Below are positions 1 through 64,000 of a DNA stretch of 64,000 nucleotides, piece after piece. A program made the position numbers and the translations under genes. Source of the DNA: Fidelibacterota bacterium. Lineage in GTDB: Bacteria > Fidelibacterota > UBA8477 > JABMPR01. How positions within the stretch are numbered: position 1 is the stretch's first letter; every line of letters starts with the position of its first letter. The notes under the pieces are model-generated. The model was given only the letters and a program-made list of their open reading frames with translations, had not been told where the DNA came from and ran no database searches. The stretch is from positions 7,143-71,142 of the forward strand of contig JABMQQ010000067.1 in the NCBI GenBank assembly GCA_013202495.1, in the 5' to 3' direction.

Positions 1-176
1 ACCATCTGACTTTAGCATATGGAGAATCTGAAACCCTCTTGCCTAGACAATTCAAAGGCCAAGCCACTTTGACTCTGGTTCAAAATGTTGATCTGTTATA
101 TGAAATTTCTATCTGGCAGGACCTTAAATCTGATTCGCTGCCCTGTTGGAGCGATCTTAAAACCCTGGTACAATAG
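1..176 (+). CDS. partial CDS, 3' end of unidentified gene
   Basis: Frame is open from the window edge to TAG at 174-176 (...ISIWQDLKSDSLPCWSDLKTLVQ*). The next start is 4 nt downstream. No domain recognised. Confidence 0.4.
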   Translation, partial: HLTLAYGESETLLPRQFKGQATLTLVQNVDLLYEISIWQDLKSDSLPCWSDLKTLVQ

Positions 177-179
177 GCT

Positions 180-695
180 GTGAAAGTCTTTAAACCGACG
201 CTTCTCATCGTACTACTCAGCCTGGTTTATCTACAGGGATGTTGGAACCCGTTTGCCCCCACAGAAGGTATTTTGGAAGGTGAAGCGAGCCTGATCCTGA
301 CTGAACAGAAATCACCAGAGGAGGTGCTCCAGAATTTTCGCTATGCCTATATCTATCGCGACAGTCTGGTTTACAGCGAGCTCTTTGATACCAGCTTTGT
401 GTTTCTTTATTTTGATCCGGATATTGGTGGTGCTGGCGGCTATGACTACTGGGGTAGAGATACTGAACTGCGTACCACGGGGCGACTCTTCCGAGCCTTT
501 GATCATTTCACACTGGTCTGGAACGCGACCATAGCAACAGATACCTCCCAGACCGGAGAAATCAGCCTGACCAAGACTTTCGATCTATCTATAGGTGGTG
601 AATTTTTTCTTTCAGGGAATGCTGTATTTGACTTTGTTGGCGATCCCGCGGGAACTTGGCGTATCGCCCGCTGGCAGGATGAATCCTTCTTTTAG
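180..695 (+). CDS. hypothetical lipoprotein
   Basis: 171-aa ORF with a GTG start. Signal peptide with lipobox LQGC. No recognisable domain. Confidence 0.6.
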   Translation: MKVFKPTLLIVLLSLVYLQGCWNPFAPTEGILEGEASLILTEQKSPEEVLQNFRYAYIYRDSLVYSELFDTSFVFLYFDPDIGGAGGYDYWGRDTELRTTGRLFRAFDHFTLVWNATIATDTSQTGEISLTKTFDLSIGGEFFLSGNAVFDFVGDPAGTWRIARWQDESFF

Positions 696-728
696 AAATG
701 CTATCAGGTGAATTCTCCCAAAAACAGC

Positions 729-767
729 AACTCCAGAACTCGTTAAACTCATTGAACTCATCAACTC
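729..767. repeat. five AACTC motifs phased every 8-9 bp
   Basis: AACTC begins at 729, 737, 746, 755 and 763 (read directly). The array sits just upstream of a candidate -35. Confidence 0.7.
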
Positions 768-782
768 TCATCCTCACAGCAT

Positions 783-810
783 TTGACATTGGGACCACCC
801 ACAATAAATT
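783..810 (+). promoter_or_regulatory. candidate sigma70-type promoter of queD-like gene
   Basis: TTGACA at 783-788, a 16-nt spacer, then TAAATT at 805-810. It lies 25 nt upstream of the AAGGA RBS and ATG at 835. Confidence 0.3.
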
Positions 811-834
811 CAGAGCCATAATAAAGGAATCGAC

Positions 835-1239
835 ATGATTGTTTTAAATAAAGTTTTTCATTTCTGCGCCGCTCATCGCTACGGAAATCCAGCCCTCAGC
901 GAAACAGAGAATCTGGCAGCTTTTGGCGAAGATCTCAATATTCATGGGCATAACTATGAGCTGACGGTTTCGGTGACAGGAGCTGTAATTCCTGCGACGG
1001 GATTTCTTGTGGATCTGGGGCATCTCAAAGAGGTGGTGAAGGAACATGTCATCAAGCAGGTCGATCATTCCCAGATAGAAATTGATATCCCCTGGTTTAA
1101 AGGCCGGCAACCCTCAACCGAAAATATGGTGGTCTGGATGTGGGAGCAGATAGCCAGCCATTTAAAAGATGGAAAACTGCATCGCATTCGGCTTCAGGAG
1201 ACACCAACCATATACACGGACTATTACGGTCCGCAATAA
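835..1239 (+). CDS. queD: 6-carboxytetrahydropterin / 6-pyruvoyltetrahydropterin synthase family protein (QueD/PTPS, COG0720)
   Basis: Motifs FHFCAAHRY and IHGHNYELTV, typical size of 134 aa, neighbours yhhQ and folE. Subfamily is uncertain because the canonical CxxxHGH cysteine is absent. Confidence 0.7.
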   Translation: MIVLNKVFHFCAAHRYGNPALSETENLAAFGEDLNIHGHNYELTVSVTGAVIPATGFLVDLGHLKEVVKEHVIKQVDHSQIEIDIPWFKGRQPSTENMVVWMWEQIASHLKDGKLHRIRLQETPTIYTDYYGPQ

Positions 1240-1292
1240 TGCCCGATTTGCCACTGATTTATAGGGTTTAACACCGATGAACACTTTTCAGA

Positions 1293-1328
1293 CACGAACA
1301 TCACGAATCATCACGAATAAACACGAAT
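1293..1328. promoter_or_regulatory. four direct CACGAA(T) repeats at helical spacing
   Basis: CACGAA at 1293, 1302, 1312 and 1322 (spacing 9, 10, 10 bp), 45-80 bp upstream of the yhhQ start. Confidence 0.6.
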
Positions 1329-1372
1329 TTATAATTTGGGCTGTATCGTGCAGCTAAATATCAGGATGATAT

Positions 1373-2176
1373 ATGACGGTATATAATTCGAACCCCTCTC
1401 CTGAAATTATTCAAAGGAGAGAATGGGTCTTTCTCATTTTGGCAGGTCTCTTTCTGGGGACTTTGGCCATGCTCAACATTCTGGGTATCAGCCGTTTTAT
1501 TAAGCTGTTCACAATGAGTTTTGATGGTTACGGTGAGGTTGTTTTTGCTGTGGCAGTCGGTGTTTTGCCATATCCCATCACTTTTTTAGCTACCGATCTC
1601 ATTAGTGAGCTCTATGGTCGCAAGCGGGCCAATTTTGTGGTTTTTGTAGGTCTTATTCTCAATCTGTGGGTCATGTTTGTCATGTGGCTCGGTGGGGTAA
1701 TGCCTGGTTTTGAAACGTTGACTGCCACAGGAGAAATTGCTCGAGATGTAGCAGGTCGTCTGCCTATATTTTACGAGGTTCGAGCCCTGACCTTTGGTGC
1801 GGTTACAGCATCCATGATTGCCTATCTGGCGGCTCAGTTTGTGGATGTCTACATGTTCCATTTCTGGAAAACCCTCACCAAAGGAAAACATCTTTGGTTG
1901 AGAAATAATGGGTCTACTCTGGTGAGCCAGTTGGTAGATACGGTTGCAGTCATTCTGGTGACACACTATTACGCCAAGGCCTTGCCTGTAGATCTGGCAA
2001 AACCCATCTTTAATCAGTTGGTGGTGTTTATCATTTCTGGCTATACCTTTAAATTGATTGTCGCTCTGGTGGATACCGGTCCTTTTTACGTCGGCGTACA
2101 CTATCTTTCACGCTATCTGGAGATTGATACTCTAGCTGATTTTGAAACTGAAAAATTGTCCTCTGGACAGGAGTAA
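1373..2176 (+). CDS. yhhQ: queuosine precursor transporter (VUT/DUF165 family, YhhQ-like)
   Basis: 267-aa polytopic membrane protein with an ATDLISELYG motif and a family-typical layout. It lies between queD-like and folE. Confidence 0.75.
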   Translation: MTVYNSNPSPEIIQRREWVFLILAGLFLGTLAMLNILGISRFIKLFTMSFDGYGEVVFAVAVGVLPYPITFLATDLISELYGRKRANFVVFVGLILNLWVMFVMWLGGVMPGFETLTATGEIARDVAGRLPIFYEVRALTFGAVTASMIAYLAAQFVDVYMFHFWKTLTKGKHLWLRNNGSTLVSQLVDTVAVILVTHYYAKALPVDLAKPIFNQLVVFIISGYTFKLIVALVDTGPFYVGVHYLSRYLEIDTLADFETEKLSSGQE

Positions 2177-2179
2177 TAC

Positions 2180-2749
2180 ATGGTAGACTTACAAAAAATT
2201 GAAGATTTAACCCACAGTCTCTTATCTGAGATTGGGGAAGACCCGAAACGCGAGGGTTTGGTTCGCACCCCTCACCGAGTTGCCAAGGCCTGGAAATATA
2301 TTGCCAGGGGATATGAGCAAAACCTCAATGATGTTTTAAATGATGCTATTTTTGAAGACAAGTGCTCTGAAATGGTGGTCGTCAGGGATATCGAATTTTT
2401 TAGCATGTGTGAACACCACATGCTGCCCTTTTTTGGAAAGGCTCATGTGGCCTATATTCCTCGTGGAAAGGTGATTGGCTTGTCAAAAATCCCCAGAATC
2501 ATTGAGATGTACGCCCGTCGGCTTCAAATCCAGGAGCGTATCACCCACCAGGTGGCCGAAGCCTTGAACGAATTATTAGACCCTGCCGGTGTGGCGGTAG
2601 TGTTAGAAGGTCGTCATCTCTGTATGCAGATGCGAGGCGTGGAAAAGCAGAATTCTTTTGCCACCACATCAGCCATGTTAGGTGAATTTCACGATGAAGC
2701 TGAAACAAGAGCCGAATTTCTAAGTATTATAAGTCTGAGAAATCTTTAA
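2180..2749 (+). CDS. folE: GTP cyclohydrolase I (type 1)
   Basis: Motifs [35 protein letters not shown] and [10 protein letters not shown]. Confidence 0.95.
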
Positions 2750-2767
2750 TAACTCGAAGAGAGCGTT

Positions 2768-4183
2768 ATGCCTGAAAAACTAAAAAAGCTGTTTGAAGAT
2801 CATTTCAAGGAAGATGTCGCCAATCTAAGTCCACTGCCAGCCCATGGTTCCAATCGCGAATACTTTCGTCTGAGTAATGACAAACGCTCAGTGATTGGTG
2901 CAAAAAATCTGGATCGACTTGAAAACGACGCCTTTATAACCTTTTCCAGGCACTTTCTCGCAAAAGATCTAACCGTCCCTGAAATTTATGCCGAAGATCT
3001 GGACCAGCATATTTATCTCCAACAGGACCTCGGCGATGTCACGCTTTTTGACTATCTCCTGGAAGTACGCGACGGACGCAAAGACTTTCCAGAGAGATTA
3101 CTTAAAACCTACAAACAGGTCGTAGAGCTATTGCCTCAGTTTCAGATCAAAGGTGGTCAGGGCTTGGATTACAGCAAGTCGTATCCCCACCACAGTTTTG
3201 ATCGTCAGTCCATGATGTGGGACTTGAATTACTTTAAATATTATTTTCTCAAACTAGCCCACATCCGCTTTAATGAGCAAAAGTTAGAACAGGATTTTCA
3301 GACCTTCACCGATTTCCTGCTTCAGGCTGATGGAAATCACTTTCTATATCGTGACTTCCAATCCAGAAACATCATGCTCAAAGATGGCAAGCCCTGGTTT
3401 ATTGATTATCAGGGAGGTCGTAAGGGAGCCCTTCAATATGATATTGCCTCGCTGCTTTTTGATGCCAAGGCAGATCTACCGTTTGAAGTGAGAGAGCATC
3501 TGCTGGATCACTATTTGAATGCCGTATCTGAATTAATGCCAATAGATCGGGAAGCTTTTACGAAGCATTATTATGCCTTTGTGTTTATCCGCATTATGCA
3601 GGCCATGGGAGCCTATGGATATCGGGGCTTTTATGAACGCAAAACCCACTTCCTGCAGAGCATTCCCTACGCCATAAGAAATCTTGAATATCTCGTTCGT
3701 AAAGTGGATCTGCCCATTGACATCCCAGTCATGATGGATGTCTTTCAACAGCTTATTCAGTCCTCAGTTCTGAGAGAATTTGGCAAGGCAAACTTGCGGC
3801 TCAAGGTCCGTATCTCCAGTTTTTCATACAAAAATGGAGTTCCTGTTGACGATCGTGGTCATGGGGGCGGCTTTGTTTTTGACTGTCGTTTTCTCCCCAA
3901 TCCAGGCCGGGAAATAGCTTATAAAAAATTGTCTGCCAATGATCAGGAAGTTATTGACTGGTTTGCAGTTAAGCCCGATATGGATCGCTGGTTGAAGCGC
4001 ATGTTTACCATGGTAGATGCCGCTGTCACCAGCTATGAAGAGCAGAACTTTACCGATTTGATGATCTCCTTTGGATGTACAGGTGGACAACATCGGTCCG
4101 TGCATTCCGCCAACAGACTGGCTGCCCACCTGAAAGAGACCCACGATATAGATGTGGTGCTCTCTCACCGCGAGCTGGAATAA
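2768..4183 (+). CDS. AmgK-like anomeric MurNAc/GlcNAc kinase fused to a RapZ-type C-terminal domain
   Basis: N-terminal APH-fold kinase motifs: FLYRDFQSRNIML and WFIDYQGGRKGALQYDIASLL. C-terminal ~135 aa carry SFSYKNGVP, FVFDCRFLPNPGRE, FGCTGGQHRSVH and HRELE, which match RapZ C-terminal motifs. Confidence 0.75.
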   Translation: MPEKLKKLFEDHFKEDVANLSPLPAHGSNREYFRLSNDKRSVIGAKNLDRLENDAFITFSRHFLAKDLTVPEIYAEDLDQHIYLQQDLGDVTLFDYLLEVRDGRKDFPERLLKTYKQVVELLPQFQIKGGQGLDYSKSYPHHSFDRQSMMWDLNYFKYYFLKLAHIRFNEQKLEQDFQTFTDFLLQADGNHFLYRDFQSRNIMLKDGKPWFIDYQGGRKGALQYDIASLLFDAKADLPFEVREHLLDHYLNAVSELMPIDREAFTKHYYAFVFIRIMQAMGAYGYRGFYERKTHFLQSIPYAIRNLEYLVRKVDLPIDIPVMMDVFQQLIQSSVLREFGKANLRLKVRISSFSYKNGVPVDDRGHGGGFVFDCRFLPNPGREIAYKKLSANDQEVIDWFAVKPDMDRWLKRMFTMVDAAVTSYEEQNFTDLMISFGCTGGQHRSVHSANRLAAHLKETHDIDVVLSHRELE

Positions 4184-4223
4184 CTAGAGTGTCTTCCCCA
4201 TTAGCGAGGTCACTCAGATCGTC

Positions 4224-4245
4224 ACATTGAGCGAAGTCGAAATGT
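4224..4245. repeat. hairpin of the stem-TCGAnnnnGCTC-stem family (inverted orientation)
   Basis: ACATT gagcgaagtcga AATGT. The reverse complement gives the loop TCGACTTCGCTC. Confidence 0.6.
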
Positions 4246-4286
4246 ACAGGTATTTATTAATGGAATCTGTTATGGACTACATGTGT

Positions 4287-4335
4287 CTATACTTCCCCTC
4301 GACAAGCTCGGGACAGGCTCGGCTCAGCATGACAC
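4287..4335. repeat. ~47-nt interspersed repeat, copy A
   Basis: ctatacttcccctcgacaagctcgggacaggctcggctcagcatgac matches 11525-11575 at about 43/47 positions (hand count). Confidence 0.8.
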
Positions 4336-4387
4336 AAGGCGAGACTCAAAACAACAAGTCAAAGGCGTTGATCTCCGGGAGCCTTGC

Positions 4388-5101
4388 ATGAAGGCCATGC
4401 TTTTTGCTGCCGGTCGGGGCACCCGACTGGCACCCCTCACCGATAGACATCCCAAATGTCTAGTTACCGCTGGCAACAAAACCCTTTTAGAGCATAATAT
4501 CCGCAAGCTCAAGGCAGCCGGCGTTGAAACCCTGGTGATTAATACTCATCATTTTGCTGAACAGGTTATTGAATTTATCCGATCCAAAGACTTTGGTTTA
4601 ACCATCCATATCTCTGAAGAGCAAGAGCTACTGGGTCAGGGTGGCGGATTGCTTTTTGCCAGCAAATACTTCCAGGGAGAAGAAGCCTTTCTCGTCTGCA
4701 ATAGTGATATCTATACCGATCTGGATTTAAGGGCACTGATATCTGCCCACAATGAATCTCAAAGTCTGGTCACGCTGGCTATAGCCAAACGGGATACGTC
4801 ACGCTATTTGAGATTCGACCAAAACGAAAATTTATGTGGATGGGAAAACAGGAAAACGGGTGAGAAAGTCTCGTGGAATGACAACAGTTATGACATATGG
4901 GCCTTCAATGGGATTCAAGTCATATCGCCTAGACTATTTGACTATATGGATGATCTGGGGACTTCTTTCTCAACCATTCCCGTCTATTTAAAGGCAGCAA
5001 AGGCCGGCGAAAGCATTAAGGCTTTTCCTATGGATCGGTCATACTGGATTGATATCGGAACGGTTGAAAAGCTGGAAGCGTTGCGAGGGCATTTAAGTTG
5101 A
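4388..5101 (+). CDS. murU: MurU-like N-acetylmuramate-1-phosphate uridylyltransferase (nucleotidyltransferase family)
   Basis: MKAMLFAAGRGTRLAPLTDRHPKCLV nucleotidyltransferase N-terminus, adjacent to the AmgK-like kinase. Start moved to ATG 4388 because 4283-4387 translates an intergenic repeat. Confidence 0.7.
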   Translation: MKAMLFAAGRGTRLAPLTDRHPKCLVTAGNKTLLEHNIRKLKAAGVETLVINTHHFAEQVIEFIRSKDFGLTIHISEEQELLGQGGGLLFASKYFQGEEAFLVCNSDIYTDLDLRALISAHNESQSLVTLAIAKRDTSRYLRFDQNENLCGWENRKTGEKVSWNDNSYDIWAFNGIQVISPRLFDYMDDLGTSFSTIPVYLKAAKAGESIKAFPMDRSYWIDIGTVEKLEALRGHLS

Positions 5102-5108
5102 TTGACAG

Positions 5109-5128
5109 GCGAGGATTCGAATCCTCGC
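5109..5128. repeat. 20-nt perfect palindrome GCGAGGATTCGAATCCTCGC, copy 1
   Basis: Read directly. It lies 21 nt upstream of the lpdA ATG. An identical copy is at 10115-10134. Confidence 0.9.
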
Positions 5129-5149
5129 GTTGATATAAGAGGATCAATT

Positions 5150-6538
5150 ATGAGTACAACACATTACGATATAGCAATCATCGGCGGCGGCCCCGGCGGA
5201 TATGTCGCCGCGATCCGTGCTGCCCAATTAGGTAAAAAAGCGGTGGTTATCGAACGCTCTGATCTCGGCGGGGTGTGTCTGAATTGGGGCTGTATTCCCA
5301 CCAAGGCGCTTTTGAAAAGTGCTGAAGTATTGCGATCCGCCCAGAAAGCCAAAAAATTTGGTGTGGTGGTGGGTGAGATTGACGTGGATTTTCCTTCAGT
5401 GATTCAGCGGTCTAGACAGGTCGCCGGTTCCCTTTCAAAAGGAGTGGATTTCCTCATGAAGAAAAATGAGGTGGATGTAATCAACGGGTTTGCAAAGCTG
5501 TTGGGTGGTAATCAGATTCGTATCAATAATGACCTGGAGATCAGTGCCGATCACATCATTGTGGCAACTGGTGCTCGTCCACGTCCCATGCCCGGTGCTG
5601 CCTATGATGGTGAAACCATTATCTCCTCCAAAGAAGCCATGAATCTGGAAACCATTCCGAAAAAGCTGGTAGTAGTTGGTGCTGGAGCCATCGGTGTTGA
5701 ATTTGCCGATTTCTATGCAGCCATGGGTAGCCAGGTTACCATCGTAGAAATGCTGCCACACCTGCTTCCCATTGAAGATGAAGAGGTTTCAGTCGAGCTG
5801 CAAAAAATGTTTAAGCGCAAGAAAATCAAAGCTCACACAGAATCCATGGTCGAAGCCATTTCTGTCTCAGAAGGACGCGCGCTTGTTAAAGTAAAAACAA
5901 AGACAGGTGAGGTTCTGGAGCTTGATGCAGATAAGGTCTTGATTGCCATTGGAGTTCAAGGCAATACAGAGGATTTAGGACTGGAAGAAGCTGGTGTCCA
6001 GCTTGAAAAGGGCTGGATAAAAACCAACGGATATATGCAAACCAGCACCGCTGGCATCTATGCCATTGGTGATGTGGCGGGTCCACCGTGGTTGGCCCAC
6101 GTCGCCTCTCATGAAGGTATCACGGCTGTAGAACATATAGCTGGATTGAATGTGAAGCCCATGCATTATGACAATGTACCGGGTTGTACTTACTGCACGC
6201 CCCAGGTCGCCTCTATCGGACTAACAGAAAAGGCTGCTCGAGAAGCAGGCTATGAAGTAAAGATTGGAAAATTCCCATATCGTGTATCTGGAAAGGCCAT
6301 GGCATCAGGAGAAACTGATGGATTTACCAAACTTATCTATGACGCCAAATATGGAGAACTTCTAGGTGCACATATCATAGGAGCTGAGGCAACCGAGCTT
6401 ATCGCTGAGATTGGAATGGCCCGATCTTTAGAAGCAACCCATGAAGCAGTACTTGAAACCATTCACGCTCACCCCACTTTATCAGAAATGATTATGGAAG
6501 CTTCCGGCCTGGCCCTGGATCGTGGTATCCACCTCTAA
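5150..6538 (+). CDS. lpdA: dihydrolipoyl dehydrogenase (E3)
   Basis: Motifs YDIAIIGGGPGGYVAAIRAAQLG, GGVCLNWGCIPTKALL redox disulfide, IYAIGDV and HAHPTLSE. Start set at ATG 5150, which follows a GAGGA RBS. Confidence 0.92.
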   Translation: MSTTHYDIAIIGGGPGGYVAAIRAAQLGKKAVVIERSDLGGVCLNWGCIPTKALLKSAEVLRSAQKAKKFGVVVGEIDVDFPSVIQRSRQVAGSLSKGVDFLMKKNEVDVINGFAKLLGGNQIRINNDLEISADHIIVATGARPRPMPGAAYDGETIISSKEAMNLETIPKKLVVVGAGAIGVEFADFYAAMGSQVTIVEMLPHLLPIEDEEVSVELQKMFKRKKIKAHTESMVEAISVSEGRALVKVKTKTGEVLELDADKVLIAIGVQGNTEDLGLEEAGVQLEKGWIKTNGYMQTSTAGIYAIGDVAGPPWLAHVASHEGITAVEHIAGLNVKPMHYDNVPGCTYCTPQVASIGLTEKAAREAGYEVKIGKFPYRVSGKAMASGETDGFTKLIYDAKYGELLGAHIIGAEATELIAEIGMARSLEATHEAVLETIHAHPTLSEMIMEASGLALDRGIHL

Positions 6539-6754
6539 AGGGTGATGGGGGCTATCCCATTAAAGTGGGATAACCACAAGATATTGATAAAAACCAACAA
6601 CTTTCCCTTATAGATGGTGCTTTGACCACTTCCCTAAAATTTGGGATATTTGATTTTGTAACACATGGTCTGTCAAGATTCAAAAGGGAAGCTCCTTGGT
6701 ATGAGACCTCAAATCGCTTAGAATGAGCGCTGAAAAAAGAGGATATTCAAGACT

Positions 6755-7216
6755 ATGCCATTTCCCCATATAAAACCACTACTCAACATTGTAGACACCA
6801 TCATCAGCGACCTGGATTCCAGGAATGAAATTCTGCAAAAGATATCAGAGCTCCTTTCAGAAAAAGTTGAGCACTATAATTGGGTCGGCTTTTATATCGT
6901 TGATGAATCAGATGCTAATCTCATTCTGGGTCCCTATGTCGGCGCAGCTACAGATCATGTTAAAATCGCTTTTGGGAAGGGGCTTTGTGGCCAGGTCGCA
7001 GTCTCTCAAATGAGTCGCATTATTCAGGATGTATCCCTTGAAGACAATTATCTGTCCTGTAGTTCAAATGTCCAGTCCGAGGTTGTTTTTCCGATTATGA
7101 AGGACGATAAATTTGTCGCAGAATTGGATATAGACTCCCACGTTATATCACCCTTTACGGAACTGGACACAGAACTGCTTGAGGCCATCTGTGAAAAATT
7201 AGCGGTGTTGTTTTGA
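6755..7216 (+). CDS. GAF-domain protein, free methionine-(R)-sulfoxide reductase-like (MsrC/YebR family)
   Basis: NWVGFYIVD...LILGPYVG...GKGLCGQVA...YLSCSS...VVFPI...ELDIDS matches the YebR/fRMsr pattern by eye. Confidence 0.7.
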   Translation: MPFPHIKPLLNIVDTIISDLDSRNEILQKISELLSEKVEHYNWVGFYIVDESDANLILGPYVGAATDHVKIAFGKGLCGQVAVSQMSRIIQDVSLEDNYLSCSSNVQSEVVFPIMKDDKFVAELDIDSHVISPFTELDTELLEAICEKLAVLF

Positions 7217-7236
7217 TTCAAAAAAGAATCAAATGT

Positions 7237-7285
7237 GGACGTCAAGACCTCTCAACTCCACTCGAGGAGACAGTCCCTTTTTTTT
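7237..7285 (+). terminator. candidate intrinsic terminator after the GAF gene
   Basis: Imperfect long hairpin (GGACGTC...GACAGTCC) followed by T8 at 7278-7285. Confidence 0.45.
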
Positions 7286-7416
7286 GCAGTATCACAAGAC
7301 ATTCTTCGAACTGGTATCGACCTATGTTCGTCATGCCGCCTGCCAAGTCGAAGCCAAGAGGCGTAGACTGGAGCGGTGTCGAGGTGCATAGAGTGAAGGG
7401 AAGCGTTTAACTTCAA

Positions 7417-8049
7417 ATGCACTCACTTCAAATTATAAAAAAAGGCCTGGTCCCCTATGAGGAAGCCTGGGAATACCAGCGTCAGACCCATGCCAGAAGA
7501 CTGGCCGGTGAGATACCTGACACCCTGATACTGTTGGAGCATCCTCCCGTCTACACTTTTGGTAAAAATTCTGATCAATCAAACCTCATTGATGCGCGTG
7601 ATGCTCAGGTCATCAGGAGTGACCGTGGAGGGGATATTACCTGGCATGGCCCAGGTCAACTGGTGGGATATCCCATTATCAATCTGGAAGATCACAACAA
7701 AAGCGTCAGCTGGTATATGCGGAATCTGGAAGAAGTGATTATTCAAACCCTCCAGCACTATGATATCAAGGGAGAACGCATCTCTGGAATGACAGGAGTA
7801 TGGGTGGGAAATCAGAAGGTTTGTGCCATGGGAGTAAGGCTTTCCCGCTGGGTAACCATGCATGGATTTGCCTTGAATGTGAGACCGGATATGTCATATT
7901 TCAACGGCATGATCCCCTGTGGTATCAAGGGCAAGGGGGTTGTGAGCATGCAGGATTTGCTTGGTGCTGAGATTACGATTGAAGAGGTTTCTCAGCCGCT
8001 GATTCAGGCTTTCCAGTCGGTATTTGATTTTGATAAAGTTTTAGATTAA
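7417..8049 (+). CDS. lipB: octanoyltransferase (lipoyl(octanoyl) transferase)
   Basis: Motifs LEHPPVYTFG, RGGDITWHGPGQLVGYPI and KVCAMGVR. Confidence 0.9.
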   Translation: MHSLQIIKKGLVPYEEAWEYQRQTHARRLAGEIPDTLILLEHPPVYTFGKNSDQSNLIDARDAQVIRSDRGGDITWHGPGQLVGYPIINLEDHNKSVSWYMRNLEEVIIQTLQHYDIKGERISGMTGVWVGNQKVCAMGVRLSRWVTMHGFALNVRPDMSYFNGMIPCGIKGKGVVSMQDLLGAEITIEEVSQPLIQAFQSVFDFDKVLD

Positions 8050-8064
8050 TAGTGGAGTCATTGC

Positions 8065-10080
8065 GTGTCAGCAAGTCTTAAAGGATTTCAAAAAGAAGAG
8101 TTACTCAGCATTTTCAAAACCATGGCGACTTCGCGTCGTACTGATGAAAAAATGCTCACGCTTCTGAGACAGGGGAAATCTTTCTTTCATATTGGTGCCG
8201 CTGGACACGAAGGCGCCCAACTGGCCTGCGCCATGCAGATGAACTCAGGGCAGGATTGGTCCTATCCCTACTATCGCGACCAAACCATGGTCATGGGTCT
8301 GGGGATGACCACCGAAGAGCTCTTTCTGGGCTTTTTAGCAAAAGCAGATGACCCCGGTTCAGGTGGTCGTCAACTTCCACAACATTATGGGCAAAAAGAT
8401 TTGAATATTGTTTCCCAGTCCAGCCCAACCGGTACTCAGTATCTCCAGGCTGTGGGAACCGCCATGGCCGCCCAGCAGACAGATAAGCATGCTCTCGTAT
8501 ACGTGTCTTCTGGAGAGGGAACCACCAGCCAGGGTGAATTTCATGAAGCCCTTAACTGGGCTGGCCGCGAGAAGTTGCCTGTTCTTTTTCATATTGAAGA
8601 CAATGGCTTTGCAATTTCGGTTCCCAAATCTTCACAAACTGCCGAAGGCTCTGTCTATGACATGGTCGGTGGCTACGGAAACCTGAACAGATTTGAAATA
8701 GACGGAACCGACTTCTTCGAGTCCTTCGCCACCTTCAAAGAAGCTATCTCAAGTATTCGGGCTGGAAAAGGTCCAGCCATTGTGGTTTCAAATGTAGTAC
8801 GTCTTTTGCCCCACTCCTCTTCTGATGATCATCGTAAATACAGAGATGCCGATGAACTCTCTGAAGAACAAAAACGTGACCCCATTGAAAAATTCAGGTC
8901 CCAGTGTGAGCAAGACGGCATTATCAGTTCAGATGAATTCCAACAAGTCTGGGATGAGGTGCTGCAAGAGGTCGATACAGCTGCCGAAAAAGCACTCTCG
9001 GCTCCCTTTCCAGATAAATCGGATGCAGATACCCATGTCGTCGATGAATCTGTCATGGCCATCCCTCATTCAAAGCCTGTCACAACTGGAGATGAAATCG
9101 TCATCGTCGATGCTGTCAATCATGCCCTCCATGAGGAAATGAGACGGAATGAACGAATGATCATTTACGGGCAGGATGTTGCGGATGGAAAAGGTGGTGT
9201 TTTTACTGCCACCAAGGGACTCTCCACAGAGTTTGGAGACAAACGAGTATTTAATTCCCCACTGGCCGAAGCATCCATTGTAGGAACTGCCGTTGGTGCC
9301 GCTGTTGCCGGTCTGAAGCCCGTCGTTGAAATACAATTTGGTGATTATATCTGGACAGCCATGATGCAGATCAGAAATGAAGTCGCCACCATCCGCTATC
9401 GCAGCAATAATTCCTATTCATGTCCCATTGTCATTCGAACCCCGGTTGGTGGATATATTCACGGGGGTTTGTGTCATAGTCAGAGTATCGAAGGCTTCTT
9501 CATGCATCTCCCCGGTATTCACATTGTTTATCCTTCTAATGCGGCGGATGCAAAAGGGTTGCTCAAGTATGCCTGTCGTATCGATGACCCCGTGCTTTTT
9601 CTTGAGCACAAGGGCATGTATCGTCAGGGATTCGCCAAGCGACCCGAACCAGATGAAGACTATCTCCTGCCCTTTGGTCAGGCTGCTGTGGTTCGTGATG
9701 GTCGAGACCTCACCATTGTCACCTATGGTTTGATGGTATATAAAGCCATAGAGGCTGCCAAATATCTGGAAAAAAGCACAGGCGCCTCTATCGAGGTAAT
9801 TGACCTGAGGACACTCAGTCCTCTTGATAAGGTCACTATTGGACAATCCCTGCAAAAGACCAGCAAAGCGTTGGTGGTCTATGAGGATACTTTGACGGCC
9901 GGTCCCGGTGCTGAAATAGCAGCCATTATAGCAGAGGAATTCTTTGAGTATCTGGATGGGCCGGTATTGCGTGTGGCCGCCAAAGATGCACCAGTCCCCT
10001 TTAACTGGGATTTGGAAGATGAAATATTACCCCAGACGGAAGATATCCGCCAGGCTGCAGAACGGCTTTTGGAGTATTAA
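8065..10080 (+). CDS. 2-oxoacid (branched-chain type) dehydrogenase E1 component, fused alpha-beta subunits
   Basis: 671 aa. The N-terminal half is a TPP-binding alpha region (YVSSGEGTTSQGEFHEALN). The C-terminal half is transketolase-like beta (IIYGQDVADGKGGVF, SPLAEASIVG). GTG start. Confidence 0.85.
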   Translation: MSASLKGFQKEELLSIFKTMATSRRTDEKMLTLLRQGKSFFHIGAAGHEGAQLACAMQMNSGQDWSYPYYRDQTMVMGLGMTTEELFLGFLAKADDPGSGGRQLPQHYGQKDLNIVSQSSPTGTQYLQAVGTAMAAQQTDKHALVYVSSGEGTTSQGEFHEALNWAGREKLPVLFHIEDNGFAISVPKSSQTAEGSVYDMVGGYGNLNRFEIDGTDFFESFATFKEAISSIRAGKGPAIVVSNVVRLLPHSSSDDHRKYRDADELSEEQKRDPIEKFRSQCEQDGIISSDEFQQVWDEVLQEVDTAAEKALSAPFPDKSDADTHVVDESVMAIPHSKPVTTGDEIVIVDAVNHALHEEMRRNERMIIYGQDVADGKGGVFTATKGLSTEFGDKRVFNSPLAEASIVGTAVGAAVAGLKPVVEIQFGDYIWTAMMQIRNEVATIRYRSNNSYSCPIVIRTPVGGYIHGGLCHSQSIEGFFMHLPGIHIVYPSNAADAKGLLKYACRIDDPVLFLEHKGMYRQGFAKRPEPDEDYLLPFGQAAVVRDGRDLTIVTYGLMVYKAIEAAKYLEKSTGASIEVIDLRTLSPLDKVTIGQSLQKTSKALVVYEDTLTAGPGAEIAAIIAEEFFEYLDGPVLRVAAKDAPVPFNWDLEDEILPQTEDIRQAAERLLEY

Positions 10081-10114
10081 ATGAGTTTGGGTACATTGAC
10101 ATGCTCTCTACCAA

Positions 10115-10134
10115 GCGAGGATTCGAATCCTCGC
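10115..10134. repeat. 20-nt perfect palindrome GCGAGGATTCGAATCCTCGC, copy 2
   Basis: Identical to 5109-5128. It lies 50 nt upstream of the E2 start. Confidence 0.9.
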
Positions 10135-10184
10135 GTAGAAAACCGGACAGCGCGGACTCCAGAAATGGAAAATAAGGTAATTTT

Positions 10185-11486
10185 ATGATATTCGATATCG
10201 TCATGCCAAAAATGGGCGAATCTTTAACCGAGGGAACCGTTCTTGAGTGGAAAAAGAAGGTCGGCGAAAGCATAGATAAAGATGAGACCCTTCTGGAAAT
10301 TGCCACAGACAAAGTTGATGCAGAAATTCCCAGTCCTGTCTCCGGGACGCTGGTTGAGATCATCGGTGAGGTCAATCAGACCTATGATATTGATACCGTC
10401 ATTGCCAGAGTAGAAACCTCAGATTCTGTTGAGATCCCTGCCAAAGTTGCGAGTGGTAGTCAATCGCCAGAAGGGACGTTGCATGCAACATCCCGACAAT
10501 CACCCCAAAGCGCACCCCAGCGCCCAGGTACTCAAGCGCCTGTGACCTTTGATGACAATCGCGTCTATTCTCCACTGGTGAGAAGTATTGCCGCTCAGGA
10601 AGGCATAACTCCAGCTGAGTTGCAACAGATTCCAGGTAGTGGGTTTCGTGGTCGGGTATCAAAAAAAGATGTACTTTTCTATCTTGAAACTCGCGGCTCC
10701 GGTGGTAAAAAGCCAAGCCCAATAAGTGGACTGGAAGAAACGGGTCTGGCCGATAGAGTATCTCCTGAGGATGTTGAAATCATCGATATGGACAGCATGC
10801 GTAAAAGCATTGCCAAGCATATGCGCAAGAGTGTGGACACCTCAGCCCATGTTTACTCTGTCAGTGAAGCTGACATGACGAAAATCATGACCTTCATATC
10901 AGAGAACAATGAGCAGTTCAAGACCAAGCATGGCCACTCCCTCACGGTAACCCACTTTATCACCAAAGCAGTGCGAGATGCGCTGTTAAACTTTCCCATG
11001 ATCAATGCTTCCCTGGACGGAACCAGGATCATTCGACACAAACACCTGAATATTGGTATTGCAGTTGCAGTGGGGGATGGATTGGTTGTTCCCCCTGTTA
11101 GAAATGCTGAAAAGAAATCACTCAAAGAAATTTCCGATGATATTTCCAATATCGTTAGCAAGGCGCGAGTCAAGAAGCTGACCCTGGATGATCTTGAGGG
11201 AGCCACTTTCGCCATTACCAATTTTGGTGTTTTTGGCAATCTGGCAGGTTACCCCATTATCAATCAACCCAATGTGGCTATTCTGGGTGTGGGGGTCATC
11301 AAGAAAAGACCTGTTGTTGTTGAAACTAAAGCTGGCGATGAAATAGTTATTCGTCAGATGTGTGTCTTTACCCTGGGCTTTGATCATCGTCTGGTTGATG
11401 GTGCCATGGGTGGACAGTTTATTGAAGAAATTATGAAGAACCTTGAAAGCGTTGATCCTCAGAAGGAACTCGCTGGAGCACTATGA
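10185..11486 (+). CDS. dihydrolipoamide acyltransferase (E2)
   Basis: Lipoyl domain (MPKMGESLTEGTVLEWKK...EIATDKVDAEIPS), E3-binding domain (SPLVRSIAAQEGI) and catalytic DHRLVDG motif. Confidence 0.92.
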   Translation: MIFDIVMPKMGESLTEGTVLEWKKKVGESIDKDETLLEIATDKVDAEIPSPVSGTLVEIIGEVNQTYDIDTVIARVETSDSVEIPAKVASGSQSPEGTLHATSRQSPQSAPQRPGTQAPVTFDDNRVYSPLVRSIAAQEGITPAELQQIPGSGFRGRVSKKDVLFYLETRGSGGKKPSPISGLEETGLADRVSPEDVEIIDMDSMRKSIAKHMRKSVDTSAHVYSVSEADMTKIMTFISENNEQFKTKHGHSLTVTHFITKAVRDALLNFPMINASLDGTRIIRHKHLNIGIAVAVGDGLVVPPVRNAEKKSLKEISDDISNIVSKARVKKLTLDDLEGATFAITNFGVFGNLAGYPIINQPNVAILGVGVIKKRPVVVETKAGDEIVIRQMCVFTLGFDHRLVDGAMGGQFIEEIMKNLESVDPQKELAGAL

Positions 11487-11524
11487 TAAATGAATTGAAA
11501 AGAATCCTGATTACACAACGTGGG

Positions 11525-11575
11525 CTCTACTTCCCCTCAACAAGCTCGGGACAGGCTAGGCTCAGCAAGACGCAC
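11525..11575. repeat. ~47-nt interspersed repeat, copy B
   Basis: ctctacttcccctcaacaagctcgggacaggctaggctcagcaagacgcac; see 4287-4335. Confidence 0.8.
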
Positions 11576-11589
11576 ACGTTGATTTGTCT

Positions 11590-11608
11590 CCCTGAGGCTC
11601 TCGAAGGG
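11590..11608. repeat. hairpin of the stem-TCGAnnnnGCTC-stem family (inverted)
   Basis: CCCT gaggctctcga AGGG. Confidence 0.55.
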
Positions 11609-11662
11609 TGGAGAAAAAGTGATTTTGTTAATGCAAACAAGAGATTCGCTGGAGCCATTTAG

Positions 11663-12556
11663 ATGTCAAAACCTTCCAAACCAGCCTGGCTTAAAACAAA
11701 GTTACGCAGTGGACCAAACTTTCAGGACCTGAAAAACATTGTCTCAAGCCATCAGGTGCATACGGTATGTCAGGAAGCCATGTGCCCCAATATCAGCGAA
11801 TGCTGGGAGCGTCGTGCTGCCACCATCATGATTTTGGGTGACACCTGTACGCGCTCCTGTGCCTTTTGTGCTGTAAAAACGGGTCGACCATCAGCTGTTG
11901 ACCTGGATGAGCCTAGAAGGACTGCTGAGGCTGTTAAAAAGATGGGTCTGCACCATTGTGTCATTACCTCGGTTGATCGAGATGAGCTGGACGATGGCGG
12001 TGCTGGGATCTGGGCTGAAACCATCCGTCAGATTCATGCGGAAGTGCCGGGTTGTTCCATTGAAGTGCTGACACCAGATTTTCAGGGCAATCCTGAAAGC
12101 ATTAAAACGGTTCTGGATGCTAAACCTGAGATTATGAGCCACAATATGGAAACCGTGGAACGACTCCATCGTAGAATTCGCCCTCAAGCTCAGTATCAAA
12201 GATCTCTGGATGTACTGAGACAGTCCGTATCTGAAGGCTTGCAGACCAAGACTTCAATTATGGTGGGAATCGGTGAAGAGAAAGAGGAGGTCTTTGCTCT
12301 CATGGATGACGTGCGAGCCACCGGTTGTCAAATCTTTTCCCTCGGGCAATATTTACAGCCCACCAAAGACCACGAACCAGTCCATCGATATGTCCATCCC
12401 GATGAATTTGCTGAGTATAAAGAATATGGGATGAATATTGGGTTTAGCTATGTAGAGTCGGGACCGCTGGTGCGCTCCTCCTATCATGCTGATGAGCAAG
12501 CTTTGCATAACCAGATTTTAAATCCTCCTGGAAAACGAGAACTTATCCCGGGATAG
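11663..12556 (+). CDS. lipA: lipoyl synthase
   Basis: CPNISECW and CTRSCAFCAV radical-SAM cysteine clusters, plus SSYHAD near the C-terminus. Confidence 0.95.
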   Translation: MSKPSKPAWLKTKLRSGPNFQDLKNIVSSHQVHTVCQEAMCPNISECWERRAATIMILGDTCTRSCAFCAVKTGRPSAVDLDEPRRTAEAVKKMGLHHCVITSVDRDELDDGGAGIWAETIRQIHAEVPGCSIEVLTPDFQGNPESIKTVLDAKPEIMSHNMETVERLHRRIRPQAQYQRSLDVLRQSVSEGLQTKTSIMVGIGEEKEEVFALMDDVRATGCQIFSLGQYLQPTKDHEPVHRYVHPDEFAEYKEYGMNIGFSYVESGPLVRSSYHADEQALHNQILNPPGKRELIPG

Positions 12557-12991
12557 ATGGAGACGGTGGTCAAATATCGTGAAATGATTCCTGGAGATCA
12601 CCAGGCGCTTCATAAAATATGGAAAAATACTGCTGGCTTGACTATCCGAAAGGCAGACTCTCCTGAGGGTTTTACTGCGTTCTTGAAGCGAAATCCCGGA
12701 TTTAGTTTTGTGGTTGAATCCCAGGGCCGGATACTGGGTGGGATATTGGGTGGTCATGATGGCCGCTTTGGTTCCATCCATCATTTAGTCGTCTTGCCTG
12801 AGTTCCGTAATCAGGGAATTGGTAAAAAACTCGTTTCACTAAGCCTGGAAAAAATTAAATCCGCTGGAATAGAGAAGTGCCACATCTTCATTAATAAAGA
12901 CAACCGAGCTGGCGTCAATTTTTGGAAAAATCTCGATTGGGTTGAGCGTGTCGAACTCACCATGGCATCCTATATCTTTGACACCAATTAA
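12557..12991 (+). CDS. GNAT family N-acetyltransferase
   Basis: HLVVLPEFRNQGIGKKL acetyl-CoA binding motif. The start abuts the lipA stop (TAGATG). Confidence 0.75.
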   Translation: METVVKYREMIPGDHQALHKIWKNTAGLTIRKADSPEGFTAFLKRNPGFSFVVESQGRILGGILGGHDGRFGSIHHLVVLPEFRNQGIGKKLVSLSLEKIKSAGIEKCHIFINKDNRAGVNFWKNLDWVERVELTMASYIFDTN

Positions 12992-13023
12992 CTATATGCC
13001 TTTCGAGGGTATTGAACCTTAGT

Positions 13024-13061
13024 AACTCACAAACTCAACAACTCAACAATTCAACAACTAG
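13024..13061. repeat. five 8-bp tandem units AACTCAAC-like
   Basis: AACTCA at 13024, 13032 and 13040; AATTCA at 13048; AACTAG at 13056. Spacing is exactly 8 bp. Confidence 0.75.
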
Positions 13062-13165
13062 CCTGGAAATGTTTTACCGTTGTAAATAATGATTTATGCA
13101 AGTAAACTGAACCCGCTTTACGATACCCTTTAGACAACAACAGTAAAAAAACAGGATGGTATTAT

Positions 13166-14581
13166 ATGAATTTTCCATGGAATATGTTTCTGGATCTTGG
13201 TGTCATTTCAATGGCTTTGCTATTGGCAACCTTTCTCAGGGCACGTATTAATTTCTTTCAAAAATATCTCATCCCCAACGCCCTGACAGCCGGATTCATA
13301 CTCCTCCCCTTTTACAATTTTCTGGCCCCTTTTGTAGGCATGTCAGAAATCGGTCTGGGGGCTATTGTCTATCATCTTTTGAGCATTTCATTTATCTCCA
13401 TGAGTCTTCGTAAACCTGCTTATACCAAGCGCAAGGGAGACAAAAGTGTCTTTGGTACTTCTATTTCCATTATTTCACAGTATTCCCTCCAATCTCTGGT
13501 TGGGTTACTGATGACATTCTTCTTTATGAGTACAGTCATGAAGGAACTTTACCCTGCCTTTGGATTTTTCATGCCCCTGGGATTTGCATTAGGACCAGGC
13601 CAGGCTTATGCCATTGGTGAAGGTTGGGTCAGCATGGGTTTTGAGGGTGCGCCAGATGTAGGTCTCACCTTTGCAGCGGTGGGTTATATGTGGGCTTGTT
13701 TTGGTGGTGTCATTTTGATCAACATGGGTATCAAGCGCGGTTGGCTTGGCAAAGCCCAGGTTGAAAAAATCAGAGAAAAACGCTTTCGTTCTGGTGTCAT
13801 GGGCCGCGATGAAGAATTGCAGGTCGGATCCAAACTGACCACAGAATCTGAAGCTATTGATTCCGCCAGCTACAATATGGCCATCGTGCTCATGGTCTAC
13901 CTCTTCAGTTTTTTGATGCTCAAGGGCATGGGTGGACTGCTTTCATTTGCTGGAAACCTGGGCAACGATCTGGCAGTAAATCTCTGGGGAATCAGTTTTG
14001 TTTTTGCGGCCATGGTGGCTCTCATCGTGAAAACCATCATGATTAAGCTCAAGCTTGAGCACACCCTGGATAATGGTGCCCTCACGCGCATCGCAGGTAA
14101 CAGCGTTGATATCATGGTGGCTGCTGCAGTAGGCGCCATTTCGCTGACCGTTGTGGTCCAATACTGGTTACCGATTCTGGTCATCTCAGTAATGGGTGGA
14201 TTTGTCACCTTTATCACCGTTATCTGGATTAGCTCACGAGTTTTCGAGGACTATCAGTTCCATCGAGCCCTGATTATTTATGGCGCTTGTACGGGTACCA
14301 TGCCCACGGGTCTGGCGCTTTTAAGGGTGGTTGATCCTGATTTTGAAACCCCTGTAGCCACAGACTATATGTATTCAGCAGCCGTCACCTTTTTTCTGGT
14401 GATCCCCTTTATACTATCCATCAACCTTCCTGCTTATAGCATCACCAAGGCCAATCCGCTCTACTTCTGGGCAGCAATTGGCGTTGCGCTTGCCTATGGA
14501 CTATTTTCACTGATTTCTCAACGAATCCTTGGTGGCAAACGGGCGTTTGCAAAATTTACAACACTCTGGTACGAGAAATAA
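13166..14581 (+). CDS. sodium/glutamate symporter family protein (GltS-like)
   Basis: 471-aa polytopic membrane protein. The N-terminus LLLATFLRARINFFQKYLIPNALTAGF and the C-terminal GACTGTMPTGLALLRVVDP resemble GltS. Confidence 0.5.
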   Translation: MNFPWNMFLDLGVISMALLLATFLRARINFFQKYLIPNALTAGFILLPFYNFLAPFVGMSEIGLGAIVYHLLSISFISMSLRKPAYTKRKGDKSVFGTSISIISQYSLQSLVGLLMTFFFMSTVMKELYPAFGFFMPLGFALGPGQAYAIGEGWVSMGFEGAPDVGLTFAAVGYMWACFGGVILINMGIKRGWLGKAQVEKIREKRFRSGVMGRDEELQVGSKLTTESEAIDSASYNMAIVLMVYLFSFLMLKGMGGLLSFAGNLGNDLAVNLWGISFVFAAMVALIVKTIMIKLKLEHTLDNGALTRIAGNSVDIMVAAAVGAISLTVVVQYWLPILVISVMGGFVTFITVIWISSRVFEDYQFHRALIIYGACTGTMPTGLALLRVVDPDFETPVATDYMYSAAVTFFLVIPFILSINLPAYSITKANPLYFWAAIGVALAYGLFSLISQRILGGKRAFAKFTTLWYEK

Positions 14582-14584
14582 AAA

Positions 14585-15214
14585 TCAGGGGCGCCACCAC
14601 TCGTCAACAGGACCCGTAAAGCCAAAACCCAGCGAATAGAATATATTGCCTGGGTCAGCCTCATCCCGGTGCAGACCGAAGAGTGGTGAAAAAATATAAT
14701 CATTTTCTTTCATGGGGAAATGATGGCCCAGCAACAGATCTTGAGTTATTAAAATGCGGGCGCTGGAACGGATATTGTTATACTGCAACACACCGAAAAG
14801 CTTCCCATTCCCTACAATGAGAGCGGGGTGATAGCCCACAGAAGCCAGAATATCAATATTAGTCCAGTACGATATTCCAAAGTCCACGGCCACCATGAGG
14901 GGTTCTTGAACAATTTGCCATTTTACATCTGATAAAATGGCACCACTGCTCCAGGGTCGTCCAGTAAACTTGATGCCGATTTCTGTGTTATGTGGAAAAC
15001 CTCTGCGAAAAAGCAAACTGCCATCTGCTACGAAGGCCTTTTCGTTGCCTGAACTGGAGTCCTGTAGGGAGGCAATATTGGTCATCCAACTCAACCCTAC
15101 TCCCATGGTTTCCGTTCCAAGAGGCAGAACTTCAGGTCCCTGGAAGGTTCCAAGTGGATAACATGACATGAGTAAGAAAACTGACAACGACAGAATTAGT
15201 GATTTTTTAAACAT
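14585..15214 (-). CDS. hypothetical lipoprotein / outer-membrane protein
   Basis: Signal peptide with lipobox LMSC. Beta-rich composition with an aromatic C-terminal region. Confidence 0.55.
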   Translation of the reverse strand: MFKKSLILSLSVFLLMSCYPLGTFQGPEVLPLGTETMGVGLSWMTNIASLQDSSSGNEKAFVADGSLLFRRGFPHNTEIGIKFTGRPWSSGAILSDVKWQIVQEPLMVAVDFGISYWTNIDILASVGYHPALIVGNGKLFGVLQYNNIRSSARILITQDLLLGHHFPMKENDYIFSPLFGLHRDEADPGNIFYSLGFGFTGPVDEWWRP

Positions 15215-15316
15215 TTTGTCCCCGAATTAGATGGATAAAGTTATTTTTTGCATGATTCAGTTGAAATGGTAAACTTTGAAAAAATATTGAATTATCGAAC
15301 AAGATAAGGACTGATT

Positions 15317-16351
15317 ATGATCGGTATCCAATTTACAAAGCATGGCTCCAGCGAGGTCTTAGATATTTCAACTATGGAAAAACCGAATCCTGATGATGAT
15401 CAGGTTCTGGTTGAAATCAAGGCTGCCAGCCTTAATCATCTTGATCTCTGGTTGCGACGAGGATTGCCGGGATTGAGCATCCCCCTACCCCATATCCCCG
15501 GGAGTGACGCCTCTGGCGTGATTGCCGAAGTGGGCTCCGAGGTGAAGGATTGGAATATTGGTGATGAAGTGGTTATTCAGCCCGGTACCTTTTGCGGAGC
15601 ATGTGAACAGTGTCAGGCTGGTCGAGAAGACTTGTGTGCCTCCTATGGCATACTGGGTGAAACCCAAGGCGGGGCTCAGCGACAATACATGTGTCTATCT
15701 CCGGTGAATATTGGCCCCAAACCAAAGAATCTAAGTTTTGTTGAAGCAGCCGCTCTATCCCTGGCTTCTCTCACTGCGTGGAATATGTTGAAAAACAGAG
15801 CCCAGCTGCGCTCTGGAGAAACACTCCTGGTTCTGGGCGCCGGCTCAGGCGTGGGCAGTATGGCTGTTCAAATGGGTCGCTATATGGGCGCTCGAGTGAT
15901 TGCCACTGGGGGATCAGAGGAGAAGCAGAAACTGGCGTTCTCCCTGGGAGCTGATGAAGTCTTGAATCATCGACAGGAAGGTTTTTCTAAACAGGTCAAG
16001 GCGTTGACAAATGGTCGAGGTGCAGATGTGGTGTTTGAACATACCGGTGCAAGCACCTGGGCGGATTCGATGAAATCTCTGGCTGTGGGTGGTCGAATTG
16101 TGACCTGTGGAGCGACCACTGGCGTCAAAGGAGAGGTAAACCTCAGACATTTATTTTACAAGCGTCAAACGATTATGGGGTCCACCATGGGCTCGGTTTC
16201 TGACTTTCACGAGTGTCTTCATCTTGCTGAGCAGAAGGCGTTGATTCCCGTTATTGACAAGGTCTTTCCTTTTCAGAATATCCGAGGTGCGCATGATCAC
16301 CTTGAATTTGAACATGCCTTTGGGAAGGTGGTTCTGGAAGGCTGGGATTAA
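15317..16351 (+). CDS. zinc-type alcohol dehydrogenase / quinone oxidoreductase family (MDR)
   Basis: PHIPGSDASGVIAEVG, GDEV and LVLGAGSGVGSMAVQ Rossmann motif. Confidence 0.85.
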   Translation: MIGIQFTKHGSSEVLDISTMEKPNPDDDQVLVEIKAASLNHLDLWLRRGLPGLSIPLPHIPGSDASGVIAEVGSEVKDWNIGDEVVIQPGTFCGACEQCQAGREDLCASYGILGETQGGAQRQYMCLSPVNIGPKPKNLSFVEAAALSLASLTAWNMLKNRAQLRSGETLLVLGAGSGVGSMAVQMGRYMGARVIATGGSEEKQKLAFSLGADEVLNHRQEGFSKQVKALTNGRGADVVFEHTGASTWADSMKSLAVGGRIVTCGATTGVKGEVNLRHLFYKRQTIMGSTMGSVSDFHECLHLAEQKALIPVIDKVFPFQNIRGAHDHLEFEHAFGKVVLEGWD

Positions 16352-16405
16352 AAGTGCTAGGTCCAATCCTATTATAGCTTGATCAGGTCAATATCATGAG
16401 TGTGC

Positions 16406-17803
16406 TTAATACACCAAGGATAGTTTCACATTGGGCTGAATAGAATTTGCCTCTATCAAGAACTCAAGATGTCTTATGGGTTTAAACTGAAACACAAAAT
16501 TGAGACCAGCAGTATTCGAAGTTTCTGATACTGGCTCGACGATCCTACCTGTACTAAAATCTCGGATGCTTGCAATACTACCAGTGCTGTATTGAAGGTA
16601 GGTAGTGTACTCATAATCATATACCAGATCATAAGTCCATTTACTCTGAACGTAAAGGCCACCCACATACACTTTTAACCAGGGTTTTGGTGAAAAAACT
16701 GAAACAGCTACGCTTCCAAAGACTTGTGTATTTTGAATATTTTCCAGAGCCATGTATTTGCGACTAAATTCTTCAACTCTAGAAACTCCCGAACCAAACA
16801 CTAGGGTGTTAATTGTGCTGCCCTCCGGCATTACCTCTGAGGTTTGAAGGGGTAGTGACATGCCGGCAGAAAATCGAAGTGTATTGGGAAACATGAGCTT
16901 GCTTGACAAATCAACCGCGTAGTCAAGCGTAAGAATAATAGGGGAAACATCGAATCCTCCGACCACACGAGGATCCGTATGTAGGTTATTGAGCGTTATG
17001 CTTCTATCAATTGTATACCTTGCTGGATCAAGGTTCATTGCAAAGGAAAAACCGAGACGGTTGTAGGATGGATACAAAATCTCAAGATAATCTGCAATGA
17101 GTCCTGTCATTGAAAATCCAAAAGAAAAGGATTTTGGGGTTCCATCGTTGTTGTAGAGATACCAATAATCCAGCATGGCATCCACGTCTTTGAATGTTTT
17201 TGATGATCTTCCTTCTTTGAGCGCAATTGAAAAATCGTGGAAATCGTGGATTACCTCCTCATTCTGCTTTTCGACCAAGACAGTATAATCAACAGTTGAG
17301 TCGTAGGCTACAAAGCCCTCTTTGGTGCTATAATAGAAAGCGTAGTAATTGACTTTATTTGAATCTATGGGAAAGACAAAATCAGAGTTCTTTTGAGAGA
17401 TAGAATATTCATTTCCACGGTTTCGAAAATAGTCCTCTAGCTTTTTCTGGATAGGTTTTGACTCCAGTATTCCTTTTGTTTTATCCAGTTGATTATCATA
17501 CCAAAGGCTTCGTCTTTCCAGCATTTCTCCCCTTTTTGTATTATAAAAGATGCGATAGTCCTTTGTCGAGTCGACTGGAATGTTTGGGTCATATCGCAGG
17601 TTAAGATAGGTAATTGCATAGTAGATCAAGTCTGGATGGATACTGGCCATCACCTCTATGGACTCAAGCGCCCGATCGAGCTCAAACTCGTTTTCGTATA
17701 GAGCGGGGGGTAGCTGATTTTCAAGAAAGGTTTTTCGGTCGGCGAACAGGGATGAACTAAAGACAAAAAGTAATATCGTCAGAAAACAGTAGGGCAGCTT
17801 CAT
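16406..17803 (-). CDS. secreted protein of unknown function, paralog of 49603-50997
   Basis: Signal peptide. Shared blocks with the 464-aa ORF: HPDLIYYAITYLN/NPDIIYLYIRQLN, DYWYLYNNDG/NYWYLFDFNG, YDLVYDYEYTTY/YDFVYDGEYVVY, and a similar C-terminus. Confidence 0.6.
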   Translation of the reverse strand: MKLPYCFLTILLFVFSSSLFADRKTFLENQLPPALYENEFELDRALESIEVMASIHPDLIYYAITYLNLRYDPNIPVDSTKDYRIFYNTKRGEMLERRSLWYDNQLDKTKGILESKPIQKKLEDYFRNRGNEYSISQKNSDFVFPIDSNKVNYYAFYYSTKEGFVAYDSTVDYTVLVEKQNEEVIHDFHDFSIALKEGRSSKTFKDVDAMLDYWYLYNNDGTPKSFSFGFSMTGLIADYLEILYPSYNRLGFSFAMNLDPARYTIDRSITLNNLHTDPRVVGGFDVSPIILTLDYAVDLSSKLMFPNTLRFSAGMSLPLQTSEVMPEGSTINTLVFGSGVSRVEEFSRKYMALENIQNTQVFGSVAVSVFSPKPWLKVYVGGLYVQSKWTYDLVYDYEYTTYLQYSTGSIASIRDFSTGRIVEPVSETSNTAGLNFVFQFKPIRHLEFLIEANSIQPNVKLSLVY

Positions 17804-17968
17804 TATGAATCTCCGCTAGAAATAGAACGTTACTTAAAAACACGCTTTGTGCATTTGGAGGACATTCTCTGATGGTCAATTTTATCCCCCAGGTGGATAA
17901 TCAGTTCAGAAATAACAGAAAAGGATATGCCTATTTATGAGAACGGAGATATTTGAGGTCGGGGCGGT

Positions 17969-18178
17969 TCAACCCTCATCGTCCTCACCCTCTTCGTTTT
18001 CATTCTCACGCTTTTCTTTGTGGTATGAATTCAGAGCAGCACCGATGGCCAGTCCCACAGCAATTCCAACTGCAATGTTTCCCAGGGCTGCTCCCACACC
18101 CACGCCAAGCACGAATCCAATCCCGATATAGCTGGCAGGTCGTTTGTCTTTTTTCTCTTCTGTGGGTTCTGAATTCAT
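17969..18178 (-). CDS. small glycine-zipper membrane protein (copy 1)
   Basis: 69 aa. Charged N- and C-termini flank IGIGFVLGVGVGAALGNIAVGIAVGLAIGAAL. Paralog of 18270-18488. Confidence 0.6.
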   Translation of the reverse strand: MNSEPTEEKKDKRPASYIGIGFVLGVGVGAALGNIAVGIAVGLAIGAALNSYHKEKRENENEEGEDDEG

Positions 18179-18189
18179 CTGAATCCTCC

Positions 18190-18268
18190 AGTTATTGATT
18201 AAGCGCCACTAGATTTTTTTGTAAAGTTCCAGGGAATCTGGATTGGCCAGGGCTGACCGATTCGGACC
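18190..18268 (-). repeat. remnant copy of the acetoacetyl-CoA synthetase 3' end
   Basis: The minus strand reads PNRSALANPDSLELYKKI*, compared with the synthetase C-terminus QNRSALANPESLELYKNLEALNG*. There is a 17-19 nt identical core agccagggctgaccgattc. Confidence 0.8.
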
Positions 18269-18269
18269 C

Positions 18270-18488
18270 TCACTTCTCTTTGTCCTTTTCCGCACTGTCC
18301 TCATCAGGTTCCTTTATATCCTTTTTCCTTCGGTAGGAGTCCATGGCCACACCCATAGCAAGGCCGATAGCGATCCCCGCTCCAATATTTTCCACGGCAG
18401 CACCAATCGCGACCCCAATCGCGATTCCCGCACCGAGATACTGTCCAGGTCTTTTTCTTTTCTTCTCTGTTGTTGGTTCTGAACGCAT
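18270..18488 (-). CDS. small glycine-zipper membrane protein (copy 2)
   Basis: 72 aa: LGAGIAIGVAIGAAVENIGAGIAIGLAMGVAM flanked by charged termini. Confidence 0.6.
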   Translation of the reverse strand: MRSEPTTEKKRKRPGQYLGAGIAIGVAIGAAVENIGAGIAIGLAMGVAMDSYRRKKDIKEPDEDSAEKDKEK

Positions 18489-18502
18489 CCTAAAACTCCT
18501 GG

Positions 18503-20452
18503 TTATCCGTTTAGCGCCTCAAGGTTTTTATATAGCTCAAGGGATTCAGGATTAGCCAGGGCTGACCGATTCTGAACCTCTTTGCCTCCAATGATTTTTT
18601 TGACGGAAATCTCCACCTTTTTTCCGTTAATCGTATAGGGAATGTCAGCCGTCTCGAGAATAAGTGCCGGTACATGTCGCGGACTGCAGTTTTGCCGAAT
18701 AACCGTCTTCAGTTTTTTCACCAGAGCTTCATCCAGGACACCACCTTCTGGCAACTTGACAAAAAGGATCACGCGTTCGTCATCCTGCCAGGATTGACCC
18801 ACAACGAGACTATCTGCGATTTCAGGCAGGTTTTCGACGACAGTATAGATTTCAGCCGTACCAATACGTACGCCGCCGGGATTCAGGGTTGCATCTGAAC
18901 GACCATAAATGCGAATACCACCATGGTCGTTGATCTCAATAAAGTCTCCGTGACGCCAGATTCCAGGATAGTCAGCGAAGTAGGCGGAGTGGTATTTTTC
19001 GCCATCTGGATCATTCCAGAAAAAGACCGGCATGGATGGAAAGGCCTGAGTACAGACCAGCTCGCCATTTTCATTGAAGACACCTTCTCCGGCATCGTTA
19101 AAAGCTTCCACCTTCATTCCCAGACCACGACACTGTAGTTCCCCACGGTGGACCGGCAGGGCTGGATTGCCCAGAACAAAACAGGAAACAATGTCTGTTC
19201 CGCCTGAAATGGAAGCCAGGAGGACATCTTGCTTGATGTCGCGATAAACAAAATCAAAGCTTTCTTCTGAGAGCGGCGAACCTGTAGACAGGACTGCCCG
19301 CAAAGCAGACAGACTAAAATCCTGACCTGGTTTACAACCAGCCGACTCCAGAGCGTCCAAATATTTGGCGCTGGTCCCAAACACTGAGATATCGAGCTCC
19401 TCAGCCATTTTCCAGAGACCTTCCGGTCCGGGATAAAATGGATTTCCATCATACAGCACCAGGGTTGCCCCCACGGCCAGACTGCTAACCAGCCAGTTCC
19501 ACATCATCCAGCCACAGGTTGTAAAATAAAAAATGGTGTCATCCCGCTTCAAATCACAATGAAGCATCAATTCTTTCAGGTGCTGGATCAGGGTGCCACC
19601 GGCAGAATGAACAATGGATTTTGGAAGTCCTGTCGTACCAGATGAATACATGATATAGAGGGGATGATCAAAAGGCAGGGTGGTGAAACTTACTTCGGTG
19701 GCATGGTTATCGATGAAGTCGTCCCAGTGTATACTGTTGGGAACACCAGAAATATCAGCAGGCTGTGTATAACTGATGACCACCACTTTTTCCACTGAGG
19801 GTAATTCATGTAAAATATTTTGAAGTTTTTCAAGCGAATCAAATTGCCTGCCCCCGTAGAAGTATCCATCCGCTGCAAAAATGATTTTTGGTTCAATCTG
19901 GGAGAAACGATCGAGAACACCCCTAATACCAAAGTCTGGCGATGAAGATGACCAGATAGCGCCCAGGCTGGACGCAGCCAACATGGCGATAATGGTTTCA
20001 GGCAAATTGGGAATAAACCCGGCCACTCTGTCACCCCGGGTCACACCGGCGTCCTTCATGGCTTGAGCTGTCCTGGCGACCTGTGCGTAAAGCTGGCTGT
20101 ATGTCAAAGATCGTTTCACCTGGTCTTCACCGCGGAAATGAATGGCGATGCGTTCACCGCGATAGCGCAGCAGGTTTTCAGCATAATTCAGACGAGATCC
20201 CTGGAACCACTTTGCTCCAGGCATTTTCCTTAGATCATCCACGACCTCATCAGCTTCTGTTCTGGAAATGACCCCGCCAAGATTCCAGATCTCAGACCAG
20301 AATTCAGCGGCATGATCCAGCGACCATTGATAAAGATCATCATAGGAGTTCAGCTTGAGACCATATTTGGAATTTATATCGAGACGAAATTTAGTCATCT
20401 GAGCCTGATTCAGCTGGTCTTGTCCAGGTGTCCACATCACCTTATTTGTCAT
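18503..20452 (-). CDS. acetoacetyl-CoA synthetase (acetoacetate-CoA ligase)
   Basis: 649 aa. N-terminus MWTPGQDQLNQAQMTKF...YDDLYQWSLDHAAEFW is typical of this subfamily. It also has the AMP-binding motif YSSGTTGLPK. Confidence 0.85.
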   Translation of the reverse strand: MTNKVMWTPGQDQLNQAQMTKFRLDINSKYGLKLNSYDDLYQWSLDHAAEFWSEIWNLGGVISRTEADEVVDDLRKMPGAKWFQGSRLNYAENLLRYRGERIAIHFRGEDQVKRSLTYSQLYAQVARTAQAMKDAGVTRGDRVAGFIPNLPETIIAMLAASSLGAIWSSSSPDFGIRGVLDRFSQIEPKIIFAADGYFYGGRQFDSLEKLQNILHELPSVEKVVVISYTQPADISGVPNSIHWDDFIDNHATEVSFTTLPFDHPLYIMYSSGTTGLPKSIVHSAGGTLIQHLKELMLHCDLKRDDTIFYFTTCGWMMWNWLVSSLAVGATLVLYDGNPFYPGPEGLWKMAEELDISVFGTSAKYLDALESAGCKPGQDFSLSALRAVLSTGSPLSEESFDFVYRDIKQDVLLASISGGTDIVSCFVLGNPALPVHRGELQCRGLGMKVEAFNDAGEGVFNENGELVCTQAFPSMPVFFWNDPDGEKYHSAYFADYPGIWRHGDFIEINDHGGIRIYGRSDATLNPGGVRIGTAEIYTVVENLPEIADSLVVGQSWQDDERVILFVKLPEGGVLDEALVKKLKTVIRQNCSPRHVPALILETADIPYTINGKKVEISVKKIIGGKEVQNRSALANPESLELYKNLEALNG

Positions 20453-20463
20453 GTCTGGCTTCC

Positions 20464-20874
20464 CTATTCATCATCTGGTTTGACACGTGTACGAAGTTGC
20501 TTTACACGACTGCGTTTGGTTTTGGTTTCTAATCGTTTGTTCACGGATGCCCGTGTTGGCCGAGTGGCCTTGCGTTTCTTGGGCTCTATTTCAGCTTTCT
20601 CAATAATTTTTTCAAGTCTATCCAGGGCAGCCAGACGATTGGCTTCCTGATTGCGGAATTGCCTGGCAGTAATTATGATAACACCCTCTGCATTGATGCG
20701 CTGGTCACGCAATTTTAAGAGGCGCTCCTTGATATGATCAGGGAGGCTGGAATTCTGACTATCAAAACGGAGTTGAATGGCTGTGGCCACTTTATTGACG
20801 TTTTGCCCACCAGGTCCACCTGAGCGGATGGCTTTGAGCTCAAGCTCGCTTTCTGGAATTCTCAGGGGTGACAA
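20464..20874 (-). CDS. arfB: alternative ribosome-rescue factor ArfB (peptidyl-tRNA hydrolase)
   Basis: GGQ motif (SGGPGGQNVNKVATAIQLRF) plus a basic C-terminal tail; 136 aa. Confidence 0.9.
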   Translation of the reverse strand: MSPLRIPESELELKAIRSGGPGGQNVNKVATAIQLRFDSQNSSLPDHIKERLLKLRDQRINAEGVIIITARQFRNQEANRLAALDRLEKIIEKAEIEPKKRKATRPTRASVNKRLETKTKRSRVKQLRTRVKPDDE

Positions 20875-20880
20875 TGTGCT

Positions 20881-21738
20881 TTATACCACCGATGTTGAAA
20901 GCGTACCAAGAGCCTGGATCTCAATGTCAATATTCTGCCCACTACTTAGAACCAGATCTCTTTTGGAGGGACTACCGGAACATAAAAGATCACCAGCTCC
21001 CACATGGCTTGACCTGGCGTATTCAAGCATATCAGTGAAACTGAAATTCATCTCCTTTAGTCGGGTATCCACTTCTGTTTGGCCATTCAGACTGATTTGC
21101 ATGTCCATATTGAAACCATTTCCGATTTTTAATGAGTCAACTTGATCAGTAGTGACGAAATAGGGTCCCAGCGATGTGGCCTGGCCTAAGGCAAAACCGG
21201 TTTTACCAGAAGCTTTCTCCTGGGCAGCGGTCCAATTGTTCACAATGGTGTATCCGGCGATTTCTGGGTTCTCAGAATTTTTGCTGGCTGCCACGATGGC
21301 GGCGATTTCTCCCCGAGGTGATAGCCCTGTTGGGGTGAGTTCCTGTCTGTGACCCAGAAGCGTCTGGGTTTGTCCAAAATCAAAAGTATCTGGGGCTTCA
21401 TCCACAAAGGCATTGAAAAATCGAATACTTAGTGGGTCAGGGATGGGTGCGAAAAACACAATATCTTCTTCTGCCAATGCTACAGGTCGGGCATGGACTG
21501 AAAGACCTGATGTATCAATATTTTGGAAAGCGTCTTCCAGCTGAGTCAGTAGTGAAAAGGAGCGTTGCCAGATTTCCAGTGTCAGCTTCATGGATGAAGC
21601 CAGATTTAAAAATTCCTGAGCATTGCGGTCTTGCTTCATCCACAGAGAGGCCCGCATGACATCAATAGCCTGTCCTCCAAGGGAAAAGGCCAGCCGGGGT
21701 TCCATGCGATAATCCAGTGCATAGGAGAGTAGTTTCAT
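20881..21738 (-). CDS. fumarylacetoacetate hydrolase (FAH) family protein
   Basis: Size and N-terminal layout resemble the FAH family, with a C-terminal GAGDLLCSGSP-like motif. This is a weaker motif match. Confidence 0.5.
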   Translation of the reverse strand: MKLLSYALDYRMEPRLAFSLGGQAIDVMRASLWMKQDRNAQEFLNLASSMKLTLEIWQRSFSLLTQLEDAFQNIDTSGLSVHARPVALAEEDIVFFAPIPDPLSIRFFNAFVDEAPDTFDFGQTQTLLGHRQELTPTGLSPRGEIAAIVAASKNSENPEIAGYTIVNNWTAAQEKASGKTGFALGQATSLGPYFVTTDQVDSLKIGNGFNMDMQISLNGQTEVDTRLKEMNFSFTDMLEYARSSHVGAGDLLCSGSPSKRDLVLSSGQNIDIEIQALGTLSTSVV

Positions 21739-22036
21739 AAAAACATCCTGTATTATCCGCCTTCGCGTAGTACCATGGGTTCATCCATGGATAAATACAT
21801 TGAACCAGCTACGGTGCGAATTCGGGTAATGGTTTATACTCGAGTTTACCTGTGAGGCTCCAATAATCGTAAAAGATGCACCACAGGGCAGGTGGCTGAA
21901 AGAATTTTTAACAGAATTATTTGTCTCAAGTCACCCTAAAAGGCATGTTAATCTGAAGTTGCTAAAAGTATCTTTTTCGACTATTGGCCAGACGAATTAA
22001 TTAAGAGAAATTCAACCATTCCTATGATGAGGAAGC

Positions 22037-22588
22037 ATGCTTAAATCAGCCCTACTACTTATAGATGTACAAAAAGGTTTTGACAGCCCGCTGTGGGGAC
22101 AGCGGAACAATCCTGAGGCCGAATCAAATATCACAGCCCTGCTGGCTGAATGGCGTAAACATGGCGCGCCCATCATCCATGTGAAGCATTGTTCAGTTTC
22201 TTCGCAATTACCCCTCCACCCTGATCAACCGGGGAACGCCTTCAAGGATGAAGCAGCACCCATATCAGGAGAGCCAGAATTCACCAAATCAGTGAACAGC
22301 GCCTTTATCGGAACCGGTCTTGAGGATTATTTACACGAAAATGATCTGGGTTCTCTTGTCATTGTTGGTCTTACCACAGATCATTGTGTGTCCACATCAA
22401 CCCGCATGGCTGGAAATCTGGGTTTTGATGTGACCCTGGTTTCAGATGCCACAGCTACCTTTGATCGAAAAGACGCTGGGGGTGAACACATTAGCGCAGA
22501 AGATATGCATCGTGTGAATCTGGCCAGCTTAAATGGTGAGTTTTGCGTCGTGAAAACAACAAATGAAATCCTAAAGGCAATAAATTAA
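22037..22588 (+). CDS. cysteine hydrolase / isochorismatase family protein
   Basis: ALLLIDVQKGF and VIVGLTTDHCVSTS (catalytic Cys). Confidence 0.85.
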   Translation: MLKSALLLIDVQKGFDSPLWGQRNNPEAESNITALLAEWRKHGAPIIHVKHCSVSSQLPLHPDQPGNAFKDEAAPISGEPEFTKSVNSAFIGTGLEDYLHENDLGSLVIVGLTTDHCVSTSTRMAGNLGFDVTLVSDATATFDRKDAGGEHISAEDMHRVNLASLNGEFCVVKTTNEILKAIN

Positions 22589-22608
22589 AGACCAGGGGGC
22601 TCTCCATA

Positions 22609-23391
22609 GTGAGCAAGCTAACAAGCGATAATTTAGAAAGCTGGACCGAGCATTTTCAAAAGGGCTGGCTGAAAAACTTTGTTGACACCAAGAGCATTGA
22701 CTGGAAGCTCTATAAATATGTAAGGAATGAGCAGACTGTGGCGGGGAAAGGGCTTGATTTGTCTAAAGCCCGTCTCCTGCTTGTCTCCTCTTCAGGTGCC
22801 TACTTGCCCTCTAAGGATAAGCCCTTCCATGCTGCTAACCTTTTGGGTGATTACACCATTCGCACCTTTCCTGCCTCTACGCCTTTTTCAGAGCTTGAAT
22901 ACGCCCATGATCATTATGATCAAACCGCGGTGAGAAAGGATGCTCAGGTACTGCTTCCACTGAATCATCTGCGAGACCTGGTGGATAAAAAAGTTATTGG
23001 CAGTCTGAGTGAGACGGTGGTCAGTTTTATGGGCTATCAACCCTGGGTGGGTCGAGTGATCAAAAAAACCCTGCCTGCTATCCACAAGATTGTACAAGAA
23101 GAAGCCATAGATGCTGTTTTGCTGGTACCCTCCTGACCTCTGTGTTCTCAATCCGTGGGATTGATCGCCAGAGCATTGGAAGAAGCCGGAATAAGGACAA
23201 CGTTGACCAGTTGGAATGCTGGGATTATCCGTGGGATCAAACCGCCTCGTGCCACCATAACTGCATTACAGCGAGGCATGACCCTTGGGCATCCCCATGA
23301 TGAAGCCCAACAAAAGCGGGTTCTTATGGAAACACTTAAATTACTTGAACTGGATGCACCAGTGGATCTTGTGCGTCTCAATGAGAAGTAA
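22609..23391 (+). CDS. GrdB/PrdB-family selenoprotein B-like protein, candidate selenocysteine at TGA 23134-23136
   Basis: Two ORFs (22609-23136 and 23155-23391) are in the same frame, separated only by TGA. Read-through gives ...AIDAVLLVPS-U-PLCSQSVGLIARALEEAGIRTT..., a UxxC motif in a family-like context. There is a hairpin 12 nt downstream. Confidence 0.6.
23148..23164 (+). promoter_or_regulatory. candidate bacterial SECIS hairpin
   Basis: TCAATCC GUG GGATTGA: a 7-bp stem with a G-starting apical loop. The loop lies 21 nt from the U of UGA. Confidence 0.4.
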
Positions 23392-23400
23392 AATCAGCTC

Positions 23401-23889
23401 GTGAAGATCCGAACTGCTAAGAAACAAGATTTAATCCAGCTCGTTGAGATATACAATCAAGCTATAAAGGCACAAAGCACTGCCACTCTGGAGCCGGTTA
23501 CATTCAAGGATAGAAAGTCCTGGTTTGAGGATCATGGGCAGGATAAACATCCAATCCTCGTGGCTGAGTCCGAGAACCTCATTTTGGGATATCTATATCT
23601 AAGCCCCTATCGTCCCGGTCGCTCAGCTCTGAGGCAAACAGTCGAAGTAAGTTATTTTGTGGATTTTGACCATCACCACAAGGGAGTTGGTTCACTCCTT
23701 CTGAAAGCATGTCTGGAGAAATGCCCTGGTCTGGGTATAAAATCTCTTTTCGCGATCCTCCTGGAAACCAACGAAGCAAGTATCAACTTACTGAAAAAAC
23801 ATGGATTCGAGCAATGGGCACTTCTCCCTGATGTGGCGGAGATTGATGGTATAGAAGTGGGTCAGGTTTATTTTGGTCGAAAAGTTTAA
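23401..23889 (+). CDS. GNAT N-acetyltransferase, phosphinothricin/methionine-sulfoximine acetyltransferase-like
   Basis: IRTAKKQDLIQLVEIYNQAI...ATLEPVTFKDRKSWF N-terminus and HHHKGVGSLLL motif. Confidence 0.75.
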   Translation: MKIRTAKKQDLIQLVEIYNQAIKAQSTATLEPVTFKDRKSWFEDHGQDKHPILVAESENLILGYLYLSPYRPGRSALRQTVEVSYFVDFDHHHKGVGSLLLKACLEKCPGLGIKSLFAILLETNEASINLLKKHGFEQWALLPDVAEIDGIEVGQVYFGRKV

Positions 23890-23890
23890 C

Positions 23891-23940
23891 CAGAGAAAAA
23901 GCGAAGAAAAGCTGAGAAAAACTGAGAAAAACTGAGAAGG
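23891..23940. repeat. five imperfect 10-bp tandem repeats (nCTGAGAAAA)
   Basis: cagagaaaaa gcgaagaaaa gctgagaaaa actgagaaaa actgagaagg. The last unit supplies the AAGGAG RBS of blc. Confidence 0.8.
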
Positions 23941-23949
23941 AGTCATTCC

Positions 23950-24465
23950 ATGAGAAGAATTCTTGCGTTGACAATCCTAACATTTATTGTGATTGGTTGT
24001 GTAGAGGTTCCAGAAGGGATCACCCCTGTTAAAAATTTTAAGGTGAAGCGGTTTATGGGGACGTGGTATGAGATTGCCCGACTGGATCACCCTTTTGAGC
24101 TGGGCATGAATAGCGTCACCGCTAACTACTCCCTTGACTCAGATGGTGGAATCACGATTCAAAACAGTGGATACATGGTTAAGTGGGAAGAATGGAGATA
24201 TGCTGAAGCCAAAGCATCTTTTGTGGATGATAAAAAAACAGGATTTCTTAAGGTTTCCTACATATGGCCATTCTATGATCCCTATGTCATTTTCAAGCTG
24301 GAGCAGGACTATGATTATGCCTTTGTGTGTGGCAGGGACAGATCCTTCCTCTGGCTGCTATCCAGAACAGAATATGTGGATAGGGATGTCATCGATGAGT
24401 TTGAGGAAGAAGCTAAAAAGCTCGGGTTTGATACATCAGCGTTAATCTATGTTAATCACTTTTGA
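23950..24465 (+). CDS. blc: bacterial lipocalin (outer-membrane lipoprotein Blc)
   Basis: Lipobox VIGC, FMGTWYEIARLDHPFE and the YDYAFVCGRDRSFLWLLSR motif. Confidence 0.9.
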   Translation: MRRILALTILTFIVIGCVEVPEGITPVKNFKVKRFMGTWYEIARLDHPFELGMNSVTANYSLDSDGGITIQNSGYMVKWEEWRYAEAKASFVDDKKTGFLKVSYIWPFYDPYVIFKLEQDYDYAFVCGRDRSFLWLLSRTEYVDRDVIDEFEEEAKKLGFDTSALIYVNHF

Positions 24466-24621
24466 AATTCTTTTCGAGAACGAGATTAGAACATACCCGT
24501 GAGACCCTCCTAAACCTAGAAGGCGGAACTAAACACCTAGCAAGTTATATATGATGTAACAAAGCATGTGATATGAACACTAAGATATATAACATGACCG
24601 ATATTTAAGGATTATAAAATA

Positions 24622-25137
24622 ATGAAAGTTTTAATAATGATAGGTTTAACACTTTTTGGAATGGCATCAGGAGCAGATAATAAACTGACAGAGGGCAGCC
24701 CTGCTCCCGATTTTACCATGCAGGATCAGAATGGGAAATCCCACACACTCTCTGAGTATCAGGGTCAGCAGGTTGTGGTGTATTTTTACCCCAAGGACGA
24801 TACTCCAGGATGTACCAAAGAGGCCTGTTCAATTCGGGATGATTACACCCTGTTTGAAAAGAATGGCATCAAGGTCTTTGGTGTGAGTTATGATGATATG
24901 AAGAGCCACAAAAAATTTGCTGAGAAATATGATCTGCCTTTTACTCTACTGAGTGATTTGGATAAATCTGTGGCTGCAGCCTATGGTACCAAAGGGATTT
25001 TTGTCCCTTCAAGAAAGACATTCCTGATTGATGAGGCTGGCATGGTTCGCAAGATCTATGAGAATGTTACGGTTTCTGGACATGGAGCAGAGATTCTGGC
25101 AGACTTCGCAGCCATGGCTGCACCTGCCAAGGACTAA
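24622..25137 (+). CDS. bcp: peroxiredoxin (Bcp type) with N-terminal signal peptide
   Basis: APDFTMQDQNGK...VVVYFYPKDDTPGCTKEAC. The N-terminal MKVLIMIGLTLFGMASGA looks like a signal peptide. Confidence 0.88.
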   Translation: MKVLIMIGLTLFGMASGADNKLTEGSPAPDFTMQDQNGKSHTLSEYQGQQVVVYFYPKDDTPGCTKEACSIRDDYTLFEKNGIKVFGVSYDDMKSHKKFAEKYDLPFTLLSDLDKSVAAAYGTKGIFVPSRKTFLIDEAGMVRKIYENVTVSGHGAEILADFAAMAAPAKD

Positions 25138-25146
25138 TGCCCTATC

Positions 25147-25178
25147 ATCAAACACCCGACTTAAGTCGGGTGTTTGAT
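25147..25178 (+). terminator. hairpin after bcp
   Basis: 14-bp perfect stem ATCAAACACCCGAC ttaa GTCGGGTGTTTGAT. The U-tract is only weak. Confidence 0.5.
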
Positions 25179-25211
25179 ATAATCCCAAAACATCAAAAGC
25201 ATGGAAAAACA

Positions 25212-25811
25212 ATGAACAAATCCAGACATAATATATCGATAGGCATTATAACCTGCTTCTTGTCCCTATCAGTGTTCGCCGGTACACCCATTGACGTAAA
25301 GAAAAGTACTGTGGAATGGGTGGGTAACAAGGTCACAGGTTCGCACAATGGCAGTCTTGAAATACAAAAAGGCGAGGTGACCATTGAAAAAGGTGTGATC
25401 AGGAGTGGTCGCTTTATACTCGATATGACCAGCATCAAAGTCCTGGACATCAAGGATAAAAAAAAGAACAGAAGCCTGGAAAAGCACCTTAAGCATGATG
25501 ATTTCTTTGGTGTGAATAATTATCCCAAAGCCGTATTTGAGTTTGCAGTGGCATCGCCCATAAAAGGTGCTAAAGATGATGAACCGAATTATCATTTTAA
25601 GGGAGATTTAACTCTCAAAGGCATTACCCACGCATTGGACTTTGATGCCCGTGTGGACATGAAAAAAAAGAGCGCCTCTGCCTCGGGACAAATCATTGTG
25701 GATAGAACCAAATACAATATCCGCTATAAATCGAACAAATTTTTCGATGGCCTGGGCGATCGAGCAATCTATGATGAATTCAGCATCACCTTTAACGTTT
25801 TGACCAAATAA
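25212..25811 (+). CDS. YceI-like periplasmic polyisoprenoid-binding protein
   Basis: VEWVGNKVTGSHNGSL...DMTSI...HLKHDDFFGVNNYPKAVF...GDLTLKGITH. Start set at ATG 25212 because the longer ORF runs through the bcp terminator hairpin. Confidence 0.85.
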   Translation: MNKSRHNISIGIITCFLSLSVFAGTPIDVKKSTVEWVGNKVTGSHNGSLEIQKGEVTIEKGVIRSGRFILDMTSIKVLDIKDKKKNRSLEKHLKHDDFFGVNNYPKAVFEFAVASPIKGAKDDEPNYHFKGDLTLKGITHALDFDARVDMKKKSASASGQIIVDRTKYNIRYKSNKFFDGLGDRAIYDEFSITFNVLTK

Positions 25812-25817
25812 TGTTCT

Positions 25818-25842
25818 GGGGGGGGCAATCCCCCCTTTTTTT
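25818..25842 (+). terminator. intrinsic terminator after the yceI-like gene
   Basis: GGGGGGGG caat CCCCCC followed by T7. Confidence 0.8.
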
Positions 25843-25953
25843 CTCCAAATAGATAGCACCCCTCAGTGGCAGGATGTATCTTTACCTCGCTCAATTGTAG
25901 TTGAACAGTTGAAACGCTGATAAAAGCAGTTCATTATTTCAGAGGGGGAATTC

Positions 25954-27648
25954 GTGCTACTCAATCCGATTATTTATTCGCCAAAACATCAGGACCAGCG
26001 CTTCCAGGATATCATTCAGAAGACCATCCAGTTTTTTGAAACCAAAGGGCTGCAAAAAGTAAAAGATGATGACACCAACCAGGTTTGGTATGCTGATTTT
26101 CTAGACTTTGTCAAGAAGGAGAAGATTTTTGCCACCCTTTTGACTCCACCAGCTTATGGTAAGGAAAATTATCGCTGGGATACCTGGCGTATCGCTCACT
26201 TCAACGAAATACTGGGTTTTTATGGTCTGGCTTACTGGTACACCTGGCAGGTTTCCATTCTTGGTTTGGGTCCTATCTGGATGTCTGAAAACGAAGCCTT
26301 AAAACAACGGGCAGCGAGATTACTGGAAGAGGGTGAGGTCTTTGCCTTTGGTTTATCCGAGAAAGATCATGGTGCCGATATCTACTCAACTGAAATGTCC
26401 CTAACCCCCCAAAAAGCAGGTCAGTATCTGGCAAATGGATCCAAATACTATATTGGCAATGGCAATACTGCAAAAATGGTCTCCACCTTTGGAAAGCTGT
26501 CTGATTCAGGAGATTATGTTGTTTTTGTCGCGAACTATCAGCATGAAAAATATAACTGTGTAAAAAATGTGGTGAACAGTCAGAGCTACGTAGCAGAATT
26601 CACACTGGATGAATACCCCATTTCAGAGGAGGATATCCTGCATAAAGGCGAGGAGGCCTGGAATGCGGTTCTCAATACTGTAAATATTGGGAAGTACAAT
26701 CTGGGATGGGCTTCCATTGGGATGTGTACCCATGCTTTGTATGAAGCCCTCAGCCATGCCTCTCAACGGAAACTCTATGATATGCATGTCACCGATTTTC
26801 CCCATGTTCAGCAAATGTTTGTAGATGGCTATACCCGACTGGTGGCCATGAAACTGGTGGCCTTGCGAGCCGCAGACTATATACGGGTTGCCTCCAGTGA
26901 GGACAAAAGATATCTGCTATATAATCCTGTGGTGAAAATGAAGGTGACCACCCAGGGAGAAGCTGTGATTGATTTGCTCTGGGATGTGATTGCAGCCAAG
27001 GGCTTTGAAAAGGACACTTTCTTTGATATGGCTACTCGTGATATTAGGGCTCTCCCAAAACTAGAGGGTACAGTTCATGTGAACATTGCCCTGATCCTTA
27101 AATTTATGGCGAGCTATTTCTTTCGATCCACAGACTATCCTGTCGTAGAGCAACAATCACAAGCTCAGAACGATGATTTCCTTTTTAATCAGGGACCAAC
27201 TCGTGGTTTAGGGAAAATACGCTTTCATGATTATAGCAAAGTCTATAAATCGGTTCAGCTGCCCAATGTTAAGATTTTCAAACAACAGATTCGTCTACTG
27301 AAAACCCTCTTGATGCTGGCCAAACCGGATAAAGAACAACGTAAAGATATTGACTTCCTGATGGCGCTGGGTGAGCTATTTACCCTCGTGGTTTATGGCC
27401 AACTCGTGTTGGAAAATGCTCCAATCTATGCGGTGGAAGATGATACCATCGATCAAATATTTGATTTTATGGTCAGAGATTTCTCCAGCCATGCTCTGCA
27501 ATTGTATTCAAAGAGTAGTGCAACCATGAGTCAAATGAGACTCTGTTCAATGATGATAAAAAAACCAGCTGTTGACCGAGCCCGCTTTAACCGGGTTTGG
27601 TCAGATCAAATCTTTCCCCTAAAAGACAGATACATCATGAAACCATAG
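25954..27648 (+). CDS. acyl-CoA dehydrogenase family protein
   Basis: 564 aa. FGLSEKDHGADIYSTEMSL and YIGNGN motifs, with the family's domain order. Confidence 0.75.
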   Translation: MLLNPIIYSPKHQDQRFQDIIQKTIQFFETKGLQKVKDDDTNQVWYADFLDFVKKEKIFATLLTPPAYGKENYRWDTWRIAHFNEILGFYGLAYWYTWQVSILGLGPIWMSENEALKQRAARLLEEGEVFAFGLSEKDHGADIYSTEMSLTPQKAGQYLANGSKYYIGNGNTAKMVSTFGKLSDSGDYVVFVANYQHEKYNCVKNVVNSQSYVAEFTLDEYPISEEDILHKGEEAWNAVLNTVNIGKYNLGWASIGMCTHALYEALSHASQRKLYDMHVTDFPHVQQMFVDGYTRLVAMKLVALRAADYIRVASSEDKRYLLYNPVVKMKVTTQGEAVIDLLWDVIAAKGFEKDTFFDMATRDIRALPKLEGTVHVNIALILKFMASYFFRSTDYPVVEQQSQAQNDDFLFNQGPTRGLGKIRFHDYSKVYKSVQLPNVKIFKQQIRLLKTLLMLAKPDKEQRKDIDFLMALGELFTLVVYGQLVLENAPIYAVEDDTIDQIFDFMVRDFSSHALQLYSKSSATMSQMRLCSMMIKKPAVDRARFNRVWSDQIFPLKDRYIMKP

Positions 27649-27780
27649 CGCTTTAGCCAGCGACTGACGAAGCCGTCAAGTTGTGGTTTTTGGAAATAGT
27701 CTATCCATTCCTCGTTTGTCTGGTTAATATCAGACGTTTCTACACGTTTTAGCCTATGAAAACCTTACTGGAGGTGCGTT

Positions 27781-28548
27781 ATGGATTTAAACATAGCAGT
27801 TTTGATTGATGGTGATAATATCCCATCTGCCCATGTAAAAGAGATGATGGAAGAAATTGCCAAATATGGTAATCCCACCATCAAGCGCATTTATGGAGAC
27901 TGGACCAAACCCAACCTCTCAAAATGGAAAAACCTCCTGCTGGAAAACGCTATCACGCCTATTCAGCAGTATGGCTATACCACAGGTAAAAACGCCACGG
28001 ATTCCGCCATGATTATTGATGCCATGGATATCCTGTATTCAGAAAAAGTAACTGGATTCTGCCTGGTCTCCAGCGATAGTGACTTTACCCGTTTGGCTAC
28101 CCGGCTCCGGGAGGCCGGTATGAAGGTCTTTGGGATTGGTGAGAAGAAAACACCCCAACCCTTTATCGTAGCCTGTGATAAATTTATCTATATCGAAATA
28201 TTAAAGAATCTGGCCAAGGAAAATGAGTCAGAAACTGCTGAGGACAAACAACCCGCCCCTGAAAATATTGACAAGGTTACACCAGGAGTGATTCGCTTAA
28301 TTGCTACCACCGTTTCTGATCTGGCAGATGAAGATGGCTGGGCCTTCCTGGGTGATGTGGGCAATCTGCTTCAGAAAAAACAGCCTAATTTTGATTCCAG
28401 AAATTATGGTTTTCTCAAGCTGACGCCTCTCATAAAATCAACTCAGAAATTTGAAATTGAATCGAGGGAAAGCCCCACAGGACGATTCAAACTTATTTAC
28501 GTGAAGAATAAAGTATCCAAAAAAACAAATCGTAGAGGGAAGTCATGA
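27781..28548 (+). CDS. NYN (LabA-like) nuclease-fold protein with C-terminal OST-HTH/LOTUS domain
   Basis: AVLIDGDNIP...KRIYGDW...CLVSSDSDFTRLATRLREAG, then WAFLGDVGNLLQKKQPNFDSRNYGFLKL. Confidence 0.8.
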   Translation: MDLNIAVLIDGDNIPSAHVKEMMEEIAKYGNPTIKRIYGDWTKPNLSKWKNLLLENAITPIQQYGYTTGKNATDSAMIIDAMDILYSEKVTGFCLVSSDSDFTRLATRLREAGMKVFGIGEKKTPQPFIVACDKFIYIEILKNLAKENESETAEDKQPAPENIDKVTPGVIRLIATTVSDLADEDGWAFLGDVGNLLQKKQPNFDSRNYGFLKLTPLIKSTQKFEIESRESPTGRFKLIYVKNKVSKKTNRRGKS

Positions 28549-29183
28549 AAACCAAACTAGTACTACTTCTAGCCATCATCTTTTTAATGGGATGCGGTAA
28601 AAAATTCGAGGAATACGAATATTTATCAGACCCTCAAATCAGTGAAAAAGCACCTCAGAAAATGCTGGTCTATGAGGCAAAAGGGGACCCAAACGAAACG
28701 GTTGGCGAAGCCTTCGGCGCCCTGATTTCGACTTTTTTCAAGCTAAAGAAGGCTCACGATATGGATATGGTCGCACCGCGTGCTCGCTGGCCCAAATCTG
28801 CAGACACCCCCAAGGATCAATGGGTGGGGATTTATGCCATGCCCATGGCAGAAACGGTGACTGAAATACCAGCTGAAATTTTATCAGAACACCCCGCTCT
28901 CATACTTGAAACCTGGGAGTATGGTCTGGTGGCTGAAATCCTTCACAAGGGCTCTTATACCAGTGAGGGTCCAACGGTGGAACGATTGCATCAATTCATT
29001 ACAGATAGTGGTTATGAGATCGCAGGACTTCATGAGGAGGAATATCTTAAGGGTCCTGGTATGTTTGGACCAGGGAATCCCGATAAATACTATACTATCA
29101 TTCGATATCCTGTTGCCAGAATTGTTCCTCCAGTCGAAGAACCGTCCACCGAAGCAGTTGAAGTAGAAGAGACAGAGGGTTAA
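28545..29183 (+). CDS. GyrI-like small-molecule-binding lipoprotein
   Basis: Lipobox LMGC. HEEEYLKGPG...PDKYYTIIRYPV is a GyrI-like C-terminus. The start overlaps the previous stop (ATGA). Confidence 0.55.
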   Translation: MKTKLVLLLAIIFLMGCGKKFEEYEYLSDPQISEKAPQKMLVYEAKGDPNETVGEAFGALISTFFKLKKAHDMDMVAPRARWPKSADTPKDQWVGIYAMPMAETVTEIPAEILSEHPALILETWEYGLVAEILHKGSYTSEGPTVERLHQFITDSGYEIAGLHEEEYLKGPGMFGPGNPDKYYTIIRYPVARIVPPVEEPSTEAVEVEETEG

Positions 29184-29190
29184 AACGGTT

Positions 29191-29760
29191 TTGGGCTTTT
29201 ACCAGACCGAAAAAGGGGTAGAAGACTACATAAAGCTGGCCGAGGGTTATGATGGCGCCGAACTCATTGACTGGCTAACCAGCTATCTCCCTGAGAATTC
29301 CAGTGTGCTTGAGTTGGGGATGGGTCCCGGGAAAGACCTGGATATCTTGCTTAAGATCTACCGCGCGACAGGTTCAGATTTTTCACAGCTTTTCGTCGAT
29401 CGCTATCTGAAGCAACACCCAGAAGCCGATGTTCTGCAACTGGATGCTGTCACACTGGATACCCCGAGACGATTTGACGCGATTTATTCCAATAAGGTTC
29501 TCCAACACCTCAGCATTGATGCGTGTAGGCAATCCCTGGCTGCCCAATACGGGAGACTTAATGAGGGTGGGATTGTTCTCCATGCCCTGTGGTTTGGGGA
29601 TGATTATGAAGAATTTGGGGATCTGGGATTTCAACAATATACACAGGAGAGCTTTGCCCAACTTTTAGAGGGTCGCTTCGAAATACTGGAGACAAAAATT
29701 TTCACAGAAATGGAAAAGGATGACTCCATTGCCTTTGTATTAAAGCGTCTACCAGGTTAA
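29191..29760 (+). CDS. class I SAM-dependent methyltransferase
   Basis: VLELGMGPGKD motif I. Alternative (TTG) start. Confidence 0.7.
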   Translation: MGFYQTEKGVEDYIKLAEGYDGAELIDWLTSYLPENSSVLELGMGPGKDLDILLKIYRATGSDFSQLFVDRYLKQHPEADVLQLDAVTLDTPRRFDAIYSNKVLQHLSIDACRQSLAAQYGRLNEGGIVLHALWFGDDYEEFGDLGFQQYTQESFAQLLEGRFEILETKIFTEMEKDDSIAFVLKRLPG

Positions 29761-29774
29761 CCAGAAACGTCGAA

Positions 29775-30138
29775 CCTTGAGCCTGTCGAAAGGTGGGGCC
29801 AGGGAAAGGATGGACATTTCGACGAGCTCAATGTCCAAGTCCGCAACCCGGCGGGGAAGTCAAATCAATGTCTGAGACCTTAATACCGGCAGCTGAGTTT
29901 ATCGAAGCCAGAGGGTGATCCATAAAGTACCGTGGACATTTCGACGGGCTCAATGTCCGAGTCCGTAACCCCGGCGGTTGAGCTTGTTTGTGGGGTCGTA
30001 GCCTTTAGGCGGAGCCCCATCGAAACCCCGGTTGTTTCACCATGATATTGCATATTTCGAACTGCCTTCGCGCCTTTCGAGAAGCTCAAGGACCAGCTTC
30101 GGCAGACAGGCTCAATGTCCAGAGTCTGAGCCCGGACT
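29775..30138. repeat. cluster of REP-like hairpin units (stem-TCGAnnnnGCTC-stem)
   Basis: Hairpins at 29775-29793 (inverted), 29812-29836, 29934-29958 and 30073-30091, plus a half unit at 30109-30120. The ~45-nt units 29811-29854 and 29933-29978 are near-identical. Confidence 0.8.
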
Positions 30139-31257
30139 CAGACGCAGCAGGCGGCCACCTTCCCCATCCTCTAGCACCCAGATGGCCCCATCAGGTCCTT
30201 GTTCAACCTCTCGAATTCGCTGCTTCATGTCGAAACGTTCAACCTCTTCAGCCTTGTCACCACTGATCTTGATCCGTACCAGCGATTCTGATCTGAGACC
30301 TCCAATAAAGGCGTTGCCCTGCCAGTCAGGAAACATGAAACCGTCATAGATGATCAGTCCCGAGGGTGCTATGGTGGGTACCCAGTAAACTTCAGGAGTA
30401 TGGAATTCGGGACGCGTATCATGATCGGGAATGGGATATCCCGAGTAGTGATTGCCCCAGGAGACCAGGGGCCAGCCATAATTATCTCCACGTATGATGA
30501 GGTTGAATTCATCGCCGTGTTGGGGACCCATCTCGTGCGTCCACAGTTTTCCCTGGTGATCAAATGCAATACCCAGAAGATTTCGATGTCCCAGGGTCCA
30601 AAAGCTTTTCGCCAACACACCTTTATCCTGAAAGGGATTATCTGTCGGTACGGAGCCATCAGCATTTAGCCTGATGACCTTGCCCAAATCCTGGGTCCAA
30701 CTCTGAGCAGGTTCCTGTTTTTGCCGTTCACCTGATGTAATAAAGAGATAGCCCTGTGGGCCGAAAGCCAGACGGTGTGAGTAATGCCCTTTCCCAGAGA
30801 CCTTTGGTGTTTGTCGCCAGATTATTTCAAAGTTTTCAAGTTTGGGTTGGCCCGATTCAGTGTGGAGTTGAGCCCGGGCAACCACGGCTCCCCTTTTTCC
30901 TGATGTTCCCTTCTCCGCATACGAGAGATAGATCAAATGATTTTCCTGATATTGGGGATGGAGGATGATGTCACCCAATCCGCCCTGACCACCGTAAGCA
31001 ACTTTGGGGATCCCTCGAACCGTTACTTTTGAAAGGTCTTCTAAGTAAACCAGGAGTAAGACCCCAGGTTTTTCAGTAATCAGAAGATCACGATTTGGCA
31101 GAAAGGTCATGGCCCAGGGTTCATTAAATTTCCCGAAGCTTTCATACATGAGCTTTGATCCAGCATCTCCTTCAAAAGTGTTCTCAACGGGATCGGCAAA
31201 GACCTGACTGGTGATGAGAATCAGAAGGAGACAACCTTTTAAAGCTATGTTTTGCAT
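30112..31257 (-). CDS. PQQ-dependent soluble sugar (glucose/sorbosone) dehydrogenase, YliI-like
   Basis: Signal peptide, [44 protein letters not shown] and GDNYGWP. Confidence 0.85.
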
Positions 31258-31314
31258 ATTACGTCTATCTCTCGGCTTTATTTACATAAACGATGTGGTG
31301 AAATTGACACCGGC

Positions 31315-31611
31315 TCAAAAGAGTCCAACAGCCAACTCTATCCAGACAATGATAAGCACTGCCAGGATAGCAATCCCAACAGCCAGTCGATACTTTGAAT
31401 TACTAAGCTTTCTTGATGCCAGCTCATAGGCAAGGGCAGCGAAGGTTAGGAGGGCACCGGCGACAATAAAATCCATCAAATCCCAATCCACTTCATCTGT
31501 GAATTGCATGGCCACCAGGGGTATTAATAGTACGAGGACCACCGATCCCCAGATGGCAATTCTTGGTTTGTTGCTGCACCAGTCACTTCTTTTATCTATG
31601 CTTTCAACCAT
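31315..31611 (-). CDS. hypothetical small membrane protein
   Basis: 98 aa with three predicted hydrophobic helices. Confidence 0.45.
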   Translation of the reverse strand: MVESIDKRSDWCSNKPRIAIWGSVVLVLLIPLVAMQFTDEVDWDLMDFIVAGALLTFAALAYELASRKLSNSKYRLAVGIAILAVLIIVWIELAVGLF

Positions 31612-31756
31612 AATTTCACCTCTTCAATTAATTAACGAGACAAATTGGTATACGGTGAGGAGAGTCTGTAGTTCCACAGGGGTGTGGTTGGAACACGAGC
31701 AGGCTTTAAAAAAGTTTACTCTTTTACCAGCATTATCCATCAAGGGCAGCCGGGCA

Positions 31757-32227
31757 TTATCTGGATATATATTCCTCTGTCTGGTTGCTGTCTACATACT
31801 CCTGAAAGCTTGGATCATAGTTTTGTTTTCGCAGGTTCCAGATGTGCTGAAATGAGGATGCCCCCATGGGCTGGGTATAATCTCTGGACAGAGCGGACCA
31901 AATATCTTCATCCAGGTTTCCATCTCTGTTCTCCAGGAAGGCGCTTTCCCAGGCACGAAAAAGGTTGGTTACTGGAACGATGAGCTGAACTGATTCTGCC
32001 TCAGAAATGGAACCAAAATCCTGATTGGCACGAACAAAAATATCACTGATGCGTTCTCCAGCGAATATGGCAGTTGTTCTGCGCTGTTCCCGGGACATCT
32101 CATGCAATGCAGAAAGCCTGGCCTGAGAATTCTGAGACCTGATTTGTAGTGCCAGGTATATGAGCGATACGACCACGGCGAAGGCACCAATCATTTCACC
32201 AATAGCCCCTATTGCATCCCAATTCAT
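31757..32227 (-). CDS. hypothetical single-pass membrane protein
   Basis: 156 aa with N-terminal TM GAIGEMIGAFAVVVSLIYLALQIR. The N-terminus is paralogous to the adjacent split gene. Confidence 0.5.
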   Translation of the reverse strand: MNWDAIGAIGEMIGAFAVVVSLIYLALQIRSQNSQARLSALHEMSREQRRTTAIFAGERISDIFVRANQDFGSISEAESVQLIVPVTNLFRAWESAFLENRDGNLDEDIWSALSRDYTQPMGASSFQHIWNLRKQNYDPSFQEYVDSNQTEEYISR

Positions 32228-32284
32228 ATTTCATTTCCCTTCTTCATGTTGTCTCAATATACACCGGTCGATCAAATGCATTGG

Positions 32285-32800
32285 CTACTTCTTAAATTCC
32301 CAGTTCTGATGCTTGATAAAAGCTGGTTCTGTCTTTTCCGGGCTGTGTTCCTCAAGCCTTTCTACCAGCCATTGATACCACTCTAGAAATAGCTCATCGG
32401 ATTGGCCTTCGCGAATGGATAAGACCCAGGGTCTAAGCCTTTTCCATAAGGTGATTGCGACACCACCAATCAGTTCCTGGACTGCATCCATTGGTACAAC
32501 TCCTCGGAACACCAGTAGGCCCATGGTCTCATACTTTATCCCAATTAAAAGAGCTGCTTCAATGTGATCAGATCCCTTTGCCAGAAACTCTGATGCAGGC
32601 ATGTCTTCAGATAGGGAATGAATAATTCGAAAAGCTGCCGTAAACTCACTATCTTGAAAAGACCTCACCAACTCAACAGAGGCTAAATCATGCCTCTGGC
32701 GTTATGTTTCTCGAATCTGAATCATACCAAAGATGATTGCTGCGACAACAGCAACAAACCCCCCAATTTCTGCTATTTGTGATAGTGTCTGTAAATCCAT
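32285..32800 (-). pseudogene. single-pass membrane protein gene interrupted by in-frame TAA (32702-32704)
   Basis: ATG at 32800 with a GAGG RBS encodes MDLQTLSQIAEIGGFVAVVAAIIFGMIQIRET*. The 128-aa ORF 32285-32671 continues in the same frame. Confidence 0.5.
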
Positions 32801-32886
32801 TATTACCTCATTGTTTTCAGTTTAACGCGTTGGGTACATTTATAGCCCCCTGACCAGGATGGAAGGGGAAATCTTGAGTCTGCTTG

Positions 32887-33339
32887 TTAGTCTTGCTCGC
32901 AAAGCTTTTTTAGCATTTCAAGTTCACTTTGAAAATGAGCTCTGATCTTTTTCTTGAATATGGGACCCATAAAGGGCATGACAACTTTAGTAAAAGATTT
33001 AAATCTGATAAAAGCGTCAATGGTCAAAACGGTTTTTTTAGTTGAACCATTGAACCGGTAAATCACTTCAGTGTCATTATATACACCTGTCAGTTTAAAC
33101 GAAATCAATTCATTCTGCTTGAATGCAGTTATGGTCCCTTGAAGTTCAGTACTTTTACCATTTTCTTCAACCACTTCAATAAATGTTGTGCCAACCCTTC
33201 CAGGCACGTCATTAAGAATTTGAGTACTCCTGACGCTTTTCATCCACATCTTGGCTTTTTCTGGATGATCAAGCCATTGGAATACTTGTTCAGATGAGGA
33301 ATTGATCTCGATTTGAAATGATAACTTCAGTCTATTCAC
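32887..33339 (-). CDS. SRPBCC (START/AHSA1-like) family protein
   Basis: Typical ~150-aa layout (SFQIEINSSSEQVFQWLDHPEKAKMWM...). Probable GTG start at 33339; the longer ORF overlaps the upstream gene. Confidence 0.55.
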   Translation of the reverse strand: MNRLKLSFQIEINSSSEQVFQWLDHPEKAKMWMKSVRSTQILNDVPGRVGTTFIEVVEENGKSTELQGTITAFKQNELISFKLTGVYNDTEVIYRFNGSTKKTVLTIDAFIRFKSFTKVVMPFMGPIFKKKIRAHFQSELEMLKKLCEQD

Positions 33340-34264
33340 CCACTCCCAACCCGTGTTGGTTTTTCTTAAGAAAAAGAAGTATAACAAAGACGCTGATATA
33401 TCCTACCAATTCAAGAATTGAGGCTCCGCCTGATTTTGTAACCACGAGCATGACAGGACCTTCCACTTTGGTCACCAGGAGTGTGGCTTCATCTGGACTG
33501 ACTCCCACAGTACCAAGGGTTCTGGCTGCAAAATGAATGGCAAAATGAATTCCCAGGGGCACCCAGATATTGTCGTAGAGCAAGTATGCCTGTCCAAAAA
33601 CGAATCCCGCAAGCGTGGCGCTGGATAGAGATAGCCACCAGGGAAAATCATTGGAAAAACCGGAAAAATGAAGCAGACCAAACACGATTGAAGAGACGAC
33701 AAGACCAGTTCTGATATTATACCGCTCAGTAAAAGCATTCATGAGGAAGCCCCTAAAGATGCTCTCCTCGATGATTGCCGTTTCCAGACTGAAAATGGTT
33801 GAATACAGTATTGCAGGCATTAAGACATTGAGCAGTTTGAATTCCCACAGCCAACCCTCCACAGAGTACCACCCAAAACTGAGCATAATGAGCAAGGGGA
33901 TGATCTGGATAATAAAACCCAGAAATATTCCCAATCCGAGATGCCTTATCCAGTTGCGTTCAAATGTTATTCCCATAAACCTATGAGAATGACCCATCAA
34001 CAATTTTATGGTGAATGCGACGCTAAGGAGCACAAGGATAGATCTGATGGATCTCTTTAAAACATCATGGAGAGCGGATGGCCATTCATGTTCAACAGGA
34101 CCTGATCCATCCACCAATCCAACTTTTTCTAAAACGATTCCTATTGGATCTACAACTAACATTTCACCAATAATGATGAGAACAAGGATCATCAGGGTGG
34201 GCCATAAGATCCGGATATTGTCTCCATAATAGAGTAGTTTTTTAAAATTCATTTCATCCTCCAC
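33332..34264 (-). CDS. CPBP family intramembrane glutamic endopeptidase (CAAX protease-like)
   Basis: Motifs EESIFRGFL and FGLLHF in a polytopic membrane protein. Confidence 0.8.
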   Translation of the reverse strand: MEDEMNFKKLLYYGDNIRILWPTLMILVLIIIGEMLVVDPIGIVLEKVGLVDGSGPVEHEWPSALHDVLKRSIRSILVLLSVAFTIKLLMGHSHRFMGITFERNWIRHLGLGIFLGFIIQIIPLLIMLSFGWYSVEGWLWEFKLLNVLMPAILYSTIFSLETAIIEESIFRGFLMNAFTERYNIRTGLVVSSIVFGLLHFSGFSNDFPWWLSLSSATLAGFVFGQAYLLYDNIWVPLGIHFAIHFAARTLGTVGVSPDEATLLVTKVEGPVMLVVTKSGGASILELVGYISVFVILLFLKKNQHGLGVGE

Positions 34265-34357
34265 ATTTCAATATATGGATTTCGAAAACAAACCCGACAT
34301 ATTTGGCCCATCTATGTCCTGGGGACTATGATAGGCCATTGTTAGGTATTTGTTCCT

Positions 34358-35164
34358 TCACTTCTTAAGTGTTCCTGCATCAAAATATTTTCGCAAGAAA
34401 TTTTCAGCATTCCGGTTACGTGAAATAATGAATTCCTCTGTTTTCCTTGTGTGAGCCAGAACTTTGTATGCAATTCTAGCACGCCTGGGAAATTGGGTAT
34501 GATGGGCATCAAAGGCGTGTACTCTTTGGGCTGTATAATCTGCCACATTTACACGCAGATCAACAGCAAGCTCAGAAACAAAGACACTGGTCTCAGAGAT
34601 GGGAATCAGGCGTTCTGTTTGAGCCATGTGAAGCAACAATTTGCCGGAATCAGTAAGATCAAAAGCGACATCAGTGGCAAGTCCTGTCATTGTATGATCC
34701 CAATCACCAGTCATGCCGTCTGGACCAAATCCGATGATCATGACTGGTTCAATATCAGCTAACAAATTGAGTAATGCATCCTTTAGGTCATCAACCCGAT
34801 CGGAAACGTGACCGTCTGGAACCTTGAGAAATATTGGAGATTGCTGTATCCCGAGGGCTTGAAGGGCTGCCTCTGCTTCCTGCTCACGTACTTTAGCCAG
34901 GGATTCTCCATGTAATCCTTGTCCTGTCTCATCTGGGCCGTCATCTCCTGAGGTGACATATACAACCCTGATATCACAGCCCTTTGTAGAAAGCAATGCC
35001 AGGGTCCCGCTGACCATCGTTTCATCATCTGGATGAGCTAATATTACACATATTTTTTCACCGATTTCTTCCACGGGTTTTTTTGACTCACATTCAAACA
35101 GTATGGGAATGGTAGAAAAGAGGAAAAAGAGGGTAATCCAGGATTTATGTTTTCTAATGATCAT
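34358..35164 (-). CDS. PIG-L (LmbE-like) family deacetylase, exported
   Basis: VILAHPDDETMVSG motif and N-terminal signal peptide. Confidence 0.8.
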   Translation of the reverse strand: MIIRKHKSWITLFFLFSTIPILFECESKKPVEEIGEKICVILAHPDDETMVSGTLALLSTKGCDIRVVYVTSGDDGPDETGQGLHGESLAKVREQEAEAALQALGIQQSPIFLKVPDGHVSDRVDDLKDALLNLLADIEPVMIIGFGPDGMTGDWDHTMTGLATDVAFDLTDSGKLLLHMAQTERLIPISETSVFVSELAVDLRVNVADYTAQRVHAFDAHHTQFPRRARIAYKVLAHTRKTEEFIISRNRNAENFLRKYFDAGTLKK

Positions 35165-35203
35165 TTTCGAACACTCCTAACGCTTAAGACCCACCTACAG
35201 GCT

Positions 35204-35230
35204 GGCGGGAGTGGACTAGTCTTTGGCGTA
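35204..35230. repeat. stop-proximal intergenic element GGCGGGAGTnGACTnGyCTTTGnnGTA, copy
   Basis: 22/27 identical to 46129-46155 (hand count). It ends 7 nt from the TrmO stop codon. Confidence 0.6.
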
Positions 35231-35237
35231 CCGCACG

Positions 35238-35726
35238 TTATTCAAATCTTTCGTCGGCTTTTTTAAACCCAGCTTCATCAATATGCTCAGAGAGCCAGCC
35301 AAGTTTTTCTTCATCGACACCATCAAAAGCACTTACATATGGCTTGATATCTAATATGGGAGTTTCATCCATGATATCAACATTCTCAACGAATAATCTA
35401 TTGTCACGAATCGCATTCAATTTCAAAACAGAGATTCCAATGGGATTGGGTCGTTGGGGAGCCCTGGTCGCGAAAACACCATGAGCCTTATCATCCAGAA
35501 AGGGTTTGGTTTGTAGTGAAAAGCCTGTGGATTTATTAAAATCATAGATGACAAGTATATGCGAGAAACCATCCAGGTCTTTCAGGCCATCTGAATATCG
35601 GGAGAATAGTTCAATCTCGCCCTTTATTCCTTTTGCGCTACTGGGTTGAATAGGCATCCCCTTCGTTTCCTTGTGGGGGGATGTGATAGTTCCAATCTGA
35701 TGATATGTAAATTTCTTTTCAATCAT
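35238..35726 (-). CDS. trmO: tRNA (m6t6A37) methyltransferase TrmO/TsaA family
   Basis: GFSHILVIYDF, FATRAPQRPNPIG and ILDIKPY motifs. Confidence 0.88.
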   Translation of the reverse strand: MIEKKFTYHQIGTITSPHKETKGMPIQPSSAKGIKGEIELFSRYSDGLKDLDGFSHILVIYDFNKSTGFSLQTKPFLDDKAHGVFATRAPQRPNPIGISVLKLNAIRDNRLFVENVDIMDETPILDIKPYVSAFDGVDEEKLGWLSEHIDEAGFKKADERFE

Positions 35727-35757
35727 TTTTACTCAGGAAACCAATACCAACAATACA

Positions 35758-36537
35758 TCACCCCACCCTCTCAAGCATGGAAATGGTATTAAGTAGACAA
35801 TGAGCCAGAATAAGTGGCCACAAATTTCTGCCGAAGACGACATAACCGATTCCCATTGCCAGACCGAAAAGACCGACAGTTATAGAGCGCTCTGACAAAT
35901 CATGGGAGTGTCTGAATGCAAAAATAGCTGCCTGGATTAGGACTGCGAGAACCGTGGCCAGACGGGTGTTTGAAAACAGCCCTTCTATCCAATTCATTAA
36001 GAAACCTCTATCCAACACCTCCTCAAGGAATGACTCAAGCCAAACCACAGGGAGAATTGAAAAGAATAAGATCCAATTGCCTTCCAGGTTGCCAAACTTG
36101 GCAATCGCACTTTCACTTGATGTGTCTGGTGATAAAGCTAATGACATTTGATCTTTGAGTATTTCAAAGACGATAATCGATCCGATGGCCATCCCCAGAA
36201 TAGAGATTGTCGCCACTACTGTTGTCTTGATGCGCTCTGGCTTTCGAAAGCCTAAATCCAACCAGGTAATGCCTCTTACTCTCATTCTCCAGGTTGCAAT
36301 GACCAGCGTCGTCAACGACCAGAAAAGACCATTGGCCATAAATCCAAGACTTGAAAAGTAGACCTCCCGTATCAAAAACATAACGGGGATGTACAGCGCT
36401 AAGTCTATGAGAAATGCCCGAGGGTTCATGTTGCGCAAGTTTGTACTTTTGGATTGTGTGTTATCGTTTTTGAAGTTCACCCTATCCACCTGGCGGTTTT
36501 GTGCTTCTGAAGCAAGCGTTTGCTTGATAGCATTCAA
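35758..36537 (-). CDS. CPBP family intramembrane glutamic endopeptidase
   Basis: EEVLDRGFL and FAFRH motifs in a polytopic protein. Confidence 0.8.
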   Translation of the reverse strand: MNAIKQTLASEAQNRQVDRVNFKNDNTQSKSTNLRNMNPRAFLIDLALYIPVMFLIREVYFSSLGFMANGLFWSLTTLVIATWRMRVRGITWLDLGFRKPERIKTTVVATISILGMAIGSIIVFEILKDQMSLALSPDTSSESAIAKFGNLEGNWILFFSILPVVWLESFLEEVLDRGFLMNWIEGLFSNTRLATVLAVLIQAAIFAFRHSHDLSERSITVGLFGLAMGIGYVVFGRNLWPLILAHCLLNTISMLERVG

Positions 36538-36546
36538 TCATATCAC

Positions 36547-36942
36547 CTACAATCCCAGTAGTTCAACCAGCGAGGGCACTGGAATAAAGGGCATATACTC
36601 CTTCCAGCCCAGGAAGAACGAAAACAGGACGTGAATCACCGGCGCCATGAGCACGGCCAGAATCAGATACTGCCCAAATTCAGGTGCTCGCATACGAAAG
36701 ACAAGAGGAGGAAGCGCCCAGGTCAGAACCGCTGGCACCCCATAGTATACCCAGACCGGCATCCCAGCCATTGTGCTCAGCTTTGCGAATGACATACCAC
36801 CAACTACGACAACTGCAGCAACCCAGAGGACCGTCTGTGTCGGGGGACGATTAGCCCTCCCGTGCAGCACAAGACGAAGTACGCCTACAAACGCAATGAG
36901 CGAAACGATGATCAGGACTGGAAAATGCCAATGACTACCCAT
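36547..36942 (-). CDS. hypothetical membrane protein
   Basis: 131 aa with four hydrophobic helices. Confidence 0.5.
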   Translation of the reverse strand: MGSHWHFPVLIIVSLIAFVGVLRLVLHGRANRPPTQTVLWVAAVVVVGGMSFAKLSTMAGMPVWVYYGVPAVLTWALPPLVFRMRAPEFGQYLILAVLMAPVIHVLFSFFLGWKEYMPFIPVPSLVELLGL

Positions 36943-36987
36943 ACGCTACCTTTAATAATTTTCTTTCATACCCGGCACGTTGACTCA

Positions 36988-37464
36988 TCAATCAATGGCC
37001 ACCATAAATTCGCCCTCCAGATAATGTTCATACTCTGGGCAATCATAGCAACTCGAGGCCATATTGTAAACCATCACGTCGAATGAACCGTAAATATTAG
37101 ATTCTGTGCGCCACCGGATGTTCAAGAAGCCATCTTGAACCATGTACATGGAGCCTCCATAAAAACGTTCATACAGACTAAATAAGATGCCTTCTGGTGA
37201 GGTCTCACCCTTCTGCCAGGCAGTGACACCTTCGGTGAACTTCAAATTGAGAATATCAATATACACGGAATCAGAAATTTCTATTCTAATCTGTTCATAC
37301 TCAGTTGAAGCCAAAATGCGACTACCCCAGGAAGCTTGAGTCGTGATCTGGTTATTTTCAATTTTTACAAAAGCCTGATCAATCTTCAAGTCATCTTTAT
37401 TGGAATCTGGATCCGTGCAGCTCAAGAGGAAAACTACAATCAGAAATGTACTTGATGTTTTCAT
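36988..37464 (-). CDS. hypothetical lipoprotein
   Basis: Start set at ATG 37464, preceded by an AGGAG RBS. Signal peptide with lipobox LLSC. Confidence 0.5.
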   Translation of the reverse strand: MKTSSTFLIVVFLLSCTDPDSNKDDLKIDQAFVKIENNQITTQASWGSRILASTEYEQIRIEISDSVYIDILNLKFTEGVTAWQKGETSPEGILFSLYERFYGGSMYMVQDGFLNIRWRTESNIYGSFDVMVYNMASSCYDCPEYEHYLEGEFMVAID

Positions 37465-37574
37465 CTCTAACACTCCTTTCGATTGCTTTGCCATAATTAT
37501 GACTAATGACCCCTTGGTCAATAACGGCTAATACCCTGGTCCCGTCTGCTCCGAACACGTGTTAGACACAAATT

Positions 37575-39035
37575 CTATTGTATTTGTAATATTTTCGCAG
37601 TGCGGATGAAGCCGTTCTGCTCTACGCGAATTATGGAAATACCGCTAGTGCTATTGGGGCTGTGCTCAACGCGTATTCTGTTTAAACCGACTGATGTCAT
37701 TGATCTCACGTATGTTGAACGTCTACCCAGCACATCGTAAACAGAGATTGTACACATTGACGCAAATGGCGTGGTCAAGTCAATAGTTAGTGCGCCATTT
37801 GTAGGATTAGGGTATGTAGAAATCTTGAAATCAGATGGAAGCAGGTAACTAAAACCAGCGGTCGATACCGTCGTATGATTTGCTCTCGCCGCCAGCACCT
37901 GTATTTCGGCTGTTGTCATCCGTTTCTTTGACTTGCCAGCCAGGAGGATATCGTATTCACCAAGAATTATGAAAGATCTGGCATGCTCCCAGTTGGAAGA
38001 TGGATGGACATAAGTCCATACTTCATTGCCCTCCGAATCAGTCATAAATGCCCAGAGATTATTTATATTAGGACTACCGAAGGATTGAGTGCTCCCAACA
38101 ACGACAAGATTGTCATTCTGGTCAGACTGAATGGCGGTCGGATTCTCAGAGTCCTCACCACCATAGGTCCTGACCCATTCTTCTTCACCATCTGGATTTA
38201 GACAGGTAAGGAATGCATCCTCATAATGAAAATCCAAAGCATGGAGTGTTTGTCCCAGGAGGATTATTTTGTCTGAAGCTGTGACCGTCAAATCCATAAG
38301 TGGATCTCTGCCCCAGGCACCTTCTGCGTTACAATGAACACGAGAAAAGGAAATCTGTTCACCTTGTGAATCCAAGATGAGCAGTCCAGCCGCCCAGTAA
38401 TGATAATCACCGCCACCTTCATATACATTAATACCGACTACAATTCGACCATCCATCAATGTATCTATGGCTATTCCCTTCGCCGCTGGATAGATCCCGG
38501 TTTCATACACTTTTGACCATACCTCCTGTCCATGAGGCTCTATCAGGGACACGAAGGCGCTGTCATTCCTCGAGCCAGTAATTAAGTAACCGCCATCCCC
38601 CAGTTGCAGAATGTCTGCAACAGAGTTAAGGATGTAAGCATTGAAAAAGGTACTGGACCAAATAATGTCTCCTGCAGTGTTCACATTTGCCAACCAGGCA
38701 TAACGGTCTGCCCCGAGAGATTCCTCTATGTAGCCCCCTATGATAAACGATCCGCCATCGATCAACTGGCTACAGAGCACACCTTCATTTCCACCGAGAT
38801 CAAATTGATTCGTTGCCAGAGCAAGCCCATTGGAATCGATCTCAGCCAGCCAAACATCACGGTTCGATAGCTCGCGAAACTGTCCAAGAATAATAAAGTG
38901 GTTCTCATCTACGCGGTGTATATCGACCGCCTCCTCCCAGGCCGGGCTACCATATTCAGCAATCCAGCGGGTTTGGAGGGAATCCTGTCCAAGGGAAATG
39001 GTAGCCAGGAATGCAATGAGTAGGATAAATTTCAT
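37575..39035 (-). CDS. secreted protein with T9SS-type C-terminal sorting domain
   Basis: Signal peptide from MKFILLIAFL (ATG 39035). The C-terminus is YPNPTNGALTIDL...ISVYDVLGR...IRTAKILQIQ. Confidence 0.65.
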   Translation of the reverse strand: MKFILLIAFLATISLGQDSLQTRWIAEYGSPAWEEAVDIHRVDENHFIILGQFRELSNRDVWLAEIDSNGLALATNQFDLGGNEGVLCSQLIDGGSFIIGGYIEESLGADRYAWLANVNTAGDIIWSSTFFNAYILNSVADILQLGDGGYLITGSRNDSAFVSLIEPHGQEVWSKVYETGIYPAAKGIAIDTLMDGRIVVGINVYEGGGDYHYWAAGLLILDSQGEQISFSRVHCNAEGAWGRDPLMDLTVTASDKIILLGQTLHALDFHYEDAFLTCLNPDGEEEWVRTYGGEDSENPTAIQSDQNDNLVVVGSTQSFGSPNINNLWAFMTDSEGNEVWTYVHPSSNWEHARSFIILGEYDILLAGKSKKRMTTAEIQVLAARANHTTVSTAGFSYLLPSDFKISTYPNPTNGALTIDLTTPFASMCTISVYDVLGRRSTYVRSMTSVGLNRIRVEHSPNSTSGISIIRVEQNGFIRTAKILQIQ

Positions 39036-39069
39036 GTTTTTGATGTTTAGCGCCATCGGCTTTTGAAAA

Positions 39070-39654
39070 TCAGAGCTTAAATCCAAGATTGAAAGTAAAG
39101 TGTACACTCAATGGTGGCAGTTCCCAATCAAATTGTTCACCATTCTTTGCTTTGAAGACGATGGGTCCACCACCCAGTGCTAACAAGAGAACAAAGCGCT
39201 CATTTATCGTCCATTTTCTACCAACTTCTGGTTCCAATGTAATAAAAGTCCACGCTGATTTTTCAATATCCAAGAATCTCATAAAGCCGCCTAATTCAGT
39301 AATCTCTGGATCTACTTCAGCATAATAAAGGCGTAATCCCAGACCATAGAACCGCTTGCAGTTTTTTGGTTGATAATAAAATGGCCACCTCTTGTTAATC
39401 CCGACAGAAAGAAATTTTTGCACGCCGAATTTTCTCGTTGGTGCATAGAAAGGGATGATATTCGCAAGGGTAATCAAATAATCGGTTTCCTTTAGCGTGA
39501 TCGAGTCTGAATAGGATAATTCCATTTTCACTATCCCAGACATGAGATCGTTGAATCCGATAGAAACATCTGTTGGTTGATTGATTGGTACAGCCCATGC
39601 GAAACTTACAACAACTGATATTATATAAAGATGTTTCATCTGATTTACCCCCAT
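39070..39654 (-). CDS. hypothetical outer-membrane beta-barrel-like protein
   Basis: Signal peptide, alternating beta pattern and a C-terminal ...FNLGFKL. The start may be the internal MKHLY. Confidence 0.5.
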   Translation of the reverse strand: MGVNQMKHLYIISVVVSFAWAVPINQPTDVSIGFNDLMSGIVKMELSYSDSITLKETDYLITLANIIPFYAPTRKFGVQKFLSVGINKRWPFYYQPKNCKRFYGLGLRLYYAEVDPEITELGGFMRFLDIEKSAWTFITLEPEVGRKWTINERFVLLLALGGGPIVFKAKNGEQFDWELPPLSVHFTFNLGFKL

Positions 39655-39757
39655 TTATTCAATATACCTAATGCGCTAGACCCATCTGCGTCCCCGGGGA
39701 CTATTGTGGGAGCCCTTGAATATTCTTCTGTGTATTACTCAATTGACCAGAACCCAT

Positions 39758-40810
39758 TTACAATTCATCTGGAGGAGGGGTCATGGATCTGAATGTCAGT
39801 TGTCTCTCTGTCCCGGTGAGTCGATTCATTACCCAGAGATGTCCGTTGGTGGTATCAAATACGGAGTAATCATGTTTTGAATACACAATTGACAACCCAT
39901 CAGGTGACCAGCTTGGCTCCAGGCCGCCATCTGATGTTAGTATCATAACATCTGTTGTGATGGTATCCTGTATGGCAATTTGAAAGCGCGTCTCATCAAT
40001 TACCCACGATTCAAATGCCACAAATTCTCCATCAGATGAAAAGGTTGGGTTCCGCGCTTCTGTCTCTGTAAAACTAAAGCGTTTCTGGTTCCGACCATTG
40101 GCATCCATCAAATACAATTGGGTATGTAAAGGGTCATCACCCCGGAGATTCTTGTGTGATATGATTCTTGATTTGGTAGGGTGCCAGGAAGGTCCCCGCC
40201 ATGCTCCATCATAAGATCGTGGAATACGAACTTGTTTGATATTCCCTCCCAGGGTATCCATGGTCCAAATGCTAAAGATGGACGACGTGCCCGATGATGC
40301 ATAAACAATCATGTTCTCAGTGGGATGTTGATGTGGTGACCAAATGCTGTGTCCTTCAGTTATGTGCTGCAGCTCGCCTGTATTGAGATTGTACTTGTTC
40401 AGCTTGCCTTCATGTACAAAGAGCAGGCTCCTGCCATCTGGGGTCCAGGAGGGGTCATGAGCCCAACCCGTTGCAATCATTTTACGTTGCCCACCCGCTG
40501 AAGGGATGATGTATATCCCCATTGAATCAACATCGGGATAACAGCCCCCATGTTCAGCAACTATTGACCCTCCATTATGATAGTAGGCTATCCAGGTTCC
40601 ATCAGGAGACCATGAGGGAGAATAGTCAATCTGCGGATAGGCTGGACTTTCTATGCCGGCATACCATTCTGATTTCTGGTCAAGATCAGGTGGTTCAACA
40701 AGATGAGAACAACCACTTGATATCAATATTGCGAATAACAAAACTAGCGCTGGGCCAATTGTCTTCCTGGCGGATCCAGCTTTAGACCGTTTGTTGAGTA
40801 CCACCATCAT
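39758..40810 (-). CDS. TolB-like PD40 beta-propeller lipoprotein
   Basis: Lipobox SSGC. Repeated SPSWSPDG / DPSWTPDG / GPSWHP / NPTFSSDG / EPSWSPDG motifs. Confidence 0.75.
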   Translation of the reverse strand: MMVVLNKRSKAGSARKTIGPALVLLFAILISSGCSHLVEPPDLDQKSEWYAGIESPAYPQIDYSPSWSPDGTWIAYYHNGGSIVAEHGGCYPDVDSMGIYIIPSAGGQRKMIATGWAHDPSWTPDGRSLLFVHEGKLNKYNLNTGELQHITEGHSIWSPHQHPTENMIVYASSGTSSIFSIWTMDTLGGNIKQVRIPRSYDGAWRGPSWHPTKSRIISHKNLRGDDPLHTQLYLMDANGRNQKRFSFTETEARNPTFSSDGEFVAFESWVIDETRFQIAIQDTITTDVMILTSDGGLEPSWSPDGLSIVYSKHDYSVFDTTNGHLWVMNRLTGTERQLTFRSMTPPPDEL

Positions 40811-42645
40811 TTTAAATATAAGACCTTCACAAACTGCGAATGGTTTTCAGTTTGAAGTTGAATAAGGTACATACCCGTACTGACATTTTTGCCTGAATGG
40901 TTCAACCCGTTCCAGTGAACTTGATATGCTCCAGCAGCTTGATTTGAGTCAACCATTTCTAGTACGGTTTGACCTGAAACATTGAAAACCGTCAGTTTTA
41001 TGTTTGAGGCATGGGGTAGGGTATAGGAAATGGTGGCAGTGGGATTGAATGGATTCGGATAGGCATGTAGACTGAAGCTTGAAGGTAAAACGGGGTGTTC
41101 ATTTATTGAAACTTGAATTGGACTGAGATCGCCCCAGGACGCCCCATTAATTTGGTAACCAATAAGGCTTTTAACTGCACCTGGATCCATAAACTGTGAT
41201 GAAAGACCAACACCATATCTCCAGGTAGAGCTACCGAATTCATCACCCTCTCTTAATAAGAGTGCAGGACTATCATCGATTAATTGATAAAGAAACTCTA
41301 TTTCCTGCTCTGGATTCGAATCTGAAAAAGAGACAGAAATAGCTTCTGAAGATGGAGCTGAATAGATGTTGGCACGATCAAGGACATGAGTGTACTTAGA
41401 AATTGTATCTACGGTTGCCAATCCACCATAAAGCTGGTAATCATGTCCCCGACGTTCGATGACATATTCCGTAAAATCTGCTAATTCGCTCACGGCAATC
41501 ACCTCTTCAGTGCTAACAGAATCGATATGGTGATATGTCTGAGCCCATTTCCATTTATTACCCAAAGCCAGAGGATAGAACTGCCTCAGATCAGATCGTG
41601 CATATCCGTTAATGGCAAAAGATAGAGTGTCTTCACTACTCAGCTGTTGTGGTGAATTATTGGTACGAATAATAAACCCAGAAGGATTGCCCGTATTCGC
41701 ATCAGAAAATGTTGGAGGAGAATAACCACCAGGGTACATAAATGTTTGCCACATGTGATCCGAAGGGTCCATGCTTTCCATATCATGGGAGGTCGTATCG
41801 CTCCAATTAATTGTATCCCCGGGCCCGAAGACAAACTTATCAAAATAAAAGGACAATTGATTTTCAGATTGATGAATAGAGGTGAAGGTCCATTCTGTGG
41901 GTGCATTTTCACCAACGAGACCCAAAACTTCAGCATCTATACGATAGGTTCGGGGCCAGACGTCTACAACAACTGGAAATTCATACTCCGAATTGTTGAA
42001 GCTCAAAGAAAAGGCAGGACCAGGATAGGTGATAATTGGAGAGGTCGGATTGCGATACAAAAACACAATCCATTTCGCCACACTGGGATCAAGCGCTCCC
42101 AGGCTAGGGGGATAGCGATAGATGACAACCTGGTATGGGTAGTTGGCAAACTGACGAACCACATTGAGGTTTTTGATGGCATTCCAGGCTGAATCAGCTG
42201 CCAGAATCTCAACAGTATCTACAAGTGAAATTCCAGTTTCCCGCCAATACTGAATAGATTGGGGTTCTCGGATGGAATCTTCTTGTACATAAAAAGAATC
42301 TGCAGGTATAAAGCTATCTGGTTTATAAAGCTCACCTTGTCCCATCCACACATAGGTACCATGAAAAACTGTATCTCCAGTACATGGATAGGTCATAATG
42401 GTATACCCAAAATCTGCCGCGGGCTGAACTTCAAGTTCGAGTGGGAACAGAACGGTGTCCACTTCCAGACAGGTTGGATAGTTGAGAATCGTCCCCTGCT
42501 CAAATTCCTTTGATTGATAATTAACAACAAAAAGACCAAATGAAACCGAGTCTTCGGGGAGAGTAATATACGATTGTGCTGATAGACTTAACGCCATGAG
42601 CAGCGTGGCTATTATTTTATTCATCATGTGGTGTCCAATAATCAT
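40807..42645 (-). CDS. secreted protein with T9SS-type C-terminal sorting domain
   Basis: The C-terminus is YPNPFNPTATISYTLP...KLTVFNVSGQ...GMYLIQLQ...VKVLYLK. The stop overlaps the next start (ATGA). Confidence 0.7.
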   Translation of the reverse strand: MIIGHHMMNKIIATLLMALSLSAQSYITLPEDSVSFGLFVVNYQSKEFEQGTILNYPTCLEVDTVLFPLELEVQPAADFGYTIMTYPCTGDTVFHGTYVWMGQGELYKPDSFIPADSFYVQEDSIREPQSIQYWRETGISLVDTVEILAADSAWNAIKNLNVVRQFANYPYQVVIYRYPPSLGALDPSVAKWIVFLYRNPTSPIITYPGPAFSLSFNNSEYEFPVVVDVWPRTYRIDAEVLGLVGENAPTEWTFTSIHQSENQLSFYFDKFVFGPGDTINWSDTTSHDMESMDPSDHMWQTFMYPGGYSPPTFSDANTGNPSGFIIRTNNSPQQLSSEDTLSFAINGYARSDLRQFYPLALGNKWKWAQTYHHIDSVSTEEVIAVSELADFTEYVIERRGHDYQLYGGLATVDTISKYTHVLDRANIYSAPSSEAISVSFSDSNPEQEIEFLYQLIDDSPALLLREGDEFGSSTWRYGVGLSSQFMDPGAVKSLIGYQINGASWGDLSPIQVSINEHPVLPSSFSLHAYPNPFNPTATISYTLPHASNIKLTVFNVSGQTVLEMVDSNQAAGAYQVHWNGLNHSGKNVSTGMYLIQLQTENHSQFVKVLYLK

Positions 42646-42753
42646 ACTTAACCCCCTCTATCAATCACATGTTGTCAACCAACCCAATTTCATCTGATCT
42701 ATTTCGTCTGTCGAACGTTGCGCCCATCACCTGCTACTATGTGTATGGGATTG

Positions 42754-43131
42754 TTATGTGTAAAATATAGCAGGGATTGCATAAAGAACTGCCCCTACTA
42801 GAAAAAATGCCAGGAAAGCTACTGACCCCCAATGTTTTAACTTGAAGAATACGATTTGCTCTATTGAACGAGCCACCCAAAAGAGCGTCATCAAGATGAG
42901 TAGGCTATGACCCAGAGCTGTTGAGAGTAGTTCATTGGTATGAGCGAGGGAAATATAGCTAAAGATGATAAACACAAAGGATAAGCTCAAATTCAAAACC
43001 TGCATGATGGCTCTATTTAAGAAAGACAAATTACGAAGATCATTTTTCCAGTCGAAGATGCGCCAAAACAACAGGTGAAATATCACCAATACGATGTTGT
43101 AGATACCACCTAACTTAATCAATACTTCCAT
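42754..43131 (-). CDS. hypothetical membrane protein
   Basis: 125 aa with four hydrophobic helices. Confidence 0.5.
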   Translation of the reverse strand: MEVLIKLGGIYNIVLVIFHLLFWRIFDWKNDLRNLSFLNRAIMQVLNLSLSFVFIIFSYISLAHTNELLSTALGHSLLILMTLFWVARSIEQIVFFKLKHWGSVAFLAFFLVGAVLYAIPAIFYT

Positions 43132-43179
43132 CTGTTCTCTCCTTGATACACATAACGCACGAGGGGTTCTAAGCGCTCG

Positions 43180-43704
43180 TTATATGTCATCCCCACCCAC
43201 AAACTGGTCAGCCAATTCATTCAGGGCGTCACCTTCAAGCCGTTGAACCGTCCACGCATCCATTGGTATTGCTCCCACTTCTCGGTAGAATTTCAGGGCT
43301 GACTTATTCCAATCGAGAACCCACCACTCGAAACGGCCGCATTTGCGTATGCGAGCAAGATTAGCAAGATAGGCAAGCATAACTTTACCAAGTCCCTTCC
43401 CGCGCATTTGTGGCTTCACATAGAGGTCTTCCAGGTAAATACCCGGCTGTCCTAGAAAGGTTGAGAAGTTGTGGAAAAAAAGTGCAAATGACACGGCCTC
43501 CCCCCCATAATATCCAAGCAGAACTTCTGCAACCTTGCGATCTCCAAACAAGGATTCACGCAATACTTCTTCGGTTGCAACCACTTCATGGGCAAGCTTC
43601 TCATATTCAGCAAGCTCATGGATAAATGAAAGAATGAGAGGAACATCATCCTCAACTGCTTCACAAATCACAAAATCAGGGATACCCGTTGTCACTGTCA
43701 TCAT
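43180..43704 (-). CDS. GNAT N-acetyltransferase (diamine/SSAT-like)
   Basis: LEDLYVKPQMRGKGLGKVML and RFEWWVLDWNKSALKFY. Confidence 0.8.
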   Translation of the reverse strand: MMTVTTGIPDFVICEAVEDDVPLILSFIHELAEYEKLAHEVVATEEVLRESLFGDRKVAEVLLGYYGGEAVSFALFFHNFSTFLGQPGIYLEDLYVKPQMRGKGLGKVMLAYLANLARIRKCGRFEWWVLDWNKSALKFYREVGAIPMDAWTVQRLEGDALNELADQFVGGDDI

Positions 43705-43727
43705 CTCTTTCCTTTGTTGGCAGGATT

Positions 43728-44294
43728 TCAGCCAGGTATTCGGAGTCCAGCACCGACTGAAATTTCAAGTCCTCCAGGCTCCATAAACCGTGCAAAATCG
43801 GAAACATCTGCTGAAAGACTTCCAGACTGATAGTGAGACTTCCCACCATGTAATGCAAAGCCATAACCGAGATGTCCATAAACTCGGATAAAGCCCACTT
43901 GAAATCTAAGACCAGTACGCAAAGTAAATAATGATGCGGGATCAATGCGATAAACTGCCGAATCCAGATTAACGGTAACATTGAGATTTGACAATCCACT
44001 GGAGCTAGATAAATACATCCCGCCAAAAGAGGTAAACATTTTGTCGGGGCTCAATACATATTTCACACCAGCACCAGCTTTGAAACCTGAAAAACTAAAT
44101 CCCAGGCCACCTGTTACCACAGTATGTGGGTTAAAATAGAAACCACCTTCTACACCAACACCCAGGGGTGATCCCCAACCCATGATGCCACCGAGTTCTA
44201 TTTTGTCGTAACTAATATCAGCCTCGTGTGCGAAGAGAGGTGTTAGCAATAGGCTCAGGGTAAGAATCAACCATTTCGTGCGATTATAGATCAT
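43728..44294 (-). CDS. small outer-membrane beta-barrel protein
   Basis: Signal peptide and Gly/aromatic-rich alternating strands; 188 aa. Confidence 0.55.
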   Translation of the reverse strand: MIYNRTKWLILTLSLLLTPLFAHEADISYDKIELGGIMGWGSPLGVGVEGGFYFNPHTVVTGGLGFSFSGFKAGAGVKYVLSPDKMFTSFGGMYLSSSSGLSNLNVTVNLDSAVYRIDPASLFTLRTGLRFQVGFIRVYGHLGYGFALHGGKSHYQSGSLSADVSDFARFMEPGGLEISVGAGLRIPG

Positions 44295-44303
44295 CTATTT
44301 CTC

Positions 44304-45269
44304 CTATTTTCCCTTAGGTGGAGCTGATCCTTTCAGATCAATTATGGTTGGTTCCAGGACAATCAGAGACACTCTTTCCATACTCGCATTATCTTTGGCG
44401 CTAAACAGAAAAGGCAGTATTGAGCCCAGTAATGGAAATTTCCTTTTTTTCGATTGTTCAGTGGTTGTATTGAAGGCACCCAGTAGAAATGGTTCGGCAT
44501 CTTTCACGATCACCCGATTGTTTAATATCTGTCCAGATTCGATAGGGCTTCCTTCGAGATAGCCACTGATGAAGGTATACTTTGCCTCAATTTCCAGAGT
44601 CATCATATCATCTTGTCCTATGGAAGGCGTGACCTCCAGGGACAACCCCGAGTTGAGCTCCTGTGTTTCATATAGATTGGTGAAGCTGGAGTAGCGTGAA
44701 ATGTAGGTTACATGCTCTCCATCAAAGATGCTGCCTTTCTGATTGTTAGTGGTCACTATCTGGGGAGAACTAACAATTTTTGCGATTCCCGTTTCAAGCA
44801 GGACATTGAGAAACCCAGGCTCCACATAATTGTTTCTGGCTGATACTTGCAGCTGAGAGCCACCGGTATTATAATCTGGTTGATCCGTCCTGAATTGGGT
44901 CGAAAAATGTAGAGCCGAGGAAAAATCAAGTCGCAAGCTATTAATAAATATTGACCAATCGATTCCACTATCAATTATATCCTGCCTGGTGGTTTCGATG
45001 ATTTTTACGCTAATAATTATCTGCCTGGGAGGAACATCCAGGAAGTTTATCAGCCCTTCCATTTCATCTAGCTCTAATTGAGTACCCTTTAGCAGAATGG
45101 TATTATTTGATTCATTGAGAACATATTTTTGCTGAATATTATCTGTAAAACCAGATGAGTTGAGTCCACTTTCTAAATCAGAGGGCGATATATATTTTAG
45201 CTCCACCACCTTTGATTCCATTCCAAACAGCGACTGAAGCATGATTACAACCAGCAAAATTCGTTTCAT
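44304..45269 (-). CDS. minimal secretin-family outer-membrane channel protein
   Basis: Signal peptide and one secretin_N-like domain (VELKYISPSDL...LKGTQLELDEMEGLINFLDVPPRQIIISVKIIE). The secretin core has AKIVSSPQIVTTNNQKGSI, LSLEVTPSIGQDDMMTLEIE and KFPLLGSILPFLF. Confidence 0.7.
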   Translation of the reverse strand: MKRILLVVIMLQSLFGMESKVVELKYISPSDLESGLNSSGFTDNIQQKYVLNESNNTILLKGTQLELDEMEGLINFLDVPPRQIIISVKIIETTRQDIIDSGIDWSIFINSLRLDFSSALHFSTQFRTDQPDYNTGGSQLQVSARNNYVEPGFLNVLLETGIAKIVSSPQIVTTNNQKGSIFDGEHVTYISRYSSFTNLYETQELNSGLSLEVTPSIGQDDMMTLEIEAKYTFISGYLEGSPIESGQILNNRVIVKDAEPFLLGAFNTTTEQSKKRKFPLLGSILPFLFSAKDNASMERVSLIVLEPTIIDLKGSAPPKGK

Positions 45270-45322
45270 GGTTTCTCCTTTGTGTTTCTAACGTCCCCGG
45301 GCTTTCCAGCTCAAAAGGGCAT

Positions 45323-46063
45323 CTATTGAATTATTTGAAAAACAACCCTCACATGCTGTTCTATGGATATTTTTCGAGGGTAAAATCTTGAAATTGCTCC
45401 ATCAGAATCATCCTTAATACTAAAGCTTGAGTTAAATGGAGAAGCATATTGTTCATGAACCATCCTCCGAGAGGCAACCGTCACACCCCCAAGCGCTGAA
45501 CTTTGTGGAATCAATTCCTCAATCCTCGTCACGGGTCCGACTTTAATGGACATTGCTTTCGCCATCTCCTGAGCTTTAGCCTTTGCAGCATCAAGGGCTT
45601 TTTGTCGAGCCTTAGTTTTGGTTTCATTGGCAGCAGAAGAGGAGTATGTAACATTCAAGATGTCTTCGATTTCGTTTCGCCCGAGTTCCAATATGATTGA
45701 TTCAACTTGATTCACAGGCAAATCAGTGATGGTAACAGTGGTTGAAGCTTTGAAATTGTCAGTCCTAGTAAAAGGAGACCCACCCCAATAGTTTTCACCA
45801 CTCTGAAAATCAGAGATGAATACATTCTCAGGTTTGGCTTCATACTTCTTGAGTTTATCGATAGTACCATCCACCCGCTGCTTCATCTTATTGTAGGCGT
45901 CATCAAGTGATTTGCCTGTCTCTGAGACACCAAATACAACGGAAACCTCATCAGCACGAATATCAATGTTGGCGGACCCATAAACTTCAATACTTAGCCT
46001 GTCCAGATCGCCACCAAATAATAACATTGGAATGAGCAATAAAATAAAAGCAAAAATTTTCAT
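45323..46063 (-). CDS. SIMPL (DUF541) domain periplasmic protein
   Basis: Signal peptide, then LSIEVYGSANIDIRADEVSVVFGV...ARQKALDAAKAKAQEMAKAM, typical of the SIMPL family. Confidence 0.75.
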   Translation of the reverse strand: MKIFAFILLLIPMLLFGGDLDRLSIEVYGSANIDIRADEVSVVFGVSETGKSLDDAYNKMKQRVDGTIDKLKKYEAKPENVFISDFQSGENYWGGSPFTRTDNFKASTTVTITDLPVNQVESIILELGRNEIEDILNVTYSSSAANETKTKARQKALDAAKAKAQEMAKAMSIKVGPVTRIEELIPQSSALGGVTVASRRMVHEQYASPFNSSFSIKDDSDGAISRFYPRKISIEQHVRVVFQIIQ

Positions 46064-46120
46064 GGTTCCCTCATTTCTAAAAATGTGCCTTATTTATCAG
46101 CCAGTTTGAGCGCAGACGTA

Positions 46121-46155
46121 TCCCCCTAGGCGGGAGTAGACTGGCCTTTGTTGTA
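46121..46155. repeat. stop-proximal intergenic element with weak GC hairpin
   Basis: tccccctaggcgggagtagactggcctttgttgta. It ends 11 nt from the stop of the BNR gene. Confidence 0.6.
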
Positions 46156-46166
46156 GGGGCACAATA

Positions 46167-48320
46167 TTACTTTAACACGACGACTTTCTTCGATTCAGTC
46201 CACTGACCCGAAACCAATTGAACAATGTAGACACCTGAGCTAACCACTACTCCACCCTGGTTCGTACCGTTCCATGAGAGGGTATATTCTCCTGAATATT
46301 GCTGGGTAATCTCACGGCTCCAGACTTGCCTCCCAACCAGGTCATAAACAGTTATTATCAAATCTGCCTGTTTAGGAATTGAATACTTTATGTATGTGGA
46401 TGGGTTTAGTGGATTTGGATAGCAAGCGATTAAAGAAGGCTTGAGTTCTTGCCCTCCTCCGTATTTAGTTTCGATACCTTGTGGCAAAGTAGAACGGTAA
46501 ATTCCAAGTGAATCAAATCCTAAATACAGATAACCTTCAGTATCAATCACCATGGTTAAAAGATCTTCCCCGCTCTCTGGTAAGTTCACATTTTGAGGAA
46601 GCCATGATTGACCAAGATCATTCGATCGATATACACCTGCGGTAGTAGACATATACAGATACTCACCTCCATCACTCAGTATCGTATTGATTAATTCACT
46701 ATCCACGTGGGAGTTTTCCCAACTTTCACCATCATTATAGGATATATCCAGACGGCTGCTGTCGGTAAAAGAACCTACATAGATATTGTCGGAATTGTCG
46801 ATGAAAAGTGTAGTGATCTGATCACCTGCCATGGAAAGAGTCCAACTAATCCCACTATCGTTTGATCTGCCGAGACCCAGGTCGGTTGCCAGGAAAAGGT
46901 CGCCCATGCTATTAGATGTTACCAAGCCTGCCTCCATTCGAGATATCTCTAAGATAGGCTCCCAAGAACTTGTTCCTATTGGGGCTCGTTCCAGTCTATC
47001 TCTAAAACTCAAGTATAAATAACCATCGCCTGGATCAGAAACTGCACGAAGATTGTAATCAGAATACTCATATTGCCAATTTGGATGGTCATCTGTCAAG
47101 CCGATAAGTTTGTCATCACTAAAATCATAATCCTGGTATAGGTATGATTCTTGGGAGGTTGCATAAATGTCACCATTCGGCAGGGTTATCATCGAAGTTA
47201 TATCTGTGTGTGTGCTTATTGTCGACCACGAGTTCCCTGCGTCATCTGACAGAAATATTCCACAGCGGTCATCCAGTCTGCGGGTTTTAGCACCTGCCAG
47301 GAGATGGCCATTTTCAGTGATGCACAGACTTTGTATCGAGTTCGTACCTAATCCTGCCTGCAGCCAGCTATCACCATCATCGACGGATCTGATGATTCCA
47401 CCTCCTCGCGTCCCGGCCAGCAAAGTTCCCTCTGGTGTTTCCTGTAGGCAGAGTATCAAGCCATTGGTTTGCCCAGTAAGAGTCCACGAGCTACCCTGAT
47501 CATCTGATTTGTGAATACCGAAGCCAGGTTGATTGCTATTTTGATATCCACCACCACCCACAAGTATTTCATCATTGGAAGTCACTAGTATAGAAGCCCT
47601 AACCCCCCAGGGATCAGTCACATAAATTTCTTCCCAAGTTTCACAATCATCCAACGATCTGAGCATAGCCCCATTCCAGGAGCTCACAAATATGCCTCCA
47701 GCGCTATCCATATCAATCCCGCTTAAAGCGTAGAAAAGATCTGACACATATTCCCAGGTATTTCCATTATCGTTGGATCTGAAGACTCCTATATCCATTC
47801 CAATAAAGTAAACGATCTGTGAAGGATCGACCCACACCATGCCTGATCTCGGGTAGAAGTAAAGATCGATATTAAAATCATGCATGAGCTGGAAGTTATC
47901 ATCGGGATAGGTAGATCGATACAGCATGCCATCCCAGGTCGCAGCAAACACATCACCTGCTGCATTGATGTCCACAGACTCAATATCCAACCAATCAAGA
48001 GCTATTCTTTGAAAAGACTCGCCCTGGTCAACTGATCTGAAGACCCCATAATATCCCCCGGCATAGATAGAACTATCAGGATGAATAGCCAAATCATTCA
48101 AGGAGGGATATGTTGAGGCTGTAGACCAGGACACTCCATCATCGTATGAACGATGAAACCCTCTCTGTGTGCTTGCTATTATGAACCCCTCAGGATGGAC
48201 TTCAATATCGTATACATAGCCATAACCTGGTCCTGCGACTGGTTGCCAGGCTATATCAGCTCGGAGTTCGATAGGAACAAATTGAACTATTACCAGAAAG
48301 AGCGCTAGTAAATTTATCAT
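46167..48320 (-). CDS. BNR/Asp-box repeat (sortilin/Ycf48-like propeller) protein with T9SS C-terminal domain
   Basis: About 10 SxDxGxSW-type boxes (SYDDGVSWS, SNDNGNTWE, SDDQGSSWT, SVDDGDSWL and others). The C-terminus is YPNPLNPSTYIKY...VVVLK. Confidence 0.8.
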   Translation of the reverse strand: MINLLALFLVIVQFVPIELRADIAWQPVAGPGYGYVYDIEVHPEGFIIASTQRGFHRSYDDGVSWSTASTYPSLNDLAIHPDSSIYAGGYYGVFRSVDQGESFQRIALDWLDIESVDINAAGDVFAATWDGMLYRSTYPDDNFQLMHDFNIDLYFYPRSGMVWVDPSQIVYFIGMDIGVFRSNDNGNTWEYVSDLFYALSGIDMDSAGGIFVSSWNGAMLRSLDDCETWEEIYVTDPWGVRASILVTSNDEILVGGGGYQNSNQPGFGIHKSDDQGSSWTLTGQTNGLILCLQETPEGTLLAGTRGGGIIRSVDDGDSWLQAGLGTNSIQSLCITENGHLLAGAKTRRLDDRCGIFLSDDAGNSWSTISTHTDITSMITLPNGDIYATSQESYLYQDYDFSDDKLIGLTDDHPNWQYEYSDYNLRAVSDPGDGYLYLSFRDRLERAPIGTSSWEPILEISRMEAGLVTSNSMGDLFLATDLGLGRSNDSGISWTLSMAGDQITTLFIDNSDNIYVGSFTDSSRLDISYNDGESWENSHVDSELINTILSDGGEYLYMSTTAGVYRSNDLGQSWLPQNVNLPESGEDLLTMVIDTEGYLYLGFDSLGIYRSTLPQGIETKYGGGQELKPSLIACYPNPLNPSTYIKYSIPKQADLIITVYDLVGRQVWSREITQQYSGEYTLSWNGTNQGGVVVSSGVYIVQLVSGQWTESKKVVVLK

Positions 48321-48490
48321 TTTGTATACCCCATATTATTGTTACGAATCATTGGCCTAATTTTTTATCACCTGATTTGATTAGGAAGGTATTGTAAAGA
48401 TAATGTGTGATTTTCATGTTTGAATCCCCCTCAATGCTCATTTTAACGATATTGGTTACTTCTACACCCATAAAATTAGTGTCGGTTCTG

Positions 48491-49531
48491 TCACGTGACC
48501 CATTTCGCTTTGGAATGAAATTCGTCGAGATTGGCTGCCCCTGCATAGCTGAAGGCACTGCAGAGACCATCATTGATATCTTTGATGGCATACTTGACGG
48601 CGCCTTTGTATGGAATCTCCATACTCACCCCTTCAGTATGTTTCCCGCTATTGCCGGTGTTTAGTTTGGACTCAAAGGAAGCGCTGCCCATATAGCTTTT
48701 GTAGAAGGTTTCGTTGGGGTAATTCCCTCTTCTTAATTTTGGTCCAGGGCTCTCTTTGGTACCGGCAAACAGACTTCCCGTCATAATGGCGTCTGCTCCA
48801 GCTGCCAGGGCTTTGGCAATATCTCCAACCGAGGCAATCCCACCGTCAGCAATTATTTTGACTCCCAATTCAGCTTTCAATTGGGCACATGTGAGAATGG
48901 CAGAGAACTGGGGAATGCCATAGCCCGTCATGATTCTGGTTGTACAGGCCGAACCAGGTCCAATACCAACTTTAATAATATCAGCACCCCAGGCAGACAA
49001 AGCTTTCACAGCTTCTGGGGTACAGACATTTCCGGCAATAATATCGACTTGTTCATCCAGCTGATGTTTGTGAATCCACGCCTTCACATGACCAATCTGT
49101 TCTTTCATTTTTACATGATGACCATGGGCAATGTCTATGGTGATACTTCTTAGATAGCCTTTTCTGTCGGCCTGCTCAAAAGGCTTTAACAGATTAAGAT
49201 CATTGACACCCACAGAAATATCAAGGGGACATTGTTCTGAAACGATACTCTCACAATCATTATGATATTCATCTGGAGTTTGGTGAAATCTGTGCAGAAT
49301 TGCCATGGCCCCCAGTTTATGCAAATTGACCACCATCTGTGATCCGGTGACGGTTTTCATGTTGGCAGCAATGACTGGCATGGCAAGGGTATGGAATTGG
49401 GGATGTTTGAACAGCTTTACAGACAAATTCACATGACTCCGGCTTTCCAGTTCGGAGTAAGATGGCGTGAGATATACATCGCTATAATCAAGTGATTTCA
49501 TAAGATTCTCCCGGGATATTAAACACATCAA
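48491..49531 (-). CDS. guaC: GMP reductase (IMPDH/GMPR family)
   Basis: 346 aa, no CBS insert, VGIGPGSACTTR and ADGGI motifs. The start may be the internal MKSLDYS. Confidence 0.8.
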   Translation of the reverse strand: MMCLISRENLMKSLDYSDVYLTPSYSELESRSHVNLSVKLFKHPQFHTLAMPVIAANMKTVTGSQMVVNLHKLGAMAILHRFHQTPDEYHNDCESIVSEQCPLDISVGVNDLNLLKPFEQADRKGYLRSITIDIAHGHHVKMKEQIGHVKAWIHKHQLDEQVDIIAGNVCTPEAVKALSAWGADIIKVGIGPGSACTTRIMTGYGIPQFSAILTCAQLKAELGVKIIADGGIASVGDIAKALAAGADAIMTGSLFAGTKESPGPKLRRGNYPNETFYKSYMGSASFESKLNTGNSGKHTEGVSMEIPYKGAVKYAIKDINDGLCSAFSYAGAANLDEFHSKAKWVT

Positions 49532-49602
49532 CTTGAATGAATATTAACTGTATAAGAACACTGTGCAAGTGCGTAGATAGGTCTTTACTAGAACACCAAA
49601 AT

Positions 49603-50997
49603 TTACAATACATACTTAAGTGTCAGGGATGGTCGAATTGTATTCACAAAAGCTTCTAGAAGTAAGTTTTTGGTAAACGGATAAGAAGCCAGAAGCGAAA
49701 TATGAATGTTTGTATCCTTTTCAGAATATCCTTGAGTAATGGGACCTGTCAATCCCCGATCAATTTCATAATACATCGAGGTATGATACTTACGATACAC
49801 AACATATTCACCATCATAAACGAAATCATAAGACAAGTGTTCATATTGGAGTATAATTCCTCCCGCCAGCTGCATCCCATTCGACAATAAATACAAGGGT
49901 GTAGTAACATTTAGCGTCAAATCAAAGTATTTGATATTCTCCGTTTGAAACACCTCGTAGAGATACTCCTCTTTTCTAAAGCTATATGTACCGGTTGAAT
50001 AGATGCTCGTATTATCGCCATCTCTCTTACGAGTTTGATTTATCAACGGGATATTGGACGAAAGGTCAAAATTGATGCCTGAGAACGGTCCCTTCCATTG
50101 GGAAAACCTCAGGGCAAATCCCAGACCCACATGGATCGATGGGCGTTTTATGGCATCGGTTCTCTGTCTGTCCATCATCATGTTGGGTATGGATGCATCA
50201 TAGCTTAAATCGAGACTGCTTGAGGTGGGAAAAGCACCTAAAGAGATCTGAAAATCGTGTTTCTGAATATAGGACTCCTTGGTATACTCGATCAACAAAT
50301 CCACGATACTGAACTGGAACGATTCGAGGATTGAATTACCATTGAAGTCAAAAAGATACCAATAGTTCAAAGCAGAAAACAAAACCTCAGGAGAAGGTGG
50401 TCTTTTGCCAGATTCAAGATGAACAATAATGTCAAAATATTGGGATAGCTCTTTCATCTCTATGTCAGCTCTCAGGGAAGCATAATCTTCATCAGGATTG
50501 AACTGTATTTCTTTTTCCGGCGAATAGTAAGCACATGCAAAAAAATCCTGAAGATTTAAATCAAGATCAAATGAATCACAGGAATCCTTCGATTCCTTCA
50601 CTTCCATATTGATTAATTTTTGTGAGATTTGGCTTTGAAGTTTATTATGAACATAGTTCGCCTCAAAATGGTTGTCTGTAAGTGTTCGGATTCTTTCCAC
50701 CCACTGATTTCGTTTAGAATAACTCTCGATTTTCAATTTGTTCAAGGTACACTGAATAGCTGACGCGGTGTCTTTACTGTCAGCCACACTGTATTGATTG
50801 TTTAATTGTCTAATGTACAGGTAAATAATATCTGGATTGATCATTCCGTATGTATCTATGAGTTGGAGTACCGCTTCCTTTTTATCTGGATCTTCTAAAA
50901 TAGTCTCCGGGAGATAATCCTCAAAAGCGCTTCCATTTGCGATCGAGATTGATGCAAGAAGTAATGTCACGAGTGAAACAGAATTTTTCAAAAACAA
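49603..50997 (-). CDS. secreted protein of unknown function, paralog of 16406-17803
   Basis: Signal peptide. For the shared blocks, see the feature at 16406-17803. Confidence 0.6.
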   Translation of the reverse strand: MFLKNSVSLVTLLLASISIANGSAFEDYLPETILEDPDKKEAVLQLIDTYGMINPDIIYLYIRQLNNQYSVADSKDTASAIQCTLNKLKIESYSKRNQWVERIRTLTDNHFEANYVHNKLQSQISQKLINMEVKESKDSCDSFDLDLNLQDFFACAYYSPEKEIQFNPDEDYASLRADIEMKELSQYFDIIVHLESGKRPPSPEVLFSALNYWYLFDFNGNSILESFQFSIVDLLIEYTKESYIQKHDFQISLGAFPTSSSLDLSYDASIPNMMMDRQRTDAIKRPSIHVGLGFALRFSQWKGPFSGINFDLSSNIPLINQTRKRDGDNTSIYSTGTYSFRKEEYLYEVFQTENIKYFDLTLNVTTPLYLLSNGMQLAGGIILQYEHLSYDFVYDGEYVVYRKYHTSMYYEIDRGLTGPITQGYSEKDTNIHISLLASYPFTKNLLLEAFVNTIRPSLTLKYVL

Positions 50998-51009
50998 GTC
51001 ATGTTCTCC

Positions 51010-51531
51010 TTAGAAAAATAATGTGGCGTATAGACTGGTTCCTGTATTGATCAATAGCTTGTCAGGATATCCTAAACGAAATGAGTTTTTGTCAGGTTTA
51101 ACAATATTTACCTGTGCCGAAATTCCGATAGCAAAACTAGAATCAAAATTCTTTTCAACGCCTACTTGGGGACTTACAAGCAGGTCTGTCTGTGTCTCGT
51201 ATGATGTTGGAAACACAGAGTCTACGTCAGACTTAGATTTCATCATGGCCAATCCTAACCCGACATATTTAGAGATAGAGGACTTGACTTGATATGACCG
51301 CATGACGAACCCCAGTGAAACATCTGACCCGATATCTTCCACTGAAGCAAATCCAAATGCAGGTGCAATTGAGAACGTATTCCCAAAGTAGATTGGCAAT
51401 ATGATATCCAGGTGAGGGTTGGTTAGGCTTGCGGTTAGTCCAACACGAACGTTTGAAGTCTCCTTCACCTCATCTTGAGCAACTACGAACACCGAAACAA
51501 GAACGACGACATACACCCATTTAACCTTCAC
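51010..51531 (-). CDS. small outer-membrane beta-barrel protein
   Basis: Signal peptide, 173 aa, alternating pattern and a terminal ...LYATLFF. Confidence 0.55.
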   Translation of the reverse strand: MKVKWVYVVVLVSVFVVAQDEVKETSNVRVGLTASLTNPHLDIILPIYFGNTFSIAPAFGFASVEDIGSDVSLGFVMRSYQVKSSISKYVGLGLAMMKSKSDVDSVFPTSYETQTDLLVSPQVGVEKNFDSSFAIGISAQVNIVKPDKNSFRLGYPDKLLINTGTSLYATLFF

Positions 51532-52105
51532 GTGACACCCCTATAATTTCAAAGTTGTTGGCAAAATCCTGCCATAATACGTTACCATTTATAGAAACAA
51601 ATATTCTGTAAATTCCCCGAGGTAATGGTTCCCCTGCGTCATTTAAGCCATCCCATGGATATGAGTAATATCCAGCTCGAACTGTGTCTGCTTCCCAAAT
51701 AGTCCTCACTACCGGGCATTGAACCTGAAAGAGTTCGCTTGAAATGCTGGATACGGTGGACTCATACTCCTCACCAGGCGCCAGCGCTTTGGCAGCCCAC
51801 ATTTTCCCGTTTAACTGTAATTCAGCCAACGAGAAGGAAATGATCACGCTACTTGTGCTGGGATTTGGGTACAAAGAGGATAACCTGAAGTAGCTACCTG
51901 GAATGTCACCTCGTGTTATCTCCTGGTTTCCATCAGGATTTCCCCAAGCCCCCAAATGGTATCCATTGGGATCGGTGATCACAATCCCAGGACTGACATA
52001 TATATCAGAGATTGAACTTATGGGTGCTTGAGTAATGTTTTCATCGGAACATCCTAGAATGGAAATAATAAATACTAGAAACCATGATATCTGCCACACT
52101 TTCAT
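51521..52105 (-). CDS. lipoprotein with FlgD-Ig/T9SS-CTD-like fold motifs
   Basis: Lipobox ILGC, LYPNPSTSSVIISFSL and YSYPWDGLNDAGEPLPRGIYRIFV. Confidence 0.55.
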   Translation of the reverse strand: MKVWQISWFLVFIISILGCSDENITQAPISSISDIYVSPGIVITDPNGYHLGAWGNPDGNQEITRGDIPGSYFRLSSLYPNPSTSSVIISFSLAELQLNGKMWAAKALAPGEEYESTVSSISSELFQVQCPVVRTIWEADTVRAGYYSYPWDGLNDAGEPLPRGIYRIFVSINGNVLWQDFANNFEIIGVSREG

Positions 52106-52143
52106 TGGGTCACCTTATACTTTTCATGTCATGTAAGTTCATA

Positions 52144-53292
52144 TCATTTTGTATACTCAAGAGAAACCGAAAGCACATCTCTGTCATATTGTGCGTCTCT
52201 CTTGAAAACTTTCCCCGTCCCAGAGAGAGCTAGGTTGAAATGTTCGTTAACACTGTATGAAGCACTTAGGATGGGATAGACGCTTCTGTATCTAAAGTCA
52301 TCATTAAAATGTAGATTTTCACCATTCGTATATTCAGGATAATTGAAAGACAACAGGCCGAACCCGATAAGTATATTCGGGTTCATCTTGAAATGAGCTA
52401 CACCCGAATAGTTGAGGACTTCTATCTCGTTGGATTGGTATCCTTCCCACACAGAATGATCAATGCTTACATCCAGATCAAGCTTATTTGAAATTTTTAA
52501 TAAGAACCCTGCACTTAGTTGAGGGTGTTGAGTCGCCTGGTAAACATATCCAGGGAAATCCCAAAGGATAGCTGGCAAGTCGTCACCCTTGAAAAACAAT
52601 TCCTCAAAGCCCAAATTGTAGAACAGCCCTATTACAAATATGTCCTTGAAATTAAAGGTGGTACCGAAACTACCACTATTCACCTCGTGTGAAGCATGGA
52701 TTTCATCTTCCCAGACTTTTCTATATACGAAGATCTGATTATTCGACACGCTCACTCCAATGCTTAGTGATGAGTTCAATCTACTAAGGGCTAATTTTTT
52801 CCCAATTATTATAGAATACTGATCCTGGTGTGTCATTTCTAGAATATTGAAAGAATTACCGGTTCCCTCAGGCTCTACAAGCGTAGTGATCTCAATATCA
52901 TCATCAATTTTTAGCTGGTAGGCATTATTATAGCCAATGCCAAAATGAAATCCTTCAAACTTGAAACTGGCAGCAAAGGACCGTGGTACCGTTCTGAAAT
53001 CCCGGTATATAAGTTTTCCATTAGAAAAAATTAATTCACTAGGTGATCTAAGCATATAGCTGAGTCCAACAGTCAGCAATTCATAGTTCGTGACTGCTGC
53101 CGGATTGGATTGCACTATAGATGAAATAGGTGGTTTGACTACCGGGGAGAAAGCATTGGTGGTATAGAGACGCATATACCTTGCCGACCAATTTCCTAAA
53201 ACTTCATTAGGTGCTAGGTTCCTTTTGTTTTGCCCTATAACGCTACTACAAACAAGAAGAATCATCAAAGCACGCATTCGAAAACTAGTCAT
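52144..53292 (-). CDS. outer-membrane beta-barrel-like protein, unknown function
   Basis: Signal peptide, 382 aa, beta-rich. An NPAA motif near the N-terminus is vaguely PorP/SprF-like, which is speculative. Confidence 0.5.
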   Translation of the reverse strand: MTSFRMRALMILLVCSSVIGQNKRNLAPNEVLGNWSARYMRLYTTNAFSPVVKPPISSIVQSNPAAVTNYELLTVGLSYMLRSPSELIFSNGKLIYRDFRTVPRSFAASFKFEGFHFGIGYNNAYQLKIDDDIEITTLVEPEGTGNSFNILEMTHQDQYSIIIGKKLALSRLNSSLSIGVSVSNNQIFVYRKVWEDEIHASHEVNSGSFGTTFNFKDIFVIGLFYNLGFEELFFKGDDLPAILWDFPGYVYQATQHPQLSAGFLLKISNKLDLDVSIDHSVWEGYQSNEIEVLNYSGVAHFKMNPNILIGFGLLSFNYPEYTNGENLHFNDDFRYRSVYPILSASYSVNEHFNLALSGTGKVFKRDAQYDRDVLSVSLEYTK

Positions 53293-53339
53293 CCATTAAT
53301 CCATATCATTTTCCACTCCCCCTTGAGTATCAGTTCAAT

Positions 53340-53354
53340 CCCCGCTAAGCGGGG
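53340..53354 (-). terminator. GC hairpin CCCCGC-tta-GCGGGG (terminator candidate)
   Basis: 6-bp GC stem. The same hairpin occurs at 63568-63582. The U-tract is poor. Confidence 0.35.
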
Positions 53355-53403
53355 TAAATTTGTCTGTCGTGTTCTGAAAGAACGTAGACCACGATTCCCC
53401 TCC

Positions 53404-53670
53404 TTAGCCTCCTGACCCTTCTAATTCTTCAACTCTCACATAGAGGGACCTCAGAGCATGCACAAACATGAGCTGAAAGCCGACAATAAAAAGTACATAG
53501 CTCCAACTTTCAAGGAGGTTGTTTTCTGTGAGATTGGTCAGTAACGACATCGTAAATAGGGGTAGGCCTAGAAGCGTGATTATGTATCGCAAATTTGTCC
53601 CTACCATCGTTCCAGCCCATCCGATTGGGTTGGTAAAAATATTCGCGACTAACATTGGTTTATTTTTCAT
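53404..53670 (-). CDS. hypothetical small membrane protein
   Basis: 88 aa with two to three hydrophobic helices. Confidence 0.4.
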   Translation of the reverse strand: MKNKPMLVANIFTNPIGWAGTMVGTNLRYIITLLGLPLFTMSLLTNLTENNLLESWSYVLFIVGFQLMFVHALRSLYVRVEELEGSGG

Positions 53671-53730
53671 AATCTACCTTTCTAATGAACTCAGTATGAG
53701 CGTAGATGGGCTCAAACCCCGCTGAATGCT

Positions 53731-54306
53731 TCAAAGAATGAACCGTAAAATAAAATTCAACTTTAGCTCTCTTTTTTGTTCGCTGGATGGCGTTCTGTTC
53801 GAATCCCCCACATTAAAAGCCTTCCAGCGCAATTGATAAATTGACTCTGCCCCGATACTAAAATGAGGTGAGAAGAAATACTCACCGCCAAGCGTCGGAC
53901 CGATGAACTGCATCTCGTTTTTTGAGTTTTTATCCTGCGCCTCGGGTTCATTCCACTCAGTTATATATTTTGTCATCCCGAAGCCACCACGTAAGCCATA
54001 GTAGAGGACAGTCTTCATGTAGTTCTTCTTGGCAAAAACCCCGACCCCGATGATGGTTTCACTACTGGATCTGTCTGAATAACCCTCAAGTGAATTATTG
54101 ATATATACATGGTAAAATGAAGGCTCGATCATGAAACTCCCAAAATCAATGGGGATGAAAAAGTGCGGATAGCTGTATCTATAGCCAGTCAATTCAGAAA
54201 GGTCATGAAGTGCTGCACCAAAGCCCAAATGAACCTTTTTATCATCCATGTATTTTGTTTGTCCGAAACTTGAAACGGATAGCATGATCAACAACAGTAA
54301 GCGCAT
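53731..54306 (-). CDS. small outer-membrane beta-barrel protein
   Basis: Start set at ATG 54306 (MRLLLLIMLSVSSFGQ signal peptide, G-rich RBS upstream). Terminal ...NFILRFIL. Confidence 0.55.
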   Translation of the reverse strand: MRLLLLIMLSVSSFGQTKYMDDKKVHLGFGAALHDLSELTGYRYSYPHFFIPIDFGSFMIEPSFYHVYINNSLEGYSDRSSSETIIGVGVFAKKNYMKTVLYYGLRGGFGMTKYITEWNEPEAQDKNSKNEMQFIGPTLGGEYFFSPHFSIGAESIYQLRWKAFNVGDSNRTPSSEQKRELKLNFILRFIL

Positions 54307-54492
54307 TGCTCCCCCCTTTCCTTCTTCGTACAGTTTGATCGACATTGAGTTCCCCTGTTTTAAAAAGGCTTTCTAACGCTCCAAGTTGTTCTACTCAAAA
54401 GGATAACTTTTAATGGCTGTCACGTTAAAGGTATCACTTTTAACGGCTTCTCCACATCAAACCTGGGTCTTCAGCTCAACGATCACTTCAGC

Positions 54493-55608
54493 CTAAATGA
54501 TATCCAATTCATAAACACGATATCGTCGCAAGGGCTTGGCTCCCAGCTTTTCGATAGCGTTGACCATGGGCCAGTTATCTTCCAGCACGTAGTTAATCTC
54601 TATCCACAAATCCTTTGCATTGAGCGATTCATATAGCGCTCGATAAAGGAGGCTGTCCACGGCCTTACCCTGAAATTCAGGGATGACCCCCAGGGCGAAC
54701 ATACGATAGCGCCGCAGCCGCGGGATGCCCCACAGCAGCTTGATAAAACCAAAGGGAAACAAGCGCCCTTTCAATCCCTTGAGCAGGAAATTGATATCTG
54801 GGAGGGCAACGGCAAATCCGATGGGGCGTCCATTTTTATCCTCGGCAAAGAGCACACCCCGGGGTTGTATGATTTGCTTCATATCCTGTGCGATGGCATT
54901 GGCCTCGGCTTCCGTCACAGGAGAGAAGCCCCAATTTGCAACAATGCTCTTATTGGAGAGTTCAGTGAAGATTTGAACGTCCCGATCGTATTGCTTCATG
55001 TCAATGGGTCGAATGCTGACCCCATAGCGTTTGGCCACTGAATCAGTCAGTGTCAGGATGCGCTGGGGGATTTTATAGCCCTCTGCCATTGAGATAGACC
55101 AGCATAAAAGGTCCTTGGCCTTGTGCAGGCCGAAATCAACCAGGAATTCATTGTAATAGGGAGGATTGTATGGGGCCATGAGAACCGGGGAAGGCTCAAA
55201 TCCCTCCACCACCATACCGATTTCCTGTGAAACAAAACTCCAGGGCCCGCGCATCAGTGTGCAGCGTTGTTCCTTCAACCAATTCCTGGCAGCTTCCAGC
55301 AACAGTCCCGATGCCGTCTTGTCTGAAATGCATTCGAAGTAACCAAAGTGACCAATACGTTCTTTCCAGAAATCAACGGCTATGTTGTCCACAAATGCTG
55401 CGATGCGTCCGATGGTTTTCCCCTGGTCTTTTAACAGGAAGAGCTTGATGTCACAGTGTTCAAGAAAAGGATTTGAACTGGCATCAAATTGCTTGCGTTG
55501 TTCGCTCCGTAATTGAGGGATCCACACAGAATCATGGCGATATAATTCATAGGGAAACTCGATGAACTCAAGCCGCTCACGCTGTGAATTTACCGGATAA
55601 ATATTCAT
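54493..55608 (-). CDS. GNAT-fold N-acyltransferase-like protein (371-aa family)
   Basis: N-terminus MNIYPVNSQRERLEFIEFPYELYRHDSVWIPQL... and C-terminal FALGVIPEFQGKAVDSLL resemble a conserved uncharacterised GNAT family. Confidence 0.55.
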   Translation of the reverse strand: MNIYPVNSQRERLEFIEFPYELYRHDSVWIPQLRSEQRKQFDASSNPFLEHCDIKLFLLKDQGKTIGRIAAFVDNIAVDFWKERIGHFGYFECISDKTASGLLLEAARNWLKEQRCTLMRGPWSFVSQEIGMVVEGFEPSPVLMAPYNPPYYNEFLVDFGLHKAKDLLCWSISMAEGYKIPQRILTLTDSVAKRYGVSIRPIDMKQYDRDVQIFTELSNKSIVANWGFSPVTEAEANAIAQDMKQIIQPRGVLFAEDKNGRPIGFAVALPDINFLLKGLKGRLFPFGFIKLLWGIPRLRRYRMFALGVIPEFQGKAVDSLLYRALYESLNAKDLWIEINYVLEDNWPMVNAIEKLGAKPLRRYRVYELDII

Positions 55609-55693
55609 ACTATTGTCCCTCCTTTCAACATCATCTTCATTTCTGAAAAGCTGTCCCCTGGGTGTGTGTCAGCTCTAAGCCTTTGTTCGGTAC

Positions 55694-55945
55694 TTATTGC
55701 ATCGATTGCCTAAGCTCTATCTCGTTTATAATCACCATCCCGACATCAAATTTATAGTCAACCGCAAGTATGCGAGCACCAGTAGAATCTCTCAGCTCAG
55801 CATGTTCAATGGATTCTACTTTTTTAACTTGAACACTGTCGACATCATATTCTCTAATATGACCATACCTTTTTTGGATATATAACACATCCCCGACAAT
55901 GTTGGCCTTGTCAAATAGACTTGGGATAAGGACTGCCATTTTCAC
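55694..55945 (-). CDS. hypothetical protein
   Basis: 83-aa ORF with no recognisable motif. Confidence 0.35.
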   Translation of the reverse strand: MKMAVLIPSLFDKANIVGDVLYIQKRYGHIREYDVDSVQVKKVESIEHAELRDSTGARILAVDYKFDVGMVIINEIELRQSMQ

Positions 55946-56074
55946 CGAAAAAATGATAGCTCCACCTGAACGAAGACTGGCTTGTCTGTCGCCTGCCTTG
56001 GCGTAGATTGAGTAAATCGAAGTGAGGTAGCTGTTTCAGTGTAGACAGGTCTTTGTGAGTCAGCATATGCTTTT

Positions 56075-57055
56075 TCATCCATCATCAAGATGCTTTGTAA
56101 GAATCGGAAGTTTCTTGCCGTCTCCTCTTTCTCTCCAAAGATTAATATTACCACTACCAACTTCTGCAACCAGAGTACGCGTGTCCCTGCTTGACAGCCC
56201 AAGCATTCCTCCATGTGCGGTAAAGACAAGAGTTGTGTCTTTCTTCTCAACGTCCAACCAAGCCCAGAGGTCACTCCCTCCTCGGTATTCAGAACCGCAC
56301 CTCAGGAAGTATCGTTGTAATCTGTATGGAAGTTGTAGTACGATTGTATTCAGAGCATCCATGTTTACATCTCGTGGATAAAAACATGTTTTATATATGC
56401 CCTGTTTCTCAACAACGTCTCCATCTTGCTCAACCCTAGTCAGAATTGGAGTCGTGGAACATTCCACACACCCAAACTCAAGAAATAAGGAATCTTTATC
56501 TACAAAGGTGTCCAAATTGGTTTCCCTGCGCAGTGAGTCTAAATATTGCTGATCTATTATATATGCTTTATGCCGTTTTTTGAGGGAGACGTTGCGGCTT
56601 GCAGAATAGAATAATGTATCCAACTCCTGAACCTGTTTCCAAATATTGTCAAGCTCCATAAACTTTGCTGTATCAATCGATAGGTCATCATAGATGGAGA
56701 AATAGATCGAGTGTAAACGCTTCCTATCCCACGAAAGGGTACTATCCATTTTCATCATTTTCACACACTCTGAGGAAAGCACAGTTTTGGTTGGCTTGAT
56801 AAGATTAACCGCTCTTTTGAGCTGTACTGGTGCAGGAACAGAAGCAGGCTCTGGAATGGGGGCGGGATGAGGGTTTGGCCCTACGGCAGTAAGACAGGAG
56901 CTTAGACTCAATATGGAAAGCAGTATTGATGCTCTTTGGGTAATTTTGTTTAGTTTCGTCATTTTTCTCGTTCTGATTAATTCATTCATCTGTTTAGCTA
57001 ACGCTTTAAGCTTGAGCCCGTCTATGCCCAGGCCAGGTGAAACAGGCTTCATCAT
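56075..57055 (-). CDS. hypothetical lipoprotein, translationally coupled to the M23 peptidase gene
   Basis: The ATG overlaps the upstream stop (ATGA). An internal MTKLNKITQRASILLSILSLSSC signal/lipobox is present, so the true start may be ATG 56962. Confidence 0.55.
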   Translation of the reverse strand: MMKPVSPGLGIDGLKLKALAKQMNELIRTRKMTKLNKITQRASILLSILSLSSCLTAVGPNPHPAPIPEPASVPAPVQLKRAVNLIKPTKTVLSSECVKMMKMDSTLSWDRKRLHSIYFSIYDDLSIDTAKFMELDNIWKQVQELDTLFYSASRNVSLKKRHKAYIIDQQYLDSLRRETNLDTFVDKDSLFLEFGCVECSTTPILTRVEQDGDVVEKQGIYKTCFYPRDVNMDALNTIVLQLPYRLQRYFLRCGSEYRGGSDLWAWLDVEKKDTTLVFTAHGGMLGLSSRDTRTLVAEVGSGNINLWRERGDGKKLPILTKHLDDG

Positions 57056-58140
57056 CTCAAATAAACCATCTTAACAACACGTGAAAACTCACCCGCTTGA
57101 AGTCTGGCAAAATACATTCCCGAACTAACCAGTAACCCCGAAGCATCTGAGCCATTCCATTGTACTTTATAAGTACCGGCTGATTGAGATTCATGGACGA
57201 TATTTTTCACCTCACGACCATGAACGTCATAGATGGCGACGATTACATCGGAACGTACGGGTAGCGTGTAACGCAGGGAGGTATTCGGATTAAATGGATT
57301 TGGATAATTTTGGAAAAGCTCAGAACTGTTTGGGGATATCCGCTCTCTTTCATTAATCCTTGTGGTCGTGGTGGGAATATGATTTTCAGGATCGACAAAT
57401 CCGTATCCTACCAGGGGCTTCCAATATCCATAGGACCAGGAACCTGCTGATGGCTCGGTAAATACATCACTGCCTTCCTGTCCAACAAAGCTATAGAAGG
57501 TTTCATCGCCAGCGTCATTTGATCGATAAAGCCGAATTTCAAAATGCAGGTGAGGACCCCCCACGGTTTCAGAATATAAATTCATGGAGACGGTATCGCC
57601 TTGAGCAACATATTGCCCATCCATGTTTAAACCAGCACTGGAGTCCAGATCCAGGTCAAGGTGGGCATAGAGTGTTACCAACTTACCGATAGGAGTATTT
57701 GTACTATCGTATAGATCCTTAGAAATAGCCAGATAATGTCTGTATTTGGGGGCATCCACATAGGTACTCACATAGCCATCATAGACTGCGTACAGAGGTA
57801 GATGATCTTCATTATTCTCAAGATGTATATCAATGGCTGCGTGGTGTTGAGGTGCTCCTGCTGGACCACCAATGCCATCTCCAAACCCCCGTGTAATATT
57901 ATAGGCTGATATGCTGCCATCTTCTTGCTGCAGGGGATGCTGAAACTCAACTTCTCGCGCGTAATACACCAGTTTATTGATAGCTACTCTAAATGAGTCA
58001 CCTGGCTCAGCCAGGTAGTACTGTGGGGTCAGCATGTCTTCAAAGGGTCCATCTTCATTCTCCGGATAGGTGACCTGTGGATAGGCTATTTTAGAGAACA
58101 GTAGCAATGTGAGGGCACAAAAAATGAACCCCCGAGTCAT
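57052..58140 (-). CDS. M23 family metallopeptidase with T9SS-type C-terminal sorting domain
   Basis: HxxxD (HHAAIDIH), LYAHLD and HxH (GGPHLHFEI) motifs. The C-terminus is YPNPFNPNTSLRYTLP...VKMVYLR. Confidence 0.8.
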   Translation of the reverse strand: MTRGFIFCALTLLLFSKIAYPQVTYPENEDGPFEDMLTPQYYLAEPGDSFRVAINKLVYYAREVEFQHPLQQEDGSISAYNITRGFGDGIGGPAGAPQHHAAIDIHLENNEDHLPLYAVYDGYVSTYVDAPKYRHYLAISKDLYDSTNTPIGKLVTLYAHLDLDLDSSAGLNMDGQYVAQGDTVSMNLYSETVGGPHLHFEIRLYRSNDAGDETFYSFVGQEGSDVFTEPSAGSWSYGYWKPLVGYGFVDPENHIPTTTTRINERERISPNSSELFQNYPNPFNPNTSLRYTLPVRSDVIVAIYDVHGREVKNIVHESQSAGTYKVQWNGSDASGLLVSSGMYFARLQAGEFSRVVKMVYLR

Positions 58141-58185
58141 TTGCTCACGCTCAATTTCGTATAATTCTTATGAGTATGCCCTGCA

Positions 58186-60834
58186 TCATCTCAAATAAAC
58201 CATCTTAATAACACGCGAAAACTCACCGGCTTGAAGTCTGGCAAAATACATTCCCGAACTAACCTGTAGCCCCGAAGCATCTGAACCTCTCCATTGTACT
58301 TTATAAGTGCCGGCTGGTTGAGATTCATTGACGATGTTTTTCACCTCGCGACCCTGAATATCATAGACAACAAGCATGACATCAGATTGTTCTGGTAGTT
58401 TGTAATTAATGGTAGTAACCGGGTTAAAAGGATTGGGATAATTTTGCTGTAAGTCGAAATATTGTGGAATGCTGGTCTCGTCATCAACTCCAACGCTAGG
58501 ATCAATTGATGTAAGCATAATATCGTCAATAAGCCAAAGCACAGCAGAGCTTTCACGATAAGCTGTAAATCGAAGGGAGAAATCATCTGAATCTATAAAT
58601 TCGGATACGTCATATACTTTTTCTCCAGGCGGGCTTATTCCTGTAAATGTATCTCTGATACTCCAGACGCCATCAGCATGAAATTGCACTTGACCATAAC
58701 TTGCAGCGTCCATGAATTGATAAGCCATGGGAATGGAAAGCCAGGCTGCATCAAAATTGGTCAGGTCTAACGGTCTTGTATAAGTCATCGTATCTGTTGA
58801 GACGCCTGTTGAAGCAATATTTAGTTGAACCACATTTCCCCATTGATATTCTCCGGAAAAGAAAGACTCAAGAATACCGTTATCGAAACCCTCCCAGTAT
58901 TTTCTCTTCTGATACGACACATCATGATCCCAACTTCCAAGTGCTTCCAGCGTGCGTGAGCGAAAAGTGTAGACATCAGTGCTATCAGTGTTAGCGTTTT
59001 GACTGCCATCATTGGCAGTGACCCAATAGGACACTTCTTGATCTAATGCTGTCAGGTTGCCAGTAATCACGCCTTGATATGAATAATGCATCTTGAAATC
59101 AATTTCTGTTGAGTCAATGACTTCCATCTCAGTTGATTGCCGGGGTGAATCCCCGATGATCCAGTTCAGAACGACCTCAGACACTCCGTGACGATTGTCA
59201 GATATGGATTCAAGCTCAACAATTCTAGCCAGGGGTAGTAAATGGTGTACATCCTGAACTTGATCCAGACCTTCAAGAATTGGAGGCACTACATCGGGTC
59301 CAAAACTGAATTGTAATGTGTTTGTTGGTGCACCTAACGGCCAAGGATATTCACCATTTTCTGTGAATGTTATCATCCAATAATCCATTACCCGTGTCGT
59401 ATCTGTATCAATTGTGGGGATTGTTGCCTCCCAAATATGTGGATCTGTCTCAGTCAGAGAGACTATACTTACTTCATTGTTATGGCGATAGTATATGCTC
59501 CTCCCAAACAGATAAACTGAGTCTGGCTCCTCAATCTGAAAACGAAGGGAGAAAGGTCCTACAGATTCAGTATTAGTATGATCCGAGAGCTCTTCAATTC
59601 GCATAATATCATCTGGCATTTCCAGGTCTTGGTTCCAGAATTCCTTGACTAAATCGATTTGATCATAAAGAGCTGCCAAAGATCCAAGATTGGAAGACCC
59701 CTGAGCCAGCACAATCGCTCCTGATAGAGTTGTAGTCTCGCCGGGATTGAAATAACTGAGCTCAGCACCTAACATAAAGCGACCAAACCCAGCTGTGTAA
59801 TAATCACTTTGAATCCATCCCTCGCCTGTGACTGGATCCCCGTCGAAAGCCCAGGGTTGTCGTGAATTTGTAGTCGGATTTATGTAGCTCCAGTTATTCT
59901 GATTATTTAATTGAAGATAGTCGAATGTCTCTGAAACAGATTCAGGATCGGGAAAATCACCCCAGCCACCATTCAAAAAAGTGCTATAAGAGATCAATGA
60001 TCCCGGTGACTCCAATAGAGTATATCCAAGAGCAGGCGGGTGTAATCCATATATTTGATCCAGACCAACCTCGGGGTAGACATACCCATACCTTTCTTGA
60101 GGATCACATCCCAAAAAGCCCCTTAAATTTGGATCAACCCATACTCCAAGACACAATTGATCATAGCCTCGTTCTGATACATTTGTAATCTCCCAGGAAA
60201 AAAACACGACATTTTCCAGTAGTGGTTCATCACTATAGGCAAAAACTGAACTTTCCACTTCAATTCCGACTGGTTCAGTTGGAAAATAGGTGAATTGCGA
60301 GGTTGAATCTAAGTCATTCATGACTGACCAATGAAAAACATCTCCATTAAAACCGGGCTGATCAACATCTGGATTCCACACGTCATTGCTATCAAGATCA
60401 AGCCAAGTTGCACCTTGGTCTACTGGCCAGGTTTGCCACTCTGAATCTGAATTCTGATTCGTTGAAGAAATGGTATAAATATGATTTCCCGCTGAATCAG
60501 GATTGCTTCCATTTACTCCAGGGGAATAGTCAGTGGTATACTCAGCGATAGCAGCCCGGAAGTTTCGAACCATTCTATCATCTTGGGCAACCACCCACAA
60601 TCCTGAGCTGAATACGGCAATCTTATTACTTCCTGCAGGCCATTCGAGACCAGGATCGCCGAACTGGGCATAGCTAACCAGGTGACCATTATTGCTATGC
60701 ATCAATGAGATTTGATTTGCATCAACTAGCCTGTTGTCAATTTCAGCAAATAAGGCGAGGGGTAAAACAATTGCTCCCAGGATTAAGTGGATAGATAGTC
60801 CTACAACAAATTTAGAGATATTAGCTTTCTGCAT
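58186..60834 (-). CDS. large secreted protein (882 aa) with T9SS-type C-terminal sorting domain
   Basis: Signal/anchor at the N-terminus. The C-terminus is YPNPFNPVTTINYKLP...VIKMVYLR. No catalytic motif recognised. Confidence 0.7.
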   Translation of the reverse strand: MQKANISKFVVGLSIHLILGAIVLPLALFAEIDNRLVDANQISLMHSNNGHLVSYAQFGDPGLEWPAGSNKIAVFSSGLWVVAQDDRMVRNFRAAIAEYTTDYSPGVNGSNPDSAGNHIYTISSTNQNSDSEWQTWPVDQGATWLDLDSNDVWNPDVDQPGFNGDVFHWSVMNDLDSTSQFTYFPTEPVGIEVESSVFAYSDEPLLENVVFFSWEITNVSERGYDQLCLGVWVDPNLRGFLGCDPQERYGYVYPEVGLDQIYGLHPPALGYTLLESPGSLISYSTFLNGGWGDFPDPESVSETFDYLQLNNQNNWSYINPTTNSRQPWAFDGDPVTGEGWIQSDYYTAGFGRFMLGAELSYFNPGETTTLSGAIVLAQGSSNLGSLAALYDQIDLVKEFWNQDLEMPDDIMRIEELSDHTNTESVGPFSLRFQIEEPDSVYLFGRSIYYRHNNEVSIVSLTETDPHIWEATIPTIDTDTTRVMDYWMITFTENGEYPWPLGAPTNTLQFSFGPDVVPPILEGLDQVQDVHHLLPLARIVELESISDNRHGVSEVVLNWIIGDSPRQSTEMEVIDSTEIDFKMHYSYQGVITGNLTALDQEVSYWVTANDGSQNANTDSTDVYTFRSRTLEALGSWDHDVSYQKRKYWEGFDNGILESFFSGEYQWGNVVQLNIASTGVSTDTMTYTRPLDLTNFDAAWLSIPMAYQFMDAASYGQVQFHADGVWSIRDTFTGISPPGEKVYDVSEFIDSDDFSLRFTAYRESSAVLWLIDDIMLTSIDPSVGVDDETSIPQYFDLQQNYPNPFNPVTTINYKLPEQSDVMLVVYDIQGREVKNIVNESQPAGTYKVQWRGSDASGLQVSSGMYFARLQAGEFSRVIKMVYLR

Positions 60835-60929
60835 TTAGTAATTCTTTCCTTTACCATCAGTACAGTGCCTGTACTCTGTGTGGTTATCCAACGACAACAG
60901 TTAAGCGGGAGTCTCGTAGATGGGCTGCA

Positions 60930-63527
60930 TCACTTCAAATATACCATCTTAACAACACTCGAGTAATCACCTGCCTGGAGCCGTGCGAAGTACATTCCTG
61001 TGCTGACCTGTCTGCCATTTTGATTGTCCCCGTGCCAGTTAATGTCGTACCAGCCGGCATCTTGATTTAACCTTTTCCATGATATTATCTCACGACCCCG
61101 GATATCGTAAATGGTAAGCGTGACATCAGACAAAACGGGTAGTCCATACTTAATTGTTGTTGTGGGATTGAAAGGATTCGGGTAGTTCTGATAGAGGATT
61201 AAAGTCCTCGGTGTAAAATTTTGATGGTCCCCTGTAGGATCTATTGAAAGTGTGCTGGAGCAGACAATCTCAGAGGGTAATGATTCGGTCATGGGTTGGA
61301 AGTAGATTGATGTTGAATTCTCTGAAAAAAAACGAGTGATATGGTAACAATCATCATCCTCTGTGGGGGTTTCGTCGAGGTACTGATAGCGGGTGCTGAG
61401 AAAGGCTGTATCCCCACTTGCAGGTAGGTTATAATCCTCTGGATGTATACCGGAGTAAGTATTAAACCACCAGGTAGGTCCCATTCCTGTTGAATCAGAA
61501 ACATCATCTAAAAAAATGATCACATCTGATTCAGTAGCGTCAAAATTAAAAATACTATCTGGCCCCGACAGATTAAAAAAAGCAAAAGGAATATCTTGCC
61601 ATTCTTCATCAGTCCCAATGAATTCAGGGAATCTTTTCAGAACACAAAAATTAACGGGGATACTCGGCAATATTACGAAGCCGTCGAAGATACCAAACTC
61701 AGTCGAACTGTTACCCTGTGGTTCTATGAATGCAATTCGATATTCTGCCATGAGAGGCAATCCATGTATTTGAAGGCCAGTGTAGCGTTCCAAATCCAAA
61801 TCAGGCATATTTTCGCGACTCCAATAACCCCTGTGTAGTCCTAGATTTCCAGGAGCATACTCGAGGAATGAACCATTCCTGTATACCTTGAATTGGTAAT
61901 CAACCCGGTCATAGCTGTTTTCAGGTAAATGCTCTGCATCCCAGGAGACAATTAAAGCATTTCCTTCTGGTTGCAGCTCCAAATCAAAGGGAAAGGGGAC
62001 ATCCGCCACTCCAATTAACTCAGGTGGATATATGTTAAGGGGTAGAGTGGTGGTTTCTAATCCGTATACAGGATCGATGGATTGAGCAAAAATGTTCACC
62101 TCACCGGATTCAGGCAAGATTGCCGTTGTGTATTGAAAAGCGGTAGCTCCGCTCTCATCAGTGACGAGCCACAATGTATCTGTGGTTAGGTCGTTGGTGA
62201 TTTGAATGTTTTTTTCAGGGAAGGGAGTCCCAAAATAATCATTGAGTTGTAGATAAATAGAATCACTACTTACTCCGTCGTTGGCATAAACATAACCAAA
62301 TTTGGGATCCATTTCCATAACGGCAAATTGCTGCGGATTTGGTGAAAACCCATTATTGTAGAACGTCTGGACGGTTTCAATTTTATTCCACATCTCCGTT
62401 TCATCTCGGCTGAAAATAGTGGCATAAATGAATTGCTGCTCTTCTCCTGGAGCCAGCGGAAAATATCCAGATGATATCACCAAATTATAGTCCCCTGATA
62501 AGTGAACGGGCTCCCAGAATTCTCCTGGAGCCATCCAATCATTCCACAAATCGGCGCTGTTTGGACTAATTGCTGTACTGATCACTCGGATTGAGGATAT
62601 TCCGTTGTCATCTGGAGTCTCAAGTATCAGGTGTGCTGCAGTACCTACTGTATCTGGACCGTAATTTGCATTCCCAATATTATCTCCATCAAAGGACCAC
62701 AGGACCTGCTGGTCTAATTCGTAACTGACTTGATCATCATCACTATCACCATCCCCACCAAGCAAATCTGCAATCCATAAAGCCACCACATTGGTATCTA
62801 AGTGTTTGGTACCATCATTTTTCATTTTGTAGATATGGAACAACACATCATCCAATTCAGGGGTGTTCCAGGCGATGGTTCTATTTTCAATCATGATACC
62901 TGCCCCTTGTCGGGTATAATCGGTGGTGTCCGGAAAGTAAGTTCCATTTATTAGATGATTTAGATCATCGGAAGACCTGGAGTAAATTTCAGCACCCTCA
63001 ATAAAATAGTTTTTTCCGAAATAGCCGTCCCATGAGCCACACCAACCTGAATCAGTAGTATCAACGAGTTTATCTGGCCAACAATCAGGCCAGGAATTAA
63101 AATTTGTACTGATTGCAATACTATTTGAATTCGGCTCGAAATATCCGGGTACTGGTTCAAAATTCAGAGAGGATCCATCGACAGGATCTGTTGCATAATT
63201 TGGGCTCGTTACCAGTGGCTTTAAGCTACCATTCTCCGTAACCACCAGAGAACCAACAAATAAACCAGCAAGAGCGATGTAGTGCTGTTTTGTTCCATTA
63301 GGCCATTCATAAGGGATGTGTGTGGGCTGGGAACCGCCCGTTCTACCTGTAAAATTGTGATTAAAAACTGTGGCTCGAACTTGATTGGCTTCAATGTTTG
63401 TTTTCCGTCGAAACTCAGGATCTCCCCGCTCACTCGACGGTGCGTGTTGAGCCGATAAAGCGCTAACCAAGAGAAAGAATGAAATAATCATTTTTATAGG
63501 CTCAGATCGATAAATGTTGATTGCCAT
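60930..63527 (-). CDS. large secreted protein (865 aa) with T9SS-type C-terminal sorting domain
   Basis: Signal peptide. The C-terminus is YPNPFNPTTTIKYGLP...VVKMVYLK. The N-terminal EWPxG(T/S)...GL(W/F)VG block is shared with the 882-aa neighbour. Confidence 0.7.
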   Translation of the reverse strand: MAINIYRSEPIKMIISFFLLVSALSAQHAPSSERGDPEFRRKTNIEANQVRATVFNHNFTGRTGGSQPTHIPYEWPNGTKQHYIALAGLFVGSLVVTENGSLKPLVTSPNYATDPVDGSSLNFEPVPGYFEPNSNSIAISTNFNSWPDCWPDKLVDTTDSGWCGSWDGYFGKNYFIEGAEIYSRSSDDLNHLINGTYFPDTTDYTRQGAGIMIENRTIAWNTPELDDVLFHIYKMKNDGTKHLDTNVVALWIADLLGGDGDSDDDQVSYELDQQVLWSFDGDNIGNANYGPDTVGTAAHLILETPDDNGISSIRVISTAISPNSADLWNDWMAPGEFWEPVHLSGDYNLVISSGYFPLAPGEEQQFIYATIFSRDETEMWNKIETVQTFYNNGFSPNPQQFAVMEMDPKFGYVYANDGVSSDSIYLQLNDYFGTPFPEKNIQITNDLTTDTLWLVTDESGATAFQYTTAILPESGEVNIFAQSIDPVYGLETTTLPLNIYPPELIGVADVPFPFDLELQPEGNALIVSWDAEHLPENSYDRVDYQFKVYRNGSFLEYAPGNLGLHRGYWSRENMPDLDLERYTGLQIHGLPLMAEYRIAFIEPQGNSSTEFGIFDGFVILPSIPVNFCVLKRFPEFIGTDEEWQDIPFAFFNLSGPDSIFNFDATESDVIIFLDDVSDSTGMGPTWWFNTYSGIHPEDYNLPASGDTAFLSTRYQYLDETPTEDDDCYHITRFFSENSTSIYFQPMTESLPSEIVCSSTLSIDPTGDHQNFTPRTLILYQNYPNPFNPTTTIKYGLPVLSDVTLTIYDIRGREIISWKRLNQDAGWYDINWHGDNQNGRQVSTGMYFARLQAGDYSSVVKMVYLK

Positions 63528-63567
63528 ATCTTCCTCAGAATCTTCCTTGCGTGTAAGTCAGCTCAAA

Positions 63568-63582
63568 CCCCGCTAAGCGGGG
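63568..63582 (-). terminator. GC hairpin CCCCGC-tta-GCGGGG (terminator candidate)
   Basis: Identical hairpin to 53340-53354. It lies 20 nt downstream of the stop at 63603 and is followed by TTTG. Confidence 0.35.
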
Positions 63583-63602
63583 TAAGCCTTTGTTATATTG
63601 TA

Positions 63603-63974
63603 TCATTCTTGGAATGTTTTTGGTGATAAGCCGAAAACCCTGACTTCCATTTCTCTTAAAACCTTATTCTCCCTCAGATGATTGGCAGCAGGTACAACAT
63701 GTGCATTTGTGAACCGAAATTGGTCAGCATCCCTCACAGTTACTATTGCTAATGGAGTGATGTTACCATAATAAGGCGAATTATAAATCGACAATGTATA
63801 GTCAAAATATAAACCGTCAGAGGTTTGCTGTGAGAAACTCTGCAGATAGCTTGAATTACCAGAAACCATGTTTTCAATTACGTTTAATGACAGTGTATCC
63901 TTGCTTGATTCAGATTCAAAAATGATAGTAAAATCAAGATCCTCTATTTCTTCATCTTCACATAGTTCATGCAT
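63603..63974 (-). CDS. hypothetical protein (may extend beyond window edge)
   Basis: 123-aa ORF. The frame stays open upstream of the first ATG to the window end. Confidence 0.4.
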   Translation of the reverse strand: MHELCEDEEIEDLDFTIIFESESSKDTLSLNVIENMVSGNSSYLQSFSQQTSDGLYFDYTLSIYNSPYYGNITPLAIVTVRDADQFRFTNAHVVPAANHLRENKVLREMEVRVFGLSPKTFQE

Positions 63975-64000
63975 AAAAAAGCCATGGACTCTTCCAGAGA

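Follow-up and report, generated by a model that had tools for sequence, protein, structure and literature searches.

The described proteins closest to the gene considered here are PrdB (TIGR04483), known from Clostridium sticklandii and Clostridioides difficile, and the GrdB, GrdF and GrdH proteins (TIGR01917, TIGR01918, PF07355), of which GrdB is described as having a UxxCxxC motif (PMC13188914). A further group comes from the sea. Selenoproteins named 'Proline reductase PrdB', which combine a UxxC motif with a pfam07355 domain, were reported in 2005 from 42 genes of the Sargasso Sea (PMC1088965), and 235 selenocysteine (Sec) forms and 110 Cys forms are on record from GOS (PMC2398784). Homologs of this kind are among the most abundant marine selenoprotein families (PMC1088965, PMC2398784), and 'Proline reductase' selenoproteins have also been listed in Anaeromyxobacter and Geobacter (PMC1794560). 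We describe here a related gene in a stretch of 64,000 nucleotides (the window), and discuss how it compares with these systems. Positions 22609–23391 very probably form a single Sec-recoded gene, whose 260-residue selenoprotein product belongs to the GrdB/PrdB superfamily (PF07355).

The first-pass annotation of the window had noticed two ORFs in the same frame, separated only by a TGA, and had expected a read-through product of ~260 residues. The first ORF (22609–23136) starts with GTG and has 175 codons before the TGA at 23134–23136; past this codon, the only separator of the two ORFs, the frame stays open until the TAA at 23389–23391. Read-through gives exactly 260 residues, with the sequence ...EAIDAVLLVPS-U-PLCSQSVGLIARALEEAGIRTTL... 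around the recoded position. The N-terminus, of the form MSK..(D/N)..W, is common to the window protein and its close homologs (P0003 and L003–L005). The features of the gene are as follows.

22609–23391, + strand: complete recoded coding sequence, 260 codons (GTG start, predicted Sec at codon 176) plus TAA
22594–22599, + strand: Shine-Dalgarno-like AGGGGG, 9 nt 5' of the GTG start, found by sequence inspection
23134–23136, + strand: in-frame UGA, predicted to be read as selenocysteine, residue 176; TGA in 81/81 aligned loci
23143–23145, + strand: TGT codon of Cys179, second residue of the U-P-L-C redox motif; Cys in 81/81
23137–23388, + strand: C-terminal 84 residues, made only with UGA recoding; protein-level conservation

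A relationship to GrdB and PrdB, and a UxxC motif, had been proposed for this gene from its sequence. Profile searches with the fused protein, in which Cys was placed at the UGA, bear this out, and gave the following matches.

Pfam GRDB (PF07355): 34.3 bits (cut-off 22), residues 50–173, profile positions 222–345 of 347
NCBIfam PrdB (TIGR04483): 112.7 bits (cut-off 300), residues 50–247, profile positions 26–219 of 238
GrdB (TIGR01917): 40.2 bits (cut-off 602.2), residues 49–211, profile positions 219–381 of 431
Selenoprotein B subfamily (TIGR01918): 38.5 bits (cut-off 65.45), residues 49–199, profile positions 219–369 of 431

The Pfam match stops two residues short of the UGA; the match to the PrdB model spans it. 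These scores place the window protein in the GrdB/PrdB superfamily, and by the curated thresholds it is neither PrdB nor GrdB. With PrdB it shares homology over residues 50–247, a UxxC motif with the predicted Sec at the equivalent place, and a similar size (about 26–28 kDa). Unlike PrdB, it scores well below the family cut-off (112.7 vs 300 bits), carries an additional helix of ~50 residues at its N-terminus, and has neither prdA (for the pyruvoyl proprotein) nor prdC in the window; neither gene is conserved beside any of 80 homologs, whose hosts are not Stickland-fermenting Firmicutes. With GrdB, GrdF and GrdH the shared part is the C-terminal half of GrdB (profile positions 219–381). GrdB is ~430 residues long, whereas the window protein is without the N-terminal 220 or so residues, stays below all NCBIfam cut-offs and has no grdA or grdE neighbor that we could find. 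Its motif is UPLCSQS, that is UxxC, which is not UxxCxxC since a third Cys is absent.

The resemblance is closest to the marine proteins. In the accessible part of the marine catalog, sequences have the same Sec context, for example LIPVUPVCHQSVGLIARALEAEGIAT, and there the Sargasso/GOS family shares with the window protein an origin in marine bacteria, the pfam07355 domain, the UxxC motif and the pattern LLVP.U-P.C-.QSVGLIARALE..GI.T...PPRA. In a BLASTP comparison with the GOS read JCVI_READ_1942117, 37% of 227 residues are identical (E 4e-38), and the Sec columns are aligned. Unlike the Sargasso/GOS family members, the window protein is of a shorter subfamily of 260 residues, with a Trp-rich N-terminal helix and no C-terminal extension, which is found mainly in Neomarinimicrobiota and Chloroflexota; no exact match to this subfamily was found among Sargasso/GOS sequences in the accessible portion of the published supplement. 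By sequence the gene is thus best classed as a predicted stand-alone 'marine PrdB-like' UxxC selenoprotein, another member of the marine selenoprotein family already cataloged.

If the TGA were a genuine stop, the product would have 175 residues, and the downstream frame would either stay untranslated or be a small gene of its own that begins at GTG 23155. Public annotation agrees with this: a word-indexed protein search returned 306 homologs of the window protein, and among the best 120 more than 100 are annotated as ending at ~173 residues, exactly at the UGA codon. The GTG at 23155 opens an ORF of 78 codons and is the sole candidate for an internal start. The comparison of loci speaks against a stop. 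A scan of one genome per species gave 80 related loci, with tblastn matches spanning query residues about 7–260, which together with the window make a set of 81. Most are from Chloroflexota (Chloroflexia, Anaerolineae and Caldilineae), and the others from Candidatus Neomarinimicrobiota, SAR324, Calditrichia, Gemmatimonadota and Lentisphaeria, at least six phyla in total; the closest (JADHVL010000022.1, Candidatus Neomarinimicrobiota BS150m-G71) is 95% identical. The aligned codon is TGA throughout, and in 79 of the 80 related loci the frame continues after it for ~85 residues with conserved sequence, the consensus being P[LI]CxQSVGLxARALE..GI.T.LTSW...PPRAT.T.L.RG.TLG.P.D.QQ.R.L..TL.LL..AP. 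What follows the TGA corresponds to the C-terminal part both of the PrdB model and of full-length homologs.

The downstream sequence also varies as translated sequence does. Outside the hairpin described below, the three codon positions have, in order, mean entropies of 0.75, 0.50 and 1.57 bits, and the Arg at position +12 from the UGA is retained in 80 of 81 sequences by means of all six Arg codons; Cys179 is encoded by TGC in 42 loci and by TGT in 39. Of the 81 sequences, 23 have GTT, GTC or GGT in place of the candidate start at 23155, which is located within the loop of the hairpin and lacks a ribosome-binding site. A genuine stop is therefore extremely unlikely, and the proposal that the two ORFs are one recoded gene, and not two, is upheld by the comparison. 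It follows that the window gene and over 100 clusters of homologs are truncated at ~173–175 residues in public annotation, the Sec codon having been taken for a stop; the true product has 260.

The same conservation bears on the idea that the TGA arose by nonsense mutation in a pseudogene, or is a sequencing error. Two related loci of Chloroflexota, L075 (5001–5778) and L080 (5001–5781), are frameshifted, the former 5' of the TGA and the latter ~50 codons 3' of it, which could be taken as a sign of decay; in both the TGA and the hairpin are still present, and these two loci are either pseudogenes or assembly errors. For the window gene, decay or error has a negligible probability, being refuted by the presence of TGA at the same codon in 81 independent assemblies, with purifying selection on both halves of the gene.

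[quoted passage not shown] The window gene shares both features. A 7-bp hairpin with a G-initiated loop had been pointed out at 23148–23164 (UCAAUCC-GUG-GGAUUGA), and it is indeed present: its stem begins after a spacing of 11 nt from the UGA, and the U of the UGA and the first G of the loop are 21 nt apart. Its parts are listed here.

23144–23168, + strand: conserved SECIS-like hairpin (RNAalifold consensus of 81 sequences and pair counts)
23148–23154 with 23158–23164, + strand: upper stem, 7 bp (RNAalifold, pair counts)
23155–23157, + strand: GUG apical loop (RNAalifold)
23144–23145 with 23167–23168, + strand: two lower pairs, beyond a 2x2 internal loop (RNAalifold)
23138–23173, + strand: clade-specific extension, CUCUG 23138–23142 with CAGAG 23169–23173 (minimum-energy fold of the window sequence)

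As a single sequence, the hairpin folds modestly better than chance. The 42 nt at 23134–23175 fold with -15.6 kcal/mol (z = -2.61), a value equalled by 2 of 200 shuffles, and in a context of 76 nt z is -0.73. Significance comes from the comparative data, an alignment of 81 sequences over 81 nt that is free of gaps. Three pairs are invariant, and three show compensatory changes. The pair 23151/23161 is G-C in 63 sequences, A-U in 17 and G-U in one, and is never mismatched. The third base of a Gln codon is here paired with the first base of a Leu codon, so that both changes are synonymous, and covariation between the two sites is strong (counts 17, 0, 1 and 63; Fisher p 1.4e-16). The A-U form, CAA with TTG, is found in Marinimicrobia of low GC and in several Chloroflexota of 50–58% GC. 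The pair 23148/23164 is U-A in 43 sequences, C-G in 18 and G-C in 6. In L045 a double change from U-A to A-U turns Ser into Thr and GGA into GGU. For the structure of 14 pairs, 81.4% of cells are paired vs 29–37% when the partners are slid by 1–3 columns, and its covariation score was reached by none of 500 shuffles. The loop has the form GUN, with G as its first base in all 81 sequences.

Codon usage within the gene provides an internal control. The Ser at +6 is TCC in 79 of 81 sequences, and the Ser at -1 uses six codons; likewise, the Gly at +8 is GGA in 72 of 81, and the Gly at +18 is spread over four codons. The long lower stem (23138–23142 with 23169–23173) was rejected as a conserved part of the element: it is kept only in the closest relatives, and its pairs (alignment columns 15–18 with 45–48) are broken in 31–58 of 81 sequences. 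Rfam gave no match at gathering thresholds across the window, and nothing relevant in permissive mode over 23050–23300. The hairpin thus differs from other bacterial SECIS elements in its three-base GUN loop, its family-specific sequence and its lack of an Rfam model match. The pair counts and the consensus fold, with their compensatory changes, suggest that it matches the described features of bacterial SECIS elements, as had been supposed.

Relatives without the TGA provide an external control. The DNA of five was used.

Non-Sec homologs: L001 (4998–5804), L002 (1678–2520), L085 (292–1164), L086 (501–1337), L087 (326–1144)

The peptide QSVGL is encoded by four of the five, and the fifth, L001, has QSVSL, where Ser (AGC) replaces the Gly. 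Otherwise the Gly is encoded by GGG or GGC, and the Ser of the peptide by TCT, TCA or TCG; in L086 the equivalent of the hairpin has an A.C mismatch. The hairpin is lost in four of the five, three of which still encode QSVGL. The same peptide can therefore be made without the hairpin, which is not a by-product of the peptide sequence. The remaining relative, L002, has TGG (Trp) at the Sec codon and retains six of the seven hairpin pairs; it would look like the outcome of a very recent change from TGA to TGG, or of a read error.

More distant relatives were collected by an exhaustive profile search of 1.84 billion representatives, which gave 1385 relatives with E <= 0.001, of which 542 have E <= 1e-10. 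Many of them stop at profile position 188–189, just before the Sec column. Alignment with Cys-containing homologs had been suggested as a check, and among 75 full-length representatives the residue in the Sec column is Cys in 43, Ser in 12, Gly in 10, Trp in 3 and another residue in 7. The Cys forms read CPxC, mostly CPxC-HQ, and this is the classic pairing of Sec with Cys. The nearest full-length clade is ~45–50% identical to the window protein and has the same Trp-rich N-terminal helix, with Gly, Ser, Asn or Trp in the Sec column; sometimes the second Cys is absent too. The closest full-length relatives thus do without Cys at this column, which implies that part of the family works without a redox residue there. 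An alternative genetic code as the origin of the full-length homologs was rejected, since P0018 has a real GGG and P0022 a real TGG.

The non-Sec relatives are also pertinent to whether the UGA might be read through without selenocysteine, either by a near-cognate tRNA for Trp or Cys or in a reassigned code. The Trp form that still has the hairpin would fit such a reading, as would the fact that Sec machinery was not seen in the window (see below). TGA, however, terminates 20 of the 54 long ORFs in the window, so the standard code applies there and the codon is not reassigned, and the phyla concerned use the standard code. Simple read-through would also leave unexplained why a covarying hairpin with a G-first loop lies at SECIS distance, and it is opposed by the frequency of Cys in the Sec column of the 75 relatives. 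We regard it as very unlikely, and return to the Sec-recoded gene.

AlphaFold2 predicts the recoded protein with high confidence (pLDDT 91.6, pTM 0.91) as one alpha/beta domain with an N-terminal helix (residues 9–27). The C-terminal part is folded together with the rest as one protein, which is a further argument against a genuine stop at the TGA. In the model, residues 174–177 (P-S-U-P) join the strand 169–173 to the helix 178–192, which would put Sec176 and Cys179 of the U-P-L-C motif in a strand-helix loop, at the N-terminus of the helix. Such a loop is the usual place of a redox-active UxxC or CxxC pair. A search of the PDB gave no significant match by sequence, and by fold the best E was 0.024 with TM below 0.4, leaving no related structure on which a mechanism could be based.

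Following the mechanism established for bacteria, the hairpin 11 nt 3' of the UGA would recruit SelB-GTP-Sec-tRNA(Sec) as the ribosome reaches the UGA, and the codon at 23134–23136 would be decoded as selenocysteine by SelB-dependent insertion. By analogy with PrdB and GrdB, the selenolate may then attack the substrate, Cys179 may resolve the adduct with formation of a selenide-sulfide bond, and a cellular dithiol system would re-reduce that bond. The protein is probably not a D-proline or glycine reductase, because the gene stands without a pyruvoyl partner of the PrdA type and without Grd components. The absence of grd and prd partners nearby, already remarked on in the first-pass annotation, is confirmed by Pfam searches of 53 of the 56 window ORFs of at least 150 residues, which found no PrdA/GrdE-type, GrdA or PrdC family.

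The two neighbors had been identified from sequence as an isochorismatase-family hydrolase and an acetyltransferase, and Pfam agrees on both.

22037–22588, + strand: isochorismatase-family gene, upstream neighbor, 20-nt gap (PF00857, E 2.5e-31)
23401–23889, + strand: GNAT acetyltransferase, downstream neighbor, 9 nt after the stop (PF00583, PF13420)
22001–22028: promoter-like site
25818–25836: strong terminator-like hairpin

These two genes are context and not part of the recoding. The GNAT gene is followed by genes for a Blc-type lipocalin, an AhpC/TSA peroxiredoxin (Cys form) and a YceI protein. From 22001 to 25836 the window thus has six + strand genes with short gaps, between the promoter-like site and the terminator-like hairpin, and these genes may form a unit related to stress. 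Synteny does not extend beyond the Marinimicrobia clade, where the isochorismatase gene is found in 8 loci and the GNAT gene in 7. Clustering of 888 ORFs from the 81 loci revealed no partner gene common across phyla; the two largest 'neighbor' clusters consist of ORFs from high-GC genomes that lie antisense within the PrdB-like gene. In 22–23 high-GC loci of Chloroflexota (among L012–L082) the PrdB-like gene is overlapped by long antisense ORFs, of up to 514 codons, which cluster together; they are by-products of a conserved GC-rich coding sequence, and not genes. A review (PMC9312934) cites a predicted link between isochorismatase-like proteins and an orphan SelD-based selenium trait. The position of the isochorismatase-family gene beside the selenoprotein gene may be a coincidence.

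Components of the Sec machinery were sought in the same material. No SelA, SelB or SelD family was found by Pfam in the 53 ORFs searched, nor any tRNA, and hence no tRNA-Sec, in the 64-kb window, and the window and every fetched locus lack motifs of SelD or SelB; the remaining doubt about Sec recoding stems from this. Two scans of the window for TGA-split frames with redox motifs returned the PrdB-like gene only, with no second selenoprotein, and a search of the literature on Marinimicrobia and selenocysteine found nothing useful. The gene itself marks its Marinimicrobia-type organism as a likely user of Sec.

The 260-residue subfamily always has Sec in Neomarinimicrobiota and Chloroflexota, and is never beside prdA or grd genes. 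It is possible, but on balance doubtful, that the subfamily is a self-contained selenoenzyme with a substrate unrelated to proline or glycine, which might act with its neighbors in Marinimicrobia, and whose fold also serves without selenium. In the Marinimicrobia clade the selenoprotein may act with the operon-like set of isochorismatase-type hydrolase, GNAT, lipocalin, peroxiredoxin and YceI proteins, which hints at stress or detoxification chemistry. If the sister clade replaced Sec by non-redox residues, the fold would also have a selenium-independent function. Selenoproteins of this kind have been known since 2005; what is added here is comparative proof for the shorter subfamily, namely a SECIS alignment of 81 sequences with covariation at synonymous sites and a control of codon usage, together with corrected lengths for proteins annotated as truncated.

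Some other genes of the window deserve mention. The - strand at 20464–20874 encodes a protein of 136 residues whose RF-1 domain and GGQ motif suggest a ribosome-rescue peptidyl-tRNA hydrolase of the ArfB type; in seven loci this gene shows synteny with that of the selenoprotein. A lipoate/2-oxoacid dehydrogenase cluster at 5102–12556 (+ strand) encodes dihydrolipoamide dehydrogenase, a GAF-domain protein, lipoyl (octanoyl) transferase, a fused E1 alpha/beta, E2 and lipoyl synthase. At 37575–48320 (- strand) are genes for several large proteins with Por_Secre_tail (type IX secretion sorting) and FlgD_ig domains, adjoined by a secretin gene, as would be expected in a relative of the FCB group, for instance Marinimicrobia.

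Follow-up and report, generated by a model that had tools for sequence, protein, structure and literature searches.

Secretins have so far been understood only as components of larger machines, such as the T2SS, type IV and Tad pili, the T3SS and filamentous phage. In these machines, the N0 domain is the accepted link between the secretin and the inner membrane, and where systems have been characterised, the gene for the secretin nearly always shares a cluster with one or more partner genes. To our knowledge, all secretins characterised to date open when a filament, a needle or a phage is pushed through them, and we know of no function for a closed gate that has no opener. The nearest known 'minimal secretin' architecture, likened here by description only, is that of the T2SS-derived mitochondrial GspD of some protists. 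As the work of Horvathova et al. from 2021 is said to describe, it reportedly consists of roughly N3 and the secretin core, and this short GspD reportedly works with GspE/F/G. It differs from the protein described here in being eukaryotic and mitochondrial and in co-occurring with GspE/F/G homologues.

In the same superphylum, the Bacteroidetes 'T2SS' or T4aP-like system is encoded by CHU_3191-3201 in Cytophaga and Fjoh_0611-0622 in F. johnsoniae (PMC5553014, PMC6668835). This system also uses a secretin, and the organisms that carry it also have a T9SS (PMC5553014, PMC6668835). However, its secretin lies inside a cluster with ATPase, platform and pseudopilin genes, whereas the secretin described below is alone. 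The literature on orphan, minimal or stand-alone secretins, and on secretins or pili in Marinimicrobia, was searched, and nothing relevant was found.

The gene lies in a window of 64,000 nucleotides, this being the whole stretch of DNA that was analysed. Four minus-strand open reading frames at 43180-46063 encode a SIMPL protein, the 321-aa secretin, a 188-aa protein and a GNAT, with gaps of 53, 9 and 23 nt, and were found exactly where the initial annotation had placed them. The features of the locus are the following.

46167..48320, minus strand: 717-aa BNR/sortilin-type propeller with a T9SS C-terminal sorting domain (Pfam), second gene of the variable island
45323..46063, minus strand: SIMPL/DUF541 protein, 246 aa (PF04402), a neighbour lying in the variable island 45318-48490
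45295..45316, minus strand: 22-nt intergenic motif TTTTGAGCTGGAAAGCCCGGGG, adjoining the island boundary (motif search of the window)
44304..45269, minus strand: minimal secretin, 321 aa (Pfam Secretin and Secretin_N; AlphaFold/Foldseek)
45222..45269, minus strand: signal-peptide-like N-terminus of the secretin, residues 1-16, MKRILLVVIMLQSLFG (translation; N-terminal helix in the model)
45021..45218, minus strand: single N3-type ring-building domain of the secretin, residues 18-83 (PF03958, model fold, GspD alignment)
44337..45020, minus strand: secretin core, residues 84-311 (profile alignment with GspD and PilQ; invariant residues)
43728..44294, minus strand: OMP188, a 188-aa lineage-restricted secreted protein, possibly outer-membrane, starting 9 nt past the secretin stop
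43180..43704, minus strand: GNAT acetyltransferase, 174 aa (PF00583), in the locally conserved block
42754..43131, minus strand: 125-aa hydrophobic protein, apparently multi-pass membrane, final gene of the block common to the window and L013

The 321-aa product is a genuine secretin, pared down to one N3 domain and the gated core behind a signal peptide. This bears out the earlier identification of a secretin with a single Secretin_N-like domain. Pfam Secretin (PF00263) matches residues 159-311 with 81.8 bits against a cut-off of 27.5, and Secretin_N (PF03958) matches residues 20-83 with 28.4 bits, a borderline pass over the cut-off of 28.2. The borderline score is backed by the AlphaFold model, in which the domain has the beta-alpha-beta-beta-alpha fold, and by the profile alignment, which places it on GspD residues 241-330, that is, on the N3 of GspD. 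The core can be aligned over its whole length with GspD 330-571 and PilQ 387-717, and the family profile matches 23 PDB secretins. The Secretin, Secretin_N and SIMPL searches all gave scores above the cut-offs, and the profile failure that the initial annotation had allowed for did not occur.

The AlphaFold monomer model (pLDDT 74) shows long hairpins at residues 179-256 and 261-311, and the best 40 Foldseek matches in the PDB are all secretins, with E-values down to 1.7e-15. As modelled, the monomer fold would supply strands to both the outer and the inner (gate) barrel. The core contains the outer- and inner-barrel strands, two gate segments and the amphipathic loop motif VP.LG.ILPFLFS, and the lip loop at residues 113-148 is variable and of low confidence in the model. 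The residues that are invariant in the family include G184, G208, P215, G246, Q247, N251, P279, G282 and F289, and the invariant glycines and prolines of both gate segments are retained in the window's protein. No N0/STN, N1/N2, AMIN or S domain was found in the 321-aa secretin. Only 17 residues precede N3, and STN gave no match, while conventional secretins of ~430 aa recovered by the same scan, those of loci L067 and L056, did give STN matches. Since 321 aa is the longest possible reading frame, there is no hidden N-terminal extension. The N-terminus, which is signal-like as read from the translation and not from a predictor, has no lipobox cysteine.

In T2SS GspD/PulD (e.g. PDB 5wq7, 6hcg), which are the top fold matches, N3 and the core align over the whole of the 321-aa protein (GspD 241-571, E 4.6e-34), which also keeps the gate segments and amphipathic-loop motif. 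The protein is, however, half as long; it lacks N0, N1, N2 and the pilotin-binding S domain, and gspC-M are absent nearby. Similarly, its profile aligns to residues 276-569 of V. cholerae PilQ, a member of the PilQ/HofQ group of the type IVa pilus and competence (PDB 6w6m, 6ve2), but it has neither AMIN nor N0, is not preceded by pilMNOP and scores under the cut-offs. Short PilQ-type secretins of 430 aa in the same scan do follow pilM/N/O, unlike the minimal secretin. Against the NCBIfam models, the bits and cut-offs are 97.6 and 351 for GspD (TIGR02517), 102.2 and 284 for PilQ (TIGR02515), 91.5 and 238 for SctC (TIGR02516), 80.7 and 250 for MshL (TIGR02519), and 63.5 and 554 for HofQ (NF010083). 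The protein is thus below all five equivalog or subfamily cut-offs, the best score being that of TIGR02515 over residues 13-310. Genes of this family should not be named GspD, PilQ or HofQ, the names that current pipelines give them.

The minimal secretins form a discrete family of 320-390 aa, with ~35-40 full-length representatives of 325-373 aa, and are spread over eight phyla of the FCB superphylum (Marinimicrobia, KSB1, WOR-3, Cloacimonadota, Zixibacteria, Eisenbacteria, Stahlbacteria and Ignavibacteriota). In tblastn, family members score 141-268 bits, against at most 87 bits for other intact full-length secretins. In the loci examined, the family gene is single, usually monocistronic, and never lies beside type IV filament, T3SS or phage genes. 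When all the proteins within 10 kb were clustered over 43 loci, no common neighbour emerged, and no pilin, ATPase or platform gene was found within this distance in ~40 genomes. Each Pfam family occurs in at most five of the 137 immediate neighbours, and pilus or T2SS families occur in none. At 25 of 32 family loci, there is no tightly linked neighbour on the same strand. Prepilin and PilB Walker motifs were met only in conventional-secretin loci and at no family locus. Conventional secretins recovered along with the family served as positive controls: the one at L060 is preceded by PilM/N/O, and the one at L056 by pilin, PilM, T2SSM and T2SSC.

The window itself was said at the outset to hold no partner or phage genes, and this was confirmed. 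Neither Pfam scans of almost every ORF of at least 110 aa nor the precomputed Pfam calls showed a T2SS, T4P, Tad, competence or phage family in the window, and none turned up when the contig was extended to 83 kb (of 210 kb). A motif scan of the window for a prepilin or a PilB-type Walker box was likewise empty. The absence of any type IV filament gene from 83 kb of contig is an observation that speaks against a machine at an unlinked locus.

The immediate neighbours have a much narrower distribution. In L013, a Black Sea MAG with a ~97% identical secretin, an unrelated 162-aa lipoprotein gene stands in place of the 3.2-kb variable segment 45318-48490, which in the window holds the SIMPL gene and the 717-aa T9SS-cargo gene. 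The propeller gene is absent at the corresponding position in L013. The SIMPL gene had been recognised correctly, as PF04402 matches over its full length (positions 1-205 of 205, 100.3 bits against a cut-off of 25.2, E 2e-28). Apart from copies of the window, tblastn over 92 loci found no SIMPL homologue in L013 or at any other family locus, and no metatranscriptome contig covers the gene in the runs examined. On this evidence, the SIMPL and T9SS-cargo genes are accidental neighbours in variable islands.

OMP188 has no match in Pfam, NCBIfam or PHROG. The beta-barrel OMP of the initial annotation is less secure than stated there: a signal-like N-terminus and an all-beta AlphaFold prediction are present, but the model is unreliable (pLDDT 39), there are few homologues, and the barrel is unproven. 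Only four clusters of OMP188, all from close relatives, are present among 5.8 billion proteins. One homologue, 66% identical, is flanked by an alcohol dehydrogenase gene and an amidohydrolase gene, and its locus has no secretin. The GNAT (PF00583, E 3e-15) had been called SSAT-like. This label does not hold, as the SSAT/PaiA model NF053587 gives 25 bits against a cut-off of 250, and generic GNAT domains alone pass. The GNAT and the 125-aa membrane protein, which has no match in Pfam, NCBIfam or PHROG, are each 94% identical in L013.

Secretin, OMP188 and GNAT are collinear in the closest relative, and one metatranscriptome contig of 1363 nt spans all three. The genes for the secretin, OMP188, the GNAT and the 125-aa protein form a conserved and probably co-transcribed block, found only within this narrow Marinimicrobia lineage. 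No homologue of SIMPL, OMP188 or the GNAT lies within 10 kb of the secretin at ~40 other family loci. The four-gene block was considered as a system and rejected: by tblastn over 92 loci, the SIMPL, OMP188, GNAT and 125-aa genes occur only in copies of the window and, minus SIMPL, in L013. A promoter and terminator scan of the block, the models of which leave FCB promoters outside their range, gave counts close to those of shuffled sequence and no useful match in the spacers.

The secretin gene is under strong purifying selection, with a dN/dS of 0.057 against L013. It belongs to the chromosomal backbone conserved between the two strains (the window and L013), and its intact reading frame has a strong ribosome-binding site. 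Metatranscriptome contigs cover the gene, their source strain being 90-95% identical to the window and DNA contamination being possible.

It is proposed that the protein is a functional minimal secretin, serving most likely as the outer-membrane gate of an unlinked filament-type machine, a reading that is somewhat better supported than doubted. The product of 44304-45269 has, behind its signal peptide, a single N3 ring-building domain followed by the complete secretin core, and no further part. A ring of 12-15 subunits may assemble into a double-walled beta-barrel pore in the outer membrane, with a closed periplasmic gate and without a pilotin-binding S domain. A machine encoded elsewhere (a type IV pilus, a T2SS-like apparatus or a DNA-uptake apparatus) would push this gate open from below. 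Without an N0/STN domain, the secretin could not dock to an inner-membrane platform by the usual N0-HR contact (GspC/PilP type). The unlinked machine is itself an assumption, made from the way all characterised secretins work, and the fact that the gene stays solitary in eight phyla points to some other way of using it. One candidate is an autonomous channel, that is, a gated large-bore outer-membrane pore with no filament machine in the inner membrane, which releases or takes up macromolecules (periplasmic or extracellular) or organises vesicles or tubes. The missing docking domain, the solitary gene in ~40 genomes of eight phyla and the lack of filament genes along 83 kb of the contig all favour it. 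Nevertheless, the conserved gate segments imply an opening partner, all characterised secretins have one, and even the short N3-plus-core GspD of mitochondria reportedly works with GspE/F/G. This explanation is possible but doubtful. Its general form, in which the N0-less secretins across phyla are self-sufficient gated outer-membrane channels independent of filament, T3SS and phage machines, can be put forward only tentatively and is rather unlikely.

The initial annotation had suggested a stand-alone minimal secretin with dedicated partners. The small secretin and the lack of pilus, T2SS and phage genes nearby hold across the family; the partners do not. A dedicated one-operon export or uptake system, in which SIMPL acts in the periplasm and OMP188 in a pilotin-like manner, would agree with the tight spacing, the contig over three of the genes and their collinearity. 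It is nonetheless improbable and largely refuted by the comparative context: SIMPL is replaced in L013 and has no metatranscriptome contig, OMP188 is confined to its four clusters with a homologue away from any secretin, and in ~40 other genomes the secretin is found without any of these genes. Filamentous-phage pIV (PDB 7ofh; phrog_1012) is likewise small and dispenses with both the S domain and a pilotin; it differs in keeping N0 and in being phage-encoded. It is among the fold matches, and in PHROG the M13 protein IV family scores best (E 2.9e-26 over positions 108-401 of the 403 in the profile). A domesticated or resident pIV-like export secretin, or a host gate retained to let inoviruses out, is still very improbable, as GspD and PilQ score higher, a search of 2.9 million IMG/VR viral contigs gave no relative, and the gene sits in the conserved backbone with no phage genes near it in the window or at 40 loci. 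Least credible of all is the view that the gene is a functionless leftover, in decay, of a secretin that was once longer. The protein is far shorter than canonical secretins and far under every NCBIfam equivalog cut-off, but the low dN/dS, the intact frame with its ribosome-binding site, the presence in metatranscriptome assemblies and a short architecture conserved across phyla with 31 invariant positions all contradict decay.

A family that lacks N0 and is unlinked to any machine, yet is conserved, selected and transcript-covered, is present in eight mostly uncultured phyla. Either filament machines couple to this secretin by an unfamiliar route, or the secretin pore is used alone. If the self-sufficient channel were true, T9SS-bearing FCB bacteria would be putting the secretin fold to a new use, such as macromolecule uptake or release or the biogenesis of outer-membrane vesicles or tubes. 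With ~305 mature residues, the protein is a naturally minimal secretin and could suit structural and biophysical studies of gating and of pilotin-independent assembly.

T9SS-type tails (FlgD_ig or Por_Secre_tail) are carried by 9 of the ~60 genes in the window. An enrichment of T9SS cargo beside the secretin was considered and rejected, with FlgD_ig in 5 and Por_Secre_tail in 3 of the 137 immediate neighbours. The 22-nt motif beside the island boundary occurs once in the window, and a sequence resembling it is present in L013 at ~9372-9420, 3' of an IMPDH-like gene.

Four minus-strand ORFs lie at the positions proposed by the initial annotation, with the spacers of 53, 9 and 23 nt that it described, and a fifth gene follows in the same direction. 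The block, along with a short motif, is as follows.

45323-46063, minus strand: SIMPL protein, 246 aa, PF04402 at E 2e-28
45295-45316: 22-nt motif TTTTGAGCTGGAAAGCCCGGGG, just upstream of the secretin gene; single occurrence in the window
44304-45269, minus strand: secretin, 321 aa, PF00263 and PF03958-type Secretin_N
43728-44294, minus strand: OMP188, 188 aa
43180-43704, minus strand: GNAT, 174 aa, PF00583
42754-43131, same direction as the block: hydrophobic, apparently membrane protein, 125 aa

The SIMPL and GNAT assignments are borne out by Pfam. OMP188, which had been called a small outer-membrane protein, has zero matches in Pfam, NCBIfam and PHROGs. The genes that flank the block encode T9SS cargo: a BNR/sortilin-type propeller of 717 aa and another protein of 612 aa, each carrying Por_Secre_tail in Pfam. 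Nine proteins with T9SS sorting tails are present in the window.

The 321-aa protein passes the profile searches as a secretin, as had been claimed from its core motifs. The PF00263 core scores 81.8 bits, and Secretin_N is borderline (28.4 bits, cut-off 28.2). A family profile, made from this protein and 27 relatives, covers the N3 domain and the core of solved secretins end to end: residues 241-571 of E. coli GspD (E 4.6e-34), 276-569 of V. cholerae PilQ and 387-717 of P. aeruginosa PilQ. In the AlphaFold model (pLDDT 74), an N-terminal helix corresponds to the signal peptide, residues 18-77 form a beta-alpha-beta-beta-alpha domain, and residues 179-256 and 261-311 form the long hairpins typical of the secretin double barrel. 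Among PDB structures, its 40 best Foldseek hits are without exception secretins (GspD, PilQ, InvG, pIV, BfpB, RcpA). Of the 31 positions that are invariant in the family alignment, several lie where it meets both gate regions of GspD and the VP.LG.ILPFLFS motif. Going by established secretin structures, this motif would correspond to the amphipathic helical loop, and the aligned segments would be the gates and the membrane-anchoring loop.

No N0/STN, N1, N2, AMIN or C-terminal S domain was found in this protein, which has about 17 residues before N3 and about 10 after the core. The longest possible ORF is 321 aa, with AAAGGAG 6 nt upstream. All the system-specific NCBIfam models tested fall far below their cut-offs: GspD (98 bits against 351), PilQ (102 against 284), SctC (92 against 238), MshL (81 against 250) and HofQ (64 against 554). 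The protein falls within the secretin superfamily but outside every system-specific family tested.

A homologue search of 5.8 billion proteins gave 87 matches, nearly all of 320-380 aa and nearly all from MAGs of Marinimicrobia, KSB1 and WOR-3; their existing annotation is either none or an automatic GspD, PilQ or HofQ. When one genome per GTDB species was scanned, the short family turned up in Neomarinimicrobiota, Cloacimonadota, WOR-3, KSB1, Stahlbacteria, Zixibacteria, Eisenbacteria, Ignavibacteriota and unclassified FCB bacteria, with ORFs mostly of 320-390 aa. The tblastn scores of its members (141-268 bits) stand apart from those of the other intact full-length secretins in the scan (at most 87 bits), with a 473-aa KSB1 protein intermediate at 116 bits. 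Among 1.84 billion cluster representatives, around 35-40 are full-length members of 325-373 aa, compared with 16,761 secretin-like representatives at E <=1e-10. The family is discrete and widespread. Just under it in profile rank are giant proteins of 2000-5500 aa from outside the window (P0118, P0125, P0127-P0133 and others), each with 10-24 profile-matching stretches and ending C-terminally in a secretin core; they resemble outsized secretins with many N-domains.

The absence of T2SS, pilus and phage genes, noted earlier from the sequence, was upheld by a survey combining Pfam searches of nearly all other ORFs of at least 110 aa with precomputed Pfam calls. Neither the 64 kb nor an additional 19 kb of the 210-kb metagenome contig holds a family of T2SS, type IV pili, Tad, competence or phage. 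For the family, 43 non-redundant loci were collected together with flanks of up to 10 kb per side, their ORFs called and all proteins clustered. Besides the secretin, no cluster is common to more than seven of the 43 loci, and the recurring ones are generic (ABC ATPases, sensor kinases, T9SS cargo). Among 137 immediate neighbours (two genes per side), no Pfam family is found in more than five proteins, and no pilus or T2SS family is among those listed. Of the 32 loci in which both neighbours can be seen, 25 lack a same-strand gene within 60 nt. When motifs for prepilin N-termini and PilB/GspE Walker boxes were searched for, neither the window nor any short-family locus gave a match; the matches are confined to loci of conventional secretins from the GTDB species scan. 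Two such loci served as positive controls. In L060, PilM, PilN and PilO precede a 432-aa secretin; in L056, a pilin and PilM-like, T2SSM-like and T2SSC/PilP-like proteins precede a 431-aa secretin with an STN (N0) domain. Thus, the approach is able to detect real partners. L056 encodes the HR-domain (T2SSC/PilP-like) partner along with a secretin that has N0, while the short family lacks both. The short-family gene is solitary, and the reading of an orphan mini-secretin is supported and extends to the family as a whole.

The proposal of a four-gene operon with dedicated SIMPL and outer-membrane partners fared differently. The closest genome, the Black Sea MAG 'Candidatus Neomarinimicrobiota bacterium BS150m-G71' (locus L013), shares with the window a collinear backbone interrupted by indels in blastn. 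The secretin (~97% identity), OMP188 (~86%), GNAT (~94%) and the 125-aa protein (~94%) are kept together. Window 45318-48490, carrying SIMPL and the 717-aa T9SS gene, is replaced by 585 bp, and 39648-42687 and 51043-54348 are missing. T9SS-cargo genes (FlgD_ig and Por_Secre_tail) and their neighbours occupy strain-variable islands between conserved core genes. A near copy of the 22-nt motif lies at about 9372-9420 in L013, directly after an IMPDH-like gene, which fits independent insertions flanking an ancestral IMPDH-secretin junction; the motif may mark this junction or a regulatory site. The 585 bp code for a 162-aa lipoprotein (L013:9448-9936) directly upstream of the secretin, with an FMGC lipobox, a glycine-zipper-like C-terminus and no family match. 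Being small and next to a secretin gene, it is reminiscent of a pilotin, but it is not conserved. In the entire protein database OMP188 is represented by just four clusters, and its 66%-identical homologue sits between alcohol dehydrogenase and amidohydrolase genes without a secretin. Apart from L013, no short-family locus has a SIMPL, OMP188 or GNAT homologue within 10 kb. The proposed operon is a local arrangement and in part a chance one, and the reading of dedicated SIMPL and outer-membrane partners is not supported.

Contigs with 90-95% identity to the block are present in two marine metatranscriptome assemblies. One of 1363 nt (43478-44840) runs from GNAT across OMP188 and takes in the secretin's 3' half; the remaining ones cover the secretin 5' end and the GNAT/125-aa junction, and none in these assemblies covers SIMPL. 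The contig reaching the secretin start runs on into L013-type upstream sequence. These contigs, which come from a sister strain and may include DNA, support transcription of the secretin, OMP188 and GNAT, and make their co-transcription probable. Gene decay, by which the short ORF would be a remnant, is unlikely, as the dN/dS of the secretin between the window and L013 is 0.057 (OMP188 0.17, GNAT 0.13, 125-aa protein 0.07). What the data establish is a protein that is under selection and transcribed, and that combines a complete secretin core with a single N3 domain.

Going by established secretin biology, the protein would form outer-membrane multimers shaped as a gated, double-walled barrel; as it has no S domain, it would need no classical pilotin for insertion. 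Its predicted working equivalent is the C-terminal two-thirds of GspD or PilQ. To our knowledge, what opens every characterised secretin is a filament, needle or phage powered from the inner membrane. The reading ranked first is, therefore, that the gate would serve an unlinked machine of the type IV filament class, docked without N0. Its probability is only moderate, since no such machine was seen and the solitude persists across phyla, a situation for which we know of no parallel among characterised secretin systems. The main rival to this unlinked machine is an autonomous pore. A phage origin is unlikely; the surveyed window carries no phage families.

The nearest architectural analogue known to us is the shortened mitochondrial GspD of some protists. 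The Bacteroidetes secretin Fjoh_0618 is clustered (PMC5553014). Denise et al. (2019) describe secretins as parts co-opted into clustered systems; the Bacteroidetes 'T2SS' is singled out there as peculiar, though still clustered (PMC6668835). In the literature searched, no description of solitary N0-less secretins was found.

A second unusual FCB secretin locus (L067:5908-10831, also L055, L063 and L058) occurs in Cytophagia, Calditrichaeota and KSB1 MAGs without pilus genes. Three conserved genes precede its secretin of about 430 aa (STN, Secretin_N, Secretin). They encode proteins of 225 aa, 549 aa (with a WxLIP_PGBD-like domain) and 405 aa (with a lamin-tail domain plus a T9SS sorting tail). 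The KSB1 MAG Zod_Metabat.436 has this locus together with a short-family member (L032).

Elsewhere in the window, a minus-strand run (49603-55608 and 56075-57055; ORFs of 464, 173, 194, 382, 204, 371 and 326 aa) has almost no Pfam matches and sits between T9SS-cargo genes; it includes the 51043-54348 island. The 175-aa ORF at 22609-23136 matches only positions 222-345 of 347, the C-terminal third, of the GRDB profile (glycine/sarcosine/betaine reductase selenoprotein B family), and may be a stand-alone domain or a truncated gene. Window 5102-12556 is an ordinary housekeeping cluster for the 2-oxoacid dehydrogenase complex, with dihydrolipoyl dehydrogenase, lipoate-protein ligase B, fused E1 alpha/beta, E2 and lipoyl synthase.
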